Of a stretch of 60,447 nucleotides of DNA, positions 1-60,447 are shown piece by piece. Source of the DNA: a virus; the IMG/VR virus record IMGVR_UViG_3300017773_000009, positions 1-60,447 of that record; one strand, given 5' to 3'. The notes below the pieces were generated by a model that was not told where the DNA came from, did no database searches, and worked only from the letters and a program-made list of their open reading frames with translations. The number at the start of each line of letters is the position of its first letter. Positions within the stretch are counted from its first letter, which is position 1. The translations under genes were made by a program, and so were the position numbers.

Positions 1-118
1 CATATTTAGTTCCAAAGTATATAGCATCAGCTATAGTCATTCCCTTAACAAAGAAAGACTTCTCTGACCTATCATACATTCCATCTATAGATATTGGATT
101 GTATCCTCTTTGTATAAG
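1..118. repeat. 118-bp block identical to the window end (60330..60447). Circular-assembly overlap or permutation junction, not a physical terminus.
   Basis: catatttagttcc...cctctttgtataag occurs at both ends base for base. It lies inside an uninterrupted reading frame. Confidence 0.95.
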
Positions 119-3100
119 TTCTAGTCTAAGCTCTTCATTCTTTTGCTTATTAATCTCATCAGACTGTGGTTGATTGTTTGGATTCTCAGCAGTCATGTGA
201 GCAAATGTACCATTGCCATTAACTGCATTATTAATATCCTCAACAAAACCTTCTCTACTTTCTGTGTTAGCATTAACCCTAGAAGCCTCTGTGTTTCTTC
301 TGCTTGATGGTTTAGATACTGATATGTTAACCATTTCATCAGTAACACCATTTAAGAAATCAAACACATTCATTCCTTCTTGGAAGTCAGATACGCTCAT
401 GCCATCTTTGTTAGACGCAAATAAGTTTTTAAAGAAGTCCATAAGTTTTTTATAGAAACTTCTCTGCTCATTTAACTTGGCATCTAATTTATTCTTAGTT
501 AAGTGTGCATAGTATTCTATTAGAGCTTCTTCAAACTGTTCTGCTTTGGTAAAGTCAGATTCTTTATAGTTTTGCTTTGCCCAATCTAAGAAAGACTTAG
601 CCTCTTTAGTAGTGTTAAAGAACTCAGATAATTGAGTTTCAAATGACTCAACACCAATGGACTTTATAACCTTTTCTACAACTGGGTGTAATCTTTCGTG
701 ATACACAGTTCTTATATCAGCGATAGACTTATCTATAACCATTATACCATTACCAATATAAACACCCTGACCACCTTTCTGAGATACATTCATCCCATCT
801 AGAACATTATTGTACTCTTCTGTGTTGTTAGTTGTAATTATCTCTATACCCTCTTCCTGTTGAAGTTTGTTAGCAACCATGTCGATTCCCATCTTTCTGG
901 TTTGCTGTTCTTGATAAGATTCTGTAGAAAGGTTTAAAAGTTTTACTCCATCAACAACAGATGTTTGTCCTTTAACTACTGATGATAGAATGTTCATAGT
1001 CTGGTCATCCCTAGTAAAAGTATTTTCAGCAGCACCCTCTTTGTTTGTGTTTATCTCAACATTAATAAATCCATCCCTAACTTTTTCAAGGTTAGATTCT
1101 TTAGATATAAACTCTCTAAACTCTTCTCTAGAAAGAACATCACCATCAACAACATACTGAGCTGTTGTTCTTCCCTTTATTATATCAAGATACATTTGTT
1201 TTTGCTCTTGTATCTCTTGATTTATAGCCTCTATTTGTTCGTTAACATCTAGTTCGTTTGCTTCTTTGTTAGATTCAATAAGTTCTTTCTTTTGATTTTC
1301 TAACACCTCAATAGAGTGAAACACAGACCTAGCTTGTCTTACTGTAGCTATATCGTTCATCTTATCTTGAACAAGACTTAACTTAAACTTAGCTTCAGCA
1401 GCAACATGTCTTAAGATATTGTTGGCATCTTGTTGTGTTATTGTTTCATTCTTTACAAGCTCTCCTAGAGTTCCTACAATCTGATTTATTCTAGCATCTA
1501 ACTTCTCTTGTAGATTTAGTTGCTCTCCTTTGTTTTTATCTTTCTTAGCCTGATTAAATGCCTTTCTGTTTTGAGACATTTTTTCTAACAAACCATCATC
1601 TAATAGTTCAGCAGCTAAGTTTTCTATGTACTTATCTTTTATTATACCATTAGCAATATTTGGAACAGCGAAACCTAATCCCATAGCAGCACCTAATGCA
1701 AACTCTTCTTTACCATGTGGTGATAAAGCATGGTCTACATAGCTTTTAAACCCATTCCTTTTATTATCTTCAAGGTTAAAGTATCCCTGTATAGTTTCTT
1801 CTACACCCTCTGAAGTAAGCTGAAATCCAACAGCAGCAGTTGTTCCAAGTTTTCCAGGAAGTTTAACACCTTTAAGACCTGCAATAGCTAATCCTATCTG
1901 TAAAGCATCAAGACCAACTAGGGTCATGTTATCATCGTATACTTGCTTAAACTTTTTTAAAGCATCTTGCTCAGAAGCTCCAGATTTAATCTGCTCTCCA
2001 TAAGCACCACCTGCTTCCATAAATGATTCTATTGGTCTACTAGCAAACGCACCAGTAATACCTTGCGTTATAATAGTACCAATAGTTCCAAGACCAACAG
2101 ATGCAGCTCCAGCAAGACCTGCCTTCGCTCCAGCATATCCTGCTGGTAAAAGAGATAGAACAAATGGTATGGTAGAAGCACCCCTGTAATACCACCAATC
2201 TGAATTAGATAAGCTTGATAAACTAAACTCCTCTAATATTGGAGCACCATACTCTGCTAAGTTTCTACCCTGTATCATTTCAGTACCCTCAACTAAAAAG
2301 TTTGCTAAGTCTTTGCTTAATGTTTGACTAGCATCATTTACACCAGTAGCTTTTAAACCCCAGCCAACTGTACTTAAAACATTAGACCAACCCATTTCCA
2401 TGGCAGCATCAAACTTTTCTCCACCACTTAAGTAGGAATACCTCTTAGCATCATTAATTGACTTCTGCTTAACAACACTCTTGTAGCTATCCTTGTATAT
2501 TTCTTTTATCTTTAATTTCTCATCTTCATTGTAAGAATACTTAGAGTCTATATTAGAAAGTTTTACAGCTATAGCTTCATTAGCTCTATCTTCTAAAGAC
2601 TTCATTTCAGTCTCGTATATCTTTACAGCCTCATCATAGTTTATCTCTCCCTTAGCTACTCTTTCATTTAAACTCTTGTTTAGTTTATTAGATAAATTAC
2701 TAGCATCTAATTCGTACTTCTCAACAGATAAGTTTAAAGCTTCGTTAGATTCCCTCTCAGCTAAAAACCCTGATGTAGAAGGAGGAACTATACCACTCTG
2801 TTGTATGTTTAGTTGTGCAAGTTGAAAAGCCTTATCATTAAACTGAAGGCTTGACATCTTTTCTTTAACAGCTAGGTTCGCTTTATCTATCTCTTGTATA
2901 GTCCAAGGTATTTGAACCTCAGGGTCAGTTAAATCTATCTCTCCATTTGAAACCTTATCCTGAAACTCATAGTATTCTTTCCTCTTAATATCAAAAAAGT
3001 TTCTAAGACCTGCATAGTTAAACTTTCTCTCTGGAGTGTTAGGGTCTCTTAAATCACCATAGTCTCCCCTAAGCCACATTGGAAATGTTACTAAAAGCTC

Positions 3101-3748
3101 ATGACTATTTCTTTCTGGTACAGGCTTTTGCTTTTCATTAGATATATGAAGTAGAGTGTGGTCAACTAAAACATTAACCCTGTCTTTTATATCAAAATCT
3201 CTAGTTGCTGTAGAAAGTTCATCAGAGTTAGATAGGTCATTAACAACATCTACTCTTGGTGGCTGTGCAACAAATACATTGTCTGCCTGTAATGGCTCTG
3301 GAGAAAAATCTAGTGGCTCTGGAGCTTCTTGCTTCTCAACCTTTTGCTCTGGCATTTGTATATCTTCAGGCTTGTAGAATTTAGTATCTATAACATCACC
3401 ACCTTGCCTTAGAGATATTGTACTAGCAATGTCTTGCTGTGCCTTTCCAGGACTTACATTCCACATTTTTTCTTGGAAGTTCCAGTAGTTTTCTACCCTA
3501 TCTTCTGTATCAATGTCTACCCAACTCTTTCCATCGTACCTATTAAATATCTCTTGAGACAGAGAGTCTGAGTTAAACTCTTCTATTTCTGGTAATACAT
3601 ATTCTGTACCCAAAGATGTTGATGCACCTCCACTTATGTCTTCTTCTTTTTTTTTTAAAGTATTATCAAAAGATGAAAAGTCAATTTCTTGTTTCTTGTT
3701 GAGTGCGTTATCGAAAGCACTGAAGTCAATGTTGTTGTTGTCTGACAT
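1..3748 (-). CDS. N-terminal part (about 1249 codons) of a giant 3318-aa virion/ejection-type polyvalent protein. Partial in the window; continues across the circular junction into 60329..54121.
   Basis: ATG at 3748-3746 (MSDNNNIDFSAFDNALNKKQEIDF...), 1 nt after the stop of the upstream gene. The frame reads ...NEELRLELIQRGYNPISIDGMYDRSEK at positions 180-60, matching the listed 54121..60408 ORF in the same frame (3748-79 is divisible by 3). No complete minus-strand ORF is listed in 1-3748, consistent with one open frame running off the edge. HERLH (HExxH) is at 700-686. Gly/Ala-rich hydrophobic segments (STIPFVLSLLPAGYAGAKAGLAGAASVGLGTIGTIITQGITGAFA) are encoded around 2045-2180. Confidence 0.85.
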   Translation of the reverse strand, partial: MSDNNNIDFSAFDNALNKKQEIDFSSFDNTLKKKEEDISGGASTSLGTEYVLPEIEEFNSDSLSQEIFNRYDGKSWVDIDTEDRVENYWNFQEKMWNVSPGKAQQDIASTISLRQGGDVIDTKFYKPEDIQMPEQKVEKQEAPEPLDFSPEPLQADNVFVAQPPRVDVVNDLSNSDELSTATRDFDIKDRVNVLVDHTLLHISNEKQKPVPERNSHELLVTFPMWLRGDYGDLRDPNTPERKFNYAGLRNFFDIKRKEYYEFQDKVSNGEIDLTDPEVQIPWTIQEIDKANLAVKEKMSSLQFNDKAFQLAQLNIQQSGIVPPSTSGFLAERESNEALNLSVEKYELDASNLSNKLNKSLNERVAKGEINYDEAVKIYETEMKSLEDRANEAIAVKLSNIDSKYSYNEDEKLKIKEIYKDSYKSVVKQKSINDAKRYSYLSGGEKFDAAMEMGWSNVLSTVGWGLKATGVNDASQTLSKDLANFLVEGTEMIQGRNLAEYGAPILEEFSLSSLSNSDWWYYRGASTIPFVLSLLPAGYAGAKAGLAGAASVGLGTIGTIITQGITGAFASRPIESFMEAGGAYGEQIKSGASEQDALKKFKQVYDDNMTLVGLDALQIGLAIAGLKGVKLPGKLGTTAAVGFQLTSEGVEETIQGYFNLEDNKRNGFKSYVDHALSPHGKEEFALGAAMGLGFAVPNIANGIIKDKYIENLAAELLDDGLLEKMSQNRKAFNQAKKDKNKGEQLNLQEKLDARINQIVGTLGELVKNETITQQDANNILRHVAAEAKFKLSLVQDKMNDIATVRQARSVFHSIEVLENQKKELIESNKEANELDVNEQIEAINQEIQEQKQMYLDIIKGRTTAQYVVDGDVLSREEFREFISKESNLEKVRDGFINVEINTNKEGAAENTFTRDDQTMNILSSVVKGQTSVVDGVKLLNLSTESYQEQQTRKMGIDMVANKLQQEEGIEIITTNNTEEYNNVLDGMNVSQKGGQGVYIGNGIMVIDKSIADIRTVYHERLHPVVEKVIKSIGVESFETQLSEFFNTTKEAKSFLDWAKQNYKESDFTKAEQFEEALIEYYAHLTKNKLDAKLNEQRSFYKKLMDFFKNLFASNKDGMSVSDFQEGMNVFDFLNGVTDEMVNISVSKPSSRRNTEASRVNANTESREGFVEDINNAVNGNGTFAHMTAENPNNQPQSDEINKQKNEELRLELIQRGYNPISIDGMYDRSEKSFFVKGMTIADAIYFGTKY

Positions 3749-3749
3749 A

Positions 3750-5816
3750 TTATAACTTATTGTTTTCTTTTAATAATTTTATAGCCTCTTCTCTAGTAAG
3801 GTTGTTTGAATTAGCAAAACTATTTATAGCTGCCTCAACATCAGCAGAGTAAATGTTTGCATTAAGAGAGTTTGCTTTTTCAATCTTAGCGTTAATCTCT
3901 TTTTTCCTTGTCGAAGATACATTAAAATTTCTATAGTCATCTTGATTTACAAAGAAATATTGTGACTTATCTTGCAGCATAGATAGTATGTCTGAACTTA
4001 TATTGCCTGATTCTACATTGGCAGTAGCTTGTTCAACACTAACATTATCTTGTTGCTGAAGCATGTTTATGATAGCATCTTTTTCTATCGCTCTATACAT
4101 TTTATTTAAACCCTTTTTGTATGGTGTTCCATCTGGGTCAACTAAAATTTCATCAGAGCTTGTTACTATATATCCATTATTATCAACAGAACCTATAACA
4201 TCTCCACCATCAAAGAATATATAATCATCTCTCTTATCTACAGATAGTTCTTGACCATCAGTACCTAATAGCTTAACTAAAGGTGGTGCTACCTTTGCAC
4301 TAGTGCTTTGCGTAAACACTCCATCAAAATTATACACAACACCATCTCCCATCTGTATAGCTTGTGGGTTTAGATTAATCTCCAAAACATCATCTGAGCC
4401 AGAATTTTTGGCAAGAACTTTTCTTCTGTAAGCTTCAGTATCAAAGTCTTTCTTAGCACCCTTAAATGACTTGTTAGAGAATCTACTGTAAGAGTATTCT
4501 TTTATTGCTTCAGGAAGAGTTTCCTCAAGCTTTCTGTTTAAAAGGTTTATAGTATTTTGAACCTTAGTTTCTCCAAACTTAGCTTTATTTTTTCTTAAGA
4601 ACTCTATAAACTGTGGTATATTGTTTTGGTTGTTTGGTGATTTATCAAACTGCTCGTTGTATACTAAGCCAAGCATTAACATTGCATCTTGGTCAGCCTC
4701 ACCTTCTATATCAGGACTATACAAATCATATATCTGACCAACATCAACAAAGTTTAAATTTAATTTAGACCTTAGGTCATTATACTTAGATAAGTCTTCA
4801 GATATAAATTCTTTTAGTGACTCGTTAGCTACATTTAACAATGAAGGATTCTGCATTATTTGTTGCAACTGCTCATCTGTTATTTGTCCCTGTAGTTTGT
4901 TTGATATGTTAGCCTTTAAAACCTTCATTTGATTTAAAATGTTTTGGTTTTCTGGGGTAGACATATCAGCCATAACCTCGTCATCAATAGATGAGAGAAG
5001 TGTATTTAAATCATTTACACCTGTGTAAGTTTTTTGCTGACCAGTAATTATACCTCTTTGATAGAAATCAATAGCTCTTATTCCATCAGGGGTGTCGTTA
5101 TACATAGAGTATAGCTTGTCAAATATTTCGCTATTCCTTATCTTGTTGCCATTCGCATCTACAGTAAAGGCATCATCATCCATCTTTTTGAATATCTCAT
5201 CATTGAAGTATTCATTCATCTCATCAGTTCTCCTAAGGTATGGATTCATAACCTCTCTTAGTTTATATTGAGATAGTGGTGGAGTGTTTGGGTCTGACAA
5301 CTGTTGAAACATTTCTAATGCTTCATACTCATAAACATCACCCTTATCAATGTCTGATTGTAGGTCAAGGTATCCCTTGTAGTTTTCAGCTACATCATTA
5401 GAAACCCTATCAACTTGATTTATAAGTGCATCAACCTGAGTCTTCATATTTCTAATATCCTGCTTCTTATACGCAGAAGTATTTTGTATCTCAAGCATCA
5501 GTTGATTTATCTCTTGTTGTTTACTTGTAGCAAACTCTTTAAGGTAGGCATTCTTATATCCTGTAGCACCTGCCTTCTTTAAATTTTCTTTAGCAAGGTT
5601 GTAGCTCTCAGCAACTGCTTTGTACTGAGCCTCCCTACTCTTAATCATGTTATTAGTAAGGTCAGAAAACTGCTTAGAAGCGTTACCAATTACCTGAGAT
5701 TGTAGTTGACCTATGTTAGCCATAGTCTGTGCTATAGCTTTTCCCTGTGTCTGTAGCGACTGTGATGGGTCTACCTTAGACTCTCCTATCGCTACTAATG
5801 CTTGTCCTATACTCAT
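3750..5816 (-). CDS. Internal virion/ejection-type protein, long helical/coiled-coil (688 aa)
   Basis: Complete ORF immediately upstream of the giant ORF, with stop and start 1 nt apart. Charged, heptad-like, Q/N/E/K-rich sequence. Position matches podovirus internal core genes. Confidence 0.5.
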   Translation of the reverse strand: MSIGQALVAIGESKVDPSQSLQTQGKAIAQTMANIGQLQSQVIGNASKQFSDLTNNMIKSREAQYKAVAESYNLAKENLKKAGATGYKNAYLKEFATSKQQEINQLMLEIQNTSAYKKQDIRNMKTQVDALINQVDRVSNDVAENYKGYLDLQSDIDKGDVYEYEALEMFQQLSDPNTPPLSQYKLREVMNPYLRRTDEMNEYFNDEIFKKMDDDAFTVDANGNKIRNSEIFDKLYSMYNDTPDGIRAIDFYQRGIITGQQKTYTGVNDLNTLLSSIDDEVMADMSTPENQNILNQMKVLKANISNKLQGQITDEQLQQIMQNPSLLNVANESLKEFISEDLSKYNDLRSKLNLNFVDVGQIYDLYSPDIEGEADQDAMLMLGLVYNEQFDKSPNNQNNIPQFIEFLRKNKAKFGETKVQNTINLLNRKLEETLPEAIKEYSYSRFSNKSFKGAKKDFDTEAYRRKVLAKNSGSDDVLEINLNPQAIQMGDGVVYNFDGVFTQSTSAKVAPPLVKLLGTDGQELSVDKRDDYIFFDGGDVIGSVDNNGYIVTSSDEILVDPDGTPYKKGLNKMYRAIEKDAIINMLQQQDNVSVEQATANVESGNISSDILSMLQDKSQYFFVNQDDYRNFNVSSTRKKEINAKIEKANSLNANIYSADVEAAINSFANSNNLTREEAIKLLKENNKL

Positions 5817-5818
5817 AA

Positions 5819-6679
5819 TTAATTATAATTAAAGAACCTAAATGGCTCTGAAGTATTGTTAGTGTCCTTGTTAAAAGCACCTGCCTGTGCCATAGAACTT
5901 AAAGCATTTAATCCAGCAGTAGTCATAGCTGCTCCCTGTTGTGCTCCTGCTTGTAATTGAGCTGCACCAAACATTGCTTGATTCTGCATCCCTGACAACG
6001 CTACTTGTTGACCAAACTGTGCTTGACCTGTAGCTGCCTGAGAATATAAATTAAATAATTGTTGTTGTTTAGCCATCTCACTTTGTTGTTCCATACCTCT
6101 CTGACCACCTAATGTTTGGAAGGCTCCTTGTAACTGTGCAGACAATCCTTGTTCCATTTGCATTGCTCTTGGCAAGAAGTTTAAATACTCCTGCTCTTGT
6201 TTTTCCATCTCTGCTTCAGCTAAAGCTCCTGTTTGAGAAGCTTGCCCTGATAATGTTTTGACTAGTCCAGCAACATCTCTAGTTCCACCAACCTTAGATA
6301 ACCTTGCTATATTCTGCTCAGTCCTTTGTAAACCCTCAGTTAGTTTTTGTTCTGCATAACCAGAAAGAGGAGCTCTCCTCCTATCTTCCATCTCTTTTTG
6401 TAGTGTCTGTAGTCTAGATGTTCCTGACTCAAAAGCACCAGAAGCTAAATCCATAGCTTGTAAAAATTCTTGTGGTGTTTTATATGTGGGTATATTTTTA
6501 AACTGCTCTTCTGCTAAATCACCAAACTTATCTGCTCTTGCACTTGCATCTTGCTGCATTTGCTGCTGCATTGCTTGTTGGTCTCTAAACTGTCTAGCTC
6601 CTTGCTTCCTAGCTTTACTGGATTGATATGCTCCAAGTAAGGCTGAACCTCCAGCTATTATTGTAGTTGCTGCTGCCAT
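5819..6679 (-). CDS. Gln/Ala/Gly-rich low-complexity virion internal protein (286 aa)
   Basis: Complete ORF with QQAMQQQMQQ and AQLQAGAQQGAAMTTAG-type low complexity, tightly packed with its neighbours. Confidence 0.5.
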   Translation of the reverse strand: MAAATTIIAGGSALLGAYQSSKARKQGARQFRDQQAMQQQMQQDASARADKFGDLAEEQFKNIPTYKTPQEFLQAMDLASGAFESGTSRLQTLQKEMEDRRRAPLSGYAEQKLTEGLQRTEQNIARLSKVGGTRDVAGLVKTLSGQASQTGALAEAEMEKQEQEYLNFLPRAMQMEQGLSAQLQGAFQTLGGQRGMEQQSEMAKQQQLFNLYSQAATGQAQFGQQVALSGMQNQAMFGAAQLQAGAQQGAAMTTAGLNALSSMAQAGAFNKDTNNTSEPFRFFNYN

Positions 6680-6680
6680 A

Positions 6681-7082
6681 TTATATTCTTTTAACCATCT
6701 CTATTGGTCTATCTGCCTCAATGAAACCACAGTTTTCAAATTTCTTTTTCAAGTTCTCATTCTTTAAACTTGTATATACTACTGAAAATCCTGATGTCTT
6801 AGCGTAATCCAATAATGTATTTATTAATAATTCTATTGATTCCTTTCTAATCTGCCTGTCTCTAACCTCATAGTTAGAAACTATGTACTCAAGCCAACAC
6901 ATATTACTGTTTGTAAAGTATAGAAAACCACCACAAACATCTACATCATCATGCTTAACTACAAATCCATTTAATCCATTTGCAGGTAACATCTCTCTAG
7001 TGGGTGCTGGAAATCTCCAGAACCTCCACCAGTCTACAAATGTTTCGTAATCGTTTTCGTTTAAATTTCTTATACTAAGCAT
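6681..7082 (-). CDS. GNAT-fold N-acetyltransferase-like protein (133 aa from the ATG; the ORF track starts at TTG 7091)
   Basis: Pattern ...WLEYIVSNYEVRDRQIRKESIELLINTLLDYAKTSGFSVVYTSLKNENLKKKFENCGFIE matches the beta4-alpha3-beta5-alpha4 core layout of GNAT enzymes. The usual R/Q-x-x-G-x-G/A acetyl-CoA loop is degenerate. ATG at 7082 lies 6 nt downstream of a TATATTTG box. Confidence 0.5.
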   Translation of the reverse strand: MLSIRNLNENDYETFVDWWRFWRFPAPTREMLPANGLNGFVVKHDDVDVCGGFLYFTNSNMCWLEYIVSNYEVRDRQIRKESIELLINTLLDYAKTSGFSVVYTSLKNENLKKKFENCGFIEADRPIEMVKRI

Positions 7083-7088
7083 CGAATG

Positions 7089-7096
7089 CAAATATA
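7089..7096 (-). promoter_or_regulatory. Candidate Bacteroidota -7 box (TATATTTG on the minus strand) abutting the GNAT-like ATG
   Basis: caaatata on the plus strand is TAnnTTTG on the minus strand. No clear -33 TTG. Confidence 0.3.
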
Positions 7097-7116
7097 CAAA
7101 AAAATATTATTAAATC

Positions 7117-8127
7117 CTATCTTCCATGCCTACCACTAAACACATATCCTAACCCTGTAGCAAACATGTGTGCAGCAGACTTTAGGCTATTCCTTAATTT
7201 AACTATAAGGGTTTGTGAACGAATATCATCACCACTCATTAAGCCACCCTTACTAGCAATGTTTCTATATATTGGTGCATAGTACATACCCTCCTTCTCT
7301 TTATAATCTCTAAGGAGGTTATTTGTTGATTGATTTCTCTCGTTCTCTATGTTCATCACAACCCATGGAGATGTTCCACTTATGGATATGTTCTTGTATA
7401 TCTTTGGTTGAACAGGTGCCACATTAGAAACATAATGTATTTCGCTATAATCTTCATCAGGATTATTGGCACTTAAATTTACAATTCTTATATTCGTTAC
7501 ATTTGCAGTTAATATTCTTCTCCTAATGTAGAAAGCTGCGTTACTACCTATTGCCTGAATCACACCTCTGTAATTTCCATTTCCACTAACTCTAATAGAA
7601 TTATATGCTGCACCTGCTATACCCATATCAGCAAACCCCTCAACTTGTGAATAGTTAGATACAGTAAAGCTAATTTCTACATAATCTCCTGCACTAATAC
7701 CTCCATTACCTAATCTAATTACAGAATAAAAATTATCAAAAATATTACCTGTGTTGTCATACTCAAAAGAATCATCAGTTATATTGTTAATAAATCCAAG
7801 GTCAACAGTTGGATTACCTCCTCCCTGATAAGAACTAGGTGTTATAGCTGTAGCATTAGAAAGATTCTCAACCTCTTCTTCTGGTGAGTTGTAAAAATTA
7901 AACTGTTGATTATTAAAGAACTCGTTGTGTGTTCCTGAATCAAACATCTTGTACATGCCACCTTGATGAAAAGAAAACATTCCCTGACTACTATTTTGAT
8001 ACATCTCAGGATAAAAAGAATAGAATGTTGTCCACTTATTTAACCTTTCATTAAAAGCTAATGTCTGTGGTTTTACAGCCCTACCCCTATAAGGAAATGT
8101 TCTTGGTTTTGATAAACTTGCTCCCAT
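7117..8127 (-). CDS. Tail-associated structural protein (336 aa)
   Basis: Complete ORF sharing one base with the stop of the 1732-aa gene (coupled). Beta-rich N/S/G composition. Confidence 0.45.
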   Translation of the reverse strand: MGASLSKPRTFPYRGRAVKPQTLAFNERLNKWTTFYSFYPEMYQNSSQGMFSFHQGGMYKMFDSGTHNEFFNNQQFNFYNSPEEEVENLSNATAITPSSYQGGGNPTVDLGFINNITDDSFEYDNTGNIFDNFYSVIRLGNGGISAGDYVEISFTVSNYSQVEGFADMGIAGAAYNSIRVSGNGNYRGVIQAIGSNAAFYIRRRILTANVTNIRIVNLSANNPDEDYSEIHYVSNVAPVQPKIYKNISISGTSPWVVMNIENERNQSTNNLLRDYKEKEGMYYAPIYRNIASKGGLMSGDDIRSQTLIVKLRNSLKSAAHMFATGLGYVFSGRHGR

Positions 8128-11100
8128 TATGATTTAAAACTTTTGTCTATTATACTTCTTACCTTTTCTGTACTTGTATCTAAGAATACATTTGGTGTAG
8201 GTCCTGTTCCTCCAACTATTATTGGATTATCAAATGTAACAATATATTCATTGTAGTCTGAGTTGTACTGACCATAAACATTTACTATAGCACTGTCTAG
8301 AGATAATAAATCTCTCGCTATATCTTTAAAGTATTTGTGCATACCACTTTCAGATATTCTAGTTATACCATCTCTTGATAATCTAAGTATAGCACCATTC
8401 CTTAAGTCTGCAAAGTATATAACATTATTAAACTTTGATACTGACTCAGGATTTAATCCTACTCCAAAATCTCCAACATAAGGCACAGCAGCACTTAAAG
8501 GTGTTGCAGATATTACTATATCTCCTGAACCATCTGCTTTTGTTGATATGTCTTTACTAACTAAAGCTCTTGTTGTTTTGTTTTCATGAAGTATTATTAA
8601 GTCTGTATCCCTTGATATTATTTTCTGTATAGAACCATAGTCTTTTTCGTAATCAACAAATCCACTAGTAATACCTAGAGATGGGTTTTGTGATTCGTAG
8701 AAAACATTTAACTGATTCTTGTTAGTGTCCTCTATCATTGGGTCTGAGAACCTTACTGTAGAGTACCTCCACTCTTCTCCTATCTCGTCATTCTGAATGT
8801 GTGGTCTACCTAATCCTGTGGTAATTTCAAACTTAGAAACATTATCATTTATGTGTTGGTCTTGAACATAATATTCATCTATCAAAGTATCTGCTTGGAC
8901 ATTACCATCATCAGTTTCATTATAGTTTATACCTATAATACTTGTGCCATTTAAGGTTGGAACTCTAGGGTTGTTAACATCATCAACTACATGAACCCTG
9001 CTTCTTGTGTAAACATCACCATAACTTTTCCTGGCAGACATGATAACCCTTTTGTTGTTTCCATCACTATCTGTAACAGGTATAGGATGATTTATTATAG
9101 TGTACTGAGCTCCAAAAGTACCCCTTGCAGGTTTAGGTATTCCAGTATTCATTGTGGTGTCAAAGTCTTGGTCGTTTAATTCACCCATGTGATACCTTCC
9201 ATCAGTATGTGGATTTCCAATCCTAAAAGTTTGACCAAACTCGTAAAATATTTTATCTGTCTGAGCTACCTCATCTTTTGTTCTATATATCTCAAACATA
9301 GAGTTTTTAAGTAGTGCAGACCTTAACCATCCATTAGCTGCTGTTTGTTGACTTTCGTCTAATATAGTATCATTTGGGCTAACAGCGTAAGAGTTTACAT
9401 AATTATCAAGATGTAAGTTGAAATCATTATCTTCGTTTCCACAGTAAAATAAATCTTTCTTAAATATACTAAAATCACCTTCTACCCTTAAATGTTGTTG
9501 ACCATTAACCTCTACTAAATCAACTATATTAAATTCTATATACTCTCTATACAAACCATGACCCCAATACCTTGTAACATAATCAGGATTGAATCTATAT
9601 TGGCTAACTGATTGCCCATAGTTTCTAAAGTAGTCAGTTCCATCTGAGTAGTTTCCTAAACCTTGTCTCCAACCTATAAACCTAATTTTATCTCCCTTCC
9701 TAAATGAATACTGCATTACTGGCTCTTCACTTCCATTTGAGTAATACTTTTCATAATTATAGAAGTGTTCTACATTTATATCCATATACCTTATAGAATC
9801 TATAGAAGCATATATTTGAGCTGTAGAATCACCAAAAGCAAACCCTACAGTTTCTTCAGAATTACCATCATTCTTGTAAAATAAAAAGTGTTCAGGGGTT
9901 GTATTATCCTCAAGACTTGGTCCACCTGTTATACCATGAACAAAATAATCTGTGTTTTCATTTTTTGTCATTACCCACTGATAGTGAGTAGCCCACTTAG
10001 GTGGCTTGTGATGTATCTCCCAAAAAAGATTTGGAGGCATCATTGTTCTTCCATTAAGATAGTTGTCACTGACAGCAGTTTTATAAGCATCTAAAACAAT
10101 GTTTGTAAACGCATTATCAGGATATGTAAAGTTACTGCTTGAAGCGTTTCCATTTGAGTCTACTTGATAAACCCATGGAAGTAATTCATGATACCATGGC
10201 ACATCAATAACCATAGAGTTTCGACTTTCTGGATTAGAGTATGTGTTAACCATTGAGGACCTTCCTGCTCTATCGTAATAAACTAATCCATATGTATATC
10301 TACCACCTCTTTTTAAAGTAGGAGAATCTGGGTCAACAATTCCATTTCTATCTAAAACAAAACCATTTGAAGCATTAAATCCATTACCCCAATACCTATT
10401 ACTAAATCCATTTCCACCCTCTTGTGTTTGACCATCAGTTCCTGTACCCTGAGTAGCTGTGATTCCATCAGCAGTTTGGGTAATCTGAACACCATAATTA
10501 AATTGGTCAGAACCTCCAGTGTCTGCAAAAAAGTTTGGAGTTAAGGTGTCCCCCTTAGAAGCACCAATTACATTGAATGTGCCAGAGCCTGAAGGTATAG
10601 TTGTCAGCTCAGTAACATTATTTAATAAACTTGGAAAACCATTAAATTGACCTTCTGCAAGAGCCCATTTATAATCTTGAAGCAATGTTACATTTAACTT
10701 CTCATCAGAGTCACCTGATTTTGGTAGTGGCTCATAACCCTCCAATATATTAGCATAAGCTAATCTGTTGTTATTTAGATACTCTTGAGACCTAGCTATT
10801 CTTGGAACAAAATCATACATCCTGTTAGATTCAGCTATGTCAATTATTTCTTTTATAGTCTTGTCATTTTTAAATACTACATTGTAATTATGAAAATCTT
10901 CAAGACCCAACTCTTCTTTGTCAATCTCTACAAGTTTATAAAACTCTGGACTAGAGCCAACCTCCATATCCCTTACTGCAACCTGTATCTTTTTTACTAA
11001 CTCTGAACCAGTTTGAACGACAAGATTTAGTGCGTTATATTTTATATTGTTATTTGACGCAGAGTTTGGTGTATACGAATCAGATGATGTTTGGTTATAA

Positions 11101-13325
11101 ACAGCATTCATACTTATAAAGTTAAGTGAAGCTCCCATAGCAACACTCTCTTTATAAACAACGCCACTCTCTATATCTATAAAGCAGTTGTAAACATGAC
11201 TAAACCTTCTAGCTTTCATTCTTAATTTATCTCCAGCATTCATGTAAAATTCAGAATCACTAAAGGTATATGTTTCTCCATCAGCAGGAGTGTCTCCTGT
11301 AACAAGGTCTGAGTCACTAGTATTTTTGATTGGGTATTCAGTAATATCTCCAGTCTGACTATCTGTCTTTAGTAAGAATAACTGAACCCTTGGCTTTTGG
11401 TCTTCTTGAAATTCTTTCTCTCCTTCGTACTGAAGGTATGATATTTTTTGAACCTTACCTACTTGACTACCACCAAACCAAACCCCTGCAGCATCTTCTT
11501 GATTAGAATGTGTTGATTCTATGTCATTATTTCCATCAACTAAATCTTCATACGCTGAATAGTGAGCAACCCTTTGCAGTATAAATGGTGGGTATGAACT
11601 GCTACTATAAAAAGCTTGGTCATATCCCTTTGCCATGTGTGGAAATATGCCAGTGCTATACTTCATGTAATCTACATACAGACCATTTCTATCCTTTCTA
11701 TGTGTGTCTAGTAAGCTGTTGTATGAAAAGCTATCGTCATCGTTAGGATTGCCAGTTAAGAATCCAATGTATTGCTTATTCCACCTAGCTTTATTATTAC
11801 TACCATCAGCTAAATTATCTCCCCAGAAACCTATTACGCTTGTTTTTTTTAAAATTTCAGTAGTAGGATAATTCCAATTTGATACGCTATTACTAGCACT
11901 TGCAGCATCTTGATTGAATGACATGAAAGGAAAGGAGTTATTTGAAACAAAGGTTTCGTCTTCTGGAATAGAATAAGAAATCTCATTGTTTAAATTTTCT
12001 ACCTGCCAATCACTAAAGTTAGTAATAACATCTAATTCAGTATCATCAACTTGACCTCCTAAAGATGAACTAAAAGGAGCCTCAGTTGTAGTGTAGTATC
12101 TCTTAGATGCTTTGTTAGGTTTTTTAAACCTCCTCAGTAGTGGTTTGTTTTTTATATCTACCCCATTATCATCCTCAACAGGTTTAGGAGCAGCATTCAT
12201 TGATATGCTAATGTTATAATTACCATCTAATGGAGCTGTATACTCACCTGTGTTTTCGTTGTAGTTTCCTACACCATCTATCTGACCACCACCAGAAGGA
12301 ACAATAGTTTGAACTAAATCTCCAGCACTTACTGCTGAATTATTTCCAAATGGATTACCTTCTTGAAATATCTCTTCGCCTGTTTCTAGGTCAAAGATTT
12401 CATTGTTTATTCCATGAACACTCTGTGCTTTAATAGCATTTGATGCTATCTCATGCCAGTAAGTACCCTCTGGAATCCACTTATTGTATGAAGATAATAT
12501 TTCATCAGAAGAAGCAGCACCTCCTGAAGGACCATCAGTAGAGGTGCTTAGAGAGAAAAAAGATTGTATCCCTCCAAAAAACTGAGCCTTATCATTCTGT
12601 AATTTTACTTTAGATATAGGTGAATACACTGAGCTTTCTCCATCATCGTATATCCATTTGTACTTGAATTGAAAAGCACCCCTGTCTACTTTTGTAGTCG
12701 TTGTGTCTGTTAAATCATTAAAAAAACTAATCAATGGTTCTTTGTATGGACCATACTTTATAGCGTCAAAGTATTCCTCTACAATCATCACCCTATTGTC
12801 TATTAGTGTTTCTTGAAGTTCAGTAACATCTGAAACTGCTACACCATCTTGTATCCTAGAAGAATATCCATCAGGTGTATTTCTCTTTAAACACTTCTTT
12901 ATATTTATTTTTCTAGGTGGGTTCCATCCATCAGTAAAGTATAGTAAATTGTCATCAACTAAATCTACATCGTTTATAAGTTGAGCCCAATCAAAGTTTA
13001 AAACCTCAGATTCTATAAGACCATCTACTGTGTTTGATTTTAAATTATACTGATATATACCATGATTACCAGCATTATTATACATGAAGAAAAATATCCT
13101 AGATGTTTTTGAGTCATAGTGTGAACCAATACATCTTGGTACACCTAGTGGTAAAGGAAACTCTATTTTTGTTGTACCCTTTGTATTTGAAACAGAACCT
13201 AGATTACCAGTTTCATCATTCCCTACTATACAGTTTAAGGCATAACGATAATCGCCTGCCTTAATAATGTGTGGGTCAGAATCCATGTCCATCCCACCAG
13301 TGTATGGTTTCTTGTCTATATTCAT
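8127..13325 (-). CDS. Very large tail/nozzle-associated structural protein (1732 aa)
   Basis: 5.2-kb uninterrupted ORF in the middle of the virion module. The N-terminus (KKPYTGGMDMDSDPHIIKAGDYRYALNCIVGNDETGNLGSVSNTKGT) is of the kind seen in podovirus tail-hub/nozzle proteins. That functional assignment is inference. Confidence 0.55.
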   Translation of the reverse strand: MNIDKKPYTGGMDMDSDPHIIKAGDYRYALNCIVGNDETGNLGSVSNTKGTTKIEFPLPLGVPRCIGSHYDSKTSRIFFFMYNNAGNHGIYQYNLKSNTVDGLIESEVLNFDWAQLINDVDLVDDNLLYFTDGWNPPRKINIKKCLKRNTPDGYSSRIQDGVAVSDVTELQETLIDNRVMIVEEYFDAIKYGPYKEPLISFFNDLTDTTTTKVDRGAFQFKYKWIYDDGESSVYSPISKVKLQNDKAQFFGGIQSFFSLSTSTDGPSGGAASSDEILSSYNKWIPEGTYWHEIASNAIKAQSVHGINNEIFDLETGEEIFQEGNPFGNNSAVSAGDLVQTIVPSGGGQIDGVGNYNENTGEYTAPLDGNYNISISMNAAPKPVEDDNGVDIKNKPLLRRFKKPNKASKRYYTTTEAPFSSSLGGQVDDTELDVITNFSDWQVENLNNEISYSIPEDETFVSNNSFPFMSFNQDAASASNSVSNWNYPTTEILKKTSVIGFWGDNLADGSNNKARWNKQYIGFLTGNPNDDDSFSYNSLLDTHRKDRNGLYVDYMKYSTGIFPHMAKGYDQAFYSSSSYPPFILQRVAHYSAYEDLVDGNNDIESTHSNQEDAAGVWFGGSQVGKVQKISYLQYEGEKEFQEDQKPRVQLFLLKTDSQTGDITEYPIKNTSDSDLVTGDTPADGETYTFSDSEFYMNAGDKLRMKARRFSHVYNCFIDIESGVVYKESVAMGASLNFISMNAVYNQTSSDSYTPNSASNNNIKYNALNLVVQTGSELVKKIQVAVRDMEVGSSPEFYKLVEIDKEELGLEDFHNYNVVFKNDKTIKEIIDIAESNRMYDFVPRIARSQEYLNNNRLAYANILEGYEPLPKSGDSDEKLNVTLLQDYKWALAEGQFNGFPSLLNNVTELTTIPSGSGTFNVIGASKGDTLTPNFFADTGGSDQFNYGVQITQTADGITATQGTGTDGQTQEGGNGFSNRYWGNGFNASNGFVLDRNGIVDPDSPTLKRGGRYTYGLVYYDRAGRSSMVNTYSNPESRNSMVIDVPWYHELLPWVYQVDSNGNASSSNFTYPDNAFTNIVLDAYKTAVSDNYLNGRTMMPPNLFWEIHHKPPKWATHYQWVMTKNENTDYFVHGITGGPSLEDNTTPEHFLFYKNDGNSEETVGFAFGDSTAQIYASIDSIRYMDINVEHFYNYEKYYSNGSEEPVMQYSFRKGDKIRFIGWRQGLGNYSDGTDYFRNYGQSVSQYRFNPDYVTRYWGHGLYREYIEFNIVDLVEVNGQQHLRVEGDFSIFKKDLFYCGNEDNDFNLHLDNYVNSYAVSPNDTILDESQQTAANGWLRSALLKNSMFEIYRTKDEVAQTDKIFYEFGQTFRIGNPHTDGRYHMGELNDQDFDTTMNTGIPKPARGTFGAQYTIINHPIPVTDSDGNNKRVIMSARKSYGDVYTRSRVHVVDDVNNPRVPTLNGTSIIGINYNETDDGNVQADTLIDEYYVQDQHINDNVSKFEITTGLGRPHIQNDEIGEEWRYSTVRFSDPMIEDTNKNQLNVFYESQNPSLGITSGFVDYEKDYGSIQKIISRDTDLIILHENKTTRALVSKDISTKADGSGDIVISATPLSAAVPYVGDFGVGLNPESVSKFNNVIYFADLRNGAILRLSRDGITRISESGMHKYFKDIARDLLSLDSAIVNVYGQYNSDYNEYIVTFDNPIIVGGTGPTPNVFLDTSTEKVRSIIDKSFKS

Positions 13326-13327
13326 TT

Positions 13328-14773
13328 TTAAAGTTTAGGAGATTGTTTAAATCCTTTTCTTCCAGCAACCAGTGCTTCTTCAATAGTGAATGACATCATT
13401 CTAGATTTAGCTAATCTTTTTTGATTATAAAACTCTCTACGAGCTAATACCTTTTCATTCATGTTAATCCCTCTCCTCCTCTGAATGCTTTGCCAGTAAA
13501 TATAAGCCATTAAAGCTTCAACTGCAAATACATTTATTGTATATTTTCTTTGGTTTATTTCACCTGTGTCTTCAGGGTTTGTAGAGACAACAGTATTACC
13601 ATCAGCATCAGTAGTTGTAACTTCATTAGCACCCCTACTCTTTTCTCTGGCAATCATGGTAGAACCATCTGATATATACTCAACAATAACTTCTCCAGTA
13701 ACATCTGTTGAGAAATATATTGTTCCATTCTCTTTGTCTACCCTGTAGTATCCATTTTTATTTTGACCACCACTTTTACCAAACCTTCTACCTAGAGTAT
13801 CATATGTAGGAGGAGTTCCCTCTAGGTTTGTATTATTTGTTAGAGAGTTAAAAGAACCAGGAGCTCCTGAAATAGTGTTATCAAAAGACTCTGTAGTTGT
13901 TACAGTTTCATCTATTCTGTCTACTCTTAAATTTGCTATATTAACAGCTTCACCAGTCTGCATGTTTGTTACCAACAAATAGTAGGTTAAAGCCATTCCA
14001 TCTTCTACTACAAAATCGTAACTAAAATGTTGATAGTTTTCAGGAAATTCATTGTTTACTATGTGAGCAATAAAACCATCTTGATTATTAAGGTTTATTC
14101 TAACATTATTGTTTAAAACATTATCTGCATTATTAGCTCCTTGTAAATAAAATGAAATTCTATATTTTTCACCTGAAATTAAATCTTCACTTAATCCACT
14201 CGCTGATGTAAGAACTGCTCTTGCTCCATGAGTTCCTCCTGCTGTTTCATTTTTAATTCTTGCTGCATATGAGTTAATAGAAGACGATGGGTCTGGATTT
14301 TGGACTGAATTGTTAAATATGTTTAATACTGTAAATCCATTATAGGGACTCCAAATAGTAGCTGGATTAGTGACATATAAATTTATGTCTTCATTAAAAG
14401 TCCTATAAAGATTAAATGATTCAGAAGAAACTGTTTCTGTAATAGTAGGTGTATCAGCTTGCTCATATTCAAAAGCGTTAGGTAAACACATGCTCTTGTC
14501 TTCTGCCATCCAAGCAACTCTTCCATCACTACACAATCCTATTTTAGTATAGTTAACATAATCAAGTGGTAATTCTATTGAGTGAGTATTTGGGTTTATT
14601 TCAATCTTTGCTGTTCTAATTTCTTGTAAAACATCAAAGCTTAATTCTTTCAATCCATTAAGTGCCAACTGATGATAACGCATGTAATCATGTTCAGTAT
14701 CTTTACCCTCTGTAATTAAAAGGTTTCTTACAACCTCATCTATAGTTATATATTGTACTTGTGAGTTAGCCAT
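13328..14773 (-). CDS. Virion structural protein (481 aa)
   Basis: Complete ORF, tightly packed in the structural operon. Confidence 0.45.
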   Translation of the reverse strand: MANSQVQYITIDEVVRNLLITEGKDTEHDYMRYHQLALNGLKELSFDVLQEIRTAKIEINPNTHSIELPLDYVNYTKIGLCSDGRVAWMAEDKSMCLPNAFEYEQADTPTITETVSSESFNLYRTFNEDINLYVTNPATIWSPYNGFTVLNIFNNSVQNPDPSSSINSYAARIKNETAGGTHGARAVLTSASGLSEDLISGEKYRISFYLQGANNADNVLNNNVRINLNNQDGFIAHIVNNEFPENYQHFSYDFVVEDGMALTYYLLVTNMQTGEAVNIANLRVDRIDETVTTTESFDNTISGAPGSFNSLTNNTNLEGTPPTYDTLGRRFGKSGGQNKNGYYRVDKENGTIYFSTDVTGEVIVEYISDGSTMIAREKSRGANEVTTTDADGNTVVSTNPEDTGEINQRKYTINVFAVEALMAYIYWQSIQRRRGINMNEKVLARREFYNQKRLAKSRMMSFTIEEALVAGRKGFKQSPKL

Positions 14774-14777
14774 CTAC

Positions 14778-15650
14778 CTATGCTTTTATATTATCATTTA
14801 TCTCATCCTCTGGTCTACCAATCATTACATTAAATGTTTGCACTAGAGATTTTATTAGTAAGCTTTCCATATCAGCAGGTATTGGTAACTGCTCATCATC
14901 TTTAATATCTCTAGTAGCAGCTACATAAACAACCCTAATATTTGTTGAAGCATATGTAGATGAATCATTTGGAATAGCATTTTGAGAATACAATCCCTCT
15001 GGGTCTTCTGACACTAAGAATATAGTCTTGCCTTGTATGTAGTAACCTGTTCTTCCAGACATAAATCTAGATGGCATATTCCAATGTAAAGAGTTGGTGT
15101 GTAACCCCATAGGAACAAAAGGTCTACTTGGGTTTACTGTATTACCATCTTCATCAAATGTATAACCAAACTGATGAGAAGCTGTATCTTTTCTAACCTG
15201 ATGTATACCCCTGTTGTCTGTAAGGCTTATTGGAGTTCTCTTAAGCCTAGCAAATGGAAGTCTAGTTCCATCTCCATAAACACTTGTTTCTTTGTACTCG
15301 TTGTAAATTTTATAAGACTGAACCTGCTCAGATGTAGCTGGAATAGGATTGTTATTATCATCATATCCAACAATCTCAGTAACAACATCATTTATAGTAG
15401 CGACCTCTAATTGTGGTACAGAATGGTCAGGATGTAAGCTTACAGTTAAAATATCTTCGTTTAAGAAGTGACCTTCAATGTGATGGTCTCCTTTAGAAAA
15501 CTTACTAGAGAGATACTGTGTAATCATTGTGTCTCTCTCTTGCTCTAAGGCATACATAACTTCTCTCTCATCTATAGGGAAGTCTTTACCTGGTGTACCA
15601 CCAGCTAAAATTCTAAGTACCTGCTCTGCTATCTGTCTTTTTGTTGCCAT
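14778..15650 (-). CDS. Virion structural protein (290 aa), head-tail joining region by position
   Basis: Complete ORF. Its start overlaps the stop of the upstream gene by 1 nt. Confidence 0.4.
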   Translation of the reverse strand: MATKRQIAEQVLRILAGGTPGKDFPIDEREVMYALEQERDTMITQYLSSKFSKGDHHIEGHFLNEDILTVSLHPDHSVPQLEVATINDVVTEIVGYDDNNNPIPATSEQVQSYKIYNEYKETSVYGDGTRLPFARLKRTPISLTDNRGIHQVRKDTASHQFGYTFDEDGNTVNPSRPFVPMGLHTNSLHWNMPSRFMSGRTGYYIQGKTIFLVSEDPEGLYSQNAIPNDSSTYASTNIRVVYVAATRDIKDDEQLPIPADMESLLIKSLVQTFNVMIGRPEDEINDNIKA

Positions 15651-17080
15651 TATACTCCAGGTGTTTGAGTTTGTTTTCCTTCAGCATACTGTACTAGCTG
15701 TGCGTCAGAAAGATTAATTCCTAAATACCCTAGAGCTCTCATACATATTTCTAGGTGTGTTTGTTGTGGTAGTTCTAAATCTACAGAACCTGTAGAAAAT
15801 CTTTTGTAGTCTTTAATTATAATACCACACTGGGGATTATCAGAACTGTCATCATAATTTCTTACCATAAGAACCCTCCTTTCTAAATCGTCTGTAAAAT
15901 CTGCATCACTAACACTATTTTTTAAGTTCAATTTAAAATAACCTGAACCTTCAAACCCTAATAGCTTAGGGTATGTACTCATAGTTTGTGCACTAGGATT
16001 TTGTAAAACAAATTCTCTATCTGTATTTTGATTTTCTTGAGAAAAGTGTTCGTATTCGTTTTGATTTACGTCTATAAAATTCATAAGGTTAACTCCATTA
16101 AAACCTTTATTTACATAAATTTCATTCTGAAGACCAGGTTCTGTAACGATTTGACCATCACGAATAGTTGATAAAGTAAATTCAACAATCTCTCCTTGAG
16201 GATTATCATAATTGTTAACTGGATTACCATTTTCATCTAATGCAATTATAATGTAACGCTCCTCGTCATTAGGAATAAATATACACTCTCTTTGCTCATT
16301 GTGATGTTTAAACCCTGTAAATATTGTGCCAGCAGAACTACTAGCGTTTGCTACATTTGTTTCTGGCTCACTTTCTCTCCTTATGTCTACTGCATTTTTA
16401 AAGCTTAAATCTTTATTTAATTGCTTTACTGGTATAACACCACACTCTTTAGAATATGTTGGTCTACCATCTAAATCATTATAGTAGTTCCAGATAGGTT
16501 TCTTAGGTCTCCTTAAGTATATAAAGTACAGTTCATCACCATTATTTACATTGCTAGGATTATAACTACTACTATTTGGATTAACTCCTTGGTCTAAATC
16601 TACCCCAAAGAAAAAATATTTTTCATCATTAAACACTACGCTTGGTCTGTCTTTGTCATCTGCATCAAACATAGTTGACCTCCTGTTGACATTATACTTA
16701 TCATACTCTAAGAAGTCTATAGGGTATCTTTCTTTGTGTATAGGAAATCCTTCGTACCCTGTGTTTTTAAGATAGTAAGCTCCTACAAAATGAAGATATT
16801 CACCATTCTTTAAATCTTTATATGGATTAAAAGATGTATCATAAACTCTCTCAAACTCCATCAAAATACTTATATCATCATGAACCTTTTGAGACTGTGG
16901 ATAACCTACAACTGGTACAGGTCTTCCAGGCTGATAAGTAGCTGGCTGTCCATACCTGTCGTTGAAGAACTCCATTTGGGCTGCATCCATAGCAGTGTTG
17001 AAATCTTCTGGTGATATAAATCCTCCCTGCTCTTTGTTTGAAACCAACTGTATGTATTCATAACATTCATTAATGTTCAT
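15650..17080 (-). CDS. Virion structural protein (476 aa)
   Basis: Complete ORF in the structural operon. Confidence 0.45.
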   Translation of the reverse strand: MNINECYEYIQLVSNKEQGGFISPEDFNTAMDAAQMEFFNDRYGQPATYQPGRPVPVVGYPQSQKVHDDISILMEFERVYDTSFNPYKDLKNGEYLHFVGAYYLKNTGYEGFPIHKERYPIDFLEYDKYNVNRRSTMFDADDKDRPSVVFNDEKYFFFGVDLDQGVNPNSSSYNPSNVNNGDELYFIYLRRPKKPIWNYYNDLDGRPTYSKECGVIPVKQLNKDLSFKNAVDIRRESEPETNVANASSSAGTIFTGFKHHNEQRECIFIPNDEERYIIIALDENGNPVNNYDNPQGEIVEFTLSTIRDGQIVTEPGLQNEIYVNKGFNGVNLMNFIDVNQNEYEHFSQENQNTDREFVLQNPSAQTMSTYPKLLGFEGSGYFKLNLKNSVSDADFTDDLERRVLMVRNYDDSSDNPQCGIIIKDYKRFSTGSVDLELPQQTHLEICMRALGYLGINLSDAQLVQYAEGKQTQTPGV

Positions 17081-17098
17081 AATATAATGTATTATAAA

Positions 17099-18637
17099 TT
17101 AAGCTACAGACTCTACTGAAAAAGTCTCAAGCACAATTTGACTAGCGTTTGCTTGATTAACTACAAAAGTAATGTTAGCATCAGCAGCCTCTGACTTTCC
17201 TGATACAGATGTATACTCTATATCTGTAATAGCTCCATCACCAGTGTTAACTATAGACATTGCTTTTAGACTTGAACTATCAACTCTGTAAACATCTATC
17301 TCTACTTTAAAAGCTGCACTTCTTGTGTCTGCTGTAGATTGTGCGAATGTTGATATTGCAGTTCCTGCAAACTTTACAATCATGTTGTTTGTTCCTGCTC
17401 CAGAAGCAATAGTACCAAAAGCAACAATCTTAACTTTCTTTGCGTTACCAGAACCAAAAGTGTTACCTGGAAGTGTTATTGTTTTAAGGGTAATATCACT
17501 ACCAGTAGTCGTTGTAGAGCTTTGAGTTGTATTGTAATCAACAACACCAGATGAAGAACCATAAGCTAGCTTTTCTGCTGTAATAGCTCTGTCTGCAATC
17601 TTGGCTGTAGTAATGTTAGCATCTTTAATCATTGATGTAATTACAGAGTTTGAACCAACAACTGAAGATACTTTAACTGCATTCCAAGAAGCACCATCAT
17701 AAACTGTCTCTATAACTACAGCTCCTGAAGCTAATTCTTCAGCAGTAAGGGAAACTCCAAATACAGAGAAGGTAAAAGAGCCTTTAGTAATTAGTGCGTT
17801 GAAGTAACAAATAAAACGCTCTCCTGTGATTGGAGAACCACTTGGTGCAGGTATTGAAAAGTTTGTAGCAGCAGTTTGAAGACCACTACTTGTTACAACA
17901 ATAACATTCTCATCTGTTCCAGAGGTTATAGAAGCTAGTCCTGTTTGAGAACCAGTGTATGTAATCTTTTCAACTCCTGCTATTTCTAATGGCACCCCTG
18001 CTGCTCTTAACTTAGTAATGCTGTATCCTGCGTTTGGTTGCCTTGAAATCTCATTCCACTTATCATTACCTGTAGAATACTGCAACACTATAGAGTCACT
18101 ATGTTGATTTGTCATTACAAAGTCAGCATTGTTATCTAATTTTATGTTACCTGTATCAGCAATAGTGAGACTGTTAGATGCAGTATGTTTTCTAACAATT
18201 ACAATATCTCCATCGTAATAATTGTTTTGGTCTCCTGAAGCACCTGCATTATCTTTTGGAACTATATTTTCAAGAGTATCATCAGCCCCTCCCTCTTCAG
18301 TAATACTAAGAGACATTAAAGAGCCTGACCTCAAATAGTTTGCTGTTCCTGATGCTATGGTAGAAAGGCTCCTAACGTTTTCGTCTTTCCTCCTTAAGTG
18401 TTCTGTAATTTCATCAGCACCAGAAACATTACCTTCTGAGCCAGATGTGTTCAAGAAAAATCTTTTAAAATTTAAAGAGCTTGCTCCAGTAACCATAAAC
18501 TCTGACTGTCCCAAAGTAAACGCTGCTGCTGCTCCTGCTTTATTATTTTCTATATTTGCTAGAATGGTTGTTCCATCACTTTTTGTTACATAAATGAAAC
18601 CATTTCCATTCCCTATACTTGTAATCGCTGCTGCCAT
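17099..18637 (-). CDS. Fibre-like or surface structural protein (512 aa)
   Basis: S/T/G/A-rich, beta-rich. Contains ITTAKIADRAITAEKLA, a motif type common in phage fibre/appendage proteins. Confidence 0.45.
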   Translation of the reverse strand: MAAAITSIGNGNGFIYVTKSDGTTILANIENNKAGAAAAFTLGQSEFMVTGASSLNFKRFFLNTSGSEGNVSGADEITEHLRRKDENVRSLSTIASGTANYLRSGSLMSLSITEEGGADDTLENIVPKDNAGASGDQNNYYDGDIVIVRKHTASNSLTIADTGNIKLDNNADFVMTNQHSDSIVLQYSTGNDKWNEISRQPNAGYSITKLRAAGVPLEIAGVEKITYTGSQTGLASITSGTDENVIVVTSSGLQTAATNFSIPAPSGSPITGERFICYFNALITKGSFTFSVFGVSLTAEELASGAVVIETVYDGASWNAVKVSSVVGSNSVITSMIKDANITTAKIADRAITAEKLAYGSSSGVVDYNTTQSSTTTTGSDITLKTITLPGNTFGSGNAKKVKIVAFGTIASGAGTNNMIVKFAGTAISTFAQSTADTRSAAFKVEIDVYRVDSSSLKAMSIVNTGDGAITDIEYTSVSGKSEAADANITFVVNQANASQIVLETFSVESVA

Positions 18638-20226
18638 TATCTATCTATTTTTAAAATTAACTTTAATGTTGAAGAAGAACCTTCGTTAAAGTATTCGTTT
18701 ATACCATTTCTACTTAAAATAACACCTGTCCTTTTATCTACAAACTTAATCACTATAGCTGAACTAGTATATGTTGAAATAACTGGCTCAATTATATGTG
18801 GTGTATCATCTGTGTTTCCTATAAGGTGAACGCTAGTTTTATAATTTGCATCTGCTGTAGCTGAGGCAGAAAAGAAGCCTGTTATATTAAGTGTAAAGTT
18901 TTTATCTAAATCTGTATTCTCTACAACTAATGTTATTGAGGATGAAAAGTCTGTACCAAATATCTGTGCACTTGTTTTAGTAGCTGAAGCACCTGTGTTA
19001 CTTGTCCCAGTAACAAGAGTTATTAAACTATTAAGAGCTGAGTTTGTTACGTCTGGCTTTAGAGTGTATGTTTTAACACCACTTACTGTAGAAGTTGTAG
19101 TTCTTATACCATCTGAAGAAGTAACTCTGTTATCCTCAATGCTTCCAATAATGTTAGCACTGTTTGCTGTTATTGTAAATGTGTTTGCTGGACTTTCTGT
19201 AACAGTAACAGAAGATGAACCATTAATACTTACACTAGCAGCAGAGCCACCAGCAGGAACCACTAACTGTGGACCTGTCTTATCACAACCACTACACTCC
19301 TCAGTACAGTTTGTTATAGACTTTATTTCATTAAAGTATTGAGCAGCTTTTGTAGAATCAGAAATCCTAGCCTTTTCGTAAAGACTTAATAACTGAGTTG
19401 CTCTACTTAATGTTTTGAATAATCTATCTGCCAACACAGGGTTGTTAGATAAAGCACTCCTATATTTTTTATCTAGAGAGTCTAAACACTTCTCTGCATC
19501 AGTACCATCAAACTGGCAAGCTACCTCAACAGTAGCACCTCCATCAACAACATCTGTAATCTTTACCTTCTGAGATAAAGAACTTTCAAAGTCATAAGTT
19601 ACATCTGTACTAACACTGTGTCTAACAACGCCAGTGTATAATGGGTCTGACATAACTATAGTCTTGCCACTACCTGAAATGTCTGCGTTAGAAACACCAG
19701 CAGGATATGTTGCTTTGTTACTCCTTGTAGAAGTTACAGTAGCACCAGTAACAGAATAGTCTGATAAGTCTATTAGGTTTAGGATTGCTGTAGTGCAGTT
19801 TAGTTTGCTTGTAAGTTGAGATGATGGTCTTGTATAGTTTACTGTAAATGTTTCAGTATAAGTATATTCATCAGCACCATTTACTTTAGTAAACATTTGA
19901 ACACTGTATTCTCCTGAAATGAAAACATAATCACTAACATTTTCAACTATTCCACCTGCACCTAAAGATGCTGAGGTAAATACATCTGAATCGTCAACAT
20001 TACCATCTGATTGTATTGTACTATCTATGTGGTCTCCATATGCAGAGCCAGAAACTATAGACTGACCATTTGGGTTTGTTACAATAAAGTAAACCTTTAC
20101 AGTTTGTCCAGCAGAATATGAGCCAGTTGTGTAGTTTGTTAAATCTTCTATTTTTATAGAGCCAACATTTTCAGAAGCCTGTTTCTTAAGTTGAAATGTT
20201 ACTCTTATATCTTGGGTTAAAGCCAT
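18637..20226 (-). CDS. Ser/Thr-rich beta-rich structural protein (529 aa)
   Basis: Complete ORF. First gene after a terminator and TATATTTG box. Confidence 0.4.
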   Translation of the reverse strand: MALTQDIRVTFQLKKQASENVGSIKIEDLTNYTTGSYSAGQTVKVYFIVTNPNGQSIVSGSAYGDHIDSTIQSDGNVDDSDVFTSASLGAGGIVENVSDYVFISGEYSVQMFTKVNGADEYTYTETFTVNYTRPSSQLTSKLNCTTAILNLIDLSDYSVTGATVTSTRSNKATYPAGVSNADISGSGKTIVMSDPLYTGVVRHSVSTDVTYDFESSLSQKVKITDVVDGGATVEVACQFDGTDAEKCLDSLDKKYRSALSNNPVLADRLFKTLSRATQLLSLYEKARISDSTKAAQYFNEIKSITNCTEECSGCDKTGPQLVVPAGGSAASVSINGSSSVTVTESPANTFTITANSANIIGSIEDNRVTSSDGIRTTTSTVSGVKTYTLKPDVTNSALNSLITLVTGTSNTGASATKTSAQIFGTDFSSSITLVVENTDLDKNFTLNITGFFSASATADANYKTSVHLIGNTDDTPHIIEPVISTYTSSAIVIKFVDKRTGVILSRNGINEYFNEGSSSTLKLILKIDR

Positions 20227-20258
20227 TGTATTATTTTTAAGGTCTTTATATTAGGATA

Positions 20259-20266
20259 CAAATATA
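20259..20266 (-). promoter_or_regulatory. Candidate -7 box (TATATTTG, minus strand) 32 nt upstream of the 529-aa gene
   Basis: caaatata on the plus strand. No -33 TTG at the expected spacing; that position overlaps the terminator U-tract. Confidence 0.3.
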
Positions 20267-20277
20267 CAAAAAAATTA

Positions 20278-20313
20278 TGAAAAAAGAAAGCCCTAACCAG
20301 ATAGAAAGGGCTC
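20278..20313 (-). terminator. Candidate intrinsic terminator after the 296-aa gene
   Basis: Minus-strand RNA AGCCCU-(12 nt)-AGGGCU followed by UUCUUUUUU. Short 6-bp stem. Confidence 0.45.
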
Positions 20314-20334
20314 TCGTAAATATGTAGCAGTATA

Positions 20335-21225
20335 CTACTCCTCTAATTCTTTCAAGATTTGAGAGTAAACTACCTCTCCATCTTTCTCATAAAGGAAGTT
20401 AACAAAGTAATCTATTGGGTTCTTTCCTATAGGAATATTTACAATAGTTTGTTTTTGACCAGCTCTTTTCCAGAAGTATTCATAATGGTCGTGACCAATA
20501 ATATCATAGTCCTCTGCTAAAAGTATGTGATATTTTTTCTCAGCCTTTGGGTCATTGAACTCTTCAATAAACTTAGCAGGGTCTTTCTCTGCCATTATCT
20601 TAAGGTCATACTTAATCTCTTGAAGACCTCTGTTTATATTAATACCCATAACCATAGCGTGAGATAACAACTTATTTTCATCTAGATTGAATACTAGATT
20701 CATAGCTTCCATTTGCTTTTCAGCAAACTGCATGTTGTTTACAATATCCTTAGAGCTATCTTTCAATCTAAACACACCACGCTTACCTCCTGTTCTGTTA
20801 GGATTATCAGAGTTGGCATTACAAGCCATCATATACTCATACAAATGTGGTTGTGTTTTTCTAACCATAAGTGTACCATTTTTGAATACAATAGAGCTAA
20901 CCTTTACATTTTCAGACTGCTCATCAACAAATATTGACTTCTCACCTGGAGCATATCTAATCTTTCTGTTTTGATTTGTGATTGGGTCGTATATAATATC
21001 AGTGCCTTTTAATATATACTGAACTGGATATTTCCTTCTGTTTGGATTACTTGAGTCTCTATATGACTTAGTTAATTCAAATACATAAGGTTTTTTCTTT
21101 TTAAGATTCTCCATTTCAATATCCCTCCTTGAAACTCTTTTAGGTTTCTTAGCAGATGTTAATGGAGATTTTATTTTTGCTTTTGGTGACTTCATAGACG
21201 CACCTGTCTCATTAGAATTTTTCAT
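20335..21225 (-). CDS. Hypothetical protein with a Lys-rich N-terminus (296 aa)
   Basis: Complete ORF flanked by hairpin/U-tract terminators on both sides. N-terminus is SPKAKIKSPLTSAKKPKRVSRR. Confidence 0.6.
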   Translation of the reverse strand: MKNSNETGASMKSPKAKIKSPLTSAKKPKRVSRRDIEMENLKKKKPYVFELTKSYRDSSNPNRRKYPVQYILKGTDIIYDPITNQNRKIRYAPGEKSIFVDEQSENVKVSSIVFKNGTLMVRKTQPHLYEYMMACNANSDNPNRTGGKRGVFRLKDSSKDIVNNMQFAEKQMEAMNLVFNLDENKLLSHAMVMGININRGLQEIKYDLKIMAEKDPAKFIEEFNDPKAEKKYHILLAEDYDIIGHDHYEYFWKRAGQKQTIVNIPIGKNPIDYFVNFLYEKDGEVVYSQILKELEE

Positions 21226-21250
21226 TTTAAAATGTTTGTTAAATTAAGTT

Positions 21251-21281
21251 AAAAAAAAGAAGGGGAGGATTTCCCTCCCCT
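21251..21281 (-). terminator. Strong intrinsic terminator after the major capsid gene
   Basis: Minus-strand RNA AGGGGAGG-GAAAU-CCUCCCCU followed by UC-UUUUUUUU. 8-bp GC-rich stem. Confidence 0.8.
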
Positions 21282-21293
21282 ATCTCAATATAA

Positions 21294-22742
21294 TTATGCT
21301 TCGATGTAAACGAATCTGTTTGCACCAAACACTTCTAAACCACGCTCAGTTCTGTAGTGGCACTTCAAGTTATCAACATCATCAGTCTTATCTTGAAGAA
21401 CAGCAGAACCTGTGAACCAGTGCTCCATCTCTCTTGAGTAAGGACCAGCTTCTTTGTAACGAATCCTCATTGAAGGTACAGCATCGCCATTACCATCTCT
21501 TTGAGTATCCATAGGAACTGTAAATCCAACTCTACCCCAGTTTTGTCCTGAAGCAGAACCTAACATACCAGTGTAAGAGAATGGGTCATAGATAGACTTG
21601 TTGAAAGTATATCCACCTCTGTTGAATTTAGTGTAACCAAAGTCAGCAGTGTCTCCCATGTTGAAGTGACCAAACTTAAATGCAGATGCAGTAGTACCAG
21701 CATTGAAGTCAGCGATTACATCATCTAACTTTAAAGAAAGTTCGATACCACAGAATAACATGTTTTCTTTAGCTCCACGCTCTCTGTCGATAGCTTTTAC
21801 CATGTCATCAATGTCATCAGTACCATAGTCTCCAAAAGCACCTGGGTCTAATTGAGTACCATTTGCTTTGATGTTAGGAATTAAACCTAAAGTTCCTGAC
21901 ATACCATTTGATGATAAATCACCAGTAGCTTGCTCACCTAAAAGCATTGTCATTTCACAGTAGTTTTGCATCCTTCTGTAAGTATCAGCCTCACCTTTTA
22001 GGTACCATAGGTAACCTTCTTTTCCATCAGCTCCCTGAACTTTTACATAAACAACATTAGTAGCTTCAGAACCTGAAACCTCAAATGATTCTTTCATAAT
22101 CATTACAGTGTTGTCTACTTTCTTAGCCTTTGGAGTTAATCCATCTGGCTGTCCAGTTGCCTCAGCAAATTCGTTACCAATGATTGGTAATAAATCTCCA
22201 TCAGCTAAAGCTAAAGTACCATTAGCGTCATCATAGAAAGCTAATTTAATAGATTCTACAGCAGCAGCACCTGGAGCGAAAGGTACAGAGAAACCATCTA
22301 CAGCAACACCATTTACTAAAGCAGAACCAGTGTGAGTCCTAAGACCTACAACCTGTGCTAAAGAACCATCAGTTAACATAACGATGTCTCCTAAACGAGC
22401 AGCAGTCCTGTGTGTAGCTGAACCATCATTTGGAGTGTCTACAGCAGCAACGATTTTTACATCAATCGTCTTAGCAGCAGCAGTATCACCTGTTACATCA
22501 GCAGAAACTTCTAAGTAGTTGTGAATGTACTCTTCCTCATAGTGAGTGAAAGTTTGTTGAGTTGTTGGTGCTTTTGCTCCCATCATCTCTAATAAACCAG
22601 TTAAATTTTGAGAACCATATCTCTTGATAAAGTCTTCAGACCTGTCTGGTTTGTGCAGGTCAAGTGTGCTAATATAGTTACTCTTCGTTGCAATTCTTGC
22701 ATTTGAAGGAGTATATGTAGCGTTAGTTGGTGTTAAAGCCAT
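21294..22742 (-). CDS. Major capsid protein (482 aa, HK97-fold class inferred)
   Basis: Lies immediately after the scaffold-like gene and before a strong terminator. The size and the N-terminal region (...GSQNLTGLLEMMGAKAPTTQQTFTHYEEEY...) are typical of podovirus capsid families. Locally GC-richer codon usage. Confidence 0.75.
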   Translation of the reverse strand: MALTPTNATYTPSNARIATKSNYISTLDLHKPDRSEDFIKRYGSQNLTGLLEMMGAKAPTTQQTFTHYEEEYIHNYLEVSADVTGDTAAAKTIDVKIVAAVDTPNDGSATHRTAARLGDIVMLTDGSLAQVVGLRTHTGSALVNGVAVDGFSVPFAPGAAAVESIKLAFYDDANGTLALADGDLLPIIGNEFAEATGQPDGLTPKAKKVDNTVMIMKESFEVSGSEATNVVYVKVQGADGKEGYLWYLKGEADTYRRMQNYCEMTMLLGEQATGDLSSNGMSGTLGLIPNIKANGTQLDPGAFGDYGTDDIDDMVKAIDRERGAKENMLFCGIELSLKLDDVIADFNAGTTASAFKFGHFNMGDTADFGYTKFNRGGYTFNKSIYDPFSYTGMLGSASGQNWGRVGFTVPMDTQRDGNGDAVPSMRIRYKEAGPYSREMEHWFTGSAVLQDKTDDVDNLKCHYRTERGLEVFGANRFVYIEA

Positions 22743-22771
22743 TTTAAAAAAGTATTAAAAAGTTAAAATTA

Positions 22772-23866
22772 TTATCTCAATATATCTCTGTAGATAACAT
22801 CTCTTACTTGGTCTTCTATGGATTTTGGTTTTGAATCTGTAGTTTGAGCTTGACTTGAAACACTTGGATTTTTAATCTCATTAACAATGTTTTCAGTTCC
22901 AGATGCCTTAGCCTGTGATACTGCACTCCTCATGATTTGGTCAAAGTATTCTAACTTATACCTATCAGAATTAAGTGTTTTCATATCAACGCTACCATCT
23001 TCCCTTTGATACTTTGCAAAGAAAGTATTCAAATCGCTGTTGAGTTTACCAATGTTTTCTCTCTGCTCATCTGTAACAACATGTCTAAACTCTTGGTCGT
23101 TTACTTTAAAAGAAACATCCTTAAGTTCTGGAACGCTAGTCTCAATGCTCTTGAGCCATTGTTCTCTCTGTTGTTGTGCTTGAGCTTGCTGTGCAGCCTG
23201 TTGCTTTTGAATATCTTCAGTGATGCTTTGTTTAGCTTCAGGCAACCTGAGCTTGTCTTGCATTTCCTTTAGAGTATTCTTAGCTTCTTTAGCAGCAGCC
23301 TTTAACTCAATCTTAGATAACCTAACCTCATCCTCATCAAAGTTTTCGTCATTCAATTTGTATTTCCTAGCAAGTAAAAAATCTGCGTCACTCTCATCCA
23401 TCTCTGGATTGTCGACTAACATTTTTTCTTTCACTAATTCTAGGTCGTTCAAACTATCGTAGTCTGTTGCCTGTGATAGTATAAAGTCTTCAAAAGAACC
23501 ACCTTTATTAAGGTATTCTTGAATCTCACTTAACCTCTCATCCAACTCTGTTTTAGTTGGTTGTTCAGTCATTTGAGTTAACTCTTCCCAGTTGTTAAAT
23601 TTACCACCTGTCTTTTCGACTAGCATTTCCTGAAACAACTTATCCCTATCTATGGTAGGCACTTCGTCAGTTTGAACTTCTGGAGTCGCTTCTACCTGTT
23701 CTTTTTGCTGTTCGCTTTGAACTGGTTCTTCTGCGACTGGTTCAGTCTTGGTTGTTTGCTCTTCAACAGTTTCCTGCTTCTGAGCCTCTTCATTATTTAA
23801 AGAACTTTCTTGGTCACCACCTTGTAATTTAGACAAGGCTTCTGCCATATAATCATTATTGTTCAT
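22772..23866 (-). CDS. Scaffolding protein (364 aa)
   Basis: Highly acidic, E/Q/K-rich predicted helical protein between the portal and capsid genes. Confidence 0.65.
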   Translation of the reverse strand: MNNNDYMAEALSKLQGGDQESSLNNEEAQKQETVEEQTTKTEPVAEEPVQSEQQKEQVEATPEVQTDEVPTIDRDKLFQEMLVEKTGGKFNNWEELTQMTEQPTKTELDERLSEIQEYLNKGGSFEDFILSQATDYDSLNDLELVKEKMLVDNPEMDESDADFLLARKYKLNDENFDEDEVRLSKIELKAAAKEAKNTLKEMQDKLRLPEAKQSITEDIQKQQAAQQAQAQQQREQWLKSIETSVPELKDVSFKVNDQEFRHVVTDEQRENIGKLNSDLNTFFAKYQREDGSVDMKTLNSDRYKLEYFDQIMRSAVSQAKASGTENIVNEIKNPSVSSQAQTTDSKPKSIEDQVRDVIYRDILR

Positions 23867-23899
23867 ATTTATTAATTAAATTAAGTTACCTATTAGTTT

Positions 23900-23929
23900 G
23901 CAAATATAATAAAAATTTAGTATAAATCA
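23900..23929 (-). promoter_or_regulatory. Candidate Bacteroidota promoter (TTG-N19-TATATTTG, minus strand) upstream of the scaffold gene
   Basis: caaatata at 23900-23907 and caa at 23927-23929 on the plus strand. Confidence 0.45.
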
Positions 23930-23932
23930 AAA

Positions 23933-26227
23933 TTATCCCTGAGCTTGACCCTTCCTTTCAGAACGCTCTCTCTCAATTTTCTGCTGATTGTTACCCTCCA
24001 AGTCTTTTGACAAACTTAAAAGTTCCATCTTTCTCATGTGTTCTGCTTTTGCAAATTCTTCTTTTAAGCTATATTCGATTTTCATCTTTTCAGATTCAAT
24101 AGCTAGAGCTTGTTGAGTCTCTTGCTGTTTCATTTGACCAGCCATTTGAGTTGATTGCATTTGCTGTTGAGCGTTAGCTTGAGAGTTTGCTTGAGCCTGT
24201 TCTTGTAGCTCTTTCATATACTTCTTCCTTCTGTACACTAACATCCTATTTGCTAGCTTTGTATTTTTTATTGAGCGAATAAGTATAGCGTCTTCAATCC
24301 TAAGTTCTTTCTGAGATAGAGATATTTGTATATTCTGTTCTAGTATAGCCTTTTGTTCTTCATCAGGCATAACATCAATAAACACACCAAAGTCTATCTC
24401 TCTCATATCGTCTATATCCTTGAATGAATTTATAGCAGAGGTTCCTAGAGCTTGGTCATATATTTCAAAATCTCCTAAGTATGTTACAACATCTTGAACC
24501 CTTCTGACAACACTCCTTGAAGCTCTACCAATAATATTAAAGTAAGCACTATTGATTGACCTTGTTGCATTGTTAGAAGACATTAGAGCCATTTTCTGAA
24601 CACCAATTAAAGAATCTTTAGATGGTGTTGAACCATCTCTAACCTCATTAATACCTGTTACGTCTCTAATCCTTTCTAGGTTGTAGTTGTATATAGATAT
24701 TAAATTACCAAGGTCTCTACCAATACCATTTTCTAACTCCATAATAGGAGGTCCTGATGAAGCATTACCCTCATCATCTAATCTCCTGTAGTAGAAGTTA
24801 CCTGTCTGGTCATATATAGACTGTAGTTCTAGTGGGTCCCATGTAGCACCACCATCACCCTTGGTTACATTCTCTAATCCACCAACCTCAATAGCTAATC
24901 CTTTTGGTCTAGCTTTAGCTACTAGTTGTTGAATTTTTAAGTGTGCCAACTGAATCTGGTCAGCGAATGGAATCATTCTAGACACTAGAGATTTAAACCT
25001 CATATCTTTCATCCCAGGAGAGAATACTATATAAGACAACATAGTCTCAGACAAAAATCCTTTTGGTCTTTCTTGATTCTTAGCTCTACCAAAATCAAAA
25101 ACAAAGTCAGTTCCAACTATAAATTTACCAACATATTTGTTTTTTACCTGTACATTTTTTTGTTCTCTCTTGTACTTACTATTCTTTGGTGGGTCATATT
25201 CAAAATCTTTTTTATTAAAAGAGTATCCACCAAATCTATTCTTTTTCTTTTCATACTTGTATGTATCAACAGCTAAAAATTCTGCATCCATAACCTCTAT
25301 AGTATAATCATCATAAGGACTAGCACCATAACCATAGTCGCTATTACTACTTGTTCTCTCTTGATTACTATACTTTGTAGAAACTAGTGTAGCCATTTCT
25401 TCATAATCTTCATCAGAGAATTGGTCTCCTGCCATTCTCTTTAAATCTCTTATGCTCATCTTCACAATCTCTCCAGCATGAACCATGTCTCTAAAGTCTG
25501 GGCTTGAAGTGTAAGATGTTACAAGTCTCTGTGGGTCTACATATCTAACTTTAACCTGACCATTAACCTCAGTCTCTGTTTTTACCCCACATATACCCAG
25601 TACAATTAAATCTCTAATTAACTCCTCTCTAACTACATCAAAGTCACAAGCCTCTACAACAAACTTTATAGCTTGTTCCATGGCGATTTCAGCAGCCTGC
25701 TTATAGTTTAAATCCATAAACAAATCAACCTCCTCCTCATCATCTAGAACTGGTCTACCTTGTTGTAGGTCAACACCCATACCTTTTAACTTTTCTGAAA
25801 CCTCTTTCATCTTCATGTCAGTCAAAAGTTCTGCTCTCTCTTGTTTTCTTTTTGTAGCAGATAGTGGGTCGATTGCATTACACATAATATCAAAATCTTG
25901 ATTCATCATACCACCTGTAATAACATCTACAAACTTAGGGATGATAGCTATAGGTGTCCAGTCAAGATTCATATAAGACTGGTCTCCTTGATTGTCAAGT
26001 AAGTCTTTATACTTCTGAACGCTTTGATTCCCCTCAGAATATCTTCTATTCTCTGCAAAACTTAACTTCTGATAGTCATAAAGAGTTGCATCTCTCTTAA
26101 TGTGGTCAGAATACATTTGTTTTAAATAAGCTAGGATATACTCTTTGGTATTCTTAACTTCTGGAGATACAAATGGAGAAGGATACCCATTTGACTCTGA
26201 TACTTTATTTCCAAAATTATTATACAT
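23933..26227 (-). CDS. Portal protein (764 aa)
   Basis: Large ORF directly downstream of terL (1-nt gap) and upstream of the scaffold gene. Q-rich C-terminal tail. Assignment is by size and synteny. Confidence 0.7.
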   Translation of the reverse strand: MYNNFGNKVSESNGYPSPFVSPEVKNTKEYILAYLKQMYSDHIKRDATLYDYQKLSFAENRRYSEGNQSVQKYKDLLDNQGDQSYMNLDWTPIAIIPKFVDVITGGMMNQDFDIMCNAIDPLSATKRKQERAELLTDMKMKEVSEKLKGMGVDLQQGRPVLDDEEEVDLFMDLNYKQAAEIAMEQAIKFVVEACDFDVVREELIRDLIVLGICGVKTETEVNGQVKVRYVDPQRLVTSYTSSPDFRDMVHAGEIVKMSIRDLKRMAGDQFSDEDYEEMATLVSTKYSNQERTSSNSDYGYGASPYDDYTIEVMDAEFLAVDTYKYEKKKNRFGGYSFNKKDFEYDPPKNSKYKREQKNVQVKNKYVGKFIVGTDFVFDFGRAKNQERPKGFLSETMLSYIVFSPGMKDMRFKSLVSRMIPFADQIQLAHLKIQQLVAKARPKGLAIEVGGLENVTKGDGGATWDPLELQSIYDQTGNFYYRRLDDEGNASSGPPIMELENGIGRDLGNLISIYNYNLERIRDVTGINEVRDGSTPSKDSLIGVQKMALMSSNNATRSINSAYFNIIGRASRSVVRRVQDVVTYLGDFEIYDQALGTSAINSFKDIDDMREIDFGVFIDVMPDEEQKAILEQNIQISLSQKELRIEDAILIRSIKNTKLANRMLVYRRKKYMKELQEQAQANSQANAQQQMQSTQMAGQMKQQETQQALAIESEKMKIEYSLKEEFAKAEHMRKMELLSLSKDLEGNNQQKIERERSERKGQAQG

Positions 26228-26228
26228 T

Positions 26229-28223
26229 TTATCTAATTATTTTTGATGTCATTCCTCTATTATTGAATCTTTTGACAAATACTATTGGTTTACTATTTTG
26301 TTTCTTTACTTTAACATGCTTCTGTGCAGCGAGTAGCGTTATACCTGAAGCCATACTAGCATCATACTTTGTTCTATTGTCTGGCTCAAATTCTGCCCAG
26401 TCTAGTAGTAGGTTTTGAAAGAAGCACCTACCTATAGCTCCTGAATCCTCATCATACCCTACAGCCTCATAAACATAAGCTTGTATAGAATCAATGATAC
26501 TGTTTATAACAGCCTCACCTGAAGATGGTAGTCCTTTAATTTTTTGTCCCCTACTATTTTTTGTATGTGTAACCTCTGGTCTTTCCATAAGGTATTCACC
26601 ATAACCCCTCTGTTCCATGTAGTTTATTAGACCAATCTTGTTATTCTCTACAAGTATTTGACAACCATAGAACTTACACATCATAATCATATCTTCATAA
26701 AACATCTGTACTGTAGCAGGTCTGTTTATATACTCTGCAACAAACATGTGTGTTTCTGCTGGTAGAGCAGGGTTGTATTTTCTAAATACATAAGCAGCAG
26801 CATCTGACCTCTTACCATCTGTTGTGGTTTTGTGGTCGTAAGGGTCTACTCCAGCCACGATAGTGGCTTCGTTTTTTGGAGCCCACTTACCCCTTCGCTT
26901 CATTACTTCATTCCTGTCTTCCAAGTTTGGAAGCCATGCTATTTCCCATCTACCATTTCTATCTGGAACAAAAACTACATCATTATCCTTAACACCATTA
27001 GACCATATAAAGTTTCCCTTGAATGTCATTGGTCTTATCAAACCTTCCATGTAGTCTAGCTGTGAGTATATCTTCTCTGAATCAAAGGCACAGCTTTTAT
27101 TGTCTATCCTAAACGCTTCCTCTGGTGTGTATGGGAACTGACGCTTGTGCTCAGAGAGTCTAGATGTGTCATTCTTCAAACTCTCTCTGATGTTATCAAG
27201 GTACTCTTTCGCACCTTTGATGTCAGAGTTACCATATTCATCAATGAATCCTTCGTACCCATCATATGCTGGTGTAAAGTATCTGTATAATCCAGACCTT
27301 GTTCTACCATTACCATCTCTCTCTTCAGGGTCACTGTCATCCCAGATAGCTTTATACTTCTGTCCACCACCCTTAGTCATTTCGTTTACTGTCGATGGCA
27401 TGAAACACTTACCTACAATGTTGGTACCTACAGAGAGACATGGTTTAACAATCTGCCAGTTTTTAGATACATCAGCCTCTTCCCATTTCCCAGCCTCATC
27501 ACACATGTAATACTTTAGCTTAGTAGAGTCATAAGAGTTTTCTTTTGTGTTCCTCCAGTCTATCTTTGAGTTTAGTGCGTTTGATTTTTGCACACCCCTA
27601 GTTGTCTTAGTAATCCTTTCACCAGGTTTGTTAAATGATAGTACAGATTTAGGATTATCTGTTCCATCAATGATAGGTTGGAAAAATGGTGGTAGGTTTC
27701 TAAACATGTAAACCACCTTCTCGAAAAGTTCTCTCGCATCCTTACCAGTCTTTGATAGTAGACCACCATGTGCATTATAGTTTTGTGTTATATCATACAG
27801 AGCCATGCAAGCACCCTTCCATGAAGCACCTTCTCTTCTGTGCTTAATCATCTGCATTCCATATGAGTTTGTATCTTTCTTGCATTCTTCCCAGAAAAGG
27901 AAGAACCTCCTGTCTCTATCCCTGTAGTCAGGGTAACCAATATCAATCTTAGACCAGTTGAGGTAGAAGTAATGATTGCCAGTAATGTAAGTTTCTACCC
28001 CATTATTCATGAACCACATACCATTCTCTCTCCTGTCGTACTCTTGTTTTACAAAAGCAGCCTTGTCTCTTGAGTTCATGTAATCCCAGTCACTAGGTAA
28101 TTCAGTTCTGGTCCATCTTTGATTTTCTTTAGCAAGATTGTAGCCAAGGATTTGTTCCTTCGCTGGCTTAAGTGGCAGCTCTATAGATAGCTCACTAATA
28201 TTTACCTTTTGTCTTCTCGCCAT
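26229..28223 (-). CDS. terL: Terminase large subunit (664 aa)
   Basis: Walker-B-like LKYYMCDEAGKWEE, RNaseH-like nuclease aspartate motif IVAGVDPYDH, and a position upstream of the portal gene. Confidence 0.85.
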   Translation of the reverse strand: MARRQKVNISELSIELPLKPAKEQILGYNLAKENQRWTRTELPSDWDYMNSRDKAAFVKQEYDRRENGMWFMNNGVETYITGNHYFYLNWSKIDIGYPDYRDRDRRFFLFWEECKKDTNSYGMQMIKHRREGASWKGACMALYDITQNYNAHGGLLSKTGKDARELFEKVVYMFRNLPPFFQPIIDGTDNPKSVLSFNKPGERITKTTRGVQKSNALNSKIDWRNTKENSYDSTKLKYYMCDEAGKWEEADVSKNWQIVKPCLSVGTNIVGKCFMPSTVNEMTKGGGQKYKAIWDDSDPEERDGNGRTRSGLYRYFTPAYDGYEGFIDEYGNSDIKGAKEYLDNIRESLKNDTSRLSEHKRQFPYTPEEAFRIDNKSCAFDSEKIYSQLDYMEGLIRPMTFKGNFIWSNGVKDNDVVFVPDRNGRWEIAWLPNLEDRNEVMKRRGKWAPKNEATIVAGVDPYDHKTTTDGKRSDAAAYVFRKYNPALPAETHMFVAEYINRPATVQMFYEDMIMMCKFYGCQILVENNKIGLINYMEQRGYGEYLMERPEVTHTKNSRGQKIKGLPSSGEAVINSIIDSIQAYVYEAVGYDEDSGAIGRCFFQNLLLDWAEFEPDNRTKYDASMASGITLLAAQKHVKVKKQNSKPIVFVKRFNNRGMTSKIIR

Positions 28224-28242
28224 TGGTAGTTTAATAGATTTA

Positions 28243-28273
28243 CAAATATACGAATATTATTTTGATATATCAA
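28243..28273 (-). promoter_or_regulatory. Candidate promoter (TTG-N20-TATATTTG, minus strand) upstream of terL
   Basis: caaatata at 28243-28250 and caa at 28271-28273 on the plus strand. Confidence 0.45.
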
Positions 28274-28353
28274 TAGAGTTTTGTATGTTTGTACTTTGTA
28301 GGTATTTTTCTTACATAGTTTCAAAGTTTTCGTATAAGAAAGGGTAGTTTTAA

Positions 28354-28638
28354 CTACTCTTTTTTATTTGCGAACTTTTCTGCAAAACCTGCACTGTATG
28401 TACCATCATCAGACTCTATCTCCTCACCATTGAGTTGTGCTTCTAACTTAGCAATATCTCCAATAATCTTTTGAGCATCTTCAAAGCATTCTCTCTTTGC
28501 TTTAGCAGCGTTACGAGCTTTATCATCTTGTAACTCTTCTCTATCTAATGGTCTTTCAATCTCTTCAATAAGAATGTCTACACTCTTCTTGGCAGCTTGA
28601 ATTAACCTAACTATACTTTCTTTTGTGTAATTATTCAT
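28354..28638 (-). CDS. Small helical acidic protein (94 aa); small-terminase role possible by position only
   Basis: Complete ORF upstream of terL. No diagnostic motif recognised. Confidence 0.3.
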   Translation of the reverse strand: MNNYTKESIVRLIQAAKKSVDILIEEIERPLDREELQDDKARNAAKAKRECFEDAQKIIGDIAKLEAQLNGEEIESDDGTYSAGFAEKFANKKE

Positions 28639-29249
28639 TATACTCCTACATGTATTAGTTCTGGGTCAAGAACTCCAGTAATATCTTCGTTCTTCATCCT
28701 TAAGTATTCAACCCCATCAATACTCATTGAGTAGTCTGATAGTTTTTTGTAAGCAACTAAATCGCCAACCTTGAATCCTTCTGAGTGTTTATTTGTATGT
28801 CTAACCCATGCACAACCTTTCATTTCGTCTGGTTCTGATTTTAACCACAAGCCACTTGATGTTTTACATGTCTCTTCAGAGAAGTATGCCCTCTCTAAGA
28901 ATACATAATCCTGAATCATTTCTATATCCCCATCTAATTCTTTCTTGCAGTATATGTGTTGGTACTTCATTTCTGCATACTCCTTACCCTCGTAATCAAA
29001 GTGATTATCTGGTTGACAGATAAAGTGATGAACAAACACCCTGTCTCCCTCCTCTACCTCAACATCAAAATCTTTTAGGTGACCAGTTAGTTTAGCAGGA
29101 ATCCTCCTAACTACAGCATCTTGGTTTGTATGCTTTAAAATATCCCAGCTTCCAGCTTGATAGAGTGTTACTTCAGATTTTGTTTCTGCGATGTCAGACT
29201 TATCTACAAACTCTAACAAACATCTATTGTGTAGTAGTTTATAGTTCAT
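28638..29249 (-). CDS. Tandem GroES/Cpn10-like co-chaperonin (203 aa, two Cpn10-like halves)
   Basis: C-terminal half KTSSGLWL...KGCAWVRHT...FKVGDLVAYKKLSDYSMSIDGVEYLRMKNEDITGVL parallels GroES KSAGGIVL...RGEVLAVG...VKVGDIVIF...IDNEEVLIMSESDILAIV. N-terminal half LLHNRCLLEFVD...ETKSEVTL...VEEGDRVFVHHF...YEGKEYAEMKYQHIYC repeats the pattern. Confidence 0.6.
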   Translation of the reverse strand: MNYKLLHNRCLLEFVDKSDIAETKSEVTLYQAGSWDILKHTNQDAVVRRIPAKLTGHLKDFDVEVEEGDRVFVHHFICQPDNHFDYEGKEYAEMKYQHIYCKKELDGDIEMIQDYVFLERAYFSEETCKTSSGLWLKSEPDEMKGCAWVRHTNKHSEGFKVGDLVAYKKLSDYSMSIDGVEYLRMKNEDITGVLDPELIHVGV

Positions 29250-29517
29250 CGTAAGCAGGATTTATATCATACTCAATAACCATTGGTTGACCAAAGAAGT
29301 CTTTCCACTTAAAAGCTTCTCCTGGTGTTTCAGTCTTTGAACAGTAAACACTGTAGCACACATCTCCAAAGGTTTCATGATAAGCATCATCCCTCATGAT
29401 GGCTTCAATCTTTAATGAGCCACCCATGATAACCCTGCCAACAACATAAGAGATACCATCCTTCATATCTCCCTTGGCAATAGTTATCTTTCTTATTGCA
29501 TTATTACTTAATTCCAT
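29239..29517 (-). CDS. Hypothetical protein (92 aa)
   Basis: Complete ORF, packed in the operon. Confidence 0.5.
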   Translation of the reverse strand: MELSNNAIRKITIAKGDMKDGISYVVGRVIMGGSLKIEAIMRDDAYHETFGDVCYSVYCSKTETPGEAFKWKDFFGQPMVIEYDINPAYDEL

Positions 29518-29769
29518 TTAATTGTCATTTAAAAAATTATCTATATCAGTAGATGAGTTTCCATCTAAATCATTCTTAGTATCTATAAAACCATATATCA
29601 TTTCATAAAAAACCTCATCATTCATATCTCTTGATAGTAGATTACATATACCAAGTTCGACATCATCATCTGCATATGTAAATGAAAATGCAAAGTCAAA
29701 CATCTTTATGTCTTCTTTGATTTTATCAAGGTCTTTAATTATTCTGTTTAGTCTTTTAGCTGAATCCAT
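29518..29769 (-). CDS. Hypothetical acidic protein (83 aa), first gene of the minus-strand operon
   Basis: ATG at 29769 lies 4 nt downstream of a TATATTTG box. Confidence 0.5.
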   Translation of the reverse strand: MDSAKRLNRIIKDLDKIKEDIKMFDFAFSFTYADDDVELGICNLLSRDMNDEVFYEMIYGFIDTKNDLDGNSSTDIDNFLNDN

Positions 29770-29773
29770 ACTA

Positions 29774-29802
29774 CAAATATATAAAATATTTTACATACGC
29801 AA
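29774..29802 (-). promoter_or_regulatory. Candidate promoter (TTG-N18-TATATTTG, minus strand) for the structural operon; near-leaderless
   Basis: caaatata at 29774-29781 and caa at 29800-29802 on the plus strand. ATG at 29769. Confidence 0.5.
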
Positions 29803-29860
29803 CCCCTTGTGAAAAACCCAACCCCCCATTGTGATTTACCTAACACCCCCTTTAGGTAAA
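29801..29860. promoter_or_regulatory. Control-region repeats between divergent promoters: two AACCCC..TTGTGA direct repeats plus a 9-bp inverted repeat
   Basis: aaccccttgtga (29801-12) and aaccccccattgtga (29820-34). tttacctaa (29835-43) pairs with ttaggtaaa (29852-60). The reverse complement contains ACCTAAAGGGGGT, the core of the iterons at 39988-40067. Confidence 0.5.
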
Positions 29861-29947
29861 CCTAATACATAATAATACATAGTATATAAGATATATATAT
29901 AATACTCTATTATAAAACCTAAGTAATATATATATCTCTCTATCATT

Positions 29948-29977
29948 TTGTTAAAAGAAACAAAATTCGTATATTTG
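29948..29977 (+). promoter_or_regulatory. Candidate early promoter (TTG-N19-TATATTTG), near-leaderless
   Basis: TTG at 29948-50 and TATATTTG at 29970-77. ATG at 29981. Confidence 0.55.
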
Positions 29978-29980
29978 TAT

Positions 29981-30220
29981 ATGCTAATCAAAAGGATTAA
30001 AACATTCTTTAAAGCGTTTGCAAGGCACGCTGAGAATGACTTTACAAAAGTACCAATGGACACATGGTCTAAAAGATTTAACCTGTGTATGTCTTGCGAA
30101 GAAATAGGCAACACAATACCAGAAACATGTAAACAGTGTGGTTGTGTTATATACTTAAAAACAGAATGGGCTTCAGAAGAGTGCCCAAAAGGTAAGTGGA
30201 AAAAATATGAAGGTAAATAA
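29981..30220 (+). CDS. Cys-rich zinc-ribbon-like protein (79 aa from the ATG; the ORF track starts at TTG 29948 inside the promoter)
   Basis: CMSCEE...CKQCGC...ECPKGKW cysteine pattern. Confidence 0.5.
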   Translation: MLIKRIKTFFKAFARHAENDFTKVPMDTWSKRFNLCMSCEEIGNTIPETCKQCGCVIYLKTEWASEECPKGKWKKYEGK

Positions 30221-30473
30221 TAAAGAGTTTCAAGCAACAGTAGAGGGCATAGTTAATTCTATGATTAGTAGTTTTAGTAGTTCATCAAATAACCTTAACC
30301 ACATCTTATCACACCTCAACAATACTGATACGAGACAGTCGATAATAAAAGCAGCTATACTTTTAGCTAAAGATATTAACACTGGTGTAGAGAAGGCAAA
30401 GAATAGTGGTAAGGATAATGTTACAATCATACAGGGTAATCAACATACAACAAACGCTAAAACAGTTTCCTAA
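30207..30473 (+). CDS. Hypothetical protein (88 aa)
   Basis: Complete ORF overlapping its neighbours by a few nt. Confidence 0.45.
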   Translation: MKVNNKEFQATVEGIVNSMISSFSSSSNNLNHILSHLNNTDTRQSIIKAAILLAKDINTGVEKAKNSGKDNVTIIQGNQHTTNAKTVS

Positions 30474-30772
30474 TGTCAGATAAACTAAAAAGAGCAAGGG
30501 CAACAATGAAGAGGTTAGGTCTTAGTGGATTTAACAAAGCAAAGAGGACACCATCACACCCAAAGAAGTCTCACATAGTGATGGCAAAAGAGGGTGATAA
30601 AACTAAACTAATAAGGTTTGGTGAGCAGGGTGCCTCAACAGCAGGTAAACCTAAATCTGGTGAGTCCTCAAAGATGAAGAAGAAAAGGGCATCATTCAAA
30701 GCAAGACACAGGAGGAATATACTCAAGGGAAAAATGTCTGCTGCATACTGGGCAAATAAAGTCAAGTGGTAA
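30473..30772 (+). CDS. Small highly basic protein (99 aa)
   Basis: K/R-rich. C-terminus is FKARHRRNILKGKMSAAYWANKVKW. Confidence 0.5.
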   Translation: MSDKLKRARATMKRLGLSGFNKAKRTPSHPKKSHIVMAKEGDKTKLIRFGEQGASTAGKPKSGESSKMKKKRASFKARHRRNILKGKMSAAYWANKVKW

Positions 30773-31449
30773 TACAAGAACTTAGAGATAACTTTAAGGG
30801 TAAGGAAGTTTTTATTGTTGGAGGAGGACCTTCTCTAAAAAACTTTGACTTTGAATGCCTAAGAGATAAGACAACAATATCTGTAAACCACTCGTTTAAA
30901 TATGTTCCCAATACAAACCTTATAACACACCTTGACTGGAGATTCGTAAGAGAGTATGGAAAAGACGAAACATTTATCAATACAGATAAACTAACATGGT
31001 CTAGACACCTAAGAAACAATAAATACCACGAAGCTAAACTATACCCAAGAGCATACGAGAATACTGCACTGATACATGGTACACACTACCACCAACAGAT
31101 AGGACTGTCAAAGGCAATAGATAAACAACACCCAAAGATTACACTACACACATCTGGTCAACTAGCAATACTTTTCTGTATAGCAGCTAGGGCAAGTAAA
31201 GTATACCTACTAGGCTTTGACGCTTGTCAAGAATACAAAGAACATAATCAGTTTCATGACTTCTTTCCAAAAAATAAAACAGGTGCACCTGCTTATATGA
31301 AACAATCTGTTGCACTACAGAGAATGTTTGACAAGTTTAATAACAAAGAAGAGATAGGGCACTTTTCTAAAAACAATATCATAAACCTTAACCCAGAATC
31401 ATGTATGGGTGTATTCCAAAAAATGAGTCCTGACTTTTTGAAGTCGTAG
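30766..31449 (+). CDS. DUF115/MptE-like (sialyl- or nonulosonate-transferase-like) protein (227 aa)
   Basis: N-terminal KGKEVFIVGGGPSLKNFDF...ISVNHS resembles the GxGPSL nucleotide-sugar-binding start of the DUF115/Maf/Cst-type families. Confidence 0.45.
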   Translation: MVIQELRDNFKGKEVFIVGGGPSLKNFDFECLRDKTTISVNHSFKYVPNTNLITHLDWRFVREYGKDETFINTDKLTWSRHLRNNKYHEAKLYPRAYENTALIHGTHYHQQIGLSKAIDKQHPKITLHTSGQLAILFCIAARASKVYLLGFDACQEYKEHNQFHDFFPKNKTGAPAYMKQSVALQRMFDKFNNKEEIGHFSKNNIINLNPESCMGVFQKMSPDFLKS

Positions 31450-31787
31450 GTCAATAGAAGTTTGGGGTTATATATATTGGTGGGAGCCACGCAGTCCAAT
31501 CCCAAAGTCGTTCTTCTCTAGTGGGTGGGGTCTAGCTTCTACTGGTCTAAATAAAAAGCGACTACTACCTATCCATACCTAGTAACTACTACTACTTTCT
31601 GGATAATTACCAACTACTTTCTGTTGATACATTACATCACACATGCGTACTATATATGCAAAAATAGAACATATGCTCACTGCAAGAGAAAAAGTCTGTT
31701 AGGATTGCTCTAAATGGTCTTATTTCGCACACCTACACAGATGATGCGTAACTCCCTCCCCTATTAAGCCTATTCAACCTTTAAACT

Positions 31788-31830
31788 TTACCAACAAACA
31801 TTACACAATTTACCACAAATTACCACATTT
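31788..31830 (+). repeat. Four phased TTACCAC(A)-type repeats (DnaA-box-like) in the 0.9-kb non-coding region
   Basis: ttaccaacaaac, ttacacaa, ttaccacaaa and ttaccacattt start at 31788, 31801, 31810 and 31820. TTTACCACA matches the relaxed DnaA box TTWTNCACA at 8 of 9 positions. Confidence 0.4.
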
Positions 31831-31993
31831 TGCTAGGTCTGGTATCTAGTAATGTTCACTTTTCAAACTTTAACTTTCAAAATCTGACGTTTTTAGACAA
31901 TTTCAGCACGACATTTTTGATGATTTTGGTGCCAATTTGATATGTTTTTGAAATTAATTTGTATCTAGTAAATGAATTTTTATTTAAATTTAT

Positions 31994-32025
31994 TTGGAAA
32001 TTAAAGTTCAATGTTTGTATATTTG
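31994..32025 (+). promoter_or_regulatory. Candidate promoter (TTG-N21-TATATTTG) for the ribozyme-punctuated early operon
   Basis: TTG at 31994-96 and TATATTTG at 32018-25. About 360 nt upstream of the first ORF. Confidence 0.5.
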
Positions 32026-32279
32026 CCCCAACAATCGTTCATTGACATACTGAATTACTGCGACATCAACGCTCACTAGGTTGCATACCTAGTATACTTG
32101 GCTCTCGTTCTCCTAGATTACCCTCGATGTGATATTGATAGGAAATAGGATAAGATAGACTCCAGATGATATGCGAACATCTCTAATCAAGTAAGGCGTA
32201 GTAATTTAGTTTTTGGGAAGCAGAGTAATCTAGCAAGTAGGTGGTACTACTGCGATGTGGTTACTCTAGGGTTTAGGGA

Positions 32280-32363
32280 AATTCGACAATGTCGAAACCT
32301 ACCTAGTTACTAGTGTAGGTCTAGTAGAGGTGGCTACTCTACTACTGATGAGACAAGCCAATT
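32280..32363 (+). ncRNA. Hammerhead ribozyme HH1, type II topology (stem II open)
   Basis: UGUC (32290-93), GAAA (32294-97), and stem III ACCUAC/GUAGGU with an inner CUAG/CUAG helix. GUC cleavage triplet with C17 at 32321. Stem I hairpin UAGUAGAG-loop-CUCUACUA (32322-44), CUGAUGA (32345-51), then GACA (32352-55) pairing back to UGUC. Confidence 0.8.
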
Positions 32364-32384
32364 AACCCCTAAATTTATTCTATT

Positions 32385-32714
32385 ATGAATTATTACGAAT
32401 TATCTCAAGAGATTTACTATGCTATCAAGAAAGGATTGCCAGTTGTAGCGATATATCATCACGATAACAATGGTACGTTGAAAGGTACAAAAGACTTTCA
32501 CCTACCTAGTCCACAAGTTTCTGGGACATATGCCCAGCAAGATACTTACGCTAGGATGAGAGCATCATCTCTGACTGATGAGATTAAAAACTATGTAAAC
32601 TCTAGTGAACATGAGGTAAGTGTTTACAAGATTTACACTATGGTTGACGATGATTGTTCTAATGAAACAAACAAAGAACCTCTTTTATATTCTTATTTAA
32701 ACAAGAGAAAGTAA
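32385..32714 (+). CDS. Early small protein (109 aa), unknown function
   Basis: ATG follows the ttaacccctaaatttattctatt leader. The stop TAA (32712-14) lies inside stem I of HH2. Confidence 0.65.
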   Translation: MNYYELSQEIYYAIKKGLPVVAIYHHDNNGTLKGTKDFHLPSPQVSGTYAQQDTYARMRASSLTDEIKNYVNSSEHEVSVYKIYTMVDDDCSNETNKEPLLYSYLNKRK

Positions 32715-32774
32715 TACTGATGAGACTTGATGAGTCGAAACATCCCTCACTATCTGGTGGGGAATGTCTATTAC
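32711..32774 (+). ncRNA. Hammerhead ribozyme HH2, type I
   Basis: Stem I GUAAUA (32711-16) pairs with UAUUAC (32769-74). CUGAUGA at 32717-23, stem II GACU-UGAUG-AGUC, GAAA at 32737-40. Stem III is 11 positions with one C.A mismatch and one U.G wobble. GUC triplet; cleavage after C32768. Confidence 0.9.
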
Positions 32775-32803
32775 AAATTATTAACCCCTAAATTTATTTT
32801 ATT

Positions 32804-33103
32804 ATGGTATTTGAAGTATTAAGAGAGAAACTAACCACTAGAGGTGGAGGTATCGAAATTGACTTAACTGAATTTGGTTACGATGACCAGAGAATGACTG
32901 CCTACCAGAATTATCTGGGAGGAGGTATGCTTGGTGGTATTTCTAATGATTGCACAATATCAGATTGGCAAGAGAGTCTTCACTTGAGACATATATCAGA
33001 TATGTTGAGAATGGAGTATGCCAACAGACTAGGTAGACTACTGGATGTAGACTCTGATGTTCTATTAAAAGAACTAGAGGTTAGACCAGTTAGTGCCTAC
33101 TAG
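32804..33103 (+). CDS. Early small protein (99 aa), unknown function
   Basis: Leader ttaacccctaaatttattttatt. The stop TAG sits immediately 5' of HH3 stem I. Confidence 0.65.
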   Translation: MVFEVLREKLTTRGGGIEIDLTEFGYDDQRMTAYQNYLGGGMLGGISNDCTISDWQESLHLRHISDMLRMEYANRLGRLLDVDSDVLLKELEVRPVSAY

Positions 33104-33167
33104 AGTATTACTGATGAGACCTTATAGGTCGAAACACTACTGATGTGAGTCAGAGGTTTCTAATACT
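33104..33167 (+). ncRNA. Hammerhead ribozyme HH3, type I (C.U mismatch at the 15.2-16.2 position)
   Basis: Stem I AGUAUUA pairs with UAAUACU. CUGAUGA at 33111-17, stem II GACCU-UAU-AGGUC, GAAA at 33131-34. Stem III has a GUGA tetraloop and is homologous to HH6, with compensatory changes. The triplet is UUC (C17 at 33160), so the pair closing stem III next to the cleavage site is broken. Confidence 0.72.
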
Positions 33168-33186
33168 AACCCTAAATTAAATTACT

Positions 33187-33363
33187 ATGGACTACAAAAT
33201 TAGCGAAAGACTAAAGATGACAATAGGAAACATTAAACACCAACAGAAGAAAGGTTTTTGCGATGATGAAGATTTAACTTTACTAGAGTACGAAATCAAG
33301 AAACTAGAAGAGGTACTCGAAAGGGTAAAAAAACTAGAAAAGAGTATTACTGATGAGACTTGA
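33187..33363 (+). CDS. Early small protein (58 aa; below the ORF-track cutoff)
   Basis: ATG at 33187 after ctaaccctaaattaaattact. Translation MDYKISERLKMTIGNIKHQQKKGFCDDEDLTLLEYEIKKLEEVLERVKKLEKSITDET*. The last 7 codons are encoded by HH4 stem I, the CUGAUGA core and part of stem II. Confidence 0.6.
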   Translation: MDYKISERLKMTIGNIKHQQKKGFCDDEDLTLLEYEIKKLEEVLERVKKLEKSITDET

Positions 33364-33398
33364 TGAGTCGAAACCACTAGAGATAGTGGTCTAATACT
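33343..33398 (+). ncRNA. Hammerhead ribozyme HH4, type I (fully canonical)
   Basis: Stem I AGUAUUA pairs with UAAUACU. CUGAUGA at 33350-56, stem II GACU-UGAUG-AGUC, GAAA at 33370-73. Stem III ACCACUA-GAGA-UAGUGGU is perfect. GUC triplet; cleavage after C33391. Confidence 0.92.
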
Positions 33399-33417
33399 AA
33401 CCCTAAATTAAATTACT

Positions 33418-33654
33418 ATGAACTACATAGAAGAAAAAGTTGTTAAGATGAAGTCTAAATCTAGGAGAAAAGAATACCTAGATAAGATACAAGAGAGAAC
33501 ACAGAATGATATTGGTAATGTCCTCTGGGCATTGGATATGAATCATCCAGAATCGTATGGTTGGCTACTAGGAGAGCAAGTAACTCAAGATGACTTGTAT
33601 GCTCTAGAGGAAGAACTAGATACGATAAACTCTCTATACATCTACACTGAATAG
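33418..33654 (+). CDS. Early small protein (78 aa), unknown function
   Basis: Same leader motif. The last base of the stop TAG is the first base of HH5 stem I. Confidence 0.65.
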   Translation: MNYIEEKVVKMKSKSRRKEYLDKIQERTQNDIGNVLWALDMNHPESYGWLLGEQVTQDDLYALEEELDTINSLYIYTE

Positions 33655-33708
33655 CAATACTGATGAGACCTAATTGGTCGAAACTACTCCTAGTGAGTAG
33701 TCTATTGC
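33654..33708 (+). ncRNA. Hammerhead ribozyme HH5, type I
   Basis: Stem I GCAAUA pairs with UAUUGC. CUGAUGA at 33660-66, stem II GACC-UAAUU-GGUC, GAAA at 33680-83. Stem III ACUACUC-CUAGU-GAGUAGU. GUC triplet; cleavage after C33702. Confidence 0.9.
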
Positions 33709-33741
33709 AATAATGCAATTTAACCCTAAATTTATTTTATT

Positions 33742-34599
33742 ATGACAACGAATGAAAGAATCTTTCAAGTATTAGAAGAAACTAAAACTAACTGGAATGT
33801 AAACAAGTTACCTCTGGTAGCAATAGATTCAGCTACAGACTACAAGTTTGAGACTGAAACCTATGGTTTGTTTCGCTCTGATAATGGTAACTGGCTAGGT
33901 AGCGTAGGTAATCGCTATGAGGTTATGCCTAATTCAGAACTAGCTGAAATTATGGTTGGTATCCAAGCTAGGTTTGGTGGAGAAATACTTGGAGGTAGTT
34001 TACAAGGAGGTAAGAAGATATACTATCAGATGACCTTACCTAAAGAGAGAATTGGTAATGATGTTATCAAGCGTAACATTACTTGCCTTAACTCACATGA
34101 TGGTACATCTAGTATTGGCTTTGGCTCAACAAATGTTGTAGTATCTTGTAGCAATATGTTTCACAGAGCAATGAAAGACCTATCTAAATTCAGACATACA
34201 ATGTCTGCTAGTGAGAGGTTAGCTATTGCAGTTGATGAATTTCAGAAAGCACTAGATACAGACAGAGCGTTAATGGATGACTTTCAGAAGATGTCTCAAA
34301 TACAGATAGATGAGACTATCCTAGAGAAAGTTATGGGTAGCGTATTCAATGTAGATATGAAGAGCAAGGTCTCTGATAACTCTACCAGAAAGCGTAACCA
34401 GATTTCTCAATTTGAGACTGCTCTAGCTAAAGAGACTAGAGAGAAAGGTGGTACACTATGGGGTCTGTTTAATGCAGTAACATACTATACTAATCACCTA
34501 GAGAAGAAGCAAGACCTTAACTACTTGATGTATGGTAGTGGCTACAAGAAGAACTTGACTGCCTTTAATACTATCAAGAAGTATATGGAGACTGCCTAG
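33742..34599 (+). CDS. DUF932-family protein (phage/plasmid-associated, 285 aa)
   Basis: Layout and motifs (CLNSHDGTSSIGFGSTNVVVSCSNM...; GGTLWGLFNAVTYYTNH) are typical of the DUF932/DUF945 family found on mobile elements. Confidence 0.6.
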   Translation: MTTNERIFQVLEETKTNWNVNKLPLVAIDSATDYKFETETYGLFRSDNGNWLGSVGNRYEVMPNSELAEIMVGIQARFGGEILGGSLQGGKKIYYQMTLPKERIGNDVIKRNITCLNSHDGTSSIGFGSTNVVVSCSNMFHRAMKDLSKFRHTMSASERLAIAVDEFQKALDTDRALMDDFQKMSQIQIDETILEKVMGSVFNVDMKSKVSDNSTRKRNQISQFETALAKETREKGGTLWGLFNAVTYYTNHLEKKQDLNYLMYGSGYKKNLTAFNTIKKYMETA

Positions 34600-34660
34600 T
34601 AATGCTGATGAGACCTCAATGGTCGAAACACTACTGCTGTGAAGCAGGGGTGTCCATTAC
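34599..34660 (+). ncRNA. Hammerhead ribozyme HH6, type I
   Basis: Stem I GUAAUG pairs with CAUUAC. CUGAUGA at 34605-11, stem II GACC-UCAAU-GGUC, GAAA at 34625-28. 11-position stem III capped by a GUGA tetraloop. GUC triplet; cleavage after C34654. Confidence 0.9.
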
Positions 34661-34686
34661 AAATGTTTAACCCTAAAAAAAATATT

Positions 34687-34884
34687 ATGGAAAAAGAATT
34701 AAGAAAGTTATCTGTATGGCTAAAGTCAGCAGACAAGTATGAATTTGGATATGACTCTACATATGATGGCATACTAGAAGAAAAGATTGCACAATCTCAA
34801 CAAGAGGTGTGTCATAAGATTGGAGAGTATATCGAGGAGATACTAGAGATTAAGAAGAAAGAAGATACAAGAGATTGTATTTAG
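34687..34884 (+). CDS. Early small protein (65 aa; start moved from 34639 to 34687)
   Basis: The listed 34639 start lies inside HH6 stem III. ATG 34687 follows tttaaccctaaaaaaaatatt, as at the other cistrons. The stop TAG (34882-84) lies 5 nt before pistol P1. Confidence 0.6.
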   Translation: MEKELRKLSVWLKSADKYEFGYDSTYDGILEEKIAQSQQEVCHKIGEYIEEILEIKKKEDTRDCI

Positions 34885-34888
34885 GGGA

Positions 34889-35045
34889 AGTGGACTACGC
34901 CACTATAAATAGAATTTAAGCGTAGAGCGTTTTATGGTACACTAGATGTAGTAAGTAGGAGGGTAATAGGGAGTTAGCCCCTCGTAAAAATCATCCCCAA
35001 AGGCAATAGTCAATGTGCTTTACATCAGTGTATCATAGAGGTATT
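34889..35045 (+). ncRNA. Pistol ribozyme Pi1 with a long P3 insertion
   Basis: P1 AGUGG/CCACU. Loop CUACG pairs with CGUAG (34921-25) as a pseudoknot. Linker AUAAAUAG-AAU-UUAAG, then A-GCG. P3 UUUUAUGGUA (34930-39) pairs with UAUCAUAGAG (35031-40) and encloses an extended helix. G35041-U35042 is the cleavage dinucleotide. P2' AUU pairs with AAU. Confidence 0.8.
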
Positions 35046-35068
35046 ATTAACCCTAAAATTAAATTAAA

Positions 35069-35344
35069 ATGGCAAAAGTAAAAATTATGCAAAGGTCTGT
35101 GTACCACAAGTACGCAGAGATAGAGATTGAAATTCCTATTTTACCAAATGGTTTTGCAGATGTTGACGTTCAAGAATATCTGCGTAATAACGAACACCTG
35201 TATATTGACAAGATAGACAAAGCTATTAGCGAATCTAACTTACAATATGGGAGTGGTGTAGAGGAGTACAGAGGTATGTGTGAACTAGAGGCTGACTCTG
35301 AATGGAGGTATGAATTTGAGAGTGGATATGGTGGACATCTCTAA
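35069..35344 (+). CDS. Early small protein (91 aa), unknown function
   Basis: Leader ttaaccctaaaattaaattaaa. The stop TAA lies 2 nt before Pi2. Confidence 0.65.
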   Translation: MAKVKIMQRSVYHKYAEIEIEIPILPNGFADVDVQEYLRNNEHLYIDKIDKAISESNLQYGSGVEEYRGMCELEADSEWRYEFESGYGGHL

Positions 35345-35345
35345 A

Positions 35346-35463
35346 ACTGGACTATGCCAGTATAAATAGGAATTAAGCATAGAGCGTTTTATGGTATGTT
35401 AGTGGTGTATAAAATGATAAAGTCTGAGGTTATCAAAACACACTAGCATATCATAGAGGTTTT
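35346..35463 (+). ncRNA. Pistol ribozyme Pi2 with an extended P3
   Basis: P1 ACUGG/CCAGU. Loop CUAUG pairs with CAUAG (35378-82). Linker AUAAAUAG-GAA-UUAAG, then A-GCG. P3 UUUUAUGGUA (35387-96) pairs with UAUCAUAGAG (35449-58). G35459-U35460, then P2' UUU. Confidence 0.8.
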
Positions 35464-35487
35464 ATTAACCCCTAAAACTAAATTACA

Positions 35488-35838
35488 ATGGGATACAGAA
35501 GTGATGTTATCTTTGGAGTAAAGAAGAATTTCAAAGATAAAATTGATGCAATTATCAAGGAGAATTTTACAGAAGATTGCTGGAAGGTTACCAACAAAAA
35601 AATCAATGATGATGATTACAATCGAGGAGACTGGGTTGTATATTCTGCTCAATACCTAAAGTGGTATGATGACTACGAGGAGGTAAGGGCTATAAACAGA
35701 ATCATAGATACTATTGACCATCAATCTAACTCTAAAGACTGCTTTATGGTATGTCTTGGAGAGGATGGAGAGATACACGATGATATTGGAGAGTGGTATG
35801 ATTTCGTTGAACATAAACACGAGATAAAGTTATGGTAA
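35488..35838 (+). CDS. Early protein (116 aa), unknown function
   Basis: Leader ttaacccctaaaactaaattaca. Sequence MGYRSDVIFGV...KWYDDYEEV.... Confidence 0.65.
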   Translation: MGYRSDVIFGVKKNFKDKIDAIIKENFTEDCWKVTNKKINDDDYNRGDWVVYSAQYLKWYDDYEEVRAINRIIDTIDHQSNSKDCFMVCLGEDGEIHDDIGEWYDFVEHKHEIKLW

Positions 35839-35852
35839 GATTTATAGAGATT

Positions 35853-35951
35853 ATGGCACAATTATTCTGGTTACTATTTCAAGCAGTATTTATAGTAGCT
35901 TTTTTCAGCACCATCTTGTATGGATTTATCATGCTTTTGCTTGGTAAGTAG
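35853..35951 (+). CDS. Possible 32-aa hydrophobic (single-TM) micro-ORF
   Basis: MAQLFWLLFQAVFIVAFFSTILYGFIMLLLGK*. The last base of the stop TAG (35949-51) falls in Pi3 P1. No conserved leader upstream. Confidence 0.3.
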   Translation: MAQLFWLLFQAVFIVAFFSTILYGFIMLLLGK

Positions 35952-36014
35952 TGGACTACACCACTTTAAAAAGAACATTAAGTGTAGTGCGTTCCCCCTC
36001 TGGGGGAGGTTGTT
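35950..36014 (+). ncRNA. Pistol ribozyme Pi3 (compact, canonical)
   Basis: P1 AGUGG/CCACU. Loop ACUACA pairs with UGUAGU (6-bp pseudoknot). Linker UUAAAAAG-AACA-UUAAG, then GCG. P3 UUCCCCC-UCU-GGGGGAG. G36009-U36010. P2' UGUU pairs with AACA. By recollection it aligns nearly position for position with the published env25 pistol (CGUGG UUAGGG CCACG UUAAAUAG UUGC UUAAG CCCUAA GCG UUGAUC..GAUCAG GU GCAA). Confidence 0.88.
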
Positions 36015-36036
36015 TAACCCTAAAATTATATTTAAT

Positions 36037-36264
36037 ATGAAAACAAATGATTCAAATGTTATGGAATTTCTAGATGAGGTTGTAACACAAATGTTAGAAC
36101 TAGAGTTTGGAGAATACTATAAAAACACTGGCTTTGATAATGTTGAGGATAAAACTTACACCTTAACTGATGAAGCACAAGATTTCTACAACGAAAGATA
36201 TGATGAAGTCGAAACATTATTTAGTAACTTAATTTTAAACCCAGAAGAAGATGGAAAACAATAA
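36037..36264 (+). CDS. Early small acidic protein (75 aa; start moved from 35920 to 36037)
   Basis: The listed N-terminal extension is translated through Pi3. ATG 36037 follows ttaaccctaaaattatatttaat. Confidence 0.6.
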   Translation: MKTNDSNVMEFLDEVVTQMLELEFGEYYKNTGFDNVEDKTYTLTDEAQDFYNERYDEVETLFSNLILNPEEDGKQ

Positions 36265-36535
36265 ACTAATAGCAGAATTTATGGAGTTACCCACAGAAAT
36301 AATGGGTGCAAAAGAGGTTGTTTATGGTATGAATCACGATGATTGGTATACTGCCGACAACTTAAACTATCATCTGTCTTGGGATTGGCTTATGCCAGTA
36401 GCAAACGAGATTATAAAGTCAAGAGATGAGCAAAATGCTGATTGGGACTTGACTGATTTAAAATATGCTTTGCAGACTACAAATATTGAGTTAGTATATA
36501 AAGCAGTAGTAGAATTTATTAAAGAAGAGGGGTAA
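36251..36535 (+). CDS. Early protein (94 aa), last gene of the operon
   Basis: NKLIAEFME...YHLSWDWLMPV motif. Overlaps the upstream ORF by 14 nt. The stop lies inside a terminator hairpin. Confidence 0.6.
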   Translation: MENNKLIAEFMELPTEIMGAKEVVYGMNHDDWYTADNLNYHLSWDWLMPVANEIIKSRDEQNADWDLTDLKYALQTTNIELVYKAVVEFIKEEG

Positions 36536-36551
36536 TACCCTCTTTTTTTTT
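36524..36551 (+). terminator. Intrinsic terminator ending the ribozyme-punctuated operon
   Basis: GAAGAGGG-GUAAUA-CCCUCUU followed by a U-tract. Confidence 0.8.
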
Positions 36552-36585
36552 GCTCAAAAGTGTAGGATGTGAACTTTATTTTTAT

Positions 36586-36593
36586 TAGATTTG
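36586..36593 (+). promoter_or_regulatory. Candidate -7 box TAGATTTG for the recombination/replication operon
   Basis: Matches TAnnTTTG. No clear -33 TTG. Confidence 0.3.
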
Positions 36594-36643
36594 TAACCTA
36601 TATTCATGACAATTTTGTCAATTAACCCATTAAACTATCGAAT

Positions 36644-36826
36644 ATGAGAATACATCAAAAGGATATGATAGATACTGCAACGAAGTATCTTCTTAACATT
36701 AACAGAACTTTAGATAAAGTAGAATATAAGAAAGGGAAAGTCCTTTTTGCTTATAGTGGAGACCATGTCTACCTCATGGATTTCTCTACAAATAAACTGA
36801 ATGTAATCAAGGTAGAACTTAACTAA
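36644..36826 (+). CDS. Hypothetical protein (60 aa)
   Basis: Preceded by the degenerate leader ttaacccattaaactatcgaat. Confidence 0.45.
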   Translation: MRIHQKDMIDTATKYLLNINRTLDKVEYKKGKVLFAYSGDHVYLMDFSTNKLNVIKVELN

Positions 36827-36839
36827 ATTTATTTTAACT

Positions 36840-37442
36840 ATGGCTAAAACAAACATGGCTATTTGGGACAAGGTCTCAAAGACAAATCCAAAGTACACTA
36901 AACAAGTAAACTTTGGTCGCAAATTTACCAGTATCAACGCTCAATATCAGTTCATGGTAGCGACAGAGCAGTTTGGTGCTTTTGGTAAAGGATGGGGTGT
37001 AGAGGATGAGAACTTCTACGTGGTAACAGAGGGTCTACTTGGATACCAAGCTACGATGTTCTGGAATGATAAGGATGGTAAGCATAGTGCCTCCATCAAT
37101 TCTTCAATCGCTACCCACAATAAGAGTGGTAAACTAGATGATGATTGCTTTAAGAAAGTATCAACTGATGCCTTAACTAAAGGATTATCAAAGCTAGGAT
37201 TCTCTGCTGATATATTCTTAGGTATGTATGATGACAACAAGTATGTTGCACAAGTAACCCAAGAGTTCAAGAAAGATGAAAAGAAACCTAAACTATCTGA
37301 TGCTCAATTTAAAGCTATGAACAAGTTTATTGAGGATGGTAAATCTGATGTAGTTAGAAATAAACTAACTAACTATGAACTTACTGAAAAACAGAAAGAG
37401 TGGTTTACTGGAGTGTTTAAGGTTGAGAAAGCTATATCGTAA
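36840..37442 (+). CDS. Rad52-family single-strand annealing protein (200 aa)
   Basis: KKVSTDALTKGLSKLGFSADIFLGMYDDNKY parallels the Rad52/Sak signature K-x-A-x-TDALKRA...FG. Paired with the downstream exonuclease. Confidence 0.65.
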   Translation: MAKTNMAIWDKVSKTNPKYTKQVNFGRKFTSINAQYQFMVATEQFGAFGKGWGVEDENFYVVTEGLLGYQATMFWNDKDGKHSASINSSIATHNKSGKLDDDCFKKVSTDALTKGLSKLGFSADIFLGMYDDNKYVAQVTQEFKKDEKKPKLSDAQFKAMNKFIEDGKSDVVRNKLTNYELTEKQKEWFTGVFKVEKAIS

Positions 37443-38209
37443 TGGATTTAGAAAAGGCAAAATTAGACCTTGCTAGATTCGATAGTGATGAGGATTACTA
37501 TGGGGATGCTTCTTATGTTACCAATTCAATGCTTGGTAGACTGAAGAAGTCCCCTAAACACCTCTCTCACTACTTGAAGTATGGCTCTGGAACATCACAA
37601 GCGTTAGAGTTTGGGAGAGCGTTCCATCTTTGCATCCTAGAACCAGATAAGTTTACCAAAGAGGTGGTCTTATATCAAGGTAGGAGGGCTGGTAAAGACT
37701 GGACTGCTTTCAAAGAGAATAAGAAAAACTATTTAATATTAAATCAAACTGAATTTGACTCATTGAGGTATATGAGGGATAGTATAATATCAAACGAAAT
37801 AGCTAGAGACCTTATTGACAACTGCAAAAAAGAAGTCCCAATGGTTTGGGAAGATAGTGATACTGGAGTGTTGTGTAAGGGTAAAGCAGATGGAGTAGCT
37901 GATGATTATTTACTAGACCTCAAGACTACAAGAGAACCAAATCTATTTAACTTTAAGAGGAGTGCCATGAAGTATGGATACGACAGACAAACTGCGTTCT
38001 ATCTTGATGGTTTCCAGAAGAGAGACTTTTGGTTTATATGTATAGAAAAGGATGCACCAAACAATCTGGTAATAGCATCTGCATCAAATGAATTTATTAA
38101 CAGAGGTAGGGAAGACTACAAGCAATTATTAGTAGAGTACAAAAAGTATTTTATAGATAAGGAGAGTAAGGAGACCCCACAATCCTCATACGAAATTGGA
38201 ATATTATGA
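37442..38209 (+). CDS. PD-(D/E)xK recombination exonuclease (RecE/exonuclease VIII-like, 255 aa)
   Basis: FGRAFHLCILEPDKF and KGKADGVADDYLLDLKTT motifs. Start overlaps the annealase stop. Confidence 0.7.
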   Translation: MDLEKAKLDLARFDSDEDYYGDASYVTNSMLGRLKKSPKHLSHYLKYGSGTSQALEFGRAFHLCILEPDKFTKEVVLYQGRRAGKDWTAFKENKKNYLILNQTEFDSLRYMRDSIISNEIARDLIDNCKKEVPMVWEDSDTGVLCKGKADGVADDYLLDLKTTREPNLFNFKRSAMKYGYDRQTAFYLDGFQKRDFWFICIEKDAPNNLVIASASNEFINRGREDYKQLLVEYKKYFIDKESKETPQSSYEIGIL

Positions 38210-38712
38210 TTGAATTAAAACCTAGAAGAAATTATATCTTCAGATTAAAAGAGAAGTCTGCTGATGTGTGTAATCACATGGAGGGCATGATATTTGACCT
38301 TGTCAAAGAGGAGATAGGTGTAACTAGAGAAGAAATAAGGGGTCGAGGTAGAGATAGAGACCTTGTTATTGCTAGAAAAGTTATCGTAAATCTTCTTTCA
38401 AACTATCACAATGTACATGAAGATATTTCTGGACTATTTATAAATAGAGATAGAACTACATCTATATACTACATGAAGCAGTTTCTTGATGATTACAAGT
38501 ACGATAGATTGTTTAGAACTGCGTATGATAAGATACTATTTAGAACTGAGTTTATTAACAATAAAAACATAACTCCTTATGAGTACAAAGAAAAACTTGA
38601 AAAAGAAAACAAGTGCCTCCAAGAGAAGATTGAAGGGCTTGGAGCCAAAGTCGAGGAGCTTGAGTCTAAAATCAGAGAGATTGAAGGGACTCAACAACCT
38701 TGCTTATCATAG
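38206..38712 (+). CDS. DnaA domain IV-like DNA-binding protein with a C-terminal coiled coil (168 aa)
   Basis: EIRGRGRDRDLVIARKVIVNLL...FINRDRTTSIYYMKQ parallels DnaA ...SKRRSRSVARPRQMAMAL...FGGRDHTTVLHACRK. Confidence 0.6.
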   Translation: MIELKPRRNYIFRLKEKSADVCNHMEGMIFDLVKEEIGVTREEIRGRGRDRDLVIARKVIVNLLSNYHNVHEDISGLFINRDRTTSIYYMKQFLDDYKYDRLFRTAYDKILFRTEFINNKNITPYEYKEKLEKENKCLQEKIEGLGAKVEELESKIREIEGTQQPCLS

Positions 38713-39004
38713 TATTGTAAAGGCAAATTTCTGTAGCGACAGAGAGTTGAGGAACACAGAGTTCGATATACTTATCTTTGGTTCAGAGTTTGAATGCTTT
38801 GAAATGAAAGATGTAACAAACTATTGTCCTAGTGGTAGGACAACATCTATATATTCTCTAAAGTATTTACTTTCAGAGGACTTTATAGAAATACTTAAGG
38901 AAAAGTCTATGTACAACAATAGACTCTACTGCCTTACACAAAAGGGTAGATACTGCGTAACACAATTTTATAACCAACTTAAATTATTTTCAAATGAAGT
39001 TTAA
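38579..39004 (+). CDS. Hypothetical protein, possible winged-helix; true start uncertain (listed ATG overlaps the upstream gene by 134 nt)
   Basis: The C-terminal part (...NRLYCLTQKGRYCVTQF...) looks wHTH-like. The first 45 or so residues are basic low complexity read out of frame from a coiled-coil gene. Alternative starts are ATT 38714 or TTG 38747. Confidence 0.4.
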   Translation: MSTKKNLKKKTSASKRRLKGLEPKSRSLSLKSERLKGLNNLAYHSIVKANFCSDRELRNTEFDILIFGSEFECFEMKDVTNYCPSGRTTSIYSLKYLLSEDFIEILKEKSMYNNRLYCLTQKGRYCVTQFYNQLKLFSNEV

Positions 39005-39326
39005 ACCTACTGATAAATTTTTTATCGTAAAGAGTGGTAAAATCCACCAAGCAGTTGTCATTGAGGTAACTGAAACAATAGGACTCCCTACAAAAGTAGG
39101 TAGCAGTAACTATGAGAAAGAGAGAAGGGTGCACTACGCTATCTTAGAAACAAAGATAGATGGAAAGGCACTATTTACAAGTTATTTTTTATCTAAAAAT
39201 GATGTTATTTTCTCAAGTTATTTAAAAGCAGTTCGTTTTTTAAAAGAAAATGTTGTATATTTGCAAGCATCAGACGTTCAAGATTTCATAAATCAAGAGC
39301 GTGAGCGTGATGAATTACCATTTTAG
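38994..39326 (+). CDS. Hypothetical protein (110 aa) ending in an SSB-like acidic tip ...ERDELPF
   Basis: The C-terminal DELPF resembles the bacterial SSB C-terminal tip (D-D-D-I/L-P-F). Confidence 0.5.
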   Translation: MKFKPTDKFFIVKSGKIHQAVVIEVTETIGLPTKVGSSNYEKERRVHYAILETKIDGKALFTSYFLSKNDVIFSSYLKAVRFLKENVVYLQASDVQDFINQERERDELPF

Positions 39327-39353
39327 TAACCTAATTTAATTAAATTTTTTATT

Positions 39354-39629
39354 ATGAGTATTATTAACTTAAGTATCAATCTAGAAAAGATTGACAAAAC
39401 AAAAATCATTGAAGGGAAAAAAGGAAAGTACCTTAATGTAACTATCGCTAGAAACAAAGATGGCGAAGACCAGTATGGAAACACGCACTATGCGTTCATA
39501 TCTCAAACGAAAGAAGAGAGAACTTCTGGAGGAGATAAAACTTATTTAGGAAATGGTAAAGAGTTTGTCTTTGACAAAACTCCAACTACTGCAACTACTG
39601 AAGATAGTGGTTCAGACTTACCATTCTAA
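39354..39629 (+). CDS. Small SSB-like protein (91 aa) ending in ...DSGSDLPF
   Basis: Compact beta-rich body, a flexible T/S-rich linker, and an acidic DLPF tip. Sits in the replication module. Confidence 0.5.
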   Translation: MSIINLSINLEKIDKTKIIEGKKGKYLNVTIARNKDGEDQYGNTHYAFISQTKEERTSGGDKTYLGNGKEFVFDKTPTTATTEDSGSDLPF

Positions 39630-39647
39630 ATGTTTTTTAGTTAGTTT

Positions 39648-39679
39648 AAAGGGGGTAGCGAAAGTTATCCCCTTTTTTT
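39648..39679 (+). terminator. Intrinsic terminator
   Basis: AAAGGGGGUA-GCGAAAGU-UAUCCCCUUU followed by UUUU. Confidence 0.75.
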
Positions 39680-39712
39680 ACCAAGAGTTTAACCCACTTA
39701 AATTTATATAAT

Positions 39713-40411
39713 ATGAAAGTACATAGAGACTTTAAGGGTATATGGATACCCAAAGAGATATACCTTCTCAAAGACCTCAACTGGACACAGAAGATACTTC
39801 TGATAGAGATACACTCTCTCGACAATGGAGAGGGTTGTTTTGCTACAAATCAATACTTTGCTAACTTCCTTGATGTAAGTACATGGACTATTTCTACTAG
39901 CATATCTAAGCTAGAAGAACTTAAACTTGTAACCACAAGAACATTCATGAATAAAGGTCAGCAACAGAGGAGAATCTTTACCCTTTTGAAAAACCTAAAG
40001 GGGTTTGAGAAAAACCCAAAGACCCCATTAGAAAAACCTAAAGAGGGGGTTGAGGAAAACCTAAAGCATAATAATACAACTAATAATACAAAGAATAATA
40101 CTAACTCTTCATCAAAAACTGATGCCAAAAAATTAGAACTCTTTGAGCAGTTTTGGATTGATTATGATAAAAAGGTTGGTAAAAAGAGTTGCCAGAATAA
40201 ATTTATGAGATTAAAGATGGCAGACATTGAAGACCTAATGACAAAGGTAAAACCTTATGTTGAGTCAACACCAGAGGTAAAGTATCGTAAACACCCTATC
40301 ACTTGGTTAAACCAAGAGGCATGGAACGATGTAATAATAAAAGAGGAAGAGAAGAGAACGAAAACTTCAAACCTTATAATCGAAACTAATAAAGGAAAAA
40401 TACTATTGTAA
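39713..40411 (+). CDS. Replication initiator/organiser with an N-terminal winged-helix (232 aa)
   Basis: WIPKEIYLLKDLNWTQKILLIEIHSLDNGEGCFATNQYFANFLDVSTWTISTSISKLEELKLV is typical of DnaD/phage replisome-organiser N-terminal HTH domains. Contains iterons and an AT-rich tract. Confidence 0.6.
   Translation: MKVHRDFKGIWIPKEIYLLKDLNWTQKILLIEIHSLDNGEGCFATNQYFANFLDVSTWTISTSISKLEELKLVTTRTFMNKGQQQRRIFTLLKNLKGFEKNPKTPLEKPKEGVEENLKHNNTTNNTKNNTNSSSKTDAKKLELFEQFWIDYDKKVGKKSCQNKFMRLKMADIEDLMTKVKPYVESTPEVKYRKHPITWLNQEAWNDVIIKEEEKRTKTSNLIIETNKGKILL
39988..40067 (+). repeat. Four iterons (GAAAAACCTAAAG(A)GGGGTTGAG-like, about 21-23 bp period) inside the initiator gene; candidate origin
   Basis: Copies start at about 39988, 40009, 40031 and 40052-54, followed by the AT-rich cataataatacaactaataatacaaagaataatactaac. 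Confidence 0.55.
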
Positions 40412-40412
40412 A

Positions 40413-40694
40413 ATGAAAAAAGAAATTAAAGATGAAAACGCATTGGACATGATATTACTTGTTGCAATGTTTAGATGTTTTAACGAACAATTATACAACC
40501 TAAAAGGAGTTCACAAGAAAGTTTTAAAACAAAGATTCAATAGACTTTGTGGTGTAGCAAATCTCTACGAGAAAGAGGTTGTAAAATCACTAGGAGATAA
40601 TGTTGGATACGAAAAGGTTTATGATGAACTAATGGATGTTATAATACAAGTGAAAGAACAGTTTGTTCTTGTAGATAAAAACCCTTTAAAATAA
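40413..40694 (+). CDS. Hypothetical protein (93 aa)
   Basis: Complete ORF between the initiator and the primase-helicase. Confidence 0.5.
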   Translation: MKKEIKDENALDMILLVAMFRCFNEQLYNLKGVHKKVLKQRFNRLCGVANLYEKEVVKSLGDNVGYEKVYDELMDVIIQVKEQFVLVDKNPLK

Positions 40695-40700
40695 ATTAAT

Positions 40701-42425
40701 ATGGAAAGTTTTTCAGATTATGGCATCTACATTGGGCGAAAGAGTGGAGGTCAGACAAAAGTAACTTGCCCAAAATGTTCTAAAGATAGAAAGAATAAAT
40801 CAGAACCATGCTTGTCAGTGAACATTGACGAGGGGGTTTGGAACTGCCACCATTGTGAATGGACTGGTAAGTTAAAGAATGGTAACATGATACAGAGGGT
40901 TCAAAAGAAATCCTATGTAAGACCTAAACACAAACCATTACATGACCTATCACAAAATGTAATATCTTGGTTTAAAGGTAGGGGTATATCTTTGAAAACT
41001 CTAATTGAAAATAAAATTTCAGAAGGTAAAGAGTATATGCCACAGACCAGAAAAGAAGAGAATACTATACAGTTTAATTATCTTATGGATGGGGATTTGG
41101 TTAATGTAAAGTACAGAGATGGTTCCAAGAACTTTAAGATGGTTAAGGATGCAGAGAAGATATTCTATGGTATTGATGACATCATTTCAAATGACAATCA
41201 AGATGTACTAGACTGCGTTATTGTTGAGGGAGAGATAGATAAATTATCTTTCTGGGAAGCAGGTGTAACTAACTGTGTATCAGTTCCTAATGGAGCATCT
41301 GATAAAACAATGGACTACCTAGAATCAGCGATGAACATGTTTGAAAACATGAAGTCTGTATACATAGCAGTTGACATGGATGATGCTGGTAGAAACCTCA
41401 TGTCTGAATTGGCTAGGAGGATTGGAAAGCATAAGTGCTTTAAGGTAAACTTTAAAGATTGTAAAGATGCTAATGAGTTTCTGGTAAAGCATGGTGCAGA
41501 AGATTTAGTTGAATGCTTGAGGAAGGCAGAAGGATTTCCAGTTGAGGGTTTGGTAACTGTAAATGATATATCTGGAGACATTGATAGGGTTTTTGCTGAG
41601 GGATTAAAGAGAGGAGACCTAAGTGGAGACAAAGCCTTTGATGAAATATTCTCTTGGGGCAAGGCACAACTTACAGTTGTTACTGGTGAATCAACTCATG
41701 GTAAGTCTAATTGGGTAGAAGACCAGATGATGAAGTTGGCAGTAAGGTGTGATTGGAAGTGGGCAGTATTCTCTCCAGAGCATTACCCACTAGAGCTTCA
41801 CTTCTCTACCTTTGCAGAAAAACTAATAGGAAAAAACTTTAGTGGTCAGAGGGGAGAAAAAATGTCTGAGGATGACTTATTTGTTTCCAAAAGATTTATA
41901 AACAATAACTTTAAATGGATAAGACCTGAAAAAGATTTGTATACCTTAGATGATATTCTTAATATTGCAAAGGAACTGGTTTATAAGTTTGGAGTTAATG
42001 GTATACTGATTGACCCATGGAACAAGATGTCTCATGAGATTGGTAATAAGACTGAAACAAACTACATCAATGACCTTATGATAAAGTTAAATAATTTTAA
42101 ACAGATGTATGATTGCCACATAATATTGGTTGCACACCCAAGAAAGATGGCTAAAAATCCTACCACTGGTTTGATTGAGATACCTACGCTAACTGATATA
42201 GCTGGTAGTGGTAACTTTAAGAATCAAGCTGATAATGGTATCACTGTTTACAGAAACTTTTCTAATAATGTTACAGAGGTATATGTCCAGAAGGTTAAGT
42301 TCAGACACATGGGTCAACTTGGTAGTGCTGACTATAAGTTTAACATGGTAAATGGTAGGTTAGAACCTATAGTTACTGCTGTAGGAGACCATAGACCAAC
42401 ATATAAACCATATTTTTTATCATAA
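40701..42425 (+). CDS. Bifunctional primase-helicase (T7 gp4/Twinkle-like, 574 aa)
   Basis: Zinc finger CPKCSKDRKNKSEPCLSVNIDEGVWNCHHCEW. Toprim VIVEGEIDKLS and AVDMDDAGRN. Walker A VVTGESTHGKSNW. Walker B GILIDPWNK. Confidence 0.85.
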   Translation: MESFSDYGIYIGRKSGGQTKVTCPKCSKDRKNKSEPCLSVNIDEGVWNCHHCEWTGKLKNGNMIQRVQKKSYVRPKHKPLHDLSQNVISWFKGRGISLKTLIENKISEGKEYMPQTRKEENTIQFNYLMDGDLVNVKYRDGSKNFKMVKDAEKIFYGIDDIISNDNQDVLDCVIVEGEIDKLSFWEAGVTNCVSVPNGASDKTMDYLESAMNMFENMKSVYIAVDMDDAGRNLMSELARRIGKHKCFKVNFKDCKDANEFLVKHGAEDLVECLRKAEGFPVEGLVTVNDISGDIDRVFAEGLKRGDLSGDKAFDEIFSWGKAQLTVVTGESTHGKSNWVEDQMMKLAVRCDWKWAVFSPEHYPLELHFSTFAEKLIGKNFSGQRGEKMSEDDLFVSKRFINNNFKWIRPEKDLYTLDDILNIAKELVYKFGVNGILIDPWNKMSHEIGNKTETNYINDLMIKLNNFKQMYDCHIILVAHPRKMAKNPTTGLIEIPTLTDIAGSGNFKNQADNGITVYRNFSNNVTEVYVQKVKFRHMGQLGSADYKFNMVNGRLEPIVTAVGDHRPTYKPYFLS

Positions 42426-42820
42426 TGTTTTACAAAAAAAAGAAAGGAGTTCAAGTTAAAAAGGTTCAATACAAAGGTATTACCTTTGATTCAAAGCTTG
42501 AGCTTTTTTTTTATAAGGAGTTAAAGAAAGCAAAGATACCTTTTGAGTTTCAAAAGAAGTATGTACTGCTAGATAAGTTTAGGTATGATGGAAAAGCAGT
42601 CAGACAGATGACTCTGACTGTGGACTTCTACATACCTAAATGCAACTCCATTGTAGATACAAAAGGTTTTCAGAGGAATGATAATAAAATTAAATGGAAG
42701 TTATTGAGGAGACACCTACTAGATAATGGAAAAGAATATCATATTTTTTTACCAACTTCTCAGAAAAAATGCCTTGTTTTAATAAAAGATTTACTAAATT
42801 TGTTACATGATAAGTCTTAA
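42425..42820 (+). CDS. DUF1064-like PD-(D/E)xK nuclease (131 aa)
   Basis: GITFDSKLELFFYKEL...TVDFYIPKCNSIVDTKGF pattern. Confidence 0.55.
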   Translation: MFYKKKKGVQVKKVQYKGITFDSKLELFFYKELKKAKIPFEFQKKYVLLDKFRYDGKAVRQMTLTVDFYIPKCNSIVDTKGFQRNDNKIKWKLLRRHLLDNGKEYHIFLPTSQKKCLVLIKDLLNLLHDKS

Positions 42821-43001
42821 ATATATATTTAAAACAGCGATGACTAGGCAGGAGAAAGACCTTGCAAAGAAGATGGATAAGATAAAAACAGAAGTTGAAA
42901 GTTATCTTAAAAAGATAGATGAACAGCAAGGTTCTAACTATAAGTACATCACAAGTAGAGTATGTTTAACAAAAATTAAAAAGATAATAGATGAAATCTA
43001 A
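42807..43001 (+). CDS. Hypothetical protein (64 aa)
   Basis: Complete ORF. Confidence 0.4.
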   Translation: MISLKYIFKTAMTRQEKDLAKKMDKIKTEVESYLKKIDEQQGSNYKYITSRVCLTKIKKIIDEI

Positions 43002-43320
43002 AGATATTTTAAAAGTGCATGAAAACTATGCACAAGAAAAGAAGAATACAATGTTTGATGCAGAGAAAGAACTTGAATCAATAGAGAAGGTTATCGAGAA
43101 AAAAGAGTGGACAGAGGTTGACCACTTGCTGTATGAAGCTCATATGATTAACACAAACTCTAAGGGAACAGATGTTATGCCAGAAGAAAAGGCTACTGCT
43201 AAGAGAAAAATCAAGAGAATATACAACAAGATAAAGAGCATTGACCCTTTCATGTACAACATTCTACAGGAAGAAGATAAGGCTAGTGTTGTTATAGAAG
43301 AATCACAAGACCAAAAATAA
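42991..43320 (+). CDS. Hypothetical protein (109 aa)
   Basis: Complete ORF. Confidence 0.45.
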   Translation: MKSKDILKVHENYAQEKKNTMFDAEKELESIEKVIEKKEWTEVDHLLYEAHMINTNSKGTDVMPEEKATAKRKIKRIYNKIKSIDPFMYNILQEEDKASVVIEESQDQK

Positions 43321-43413
43321 ATTTATCCAGTCAGTTGGAGCGAACAGTTTTTGGAGGAAGATTTAATGTTCGTGTGGGTTATAAGGGGGGTTACTGACAG
43401 CCACCCCTTTTTT

Positions 43414-43485
43414 AGACCTATAGTTAAATGGATATAATAAAACTCTCCTAAAGTTTAGTTGCAGGTTCGACTCCTGCTAGGTCTA
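43414..43485 (+). tRNA. tRNA-Arg (anticodon CCU)
   Basis: Acceptor AGACCUA/UAGGUCU. U8. D arm GUUA-AAUGGAUA-UAAU with GG and A20. Anticodon arm AAACU-CUCCUAA-AGUUU (U33, CCU, A37). 4-nt variable loop. T arm GCAGG-UUCGACU-CCUGC. Discriminator A. No encoded CCA. Confidence 0.85.
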
Positions 43486-43499
43486 CAAAATTATTTAAT

Positions 43500-43700
43500 A
43501 TGAAAGAAAAAAATACAGGTAAGAATTGGGTTAGCTATTCAAGAGAATACAAGAACATTGTTGGTGATGTCTCTAAGGAAAAAGCAAATACTGCTATAAG
43601 AATGAGGAGAGAAGGAAAGACTGTTAGAGATATAGCTTTTGAAATGGGACTAAGCATATCTAGAATATATGAATACTTAAGAAATGATGACGAAAAGTAA
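43500..43700 (+). CDS. Small HTH protein (66 aa; sigma region 4/resolvase-type HTH)
   Basis: GKTVRDIAFEMGLSISRIYEYL. Confidence 0.5.
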   Translation: MKEKNTGKNWVSYSREYKNIVGDVSKEKANTAIRMRREGKTVRDIAFEMGLSISRIYEYLRNDDEK

Positions 43701-44349
43701 TAAGTCAAAAACACCACCAAAAGGTTCTGTAAGATTTTCGATAACACTATCTGAAGAACAAAAGAAGGCAAAAACTATGATGTTAAAACATCCATTTAGT
43801 TTTGTTGTAGGGAGGGCTGGTAGTGGTAAAACTTTATTAGCTGTACAGATTGCACTAGACCAATTCTTTAAGAGGCAGTTTAATAAAATTATAATCACAA
43901 GACCTACAGTTTCTACTGAAGACAATGGATTCTTGCCTGGTTCTGAGAAAGAGAAGATGGAACCATGGTTGGTGCCAATAAAATCTAACATGAGAAAGGT
44001 TTACAATAAACCAGATAAGTTAGAAAAGATGGAGCAAGAAGAAGAGATAGAGCTTGTATCGTTAGCTCACTTTAGAGGTCGTACTTTTGACAACTCTATA
44101 GTTATAGTAGATGAGTTCCAGAATCTAACTAAATCACAGCTTAGAATGGCTCTTGGTAGGCTTGGTAAGAACTCAATGATGATACTGTGTGGTGATATGC
44201 AACAGATAGATTTAAAGGATGGAAACTATTCTGCTATACATGAACTTGCAAAAATAAAAGATTCTAAGTATGTTTGTAAAGTTGTTTTAGAGGACAACCA
44301 TAGACATGAATCTATAGAAGAGATACTAAAACTATTAACTGGATATTAA
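43684..44349 (+). CDS. phoH: PhoH-like ATPase (221 aa)
   Basis: Walker A GRAGSGKTLLAV, IIITRPTVSTEDNGFLPGSEKEKMEPWL, and Walker B IVIVDEFQN. Confidence 0.85.
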   Translation: MMTKSNKSKTPPKGSVRFSITLSEEQKKAKTMMLKHPFSFVVGRAGSGKTLLAVQIALDQFFKRQFNKIIITRPTVSTEDNGFLPGSEKEKMEPWLVPIKSNMRKVYNKPDKLEKMEQEEEIELVSLAHFRGRTFDNSIVIVDEFQNLTKSQLRMALGRLGKNSMMILCGDMQQIDLKDGNYSAIHELAKIKDSKYVCKVVLEDNHRHESIEEILKLLTGY

Positions 44350-44370
44350 CCTATTTAAATTTAAATTAAA

Positions 44371-44583
44371 ATGAAACAAGAATTTATTACAGACGAACAG
44401 ATTAAGATGCAGGGTCTTCAGCACCTTCTAATCTATTATGAAAACCTATTAAAGAAAACAGATAGAGAAGACTTAATTGAATCCTCGCATAGATATATTG
44501 CAAAGATTAGGAGAACCATTATAAGAATGATGGAGGAGCCTGTCGTAAAAAAAGTAGAGAACAAAGTAGAAGCTTATAAGTAA
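44371..44583 (+). CDS. Hypothetical protein (70 aa)
   Basis: Preceded by ttaacctatttaaatttaaattaaa. Confidence 0.45.
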   Translation: MKQEFITDEQIKMQGLQHLLIYYENLLKKTDREDLIESSHRYIAKIRRTIIRMMEEPVVKKVENKVEAYK

Positions 44584-44584
44584 T

Positions 44585-44854
44585 ATGAAAGACAACAAAA
44601 TAATAGATTATTCAAGAACTAAAAAACCTAGCTATTACATTGGCTCTGTGTATGGATACGAGGCTAGAGCTATCATAGAAGACTTTGATTTATCTTACAA
44701 TGTTGGGACTGCCACGACCTATCTCTTGCGTTGTGGAAAGAAAAAAGAGGAGGGAATAAGTGATGGAAGTAAACATATAGAGGATATACAGAAGGCTATA
44801 AATCATTTAGAGTTTGAGATAATTAAATTAAAAAATAAATATGGCGAAGTATAA
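44585..44854 (+). CDS. DUF3310-like protein (89 aa)
   Basis: YE...IIEDFDLSYNVGTATTYLLRCGKK...DIQKAINHL pattern. Confidence 0.5.
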   Translation: MKDNKIIDYSRTKKPSYYIGSVYGYEARAIIEDFDLSYNVGTATTYLLRCGKKKEEGISDGSKHIEDIQKAINHLEFEIIKLKNKYGEV

Positions 44855-45032
44855 GTGTAAATGTAAAGAGTTTGAGGTCAAAGGAAAGACCTCTATAAAA
44901 ATAATTGAAGGTCAGGTAGTAACACCAGAAGCTTACTGCGAAGAATGTAAAACCTATGGAGAAACCAAGAGAGACCATCAAGGATTTGGTGGTATTATAA
45001 AAAGAAGAGGTGGAAAGGTAGGTAGATTATAA
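44841..45032 (+). CDS. Small zinc-ribbon-like protein (63 aa)
   Basis: CKCKEF...CEECK cysteine pairs. Confidence 0.4.
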   Translation: MAKYKCKCKEFEVKGKTSIKIIEGQVVTPEAYCEECKTYGETKRDHQGFGGIIKRRGGKVGRL

Positions 45033-45039
45033 TTAAATT

Positions 45040-45375
45040 ATGGCAAAGAAAAAAACACCAAGAGGGGTTAGTGAATTACACATTGATGGTAAAAGGTTTA
45101 AAGTACCTATGGCTGTACATGCTTTCATAGACCAGCAACACAAAGTAAACACTGCTACTCAACAACAGATGGGTCAGCTTGTGGAAATTATTTATAAGAT
45201 AGTAGAAGAAACTAAATACGAGTTCCCTACTGGAGATAAGATAATGGCTTGGCAACACATGGCTAAAGATGCTTGTAAAAAGTATGGAGAGTATTTAGAG
45301 TTATCTAAAAAACAAGAGAGCGAGACTCCTTCTGAACAAGAGAATGTGGAAGAGTCTGAACATCAGAAAGCTTAA
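45040..45375 (+). CDS. Hypothetical protein (111 aa), last plus-strand gene
   Basis: Complete ORF. Its 3' end overlaps the convergent minus-strand gene by 71 nt. Confidence 0.5.
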   Translation: MAKKKTPRGVSELHIDGKRFKVPMAVHAFIDQQHKVNTATQQQMGQLVEIIYKIVEETKYEFPTGDKIMAWQHMAKDACKKYGEYLELSKKQESETPSEQENVEESEHQKA

Positions 45376-45817
45376 TGATAGATATTTCATCCTTCTGACC
45401 TTTCCTAGTGTATAAACTATAGAGGGCATCCTTAGCTTTGGATACCCTCTTTTTTTTATCTACTAACTTCTCGCAAAGCTTTGCTAGGTCAGTGGTCTGC
45501 ACTATAATAAACTCATCTACTAACTCAAACGCTATGTATGTAGCCTTACCATAAAGCCAACCATCATTACCCCTTACATTTTTAAACTCCACCCATATAA
45601 TATCTGGGTTAACCTTTTTATCCCACCTGCTTATTTTCTTTAGTGCTTTTACATCTACAGAAAACTCCCTAACATCTTTCCAGAATAAAAAATCTATGTG
45701 TTCTGTCCACTGTCTCTTGCCTTTGATTTCTTTCATCAAGAAACCTCTCTTGTGTAATATGTCAACAAAACTAAACTCTCCTGAGTTACCTCTTCTTATA
45801 GATTCTGGGTTATACAT
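45305..45817 (-). CDS. PD-(D/E)xK nuclease-fold protein (170 aa)
   Basis: GEFSFVDILHKRGF...HIDFLFW...FSVDVKALKK resembles the E/D...D-x(n)-(D/E)-x-K core. Confidence 0.5.
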   Translation of the reverse strand: MYNPESIRRGNSGEFSFVDILHKRGFLMKEIKGKRQWTEHIDFLFWKDVREFSVDVKALKKISRWDKKVNPDIIWVEFKNVRGNDGWLYGKATYIAFELVDEFIIVQTTDLAKLCEKLVDKKKRVSKAKDALYSLYTRKGQKDEISIIKLSDVQTLPHSLVQKESRSLVF

Positions 45818-46118
45818 CTTCGTAATTTACAGTTAGTATCACATCAGTTCCTGCTGATGCTTTAGCAAAAATACTGTTTTTATGTTCTACAAACAAATCA
45901 TTCGACTCGTCTATAATGCTAATTGATACTTGTGCTGGTAAATTAAAAGTTATAAATGTAGTTTTTGAATCTTTCGTACCCTGTTCAATAGTAATAAGTC
46001 TAGATGTGGTAGCGTTTGTGTTTGTTAAAAACATGTTAGTAACTTTTGTACCACCCCTTGATAATGACCTAAATATTTTTGTTGATGTAGTTGAAAGTGT
46101 ATGTTGTGAGTTTATCAT
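45810..46118 (-). CDS. Hypothetical beta-rich protein (102 aa), tail-fibre-associated by position
   Basis: Complete ORF downstream of the fibre gene. Confidence 0.4.
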   Translation of the reverse strand: MINSQHTLSTTSTKIFRSLSRGGTKVTNMFLTNTNATTSRLITIEQGTKDSKTTFITFNLPAQVSISIIDESNDLFVEHKNSIFAKASAGTDVILTVNYEDV

Positions 46119-46128
46119 AATATATTAA

Positions 46129-47637
46129 TTAAGGTGTTGTTGTATATTCTGCACTAGTTCCACCCAAGAAAGTTGACCAATCATACTCTATTACTGCTGA
46201 TACCCAAAAAAATCTATTAGCATTTTGCATATCTGCTGACTGCTGTATTGATATAGCCATTTTATCTGTAGACTCAAAATGTTTAGCGTTGTCAAAAGCA
46301 AAGTGAAATACATGATGGTCATCTGTTTGTGTTGCTGCAGGAATTGTAACTTCTGTTTCTTCTATAGTCCAAGGATTAGTATATGATTGACCACAAGGTG
46401 ATGTTTCAATACCTATAGTTATGTTTCCATCGTTGTTGTGCATTTGAGCCATGTGTACAGTCACAGAAACAACTCTACCATCTGCTGGCATAACCATACA
46501 AGCTTCTTCTTGATAGTTTACAGTTTGCTCAATGTTAGTAACAAATGGCATATAATGTTTTGTAGTCCCTAAGTCATCTACAAAGTTCATTGGAAATATT
46601 TGTATAACTTTTTGACTAGAAGAACCAGTACCTCCATTAGCTACTGGAAGAATACCAGTAACATTATCTGTCAAGTCTATATCGTTTGCTGTAATTTCTT
46701 GACCAGACAAACTTAAATAATCTTCTCCTGCTAAAGTAACATTAGTAGAGTTATCTGTACCAGCAGCATCCACACCTAGTGCAGTTCTAGCGTCACTTGC
46801 TGAAGCAGAACCAGTACCACCATTTGCAATAGGCGTTGCACCTGTAACATCTGCTGTTAAGTCTATGGCGTTTCTAGTAATCTCTTGACCAGATATTGTT
46901 ATGTAATCAGGAGTACCAGCCAATGTTACGTTAGTAGAGTTATCAGTACCAGACACGTCTACATTTAGTACAGTTCTTGCAGCAGCAGAATCAGCAGCAG
47001 TTACAAGTCCAATCATAGGTGCGTCAGTCTGAACAGACTTAGCGTTAGAGTCCCCAAGAAATATAGCATTGTCATCTAAGTTAGGAACATCATTACTACG
47101 ACCTGTAGCAACCACCTCAATCATACCACTGTTTTGTTGAGACCTAGTAACTACACCTACATTCTGTATTAGTTTTGCTTCAGTAGTAGGCTTTGTGTTT
47201 GTCAAACCACCACCAGAAGCTACATAAAGAGTGTCTCCTACAGAATAGGCTTGAGTGTCTACATCTTCTAAATTACCTATAGATATTACATAACCATTAT
47301 CATTTAAAGAATAGTCAGCATCTGCCAAACCAAATGATGGCATTTTATTAGCATCATCACAATCAGCTTTTTGTACCTCTGCTCTGTCTTGACCACTGTT
47401 GTATCCTGATATATATACTGGGTCACCTTTAACAACAGCTTCTTTAAATCTAACTGGAAGTCTCACTTTACTAGCTTCAGAGTCTCCACTACCCCCAGTC
47501 AAACTGTTAGTTGTTACCTTACCATCAGCATCTACAACAAGAGCTGTGGTCTCTGAACTGCCTTGAAGATTTTCAAAGTAAACATCATTACGAAACCTAG
47601 ATATAAAATCCCATATATGTTGACCTATCCATCTCAT
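46129..47637 (-). CDS. Tail fibre protein (502 aa) with two ~60-aa tandem repeats
   Basis: ARTVLNVDVSGTDNSTNVTLAGTPDYITISGQEITRNAIDLTADVTGATPIANGGTGS is repeated as ARTALGVDAAGTDNSTNVTLAGEDYLSLSGQEITANDIDLTDNVTGILPVANGGTGS (DNA about 46624-46989). The NGGTG...AR.ALG motif is common in phage fibres. Confidence 0.75.
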   Translation of the reverse strand: MRWIGQHIWDFISRFRNDVYFENLQGSSETTALVVDADGKVTTNSLTGGSGDSEASKVRLPVRFKEAVVKGDPVYISGYNSGQDRAEVQKADCDDANKMPSFGLADADYSLNDNGYVISIGNLEDVDTQAYSVGDTLYVASGGGLTNTKPTTEAKLIQNVGVVTRSQQNSGMIEVVATGRSNDVPNLDDNAIFLGDSNAKSVQTDAPMIGLVTAADSAAARTVLNVDVSGTDNSTNVTLAGTPDYITISGQEITRNAIDLTADVTGATPIANGGTGSASASDARTALGVDAAGTDNSTNVTLAGEDYLSLSGQEITANDIDLTDNVTGILPVANGGTGSSSQKVIQIFPMNFVDDLGTTKHYMPFVTNIEQTVNYQEEACMVMPADGRVVSVTVHMAQMHNNDGNITIGIETSPCGQSYTNPWTIEETEVTIPAATQTDDHHVFHFAFDNAKHFESTDKMAISIQQSADMQNANRFFWVSAVIEYDWSTFLGGTSAEYTTTP

Positions 47638-48164
47638 TAATACTTAAACTCTTTTACTTGTTTTATAAAGGCATCAGAAGTTCCATGACTATCAGCTTTT
47701 GTGTTGTAAAAATTAGACCAATAATCAGCTCTACCCTCAACTGTATCTGGAACTGGGTCAGGAACCTTACCATACATCATCCTTGCACCTAAAGCATTTA
47801 ACAATGGGTCTGTTTTAAAGTCTTGATATGAAGCGTTCATAATATCATAACCAAAGTTTTCTTTAATTTTTTGGTGATATTTCTTTAGACCTGGATGAGA
47901 CTTTATATCCTTAACTGCATCAATGCCAACCTTTGTTAATTGAAATACATTCTTTCCAGCCCTAGTATCTCTTCCCATTTTAGATTCTATTATAGCAGTT
48001 TCTTTTAGAAGGTCAGAAGCTCCTGGGAAAACCTTTTCTATCTTAGATATATTATCTAGTGTCATATCTGTAAGAGAAACCTCTTTCTTTTTTTCTGCTG
48101 GTGGGTCTCCACCATTCCTTGCCTTTAACATTCTGTCTCTGACAAGCTTCATCATTAAACTCAT
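47637..48164 (-). CDS. Lytic transglycosylase (SLT)-like protein (175 aa)
   Basis: AIIESKMG...NVFQLT...DPLLNALGARMMY resembles the SLT E-S / GLMQ / dP..Ni..ga.yL motif order. Confidence 0.45.
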   Translation of the reverse strand: MSLMMKLVRDRMLKARNGGDPPAEKKKEVSLTDMTLDNISKIEKVFPGASDLLKETAIIESKMGRDTRAGKNVFQLTKVGIDAVKDIKSHPGLKKYHQKIKENFGYDIMNASYQDFKTDPLLNALGARMMYGKVPDPVPDTVEGRADYWSNFYNTKADSHGTSDAFIKQVKEFKY

Positions 48165-48166
48165 AA

Positions 48167-48613
48167 TTATAAATTTATTAAAACTAAATCTGTTTTTATT
48201 TCTTTCAAGAAAGAGCTAACATTAAATCCCTCTGAATCATATCCAGAAACCTTACTGTATCCTACAATATTTAGGTCTGGGAACCTTAACAACATATACT
48301 TTATATATATTCCTAAAGATTTTTTTTGTGCTCTAGATATAGTGTTCCTTGTAAAGCCATTGACCACACCACCAACATAAGCAATGTGTCTAGAGTTATT
48401 CTTTAGGTTTTCATAATCCTCTTTGTATATCCAGTTGTCTATCCTTTTAGGATTGTACTGCACTAAAGACTCTATTGTTCCATCAAGTTTTATAACATCT
48501 TGAAAAGAACATATCTTTAAATCTTCATCATCAGCATGAGATTTAGCTATAGAGCCTCCTGATATATTAAAATCTTCTTCAGTCAAAGTAGAGTGTATTA
48601 CTAAATTTTTCAC
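48167..48613 (-). CDS. Amidase_2 (T7-lysozyme/PGRP)-like protein with apparently substituted zinc ligands (148 aa)
   Basis: The family layout is present: VIHSTLT, VIKLDGTI, SRHIAYVGG, NTISRAQKKSL, FPDLNIVGYS, SEGFNV. The usual GH(R/S)D histidine reads GYSK, and the C-P-x-F cysteine reads E-G-F-N. Confidence 0.5.
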   Translation of the reverse strand: MKNLVIHSTLTEEDFNISGGSIAKSHADDEDLKICSFQDVIKLDGTIESLVQYNPKRIDNWIYKEDYENLKNNSRHIAYVGGVVNGFTRNTISRAQKKSLGIYIKYMLLRFPDLNIVGYSKVSGYDSEGFNVSSFLKEIKTDLVLINL

Positions 48614-49068
48614 TATCCTATATCATCATATATTATTACAACCTCTTCACCCCTATCTAAAGCATCTGCTATTATAGGATATATCCTTTTGTACGCTTGA
48701 CCAGAGTTTCCCACAAACCCATCTCTTGCGATAATGTTGTTTGTTTGCGTATCTCCAACGATAAGGCAGCCACTAGTGTGTTCATCAGTATTCCCAGTAT
48801 GTATAAGAATATACTCAAAGCCAGGAACATTAGTGATATGAAGCATGCCACGATGAAAATCACCATACCTTTTAGTGTATTTCTTATGGAACCCTCCTTC
48901 TTTTCTGTACTTGATTTCATATTCTCCTTTTGGTATTCTGGTTTCGTGCATTACTTTTTCATCTCTAGCTTCATCCTCTAGAGTGTAGCAAGCAAACTTG
49001 TCATTAATAAATAACAAACCATTTGTAGAGTCTTCTCCACTACTAAACCTTAATACTGTTAGTTCCAT
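48613..49068 (-). CDS. DUF5675-like / L,D-transpeptidase-fold cell-wall enzyme candidate (151 aa)
   Basis: GLLF..F.CYTLED...RIPKGEY...LHITNVPGFEYILIHTGNTDEHTSGCLIVG carries the H...(S/T)GC catalytic-type motif of YkuD-fold enzymes. Confidence 0.5.
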   Translation of the reverse strand: MELTVLRFSSGEDSTNGLLFINDKFACYTLEDEARDEKVMHETRIPKGEYEIKYRKEGGFHKKYTKRYGDFHRGMLHITNVPGFEYILIHTGNTDEHTSGCLIVGDTQTNNIIARDGFVGNSGQAYKRIYPIIADALDRGEEVVIIYDDIG

Positions 49069-49166
49069 TAATATTTTTTCTTGTAAGTATTTTTCTTCTT
49101 ACTTACCTTAACCTTTTTCATTTTGTTAGCAGCCTTTGGCTTACTTTTTGTTTTGTTTTTATACAT
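49068..49166 (-). CDS. Possible 32-aa extremely basic micro-ORF (MYKNKTKSKPKAANKMKKVKVSKKKNTYKKKY)
   Basis: Fills the only gap in the lysis block. Its stop overlaps the next ATG as TAATG. No other support. Confidence 0.25.
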   Translation of the reverse strand: MYKNKTKSKPKAANKMKKVKVSKKKNTYKKKY

Positions 49167-49575
49167 CTTTCTCTTTTTTTTGTGAGCTCCCTCCAAAGAA
49201 GAAGTCGATTATTGTGTTTACTTTTGCTGACATTGCTCCAAAGATAGTAGAAATAAAACTAATTTCAAACTCTCCCATGTCAATACTACCACTAACAAAG
49301 TGTTGAAACATTACAAAGCTAATACCAAAATAAGCTACAGTAAATAAAGTTGCTAGAACTTTTTGTATAATAGCATCATCTTTGTACATATCTCTAGCAG
49401 ACTTTCTATCCTCTACCTCTTTTGCAAATGCTTCTTTCTCTGCTTCTAGTAGTAGTTTTTTAAGCTGTAATTTAGCTTCTTCTCTCTCTTTATCTGTTGT
49501 GATAACTTTATCTAATATACCCTCAGCATTATCTACTACCTTACCAAGTATACCACCTAATAAATTATTTATCAT
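49159..49575 (-). CDS. Holin candidate (138 aa; N-terminal amphipathic/coiled region plus two C-terminal TM helices)
   Basis: VLATLFTVAYFGISFVMFQHFV and ISFISTIFGAMSAKVNTIIDFFFG. The architecture resembles the GTA-type holin family. Adjacent to the hydrolase-like genes. Confidence 0.55.
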   Translation of the reverse strand: MINNLLGGILGKVVDNAEGILDKVITTDKEREEAKLQLKKLLLEAEKEAFAKEVEDRKSARDMYKDDAIIQKVLATLFTVAYFGISFVMFQHFVSGSIDMGEFEISFISTIFGAMSAKVNTIIDFFFGGSSQKKEKDV

Positions 49576-49849
49576 CTTCTATTTCTTTTAATTCTTCTAA
49601 TACTTTTTTTATCTCAGTACATTTCTCGTACTCCTCAGTATATACAAAGTAATCCATACAAGTATTAAGAACCTCAACAACATCCCAATCACCATCATAA
49701 TCAAATGGTAGTGCAAGATACTTGCCTTCCATAGAATCTAATATATCATCAAGATTTTTGTCATTGACAATTATCTCGTATGCGTTGTTCATTGCTAATT
49801 GTTCAAGTTGTATTTCTTCTTTTAAAGTCATGACCCACAGTTTTCGCAT
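49565..49849 (-). CDS. Hypothetical acidic protein (94 aa)
   Basis: Complete ORF. Confidence 0.45.
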   Translation of the reverse strand: MRKLWVMTLKEEIQLEQLAMNNAYEIIVNDKNLDDILDSMEGKYLALPFDYDGDWDVVEVLNTCMDYFVYTEEYEKCTEIKKVLEELKEIEDDK

Positions 49850-50091
49850 TCTTCTGGATTATCTAAGTTGCATGATGGTTGTTCTTGTTCTTCTAAAGAC
49901 TTGCACCAAGATTCAAAAAACTTATCATCATCTAATTTATTTTCTTTTACTTTGTTTCGTACAGCATCAGCCATGATACAAGCACAAGTTATTAAATTTC
50001 TTTCACAATCGCAATTTACATTTTTGTTTTCCATCTGTTCGTTGTTCATATTTCTAGTATAATCGTAATAGTATTTACTTTTTTTTATCAT
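49828..50091 (-). CDS. Cys-rich small protein (87 aa)
   Basis: NCDCERNLITCAC...SWC...PSCNLDNPEECENCGS. Confidence 0.45.
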   Translation of the reverse strand: MIKKSKYYYDYTRNMNNEQMENKNVNCDCERNLITCACIMADAVRNKVKENKLDDDKFFESWCKSLEEQEQPSCNLDNPEECENCGS

Positions 50092-50480
50092 GCTCTTCTT
50101 ACTCTCTTAGCTATTCTCTTTGTGTATTTTGCTTTTTGACTACCAGACTTAGAGGCACTCCTTTTCCTCTTATTAGTGGCTGCCTTTTCTGATTTACTTA
50201 AAGATTCTCTAACCTTCTTTGGTAAGTATCTTCCTCTCTTAGCTCTTGGTTTTTTCTCATCACCCTTAGTGACATAACCCCATTTTTGTTTTGTCCACTT
50301 AGACAGCTTGTTACTAGATGATTTCTTACCCTTGTAACCACCACCAGCTTTCTTATACCTAGCAACAGCTAATTGTGCCTTACGAGCAGACCACTGTCCA
50401 GCTCTACCACCCTTACTACCAGCCTTTACTCTGGCAACAATTCTTTTCCATAATCCTGGTTTTGTTTTCTTAGCTGACAT
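50088..50480 (-). CDS. Highly basic Lys/Arg-rich protein (130 aa)
   Basis: GLWKRIVARVKAGSKGGRAGQWSARKAQLAVARYKKAGGGYKG. K/R-rich throughout. Confidence 0.5.
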   Translation of the reverse strand: MSAKKTKPGLWKRIVARVKAGSKGGRAGQWSARKAQLAVARYKKAGGGYKGKKSSSNKLSKWTKQKWGYVTKGDEKKPRAKRGRYLPKKVRESLSKSEKAATNKRKRSASKSGSQKAKYTKRIAKRVRRA

Positions 50481-52462
50481 TATTTTATTATTACTTTAGT
50501 AGTTATACTCAAATCATTTTTATTTACTTTAATTAAATAAAAACCTCTCTCTAACTCCACGTCTGAAATATTTTTATCTTTATAGACAATCTCTCCTAAA
50601 TTATTATAAACTATAATATCTACTATAGATTTAAAACTAATCAATCCACTTGAAGGATTTGGGAATGGTATTATTCCCATTCTTTCAAACGAAGTTATAT
50701 CTGTAGGACCTGACCAGCCATCTACACAGTAGGCATATAATCCATCACACCCATCATCCCATGTTGTATTACAGCAGTATGGGTCTACCTGTATCACCCA
50801 CTCAAAACATGTATTAGGAATGTAGTATACATTACCAGAATTACAGCCAGCAGAATAATAACAGGATGAGTCTGACATATTAGCTTCTGAATTATAGTTA
50901 ATAGCGTTGACATCAGTGCAGCCAAACAAAGGATAAACACAAGACCCATTATCAGTATTTGCATTATCATTATAATTAATTGCTGTGCTGTCTGTACATC
51001 CATAATAAAAAGGTATGCAATTACCATTATCTATATTTGCTTCTGAGTTATAATTAAACATTGTGTTATCTGTGCAACCATAAACAACGTCTATGCAAGA
51101 GTTGTCGTTAACATTAGCTAGTGGATTGTAGTTAAATGCTTCAGAGTCAGTACAACCTAAGACTGGTAGTATGCAACTACCATCATCAGTATTAGCTAAA
51201 GAATCATAGTTAAGAGCCTCAACAATCATACACCCCTCTATTACAGCTATACAAGTGTCAGGTACATTTGCATTAGGATTGTAGTTAAATGCTAGTTCAT
51301 TCATACAGCCTTCTACAACAGCAATACAAGAATTTTCTAGCTCTACGTTTGCCTCAGGGTCAAAGTTTAGTGCTTCTTCATCCATGCAACCTAATACTAT
51401 TAAAGTCTCACAAGTTTCATCGTCAAAGTCTGCGTCTTCATTGTACTCTAAATATATTGGATTAGTGCAGCCTAAAACATAATAGCAGCTTTCATCGTCT
51501 GTATTGGCAAGAACATTATAATTTAATGATGTATCATCTGTGCAACCATAAATTCTTTCTATACACTCATCACCACAATAAGGCATTCCATTAACTATTA
51601 CAAAAGGAACTATAGGACTAGCAAATCCTCCTGGAGCATCAATGGCTACGTGCTCCTCAGAGTATACACTATACCCACATTGTACTGATGTAAACTGAGA
51701 CTGTTGCGTTATGTTAAACTTAACACTAATAGGTTCTGATATGCTTAACTCAAATGTAAACGTAGTATCAAAACCATCATCAAGAGTAAATATGCCTAGA
51801 AAGTTATTGCCTTGAAACACTTGTAGATATGCTCCAGCCCAACCATTACCAGCTAAATCTGTTAGTTCAAGCGTATGTGTACAACTATCTATTAGTATAT
51901 CTGTGTTAGCTGAATCTATATAATTATAAGCTAAAGAGTCAGTACAGCCAAATACTTTTTCTGTAAAACACATCCCTGTATCTATTGTTGCTATTGGTAG
52001 GAACTCTAAAAAGCTATCATCCATGCAGCCAAATATAGGTGGAGGGGGAGCACAATCTTCTACTGTAAATCCATGATAAGAAGCAAATCCAAAATTGGCT
52101 GAATCCATTTCAACTAAAGTATCATTACATCTTACTAAATAGTATGAGCCATCTTGTCCACCCCATAAACTGCCTTGCATACCATCTCCATATCCATCAC
52201 TTATCACAAAATCGTAATCACCATTAGGTAGGCATAGCTGTGTAACTTGAGGTGAATAATCAACTATATTATCGTAGGGACCACCAGTAACTACTGTATC
52301 TAAGTTATCATCTAATATAGCCCAAGAAGTTTCTTCTGGGTATTGGTCTGGATTAATAACTATATCTAGATACGTACCATTAGGACATTGAGCAAATGCT
52401 GAAGCCATGGTAAAAACCACAACCATTATAAAAGCGTATAAAAATTTAGTAAAGTTGTTCAT
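50480..52462 (-). CDS. Secreted Cys-repeat protein with a T9SS (Por) C-terminal sorting domain (660 aa)
   Basis: Signal peptide MNNFTKFLYAFIMVVVFTMASAFAQ. 11 copies of G-C-(T/M)-D-x3-(A/L)-x-N-(Y/F)-(N/D)-x3-A-(N/D)-x-D-(D/N)-x-S-C. The C-terminus IIPFPNPSSGLISFKS...YNNLGEIVYKDKN...ERGFYLIKVN...TTKVIIK is typical of T9SS CTDs. Confidence 0.75.
   Translation of the reverse strand: MNNFTKFLYAFIMVVVFTMASAFAQCPNGTYLDIVINPDQYPEETSWAILDDNLDTVVTGGPYDNIVDYSPQVTQLCLPNGDYDFVISDGYGDGMQGSLWGGQDGSYYLVRCNDTLVEMDSANFGFASYHGFTVEDCAPPPPIFGCMDDSFLEFLPIATIDTGMCFTEKVFGCTDSLAYNYIDSANTDILIDSCTHTLELTDLAGNGWAGAYLQVFQGNNFLGIFTLDDGFDTTFTFELSISEPISVKFNITQQSQFTSVQCGYSVYSEEHVAIDAPGGFASPIVPFVIVNGMPYCGDECIERIYGCTDDTSLNYNVLANTDDESCYYVLGCTNPIYLEYNEDADFDDETCETLIVLGCMDEEALNFDPEANVELENSCIAVVEGCMNELAFNYNPNANVPDTCIAVIEGCMIVEALNYDSLANTDDGSCILPVLGCTDSEAFNYNPLANVNDNSCIDVVYGCTDNTMFNYNSEANIDNGNCIPFYYGCTDSTAINYNDNANTDNGSCVYPLFGCTDVNAINYNSEANMSDSSCYYSAGCNSGNVYYIPNTCFEWVIQVDPYCCNTTWDDGCDGLYAYCVDGWSGPTDITSFERMGIIPFPNPSSGLISFKSIVDIIVYNNLGEIVYKDKNISDVELERGFYLIKVNKNDLSITTKVIIK
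50858..51550 (-). repeat. Nine tandem ~25-27-aa GCTD...NYN...AN.D.GSC repeats (coding)
   Basis: Repeat glycines at residues 306, 331, 358, 385, 410, 436, 462, 488 and 514 of the 660-aa protein. Two more copies lie at residues 144-194. Confidence 0.85.
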
Positions 52463-52797
52463 TAGAATTTACTTATTATAAGTTCATCAATATAATTTTG
52501 TATTTCTTTTTTAGTAGCAACCATTTTAAAGCTAATGTCTGCTTGAAATCTTTTTACTTCTTCTCCATCATCAAACACTACTATCGTTGGAACAATAGCT
52601 ATTTCGTATTTAGTTTGATTGTTATCTTCTTCTATTAATAGAGTTTGTTTATCGCATTCTTTTAGTTTTGAAAACCAAACAACATCATTAGATGAATTAA
52701 AGTCTGCATTAAAATGTATTGCTTCTATTTGAGCAAAAGCACCATTAGAAAACAATATTAATATGTAACTAAAAAATATTTTCCAGATTGCTTTCAT
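52462..52797 (-). CDS. Secreted thioredoxin-fold protein lacking the CxxC motif (111 aa)
   Basis: Signal peptide MKAIWKIFFSYILILFSNGAFAQ. ...YEIAIVPTIVVFDDGEEVKRFQ matches the Trx cis-Pro/beta region. The active-site position reads FNADFNSSN. Confidence 0.5.
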   Translation of the reverse strand: MKAIWKIFFSYILILFSNGAFAQIEAIHFNADFNSSNDVVWFSKLKECDKQTLLIEEDNNQTKYEIAIVPTIVVFDDGEEVKRFQADISFKMVATKKEIQNYIDELIISKF

Positions 52798-53072
52798 TAT
52801 TTTAGTGCGTCAATTTTATCTTCCATTCTAATCATACGCTCTTCTAGCTTTTCCACATTACGCTCTGTGTTCTTAATAGACTGTCGTATATTAACATCCT
52901 TCATGTCAAACTCCATTTTAGAAATTTCAGGTTCTGGAAGTTCTTTAGCTTCAGCTATATCTGCTTGCAGAGAAAACCACATTCCTATTAGTGTTGCCAT
53001 TGCAAATCCAACACCTATTAGTGTTTGTATACTTATTTTAAAGCTTGTATTCTCGCTTAGTTCTTTTGCCAT
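52797..53072 (-). CDS. Membrane-anchored coiled-coil protein (91 aa; i-spanin-like architecture)
   Basis: One TM (LIGVGFAMATLIGMWFSL) followed by a charged helical segment (NTERNVEKLEERMIRMEDKIDALK). Confidence 0.45.
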   Translation of the reverse strand: MAKELSENTSFKISIQTLIGVGFAMATLIGMWFSLQADIAEAKELPEPEISKMEFDMKDVNIRQSIKNTERNVEKLEERMIRMEDKIDALK

Positions 53073-53074
53073 TA

Positions 53075-54109
53075 CTAAAAAATTCTATAGTTTATTCCAA
53101 ATTTAAAATCATACCACTCTCTATCCCAATACTTATTATACTTACCTTCAATAAAGCAACCCACATTTTTATTCACTTTATATCCAAATATTAATCCTCC
53201 TGAATAGTCATACCACTGTTCTCCATCATTAAAGTTGTGATATGAATATGCCTCGCCATCATCATAATGATAAGGCATTAGATTACCCCATGTGTGTAGC
53301 CAAAAATTTTTTTTATAGTGATAGAAATCAAACCCAACAACTAACGAATACTGCCACTGGTTATCTAGTTCACTCCTTTTCTTTTCTACATAATCCTCTA
53401 GAACTTGAGGGATAACAACATTATTCCAGATAGAAGCGTTTTCAGCAACTAAGCTACCATCTGGAGCTCTATATTCAGATTCGTATACATCTACGCTATA
53501 ACCTTCTTCAATCGCTAAACAAGTATAGTGTAGCTCTCCAGATAAAATTAACCACTCCTCTAGTGGGTCATAACCATAAGGCTCTGCAAGTCTTTGTACA
53601 GCTCCTAAATTAAAAGATAGTTTTTTCTTTCCATTAATTCTTAACCTCTGTGTTGCTTCGTAATATTCTATATCTGCAAATCCTTCTTTAACATATTGTA
53701 CTTTTGTAAACCACAATGGTTTAACATATCTAAGAAAGTGATGTTGGTCTAGATACTCTATTCCCTCTTGTCTCCTGTAATCTATTTCAAACAGGTATTC
53801 AAATGATGCCCTTCCTATATTAGCAGCATCAGAGAAAGAAGTTTCTGTACCATCTTTAAATGGTGATGTACCTTCGTACTGAAACCTTTGTATCTTCCTA
53901 ATCCCCATAGACAATGAATAATCAAATGGGGTAAATACTGTGTCGTAAAGTAATGTGCTTTTGTCTACAGAATAAATATTTTTATCTGCTAAAGATGTTC
54001 CACCATTAGCAGCCACATAAAATGTAGAAAACTTAAAGACTTTCTTAATTTGTGCGTTTGTCTCAAGTGTATAAGATAGTAATATGAAAATTAAAAAAAA
54101 TAGACGCAT
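53075..54109 (-). CDS. Outer-membrane beta-barrel-like protein (344 aa from ATG 54109; the ORF track starts at TTG 54115)
   Basis: Signal peptide MRLFFLIFILLSYTLETNAQ. Alternating aromatic/beta pattern and a C-terminal ...FGINYRIF ending in Phe. Confidence 0.55.
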   Translation of the reverse strand: MRLFFLIFILLSYTLETNAQIKKVFKFSTFYVAANGGTSLADKNIYSVDKSTLLYDTVFTPFDYSLSMGIRKIQRFQYEGTSPFKDGTETSFSDAANIGRASFEYLFEIDYRRQEGIEYLDQHHFLRYVKPLWFTKVQYVKEGFADIEYYEATQRLRINGKKKLSFNLGAVQRLAEPYGYDPLEEWLILSGELHYTCLAIEEGYSVDVYESEYRAPDGSLVAENASIWNNVVIPQVLEDYVEKKRSELDNQWQYSLVVGFDFYHYKKNFWLHTWGNLMPYHYDDGEAYSYHNFNDGEQWYDYSGGLIFGYKVNKNVGCFIEGKYNKYWDREWYDFKFGINYRIF

Positions 54110-54112
54110 GTG

Positions 54113-54143
54113 CAAATATACTATTTTAATTCCTTTTTAACAA
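54113..54143 (-). promoter_or_regulatory. Candidate promoter (TTG-N20-TATATTTG, minus strand); the -33 element lies inside the end of the giant ORF; near-leaderless OMP transcript
   Basis: caaatata at 54113-20 and caa at 54141-43 on the plus strand. ATG at 54109. Confidence 0.45.
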
Positions 54144-57100
54144 CTTTTCTCAACTCATAATCATATATGTAGTCTCCAGTGGATACTTGCTGTATTGCTT
54201 CTCTCTCAACATCAGAAACTACATACTTCCTAAATATGGAATTTATTTCTGAAGTAGTTACAATACCAAGCTGTGCAGCAATCATTAAGTTTGATGCCAC
54301 TTTTTGTAGTTCTGAATTACTTACATTCCTATGAGATGGTATTATTGGAAATGCCTGTCCTATATACATTGATATTTGATTTCTCTTTCCAATATATATA
54401 TCTTTCTCTGCTGGCATCTTAGTCATCTTGTAAGCTCTATTAGAGTTCATCCCTAACTCTTCTAGATTTACCCTATGATTATATAGTGTTGAAAATGTTT
54501 CCTGTAACTTTTCGTTTGCTTTTTCTAAAGCATTGTCTTTCTGACTGTTGCTAACATCATCCTTACCTGCTACATCATAATACAATCTAGAGTTTAGCTT
54601 TGAATCATCAACAGCATCTTGCACCCTAAAGTAGTATTGTTTCTCTGCATTTAACTGTGATATTCTAACACCACCAAATGTAGAAACTAACTCTTTAAGC
54701 AAGTCTTTATCAGGGTCAGCCATCTTCATGAAAGATTTTACTGTACCAGGAGTTAATACTTTAGCTATATGATTAAATCCTTTTACAGCAATACTTCCTG
54801 GGTCATCAGTTTCATTATATATTGGATTACCATAGCCATCTCTGTTTGAATTAACTTCTAGTATAGCTTCTGTTACAGGCTCCATACCTAAGAATGGGTC
54901 AAATGTTTCTCTTAAAAACTCCATTACAGAATCTTCTTCTCCAGAAACCATGTTAAATAAAGTTTTACCAGACTTCTTAATATGAGCATATGGGTCAAGA
55001 GAACTAAAGTCGAAGTAGTAAACATTACCATCTTCAAACTCTACAGGTACTAGGTCTGAATTTCTAGACCATGGTGCAACCTCTAGCTGTAGTGCTTCTG
55101 TTTTTTCTTCATCCCAATCAGGTAATAGATTTCTCACAGCAGCAGCGATTAATGTAGCAAGTGAACTGGCAGTTAATAATCCAACAGCTCTTCTTTTACC
55201 CATACCACTAACTACCTCATTATCAGACTTAATCATCTTAGGAGTGTTTGATATATGATTTATAGTGTTTCTAGCCATCTCTGAAACAAACGATGGGAAT
55301 GTACCAACAAGAGGGAACTTTCTAATCTCTTTAATAGCATGTGGTATTTTACTATATGTTGGCATATGATTCAACACATCGTCAGAAGCCATCTTATCTA
55401 TCTGCTCTTCTGTAGCGTTAGGATACGCTTTAGTATAATCTTGTTTAAGATTGTAAAAAGCAAATATTTTCCAGTAATCATCTTCTGCCTGATACGCTTT
55501 CTGTGCTATGTTAGAAGCTCCTTGAGTAACTAGTTTAGCTTTATTAGTAAACATCTTTGTTGTAGGAATCTCTTCACCCATAGTATCGTTGATGATAGCC
55601 TTCAATTCACCACTGTAAGCTCCATCTCTTATCACTCCAAGTTGAATTAATTTTCTCAACTCAGACTCATTCCACCTTCCATCAGTTTTTAATTTATCAA
55701 ACATATACTTGTGAGAGTTTATGTTAAATGGATTGATACCAAAAGAACCAACAACTAGTGTGTTAGATAAGAAGTTTCTAATATGCGTTTGAACACTTAG
55801 TATCGTTGCTCCATACTTAAACATGTAGTTTGCAGTCATTAAAGATTGCATCAACATACCATTTTGATTTGGCTCTGATGTAAACATTTTAATAACCTCA
55901 GCAAACTCAGGTGTTGTGTATAGTGCCTGCCCTTGAGTTAGTGGGTAATACTGACTATACTTAGTTGACTCTTCTTTGCTAATTCTTTTTGGGAACTTTT
56001 GACTATCATATTTGTCAGAAAGAAATCCTTCTTGGAAACCTATCTCTCTTAATCCAGATAAAAATTTACTCTGCTCTATTATGTGTATTAGTTTAGAAGA
56101 TGTTTTATAGAAGTTTGATACTGGGTCTTTAGATTCTCCCATAACATCTCTCATCCAAGTAGGAATATCTTTCCTTCTTTTAAATGATTTAACATCCCTC
56201 TTAAGTAAATCTTTAGCTCTGAAGAAAGCAAGTGGATTATTACCAATCCCTTTCATCTCTGCAAATACTTCGTTTAATATTTCTGTGGCAGCATTTTCTG
56301 TAAGCTCTATACCCATCTCATCGTAAGATTTTCTTAATTGATATACAGCGTTATTCCAAACTTCAGGAGCTACCTCATAGTTTGGGTTTTCAAAAACATC
56401 ATAAGTTCTGTTTACATACACCCCAATATTACTAGCAACAACAGCCTCTAAATCTCCCTGAACCATACCCTCATCAATCAAGTGTTGAGAAAGCGAGTCA
56501 ATATAATCTCTCATCCCTACAATAGATTCTTGTATACTTGGAGGTAACATTTCTACCAACTCATAAGTTCCTGTTAATGATGAGTTTATAGCTTCAAGAG
56601 TTTCTTTATCTAACTCTTTACCATACTCTTTTTCTACAGCTATCTGAAACTTATCAACAATGTTTTCAACATCAAACATCTTTGCTTTTGTTTCGTTAAG
56701 TTTCTTAATACTAGCCTCGTAAGTTTTCTTACTCATCAAGCCTCTAGTAGTAAAGTTCTTCTTAAACTGTAGTTTAGCATTAGTGCCATTGAAACTAAAG
56801 AACCCATTGTCTTGAATCCTTATGTTGTCCATGTGTATCTGTAGTGGAGGAAGCTTAGACTCTTTAGCCCTTAGAGATATTGCACCAAGCAATGCTCCAT
56901 TCTTTGTGTATCCACCAAGCTTTTTATTTCTCTGTGCTGTATCACCTTCAAAGTATTGCTCTCCCTCAGATGTAAGTGCGTAATTCATTAAGTTAGAAAT
57001 GTTTACTCCAGCCTCTGTATTTATTCCTAAAAACTCTCCATTGATTGTAATTGGATAGCCAGGATGTATTTGTTCTCCTCTAGGATTTTGTGAGTCTATT

Positions 57101-60100
57101 TTACCTACACTCATGATTGTTCCTCTTGGAACCTTTGTCAATTCATTCTTTGTGTTTTCAGACTTCAAAGGCATTGACTTTTCTAGTGTTAAGTCTAACA
57201 TTTTAGATATATTAGGAAACCCTTTATACTCTCCAGTCTCAAACTTAGCATTAGGGTTCTTAACTTCCAATACTCCTGCTGCACCCATAGAGTCCATAAA
57301 GTCTCTACGAACATCATAGGTTCCATTATCTATTAATAAACTTCTTAAGTCTTCAATAGAATTTATAGTTGAACCATGTATTTTAGCAAATCTTTTATTC
57401 CCAGTCTTTGTAGTTTGATTTATCTTTTCATTTATAAAAGAAATTGCTTCTATTTTGGTAAGCTCTCCTCTCTGTATAGACTCTTCTAACTCAAGAATAT
57501 ATAGGTTAGCAAACTCTTGGTTACCCCTGTGAGATATAGGACCTTGAGAAACAATAACCATGTACATATCTTTTGTCTTATATGCCATGTTCATAAACGA
57601 ACTAAAAGCAGCATCTGTTGTAGATGCCCATAGAGCATTCTTATCAGCATACTTTTTACCAAACAAAGGACCACCATTTATATCTACCTGAATATTAGAA
57701 CCTTCTCTATATCCAGTATATACTCCAGTTCCCATTAGGTCTCCAGGAACAACAAGTATTAGCTTACCCTCTAGTTCTTGTAGGTTAAATATTGGTAATC
57801 CACCAAACTTAGATTCTTTTGGTTTAGAATATCCAACCCTTTCAAAGAATCCTTCTGGAACTTCTGCAAGTCCAAATGGTTGTCCCTGTGGTGTGTCTCC
57901 CAACATATCCATCTTAGACTCTCTTGGCTCTCTAGATTTAAAATCTATATCTTCTATAACAATATCCTCAATAAATTCTGATGGCATATTTCCATTTCTA
58001 TCCATGTAGTCTTTACTGAAATCACTCTTCATGAATCCAGTCATAGGATTAAATCCTTCTACATTTCTTAAATAAAATTTACTCTTATCAAAGAACCATC
58101 TTGGAATAGTTATCCTAGTTACATCATCTATCTCTTGTATGTTTGCTATAGATTTTGGAAGGTAGTTAAACTTGTAACTTCTTTCCTTAGACCTATCTTC
58201 AGAATACTTAATTGCTTTTCCTGATGCAGTTTCCCCATGTAATCTATCTGAGCTTATCTCAAATGTCATTGGGTCATTCTTAATCTTGTCGTATCTTTCG
58301 TTATACTCTTGCTGTGCTTTCTCCCAAAGTTCTCTTTGTATCTGGAACTTTTTAGATGAGTCTTGCATTTGTTTTAACAAGTCGTACTTAGATGTTATCT
58401 GTGATGAAGATAATCCCTTATCACGACCATACATCATCTTCCATCCAGTCATCTTAGAAAACTTAACTGTCTTACCAGTCTTCTTTTCTACTGCCTCAAA
58501 AGCTTTGTCTTGTGGGTTTGTTTTAGCAACATTCTTAGCGTAAACTAGCCCACCTATTTGAATTACTTCATCAGCATGTAGAACAGGCATGCCATCAGCT
58601 CTATCATAGAAGTACGAGTGCCTAAAAGGATTCATACCTATTTGAGACCAAGTATCATCGTTTATTATAGATGCTATAAAGTCCATAGCATTCTGTCCCT
58701 GCTCTTGTGGTGTTGCCCCCTCTATTGGAGACCACTCACCCTGCATCCTAGCAATGGTAGCCTTACCCATTCTCTTACCACCTGGCTTTAATTCAGCATG
58801 CCTAGCAATATTCATGGCAACTACAGGGTTAGATGTGAAGTCTACATTCTTTATCTTAGCAACATTACTGTATGACAAAGGTGCACCAGTAGTACCACCC
58901 TCATGTACAGTGATAGCCCATATATTACTATTAGTGTAAGCAGGTATATCTAATCTTAATCCAACTGATTTACCTTCCTCAAACTGTAGGTTTATCTTAC
59001 CCTCAGATTTTACACCAACAGCAGTAGATATATCTTCAGCTTTTGCTGGCTCAATAAAATCTATAATTGGTTTGATTGGACTGTATTGATTTACTGTAGC
59101 AAGATATTCTTCTTGTGTAATCTCTTCGTTATAGTATGCTTCAGCAGCATCTCTAACAATGTTATTTCTTTCTGTTATAGCCCTGTCTCCTCTACCTATT
59201 TTAGATGGTGACCACTGAAGTTTTGATTCTTTAACATTAAGTTTTTCAGTAAACAAAGAGGAGTCTGTAAATATTATGCTTTTTTCTTGAGTGTCTTCAG
59301 TCATGTCTAACAAGGCGTTTCTTCTCTGCTCTTCTGTAAGGTTCAATCTTCTTTCTACATTTCTAGATTCAACCTCACCATAATTTGAATAATAAGCCAT
59401 ATAAGCAGCTACATTAGTGCCATCTTCTTTACGAAGATTATCTAGCTCTGATGCTTGGCGTTCTAATCTATTTCTTCTTTCTGTTAAAGAATTAATCTCA
59501 GATTGAGTAATGCTGCCACTATTTTCTATTTCCCTAGTTATCTTAGCTATAGAGCTATCAATCTCACTTAAAGCACTAGATGGACTGCTTCCACCTTCAA
59601 AATTTTCTATATCTTGAATGTAATGCTGTACTTCATGAATCAAAGTCTGCCTAACCAACTCTTCTGTAGAACCCCTTCCCACCTCTAATACTATCTGAGG
59701 AAGATTGTCTGGAGTATACAATCCATTATAAGAGCCTCCAACCTCTCCTTCCTGAAGGTAACTATCTTTCTTTACTAAGACATTTATTTTGTTTATATCT
59801 TGTAAGGTACCAGCAAAATCACCTGTGCCATATAGCTCAGTAAGTTCACCTAAGTTAGCTAATTCAGTAAGCTTTACAATATCGCCAGACTTAATACTTT
59901 CAATATCTTTCTTTAGACTAAGTGGCATCAATTCATATCTCCACTGACCATCTTTTCCAAGCTCCCACCCTGTCTGTCTCTTTATTAAAAGTGGGTCTTG
60001 ATTTTCTTTTGTCATCTGCTTGGCAAGAATGTAATTATCAAGCCTTAGATTATCAAGATTAGCACGAACTCCTATTACAGAACTTTTTGGTCTTATAGGT

Positions 60101-60447
60101 CCTTCAATCTCTATCTCTTGTTCTTCTTGTACAACAACAGGGGTATTGACTAAATTACCAAAGTCATAACCAATACTATACTTAAACGCACCATCTCCTA
60201 ACTGAATTGTGCTGAAGTAATTGTTCATACCTTGGTCAGTTACTATCGCACCAGTGGTAGGTTCCATCTTACCAATATTCTCACCACTTGTATATATCAT
60301 ACCAACACTGTGAGCTACAGACTCTTGACCATATTTAGTTCCAAAGTATATAGCATCAGCTATAGTCATTCCCTTAACAAAGAAAGACTTCTCTGACCTA
60401 TCATACATTCCATCTATAGATATTGGATTGTATCCTCTTTGTATAAG
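54121..60447 (-). CDS. C-terminal part of the giant 3318-aa virion/ejection-type polyvalent protein (continuation of 3748..1)
   Basis: The frame is open from the stop at 54121-23 to the window edge. The listed start M at 60408 is internal (residue 1224). HExxH motif LIHEVQHYIQD at 59623-59637 is followed by YGEVESRNVERR. The protein is long and largely helical. Confidence 0.85.
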   Translation of the reverse strand, partial: LIQRGYNPISIDGMYDRSEKSFFVKGMTIADAIYFGTKYGQESVAHSVGMIYTSGENIGKMEPTTGAIVTDQGMNNYFSTIQLGDGAFKYSIGYDFGNLVNTPVVVQEEQEIEIEGPIRPKSSVIGVRANLDNLRLDNYILAKQMTKENQDPLLIKRQTGWELGKDGQWRYELMPLSLKKDIESIKSGDIVKLTELANLGELTELYGTGDFAGTLQDINKINVLVKKDSYLQEGEVGGSYNGLYTPDNLPQIVLEVGRGSTEELVRQTLIHEVQHYIQDIENFEGGSSPSSALSEIDSSIAKITREIENSGSITQSEINSLTERRNRLERQASELDNLRKEDGTNVAAYMAYYSNYGEVESRNVERRLNLTEEQRRNALLDMTEDTQEKSIIFTDSSLFTEKLNVKESKLQWSPSKIGRGDRAITERNNIVRDAAEAYYNEEITQEEYLATVNQYSPIKPIIDFIEPAKAEDISTAVGVKSEGKINLQFEEGKSVGLRLDIPAYTNSNIWAITVHEGGTTGAPLSYSNVAKIKNVDFTSNPVVAMNIARHAELKPGGKRMGKATIARMQGEWSPIEGATPQEQGQNAMDFIASIINDDTWSQIGMNPFRHSYFYDRADGMPVLHADEVIQIGGLVYAKNVAKTNPQDKAFEAVEKKTGKTVKFSKMTGWKMMYGRDKGLSSSQITSKYDLLKQMQDSSKKFQIQRELWEKAQQEYNERYDKIKNDPMTFEISSDRLHGETASGKAIKYSEDRSKERSYKFNYLPKSIANIQEIDDVTRITIPRWFFDKSKFYLRNVEGFNPMTGFMKSDFSKDYMDRNGNMPSEFIEDIVIEDIDFKSREPRESKMDMLGDTPQGQPFGLAEVPEGFFERVGYSKPKESKFGGLPIFNLQELEGKLILVVPGDLMGTGVYTGYREGSNIQVDINGGPLFGKKYADKNALWASTTDAAFSSFMNMAYKTKDMYMVIVSQGPISHRGNQEFANLYILELEESIQRGELTKIEAISFINEKINQTTKTGNKRFAKIHGSTINSIEDLRSLLIDNGTYDVRRDFMDSMGAAGVLEVKNPNAKFETGEYKGFPNISKMLDLTLEKSMPLKSENTKNELTKVPRGTIMSVGKIDSQNPRGEQIHPGYPITINGEFLGINTEAGVNISNLMNYALTSEGEQYFEGDTAQRNKKLGGYTKNGALLGAISLRAKESKLPPLQIHMDNIRIQDNGFFSFNGTNAKLQFKKNFTTRGLMSKKTYEASIKKLNETKAKMFDVENIVDKFQIAVEKEYGKELDKETLEAINSSLTGTYELVEMLPPSIQESIVGMRDYIDSLSQHLIDEGMVQGDLEAVVASNIGVYVNRTYDVFENPNYEVAPEVWNNAVYQLRKSYDEMGIELTENAATEILNEVFAEMKGIGNNPLAFFRAKDLLKRDVKSFKRRKDIPTWMRDVMGESKDPVSNFYKTSSKLIHIIEQSKFLSGLREIGFQEGFLSDKYDSQKFPKRISKEESTKYSQYYPLTQGQALYTTPEFAEVIKMFTSEPNQNGMLMQSLMTANYMFKYGATILSVQTHIRNFLSNTLVVGSFGINPFNINSHKYMFDKLKTDGRWNESELRKLIQLGVIRDGAYSGELKAIINDTMGEEIPTTKMFTNKAKLVTQGASNIAQKAYQAEDDYWKIFAFYNLKQDYTKAYPNATEEQIDKMASDDVLNHMPTYSKIPHAIKEIRKFPLVGTFPSFVSEMARNTINHISNTPKMIKSDNEVVSGMGKRRAVGLLTASSLATLIAAAVRNLLPDWDEEKTEALQLEVAPWSRNSDLVPVEFEDGNVYYFDFSSLDPYAHIKKSGKTLFNMVSGEEDSVMEFLRETFDPFLGMEPVTEAILEVNSNRDGYGNPIYNETDDPGSIAVKGFNHIAKVLTPGTVKSFMKMADPDKDLLKELVSTFGGVRISQLNAEKQYYFRVQDAVDDSKLNSRLYYDVAGKDDVSNSQKDNALEKANEKLQETFSTLYNHRVNLEELGMNSNRAYKMTKMPAEKDIYIGKRNQISMYIGQAFPIIPSHRNVSNSELQKVASNLMIAAQLGIVTTSEINSIFRKYVVSDVEREAIQQVSTGDYIYDYELRKVVKKELK
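60330..60447. repeat. Second copy of the 118-bp assembly overlap (identical to 1..118)
   Basis: Exact identity by inspection. Confidence 0.95.

What the first reader, a model, noticed from the sequence alone, without database searches (positions are those of the whole stretch)
50480..52462. Phage-encoded cargo for the host type IX secretion system, built from 11 disulfide-type GCTD...NYN...DGSC repeats
The 660-aa protein has a cleavable signal peptide. It has two N-terminal modules with DxYPEETSW and DGYGDG-like motifs, 11 copies of a ~25-aa two-Cys repeat, and a C-terminal ~75 aa with the sequence character of a Por/T9SS sorting domain (PFPNPSSG...YNNLGEIV...GFYLIKV...KVIIK). T9SS is restricted to Bacteroidota and usually attaches its cargo to the cell surface. 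A lytic-looking phage that sends a large repeat protein to the host surface suggests superinfection exclusion, receptor masking, adhesion or biofilm modification, or decoy binding. The domain also fixes the host phylum.
Basis: partly seen in the sequence, partly recalled or inferred. Interest (0 to 1): 0.65.

Follow-up and report, generated by a model that had tools for sequence, protein, structure and literature searches.

The report
Phage-encoded type IX secretion cargo
An uncultured marine phage that infects Flavobacteria-type hosts carries a large repeat protein with the export tag of the host's type IX secretion system, and this gene sits in a conserved block of envelope-targeted genes shared by hundreds of related phages, so the phage very probably places its own protein on or outside the infected cell, for a purpose not yet known.

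Summary
ORF 50480-52462(-) encodes 660 aa. It has a signal peptide (AFA|Q), two beta-sandwich head modules, exactly 11 two-Cys repeats (2+9), a six-Cys domain and a C-terminal T9SS type A sorting domain. That domain scores 32.6 bits on TIGR04183 (cutoff 23). The predicted fold matches the NucA CTD bound in the F. johnsoniae T9SS (8glk_D, TM 0.71), and 55 of 57 homologues hit PF18962.

The window is a phage with TerL, portal and virion proteins. Its nearest cultured relatives all infect Flavobacteriia.

New here: the gene always travels with three other envelope-targeted genes. These are a 346-aa probable outer-membrane barrel, a 91-aa membrane-anchored coiled-coil protein and a 111-aa thioredoxin-like periplasmic protein. 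All four were present in 61/61 and 43/43 loci with enough flank. A sister lineage has the trio directly followed by a DUF5675 lysin candidate, with no cargo gene. The cargo therefore looks like an insertion into an older envelope or lysis block.

The head is conserved, the stalk length varies (about 6-14 repeats) and the CTD diverges fastest. This suggests surface display. The function (receptor masking, adhesion or lysis aid) is untested.

Phage-borne T9SS cargo has been noted before (Bellas 2020; de Jonge 2019). This family and its cassette are undescribed.

The parts
50480..52462 (-). T9SS cargo gene (660 aa; the stop codon is 50480-50482)
   Evidence: ORF list. TIGR04183 scores above cutoff. 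More than 120 full-length homologues at 46-78% identity. dN/dS 0.13-0.27 with dS >= 1 against 11 orthologues.
52391..52462 (-). Signal peptide, residues 1-24, with cleavage AFA|Q (Gln+1 is invariant in 57 homologues)
   Evidence: Sequence features and heuristic scan. Q25 is invariant. AF2 helix 3-23. Q-rule: PMC5837995.
52043..52390 (-). Head module A, residues 25-140 (DQYPEETSW ... DGYGDG; 4 Cys), a predicted beta-sandwich
   Evidence: AF2 pLDDT about 80 with beta strands. Mean pairwise column identity 0.72. No Pfam, PHROG or PDB match.
51881..52036 (-). Repeats 1-2, residues 143-194; always two copies in orthologues
51563..51880 (-). Head module B, residues 195-300 (invariant LTDLAGNGWAG; 3 Cys), a predicted beta-sandwich
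   Evidence: AF2. Identity 0.76, the most conserved region. Not homologous to module A beyond the motif.
50861..51553 (-). Repeats 3-11, residues 304-534: nine GC[TM]D..NYN..C units, the stalk of variable length
   Evidence: The motif count after module B ranges 7-15 in orthologues, where the window's type scores 10, which is 9 repeats plus one Cys pair of the next domain. The same repeat occurs in other marine proteins and in phage virion proteins.
50693..50851 (-). Six-Cys helical domain, residues 538-590 (CFEWVIQVDPYCC..WD..C..LY.YC)
   Evidence: All six Cys, W555, W568 and D569 are invariant. AF2 predicts helices but with low pLDDT. No known family matches.
50483..50677 (-). T9SS type A C-terminal sorting domain, residues 596-660
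   Evidence: TIGR04183 32.6 bits against a cutoff of 23. PF18962 in 55/57 homologues. Foldseek 8glk_D TM 0.71, rmsd 2.3 A, plus RgpB CTDs. PDB sequence profile hits 8glk_D and 8glj_D. It is the least conserved region, identity 0.43.
52462..52797 (-). sp111: a 111-aa secreted (GAFA|Q) thioredoxin-like protein without CxxC. Its stop overlaps the cargo start (TAATG).
   Evidence: (weak TIGR01068 hit, E 1.4e-3). Always linked to the cargo gene.
52797..53072 (-). tm91: a 91-aa protein with an N-terminal transmembrane helix and a charged C-terminal tail read as coiled-coil
   Evidence: Sequence. Family consensus. Only weak unknown-function PHROG hits. Always linked.
53075..54115 (-). b346: a 346-aa secreted (TNA|Q), aromatic-rich, beta-rich protein ending in Phe; a probable outer-membrane beta-barrel from an orphan family
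   Evidence: The AF2 model is low confidence (pLDDT 50.6). In the Foldseek top 50 nearly every hit is an outer-membrane beta-barrel, with FadL first (E 5e-3, TM about 0.3). No Pfam, NCBIfam or PDB-sequence match. Always linked.
48613..49068 (-). DUF5675 protein (candidate C82-like peptidoglycan peptidase or lysin). In most loci it is the next conserved gene after the cassette.
   Evidence: PF18925 at 112.6 bits and a weak Tlde1 hit. Present in 63/82 loci. Lysin candidate per bioRxiv 10.64898/2026.04.11.717860.
49159..49575 (-). Holin-like 138-aa membrane protein (a weak call)
   Evidence: phrog_3427 holin E 2.7e-4 and PF11351 E 6e-3, below cutoff. Median 88% identity across loci. It also occurs far from the cassette and in unrelated phage contexts.

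Best explanation
The ORF encodes a phage protein that uses the host's own export machinery. It would cross the inner membrane by Sec with signal peptidase I (cleavage AFA|Q, Gln then cyclised as in Bacteroidota). It would fold and form disulfides in the periplasm. Its type A C-terminal domain would then be recognised by the host T9SS translocon and the protein moved to the cell surface. There the CTD would be removed, and the protein either coupled to lipopolysaccharide or released.

The mature protein is built like a surface-displayed binder. It has a strongly conserved two-module beta-sandwich head and a stalk of small two-Cys units whose number differs between phages. A six-Cys domain sits next to the anchor end.

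The gene lies in the late, co-directional block between virion genes and lysin genes. It is translationally coupled to a fixed set of three other envelope proteins: a probable outer-membrane barrel, an inner-membrane-anchored coiled-coil protein and a periplasmic thioredoxin-like protein. The cargo gene was inserted into this older block, which ends with a DUF5675 lysin candidate.

What is shown: the domain identities, the export signals, the linkage, the purifying selection and the restriction to phages. What is inferred: actual T9SS-dependent export, surface attachment and late timing.

My committed guess for the role is that it alters the surface of the infected cell around the time of lysis. 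Most likely it binds a conserved envelope or surface component, so that progeny and competing phages adsorb less to the dying cell and its debris. Less likely, it helps breach or shed the outer membrane.

Sub-confidences: T9SS type A cargo 0.85; surface display rather than free release 0.5; receptor masking or anti-adsorption role about 0.3.
For: CTD:
- TIGR04183 is above cutoff and there is no type B hit.
- 55/57 homologues hit PF18962, and long variants score 42-46 bits.
- The predicted fold matches the NucA CTD in the SprA complex and the RgpB CTDs. The PDB sequence profile hits 8glk_D and 8glj_D.
- The Gly of the NNLGE loop (G623) and the K-V-I-I-K terminus are present, as in the functional motifs of PMC11285876.

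Export: a signal peptide with invariant Gln+1.

Host: TerL relatives infect only Flavobacteriia.

The gene is real and phage-specific:
- dN/dS is 0.13-0.27.
- 140 or more IMG/VR contigs carry it.
- Only 2 MAG contigs among 185,579 species genomes carry it.

Linkage:
- All four genes were present in 61/61 and 43/43 loci with sufficient flank.
- Stop and start codons overlap by one base.
- A cargo-less lineage has b346-tm91-sp111-DUF5675.

Display architecture:
- Head identity is 0.72-0.76 against 0.43 for the CTD.
- The stalk repeat number varies while the two repeats inside the head never do.

Plausibility of a role at the surface: Flavobacterium phage resistance maps to gliding and T9SS genes (10.1101/2020.10.02.323337; PMC9804748).
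Against: - No experiment, and no host is known.
- Pfam PF18962 is slightly below its gathering score for this particular sequence.
- The head modules match nothing known, so 'binder' rests on fold class and architecture only.
- A host-specific receptor blocker would be expected to vary with the host, yet the head is the most conserved part.
- Superinfection-exclusion genes are usually early genes, whereas this one sits in a late block with no own Bacteroidetes-type promoter motif.
- The trio exists without the cargo, so b346 is not simply a dedicated anchor for it.
- The same repeat occurs in virion proteins that lack a signal peptide, so disulfide formation in the periplasm is not required for the repeat to fold.
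Confidence: 0.55

Rival explanations
1. Lysis accessory. The trio b346-tm91-sp111 would be a Bacteroidota-style substitute for spanins, linking inner and outer membrane. The T9SS-delivered protein would then help to weaken, open or shed the outer membrane at the end of infection, for example by jamming or holding open the very large SprA channel or by binding lipopolysaccharide.
For: - The cassette sits directly upstream of the DUF5675 lysin candidate in most loci, and in the cargo-less lineage too.
- An amidase and a holin-like gene follow in the window.
- tm91 has the topology of an i-spanin: an N-terminal TM helix followed by a charged tail read as coiled-coil.
- No classical spanin pair was noticed in the block.
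- The genes lie in a late block and are translationally coupled.
- The conserved head fits a conserved envelope target.
Against: - No o-spanin-type lipoprotein is present, since neither sp111 nor b346 has a lipobox Cys.
- The 'holin' call is weak. That gene lies more than 10 kb away in some genomes and occurs in unrelated phages.
- Cargo-less phages apparently manage without the cargo.
- A 660-aa protein with 35 Cys and a variable stalk is an odd design for a membrane disruptor.
- The b346 model is low confidence.
Confidence: 0.2
2. A released soluble factor or adhesin of ecological use. The CTD would be cleaved and the protein set free, or displayed, to bind algal or particle polysaccharide or neighbouring cells. 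This would keep infected cells in dense host patches, or clear or bind extracellular polymer so that virions spread.
For: - Many flavobacterial T9SS cargoes are released enzymes or adhesins (own knowledge).
- Bellas et al. found glycoside hydrolases with T9SS CTDs in a phage (PMC7468147).
- The Asp/Gly-rich motifs of the head (DGYGDG..G..WGG.DG) look like calcium-binding loops of carbohydrate-binding beta-sandwiches (inference from the sequence).
- The head is conserved across phages with different backbones.
Against: - No catalytic or carbohydrate-binding family matches in Pfam, NCBIfam, PHROGs, PDB sequences or Foldseek.
- A stalk of variable length next to the anchoring end suggests display, not release.
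- The obligatory linkage to three envelope proteins is left unexplained.
Confidence: 0.15
3. Not secreted at all. On this reading it is a virion or tail-fibre protein whose C-terminal beta-sandwich merely resembles a T9SS CTD, or it is host DNA or a misassembly.
For: - The same GCTD..NYN repeats occur in large virion-like proteins of related phages and in a Synechococcus phage 'virion structural protein'.
- The gene follows a 2095-aa virion protein.
- Ig-like domains are common on virions (own knowledge).
Against: - It has a strong signal peptide with invariant Gln+1, shared with only two other ORFs, which are its neighbours.
- The CTD scores above the NCBIfam cutoff, and its best structural match is a CTD in the secretion complex.
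- No PHROG structural family matches.
- It is present in 140 or more viral contigs but in only 2 MAG contigs of 185,579 species genomes.
- Its position within phage late genes is conserved.
Confidence: 0.05

Closest known systems
Bacterial T9SS type A cargo proteins (e.g. F. johnsoniae NucA in PDB 8glk; P. gingivalis RgpB)
   Same: N-terminal Sec signal peptide with Gln+1. C-terminal domain of about 65 aa matching TIGR04183/PF18962, with a predicted Ig-like beta-sandwich that superposes on the NucA and RgpB CTDs. The Gly-containing loop and the Lys-containing C-terminal strand are present.
   Different: It is encoded by a lytic-looking phage, not by the cell. The passenger part (two orphan head modules, 11 two-Cys repeats and a six-Cys domain) matches no described cargo. 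Apart from two MAG contigs, it has no cellular homologue among 185,579 species genomes.
Phage-encoded T9SS CTD proteins noted in 'Cryophage' (Bellas et al. 2020, PMC7468147) and in crAss-like gut phages (de Jonge et al. 2019, PMC6949934)
   Same: Phage genes carrying a T9SS sorting domain, proposed to hijack the host system. All are bioinformatic observations without experiments.
   Different: Those cargoes are recognisable enzymes or BACON/PA14 proteins. They are highly variable 'flexible' genes. This family has an orphan passenger, is under strong purifying selection, is widespread in marine viromes and is locked into a four-gene cassette.
Cargo plus cognate outer-membrane partner gene pairs of the T9SS (SprB with SprF; PorP/SprF-like genes next to type B CTD cargo) - recalled from own knowledge
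   Same: A T9SS cargo gene invariably adjacent to a gene for a roughly 350-aa probable outer-membrane beta-barrel.
   Different: The CTD here is type A, not type B. b346 gives no hit in Pfam or NCBIfam, the libraries that would hold PorP/SprF models, and none to any PDB chain. The barrel trio also exists without any cargo gene.
Spanins (lambda Rz/Rz1) and phage lysis cassettes - own knowledge
   Same: tm91 has the i-spanin layout (N-terminal TM helix and a charged tail read as coiled-coil). The block adjoins lysin candidates and a holin-like gene.
   Different: There is no lipoprotein o-spanin. Instead there are an integral barrel candidate and a soluble thioredoxin-like protein. No spanin profile matched. 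A role in lysis is untested.
Phage T5 Llp and similar receptor-blocking envelope proteins - own knowledge
   Same: A phage-made envelope protein that could stop adsorption to infected cells and debris.
   Different: Llp is a small early lipoprotein that blocks one receptor. This is a large, late, T9SS-exported protein with a conserved head, and there is no sequence relation.

Membership tests
T9SS type A cargo (TIGR04183 / PF18962 CTD proteins) | C-terminal domain matching the type A sorting-domain profile above the curated cutoff | tested here: met
   TIGR04183 32.6 bits against cutoff 23, residues 600-660. Pfam 24.5 against 27 for this sequence, but 55/57 homologues match, best E 2.8e-12. 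Long variants score 42-46 bits.
T9SS type A cargo (TIGR04183 / PF18962 CTD proteins) | Compact Ig-like beta-sandwich fold of the CTD | tested here: met
   AF2 CTD pLDDT 80-89. Foldseek 8glk_D (NucA CTD in the SprA complex) TM 0.71, rmsd 2.3 A, probability 1.00. RgpB CTD entries 7pq4, 5ag8 and 5hfs also match. This is a prediction, not a solved structure.
T9SS type A cargo (TIGR04183 / PF18962 CTD proteins) | Functional motifs: the Gly at the start of strand beta4 (loop beta3-beta4) and the conserved C-terminal strand with Lys (PMC11285876) | tested here: met
   YNNLGEIV with G623 at least 90% conserved, and the terminal TTKVIIK. The correspondence was judged by inspection and by the HMM alignment to 8glk_D.
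T9SS type A cargo (TIGR04183 / PF18962 CTD proteins) | N-terminal Sec signal peptide (cargo must first reach the periplasm) | tested here: met
   n-h-c regions with A-F-A|Q, and Q25 invariant. Heuristic only, because no SignalP-type tool was available.
T9SS type A cargo (TIGR04183 / PF18962 CTD proteins) | Produced in a cell that has a T9SS | tested here: inconclusive
   The host is not known. All cultured TerL relatives infect Flavobacteriia. The Q-rule and the promoter motif point to Bacteroidota. One cassette-bearing contig was binned with a Sphingobacteriales MAG.
T9SS type A cargo (TIGR04183 / PF18962 CTD proteins) | Secretion depends on T9SS genes, and the CTD is cleaved by PorU | not testable with these tools
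   Needs expression in a wild-type host and in T9SS mutant hosts.
T9SS type B cargo (TIGR04131 / PF13585 CHU_C) | C-terminal type B domain | tested here: not met
   No such hit at E <= 1 in NCBIfam or Pfam.
PorP/SprF, PorV or FadL-type T9SS outer-membrane partners (for neighbour b346) | Match to a PorP/SprF-type family profile or to the PorV/FadL sequence or fold | tested here: not met
   No Pfam or NCBIfam hit for b346, for 48 family members or for 10 divergent members. No PDB sequence hit at E <= 10. The low-confidence model gives almost only outer-membrane barrels in Foldseek, with FadL first at TM about 0.3. That supports 'barrel' but not membership.
Two-component spanins (for neighbours tm91, sp111 and b346) | i-spanin: an N-terminal TM helix plus a periplasmic coiled coil. 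o-spanin: an outer-membrane lipoprotein with a lipobox Cys. | tested here: not met
   tm91 fits the i-spanin layout by inspection. However sp111 and b346 have signal peptidase I sites (..A|Q) and no lipobox. No spanin PHROG matched.
Thioredoxins (for neighbour sp111) | Trx fold with a CxxC active site | tested here: not met
   Only a weak partial TIGR01068 hit (18.7 bits against a cutoff of 96.8). The family consensus has WNxAN where WCGPC would be.

The most novel reading that the evidence does not exclude
The four genes (with the DUF5675 lysin candidate) would form a release system specific to phages of Bacteroidota. An inner-membrane coiled-coil protein, a periplasmic adaptor and an outer-membrane barrel would replace spanins. 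The T9SS-delivered head-on-a-stalk protein would be a second-generation add-on that uses the host's giant SprA channel or its LPS-attachment step to open, shed or coat the outer membrane at lysis. This would be the first case of a phage using a host protein secretion system as part of its exit (or anti-readsorption) machinery, and it is carried by hundreds of abundant marine phages.
Probability: 0.12. Interest if true: 0.85.

Novelty: new variant of a known kind. Interest (0 to 1): 0.55.

Why it matters
T9SS substrates build the surface coat, adhesins and enzymes of Bacteroidota, and in Flavobacterium phage resistance maps to T9SS and gliding genes. A phage family that is abundant in marine viromes keeps its own T9SS cargo under strong purifying selection. 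At least 140 IMG/VR contigs carry the cargo gene and at least 517 carry the linked barrel gene, and Tara sequences are among the hits.

That conservation gives a concrete, testable handle on how lytic phages reprogram the envelope of bloom-associated Flavobacteriia. The linked trio may also be a lead on how the outer membrane is disrupted at lysis; in these phages no classical spanin pair was noticed.

Practically, the CTD plus the Q-rule signal peptides are a host-phylum marker for uncultured viral contigs.

Tried and rejected
- Nucleotide search of 20 kb of the window against 50,697 phage records gave no match.
- Protein search of the cargo against cultured phages gave only repeat-level hits in Synechococcus phage S-CAM3 and a marine single-cell virus.
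- b346, the holin-like protein and the tm91/sp111 DNA had no match in cultured phages.
- PHROGs had no family for the cargo.
- Pfam, NCBIfam and PDB sequences gave nothing for the head modules, the repeats or the Cys-rich domain.
- Whole-chain Foldseek gave only the CTD as a significant PDB hit. The C2, galectin and MmpS-type hits to the head are low probability and were not used.
- Module A against module B by hhalign showed no homology.
- The AF2 model of b346 was poor (pLDDT 50.6), so its Foldseek result supports only the broad class 'outer-membrane barrel'.
- The exhaustive representative search for b346 found 350 clusters and no bridge to a known family.
- The idea that b346 is a dedicated PorP/SprF-like anchor for the cargo was weakened by the missing profile match and by the cargo-less lineage.
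- The idea that the whole block is a mobile 'lysis cassette' anchored on the holin-like gene was weakened. That gene is more than 10 kb from the cassette in some genomes, and it occurs next to GroEL/GroES-like genes in unrelated phages.
- The sigma-70 promoter and terminator scan was at chance level.
- Source names for homologues were all 'hypothetical protein'.
- PF26780, which is precomputed on two homologues, did not come up in the local Pfam scan that covered one of them and could not be named.
- Literature searches found no description of this family or cassette.


Full report
**1. The observation**

The minus-strand ORF 50480-52462 exists and encodes 660 aa. Its parts are as follows.
- A signal peptide, cleaved AFA|Q.
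- Head module A (residues 25-140) with DQYPEETSW and DGYGDG.
- Two two-Cys repeats (143-194).
- Head module B (195-300) with TDLAGNGWAG.
- Nine more repeats (304-534).
- A six-Cys domain (538-590).
- A C-terminal domain (596-660).

There are exactly 11 repeats, which no shuffle approaches: 11 observed against at most 1 in 2000 shuffles. They are old at the DNA level, since Tandem Repeats Finder sees nothing. Modules A and B are not detectably related apart from the D-x-x-G-(D/N)-G motif (hhalign probability 4%).

**2. The sorting domain**

- NCBIfam TIGR04183 (T9SS type A sorting domain) matches residues 600-660 at 32.6 bits, above its cutoff of 23. No type B model matches.
- Pfam PF18962 scores 24.5 bits against a gathering score of 27 for this sequence. 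It matches 55 of 57 full-length homologues, best E 2.8e-12, and scores 42-46 bits in long variants.
- An AlphaFold2 model built on 57 homologues has mean pLDDT 70.7, with 80-89 in the CTD. Its only significant PDB match is the CTD of NucA bound in the Flavobacterium johnsoniae T9SS complex (8glk_D: TM 0.71, rmsd 2.3 A). RgpB CTDs follow.
- A sequence profile of the family also finds 8glk_D and 8glj_D.
- The Gly-containing loop (NNLGE) and the Lys-containing C-terminal strand, shown to be needed for secretion in P. gingivalis (PMC11285876), are present.

The CTD is real.

**3. The replicon and its host**

The window is a phage. It encodes terminase large subunit, portal, several 'virion structural protein' families, primase/helicase, exonucleases and a 2095-aa polyvalent virion protein. 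No integrase was found among the ORFs scanned, which include every ORF of 225 aa or more.

It has no close cultured relative. The 93 phage records that share its terminase, at 38.5% identity or less, are dominated by phages of Flavobacterium (68) and Cellulophaga (15). Tenacibaculum and Maribacter phages and a few uncultured viruses make up the rest.

Only three real ORFs in the window carry signal peptides. All three expose Gln after cleavage, which is the Bacteroidetes Q-rule (PMC5837995). The Bacteroidetes promoter motif TTTG-N18-22-TAnnTTTG occurs 8 times against 2.7 expected, mostly at module boundaries. The host phylum is thus supported independently of the CTD.

**4. Distribution**

The protein belongs to a large, uncharacterised family that is essentially restricted to phages.
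- More than 120 full-length homologues at 46-78% identity lie on metagenomic contigs of up to 90 kb.
- At least 140 IMG/VR viral contigs carry it.
- Homologues occur in 'Virus NIOZ-UU157' and in 'uncultured virus' records. One of the latter is auto-named 'Secretion system C-terminal sorting domain-containing protein'.
- Some carriers have crAss-like markers. The window's own backbone resembles Cellulophaga podophages instead.
- Among 185,579 species-representative bacterial and archaeal genomes, only two MAG contigs match. One is a 63-kb contig binned with a Sphingobacteriales MAG. In the stretch fetched, it carries the cassette, DUF5675 and another gene shared with this phage.
- No source gives any name beyond 'hypothetical protein'.
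- dN/dS against 11 orthologues is 0.13-0.27 with saturated dS.

**5. The context is the main new result**

Upstream of the cargo gene, on the same strand and with one-base stop/start overlaps (TAATG), lie three genes.
- **b346** is 346 aa, secreted, aromatic-rich and ends in Phe.
- **tm91** has an N-terminal transmembrane helix followed by a charged tail that reads as a coiled coil.
- **sp111** is secreted and thioredoxin-like, but with WNxAN in place of WCGPC.

The linkage between these genes and the cargo gene is complete in both directions.
- In every one of 61 cargo-centred loci with at least 2.5 kb on both sides, all four genes are present on one strand. b346 lies upstream in 51 and downstream in 10.
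- In every one of 43 b346-centred loci with enough flank, the other three are present.
- The neighbouring virion genes are not conserved. The 2095-aa protein has a homologue in only 1-3 of 82 loci.

b346 is an orphan family, with 3469 hits in the first search and 350 clusters among 1.84 billion representatives. It has no Pfam, NCBIfam or PDB-sequence relative. Its AF2 model is poor (pLDDT 50.6). Even so, in its 50 best PDB matches nearly every hit is an outer-membrane beta-barrel, with FadL first. I therefore call it a probable barrel and no more.

The next conserved gene in most loci is a DUF5675 protein (63/82 loci). A 2026 preprint proposes this domain as a C82-like peptidase lysin. In the window an amidase and a weakly holin-like gene lie in the same run.

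A recurrent sister lineage of seven contigs has b346-tm91-sp111 directly followed by DUF5675 and the holin-like gene. It has no cargo gene, CTD or repeat anywhere in the fetched DNA. The cargo gene therefore sits at what is the sp111|DUF5675 junction in that lineage. The simplest reading is an insertion into an older envelope block, although loss in the sister lineage is not excluded.

The holin-like gene is less faithful. It is more than 10 kb from the cassette in some genomes and also occurs in unrelated phages.

**6. Anatomy and evolution of the protein**

Mean pairwise identity by region is as follows.

| Region | Identity |
|---|---|
| Module A | 0.72 |
| Module B | 0.76 |
| Repeats | 0.69-0.73 |
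| Cys-rich domain | 0.68 |
| CTD | 0.43 |
| Signal peptide | 0.48 |

- All alignable Cys are invariant.
- The two repeats inside the head never vary in number. The array between head and anchor varies from about 6 to about 14 units.
- Long variants duplicate module A and add a further Cys domain.
- Against two phages the head is nearly identical (dN 0.02-0.04, dS about 0.6) while the stalk and CTD are saturated. This points to recombination within the gene.
- The fast-evolving CTD fits the reported species incompatibility of CTDs (PMC11285876). On that view the tag tracks the host machinery while the head is shared.
- The repeat itself is a common marine extracellular unit. It occurs in proteins with type A or type B CTDs and SprB repeats on very large contigs. 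It also occurs in virion-like proteins of related phages and of a cyanophage that lack signal peptides.

**7. Mechanism**

*Shown:* Sec and T9SS targeting signals, linkage to three envelope proteins, purifying selection and phage restriction.

*Inferred:*
- Export by Sec, then periplasmic folding with about 17 disulfides.
- Recognition of the CTD by the host SprA/PorV machinery.
- Arrival at the surface, followed by CTD removal and either LPS attachment or release.
- Late expression.

The layout of a conserved head, a variable stalk and an anchoring tag is that of a displayed binder. My committed reading is a modification of the infected cell's surface around lysis that lowers adsorption of progeny and rival phages to the dying cell and its debris. 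This is plausible because flavobacterial phage resistance maps to T9SS and gliding genes.

The arguments against this reading are the head's conservation across phages and the late position of the gene. The main rival is a role in outer-membrane disruption together with the trio, acting as a spanin substitute. A released adhesin or polymer-binding factor is the next alternative. A virion protein or an artefact is unlikely.

**8. Relation to what is known**

It passes every membership test for a T9SS type A cargo that can be run in silico. Dependence on the T9SS itself cannot be tested here.

The general idea is not new. Bellas et al. (PMC7468147) reported T9SS-tagged hydrolases and a PA14 protein in a cryoconite phage and called it a unique occurrence. 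De Jonge et al. (PMC6949934) saw T9SS sorting domains in crAss-like gut phages.

What I could not find described in nine literature searches, of which bear on it:
- this passenger architecture;
- its abundance and conservation in marine viromes;
- the obligatory four-gene cassette;
- the cargo-less sister arrangement next to a lysin candidate.

I rate it a new variant of a known kind, of moderate interest. The interest would rise sharply if the cassette proves to be a T9SS-linked exit or anti-readsorption system.

**9. Limits**

- There is no host, no expression data and no localisation.
- No signal-peptide predictor was available.
- The head has no informative structural neighbour.
- The b346 model is unreliable.
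- The IMG/VR loci were the 80 best per scan, so divergent arrangements are under-sampled.

Noticed in passing
window 52462-54115 (-): Three further envelope-targeted genes (b346, a probable outer-membrane barrel; tm91, a TM plus coiled-coil protein; sp111, a thioredoxin-like protein without CxxC) are always linked to the cargo gene. Together with the cargo they are the only signal-peptide or TM export candidates in this block, and all secreted ones start with Gln after cleavage.
   Followed up: yes
L179/L239, L240-L244, L246 (e.g. L239:7956-10880): A recurrent lineage of viral contigs has b346-tm91-sp111 directly followed by DUF5675 and the holin-like gene, with no cargo gene, CTD or repeat. 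This suggests that the cargo gene was inserted at the sp111|DUF5675 junction, or lost there.
   Followed up: partly
window 48167-49575 (-): Putative lysis genes: an amidase (phrog_822), a DUF5675 protein with an H...SGC motif like L,D-transpeptidase (C82) enzymes, and a 138-aa holin-like protein. The last is unusually conserved (median 88% identity) and also occurs in unrelated phages beside GroEL/GroES-like genes (L191, L224), so it may not be a holin.
   Followed up: partly
L141:8056-11442, L147:8027-11020, L161:7697-11002: Long cargo variants (998-1130 aa) have a second module A, an extra Cys-rich domain, a divergent module B (GDAGGDGWGNSY), more repeats and a stronger CTD match (42-46 bits).
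   Followed up: partly
window 50480-52462 versus L003 and L012: Mosaic divergence within the gene. The head is nearly identical (dN 0.02-0.04, dS about 0.6), whereas the stalk and CTD are saturated at synonymous sites. This implies recombination that swaps heads or tags between phages.
   Followed up: partly
L031:362-4333, L051:369-4850, L024:3981-6806: Large virion-like proteins upstream of the cassette in other phages carry the same GCTD..NYN..DDGSC repeats but no signal peptide. The same repeat is annotated inside a Synechococcus phage S-CAM3 'virion structural protein'. It is unclear how a two-Cys unit folds in cytoplasm-made virion proteins.
   Followed up: no
window 54121-60408 (-): A 2095-aa polyvalent virion protein with an LPD23 domain. 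Its C-terminal third resembles proteomically annotated virion proteins of Cellulophaga phages phi19:3, phi18:3 and phi13:2, and a protein annotated as ADP-ribosyltransferase in a Pseudoalteromonas phage.
   Followed up: partly
window 30766-31449 (+): An ORF matching a PHROG annotated as alpha-2,3-sialyltransferase (E 4e-17). It is a possible glycan-modifying gene at the start of the early or replication block.
   Followed up: no
window 43414-43486 (+): A single tRNA-Arg (anticodon CCT).
   Followed up: no
window 23901-23931(-), 28261-28291(+), 29947-29977(+), 31993-32025(+), 45866-45897(-): Bacteroidetes-type promoter motifs (TTTG-N18-22-TAnnTTTG), 8 in the window against 2.7 expected, several of them at gene-module boundaries. 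The strand and GC-skew switches near 30 kb and 46 kb mark divergent transcription blocks.
   Followed up: partly
window 50088-50480 (-): A very basic 130-aa protein whose start overlaps the cargo stop (TAATG). It matches two unknown-function PHROGs. A 129-aa protein in L001, upstream of the cassette, carries DUF6321 and may be related; that link was not tested. It is present in only a few related loci.
   Followed up: no
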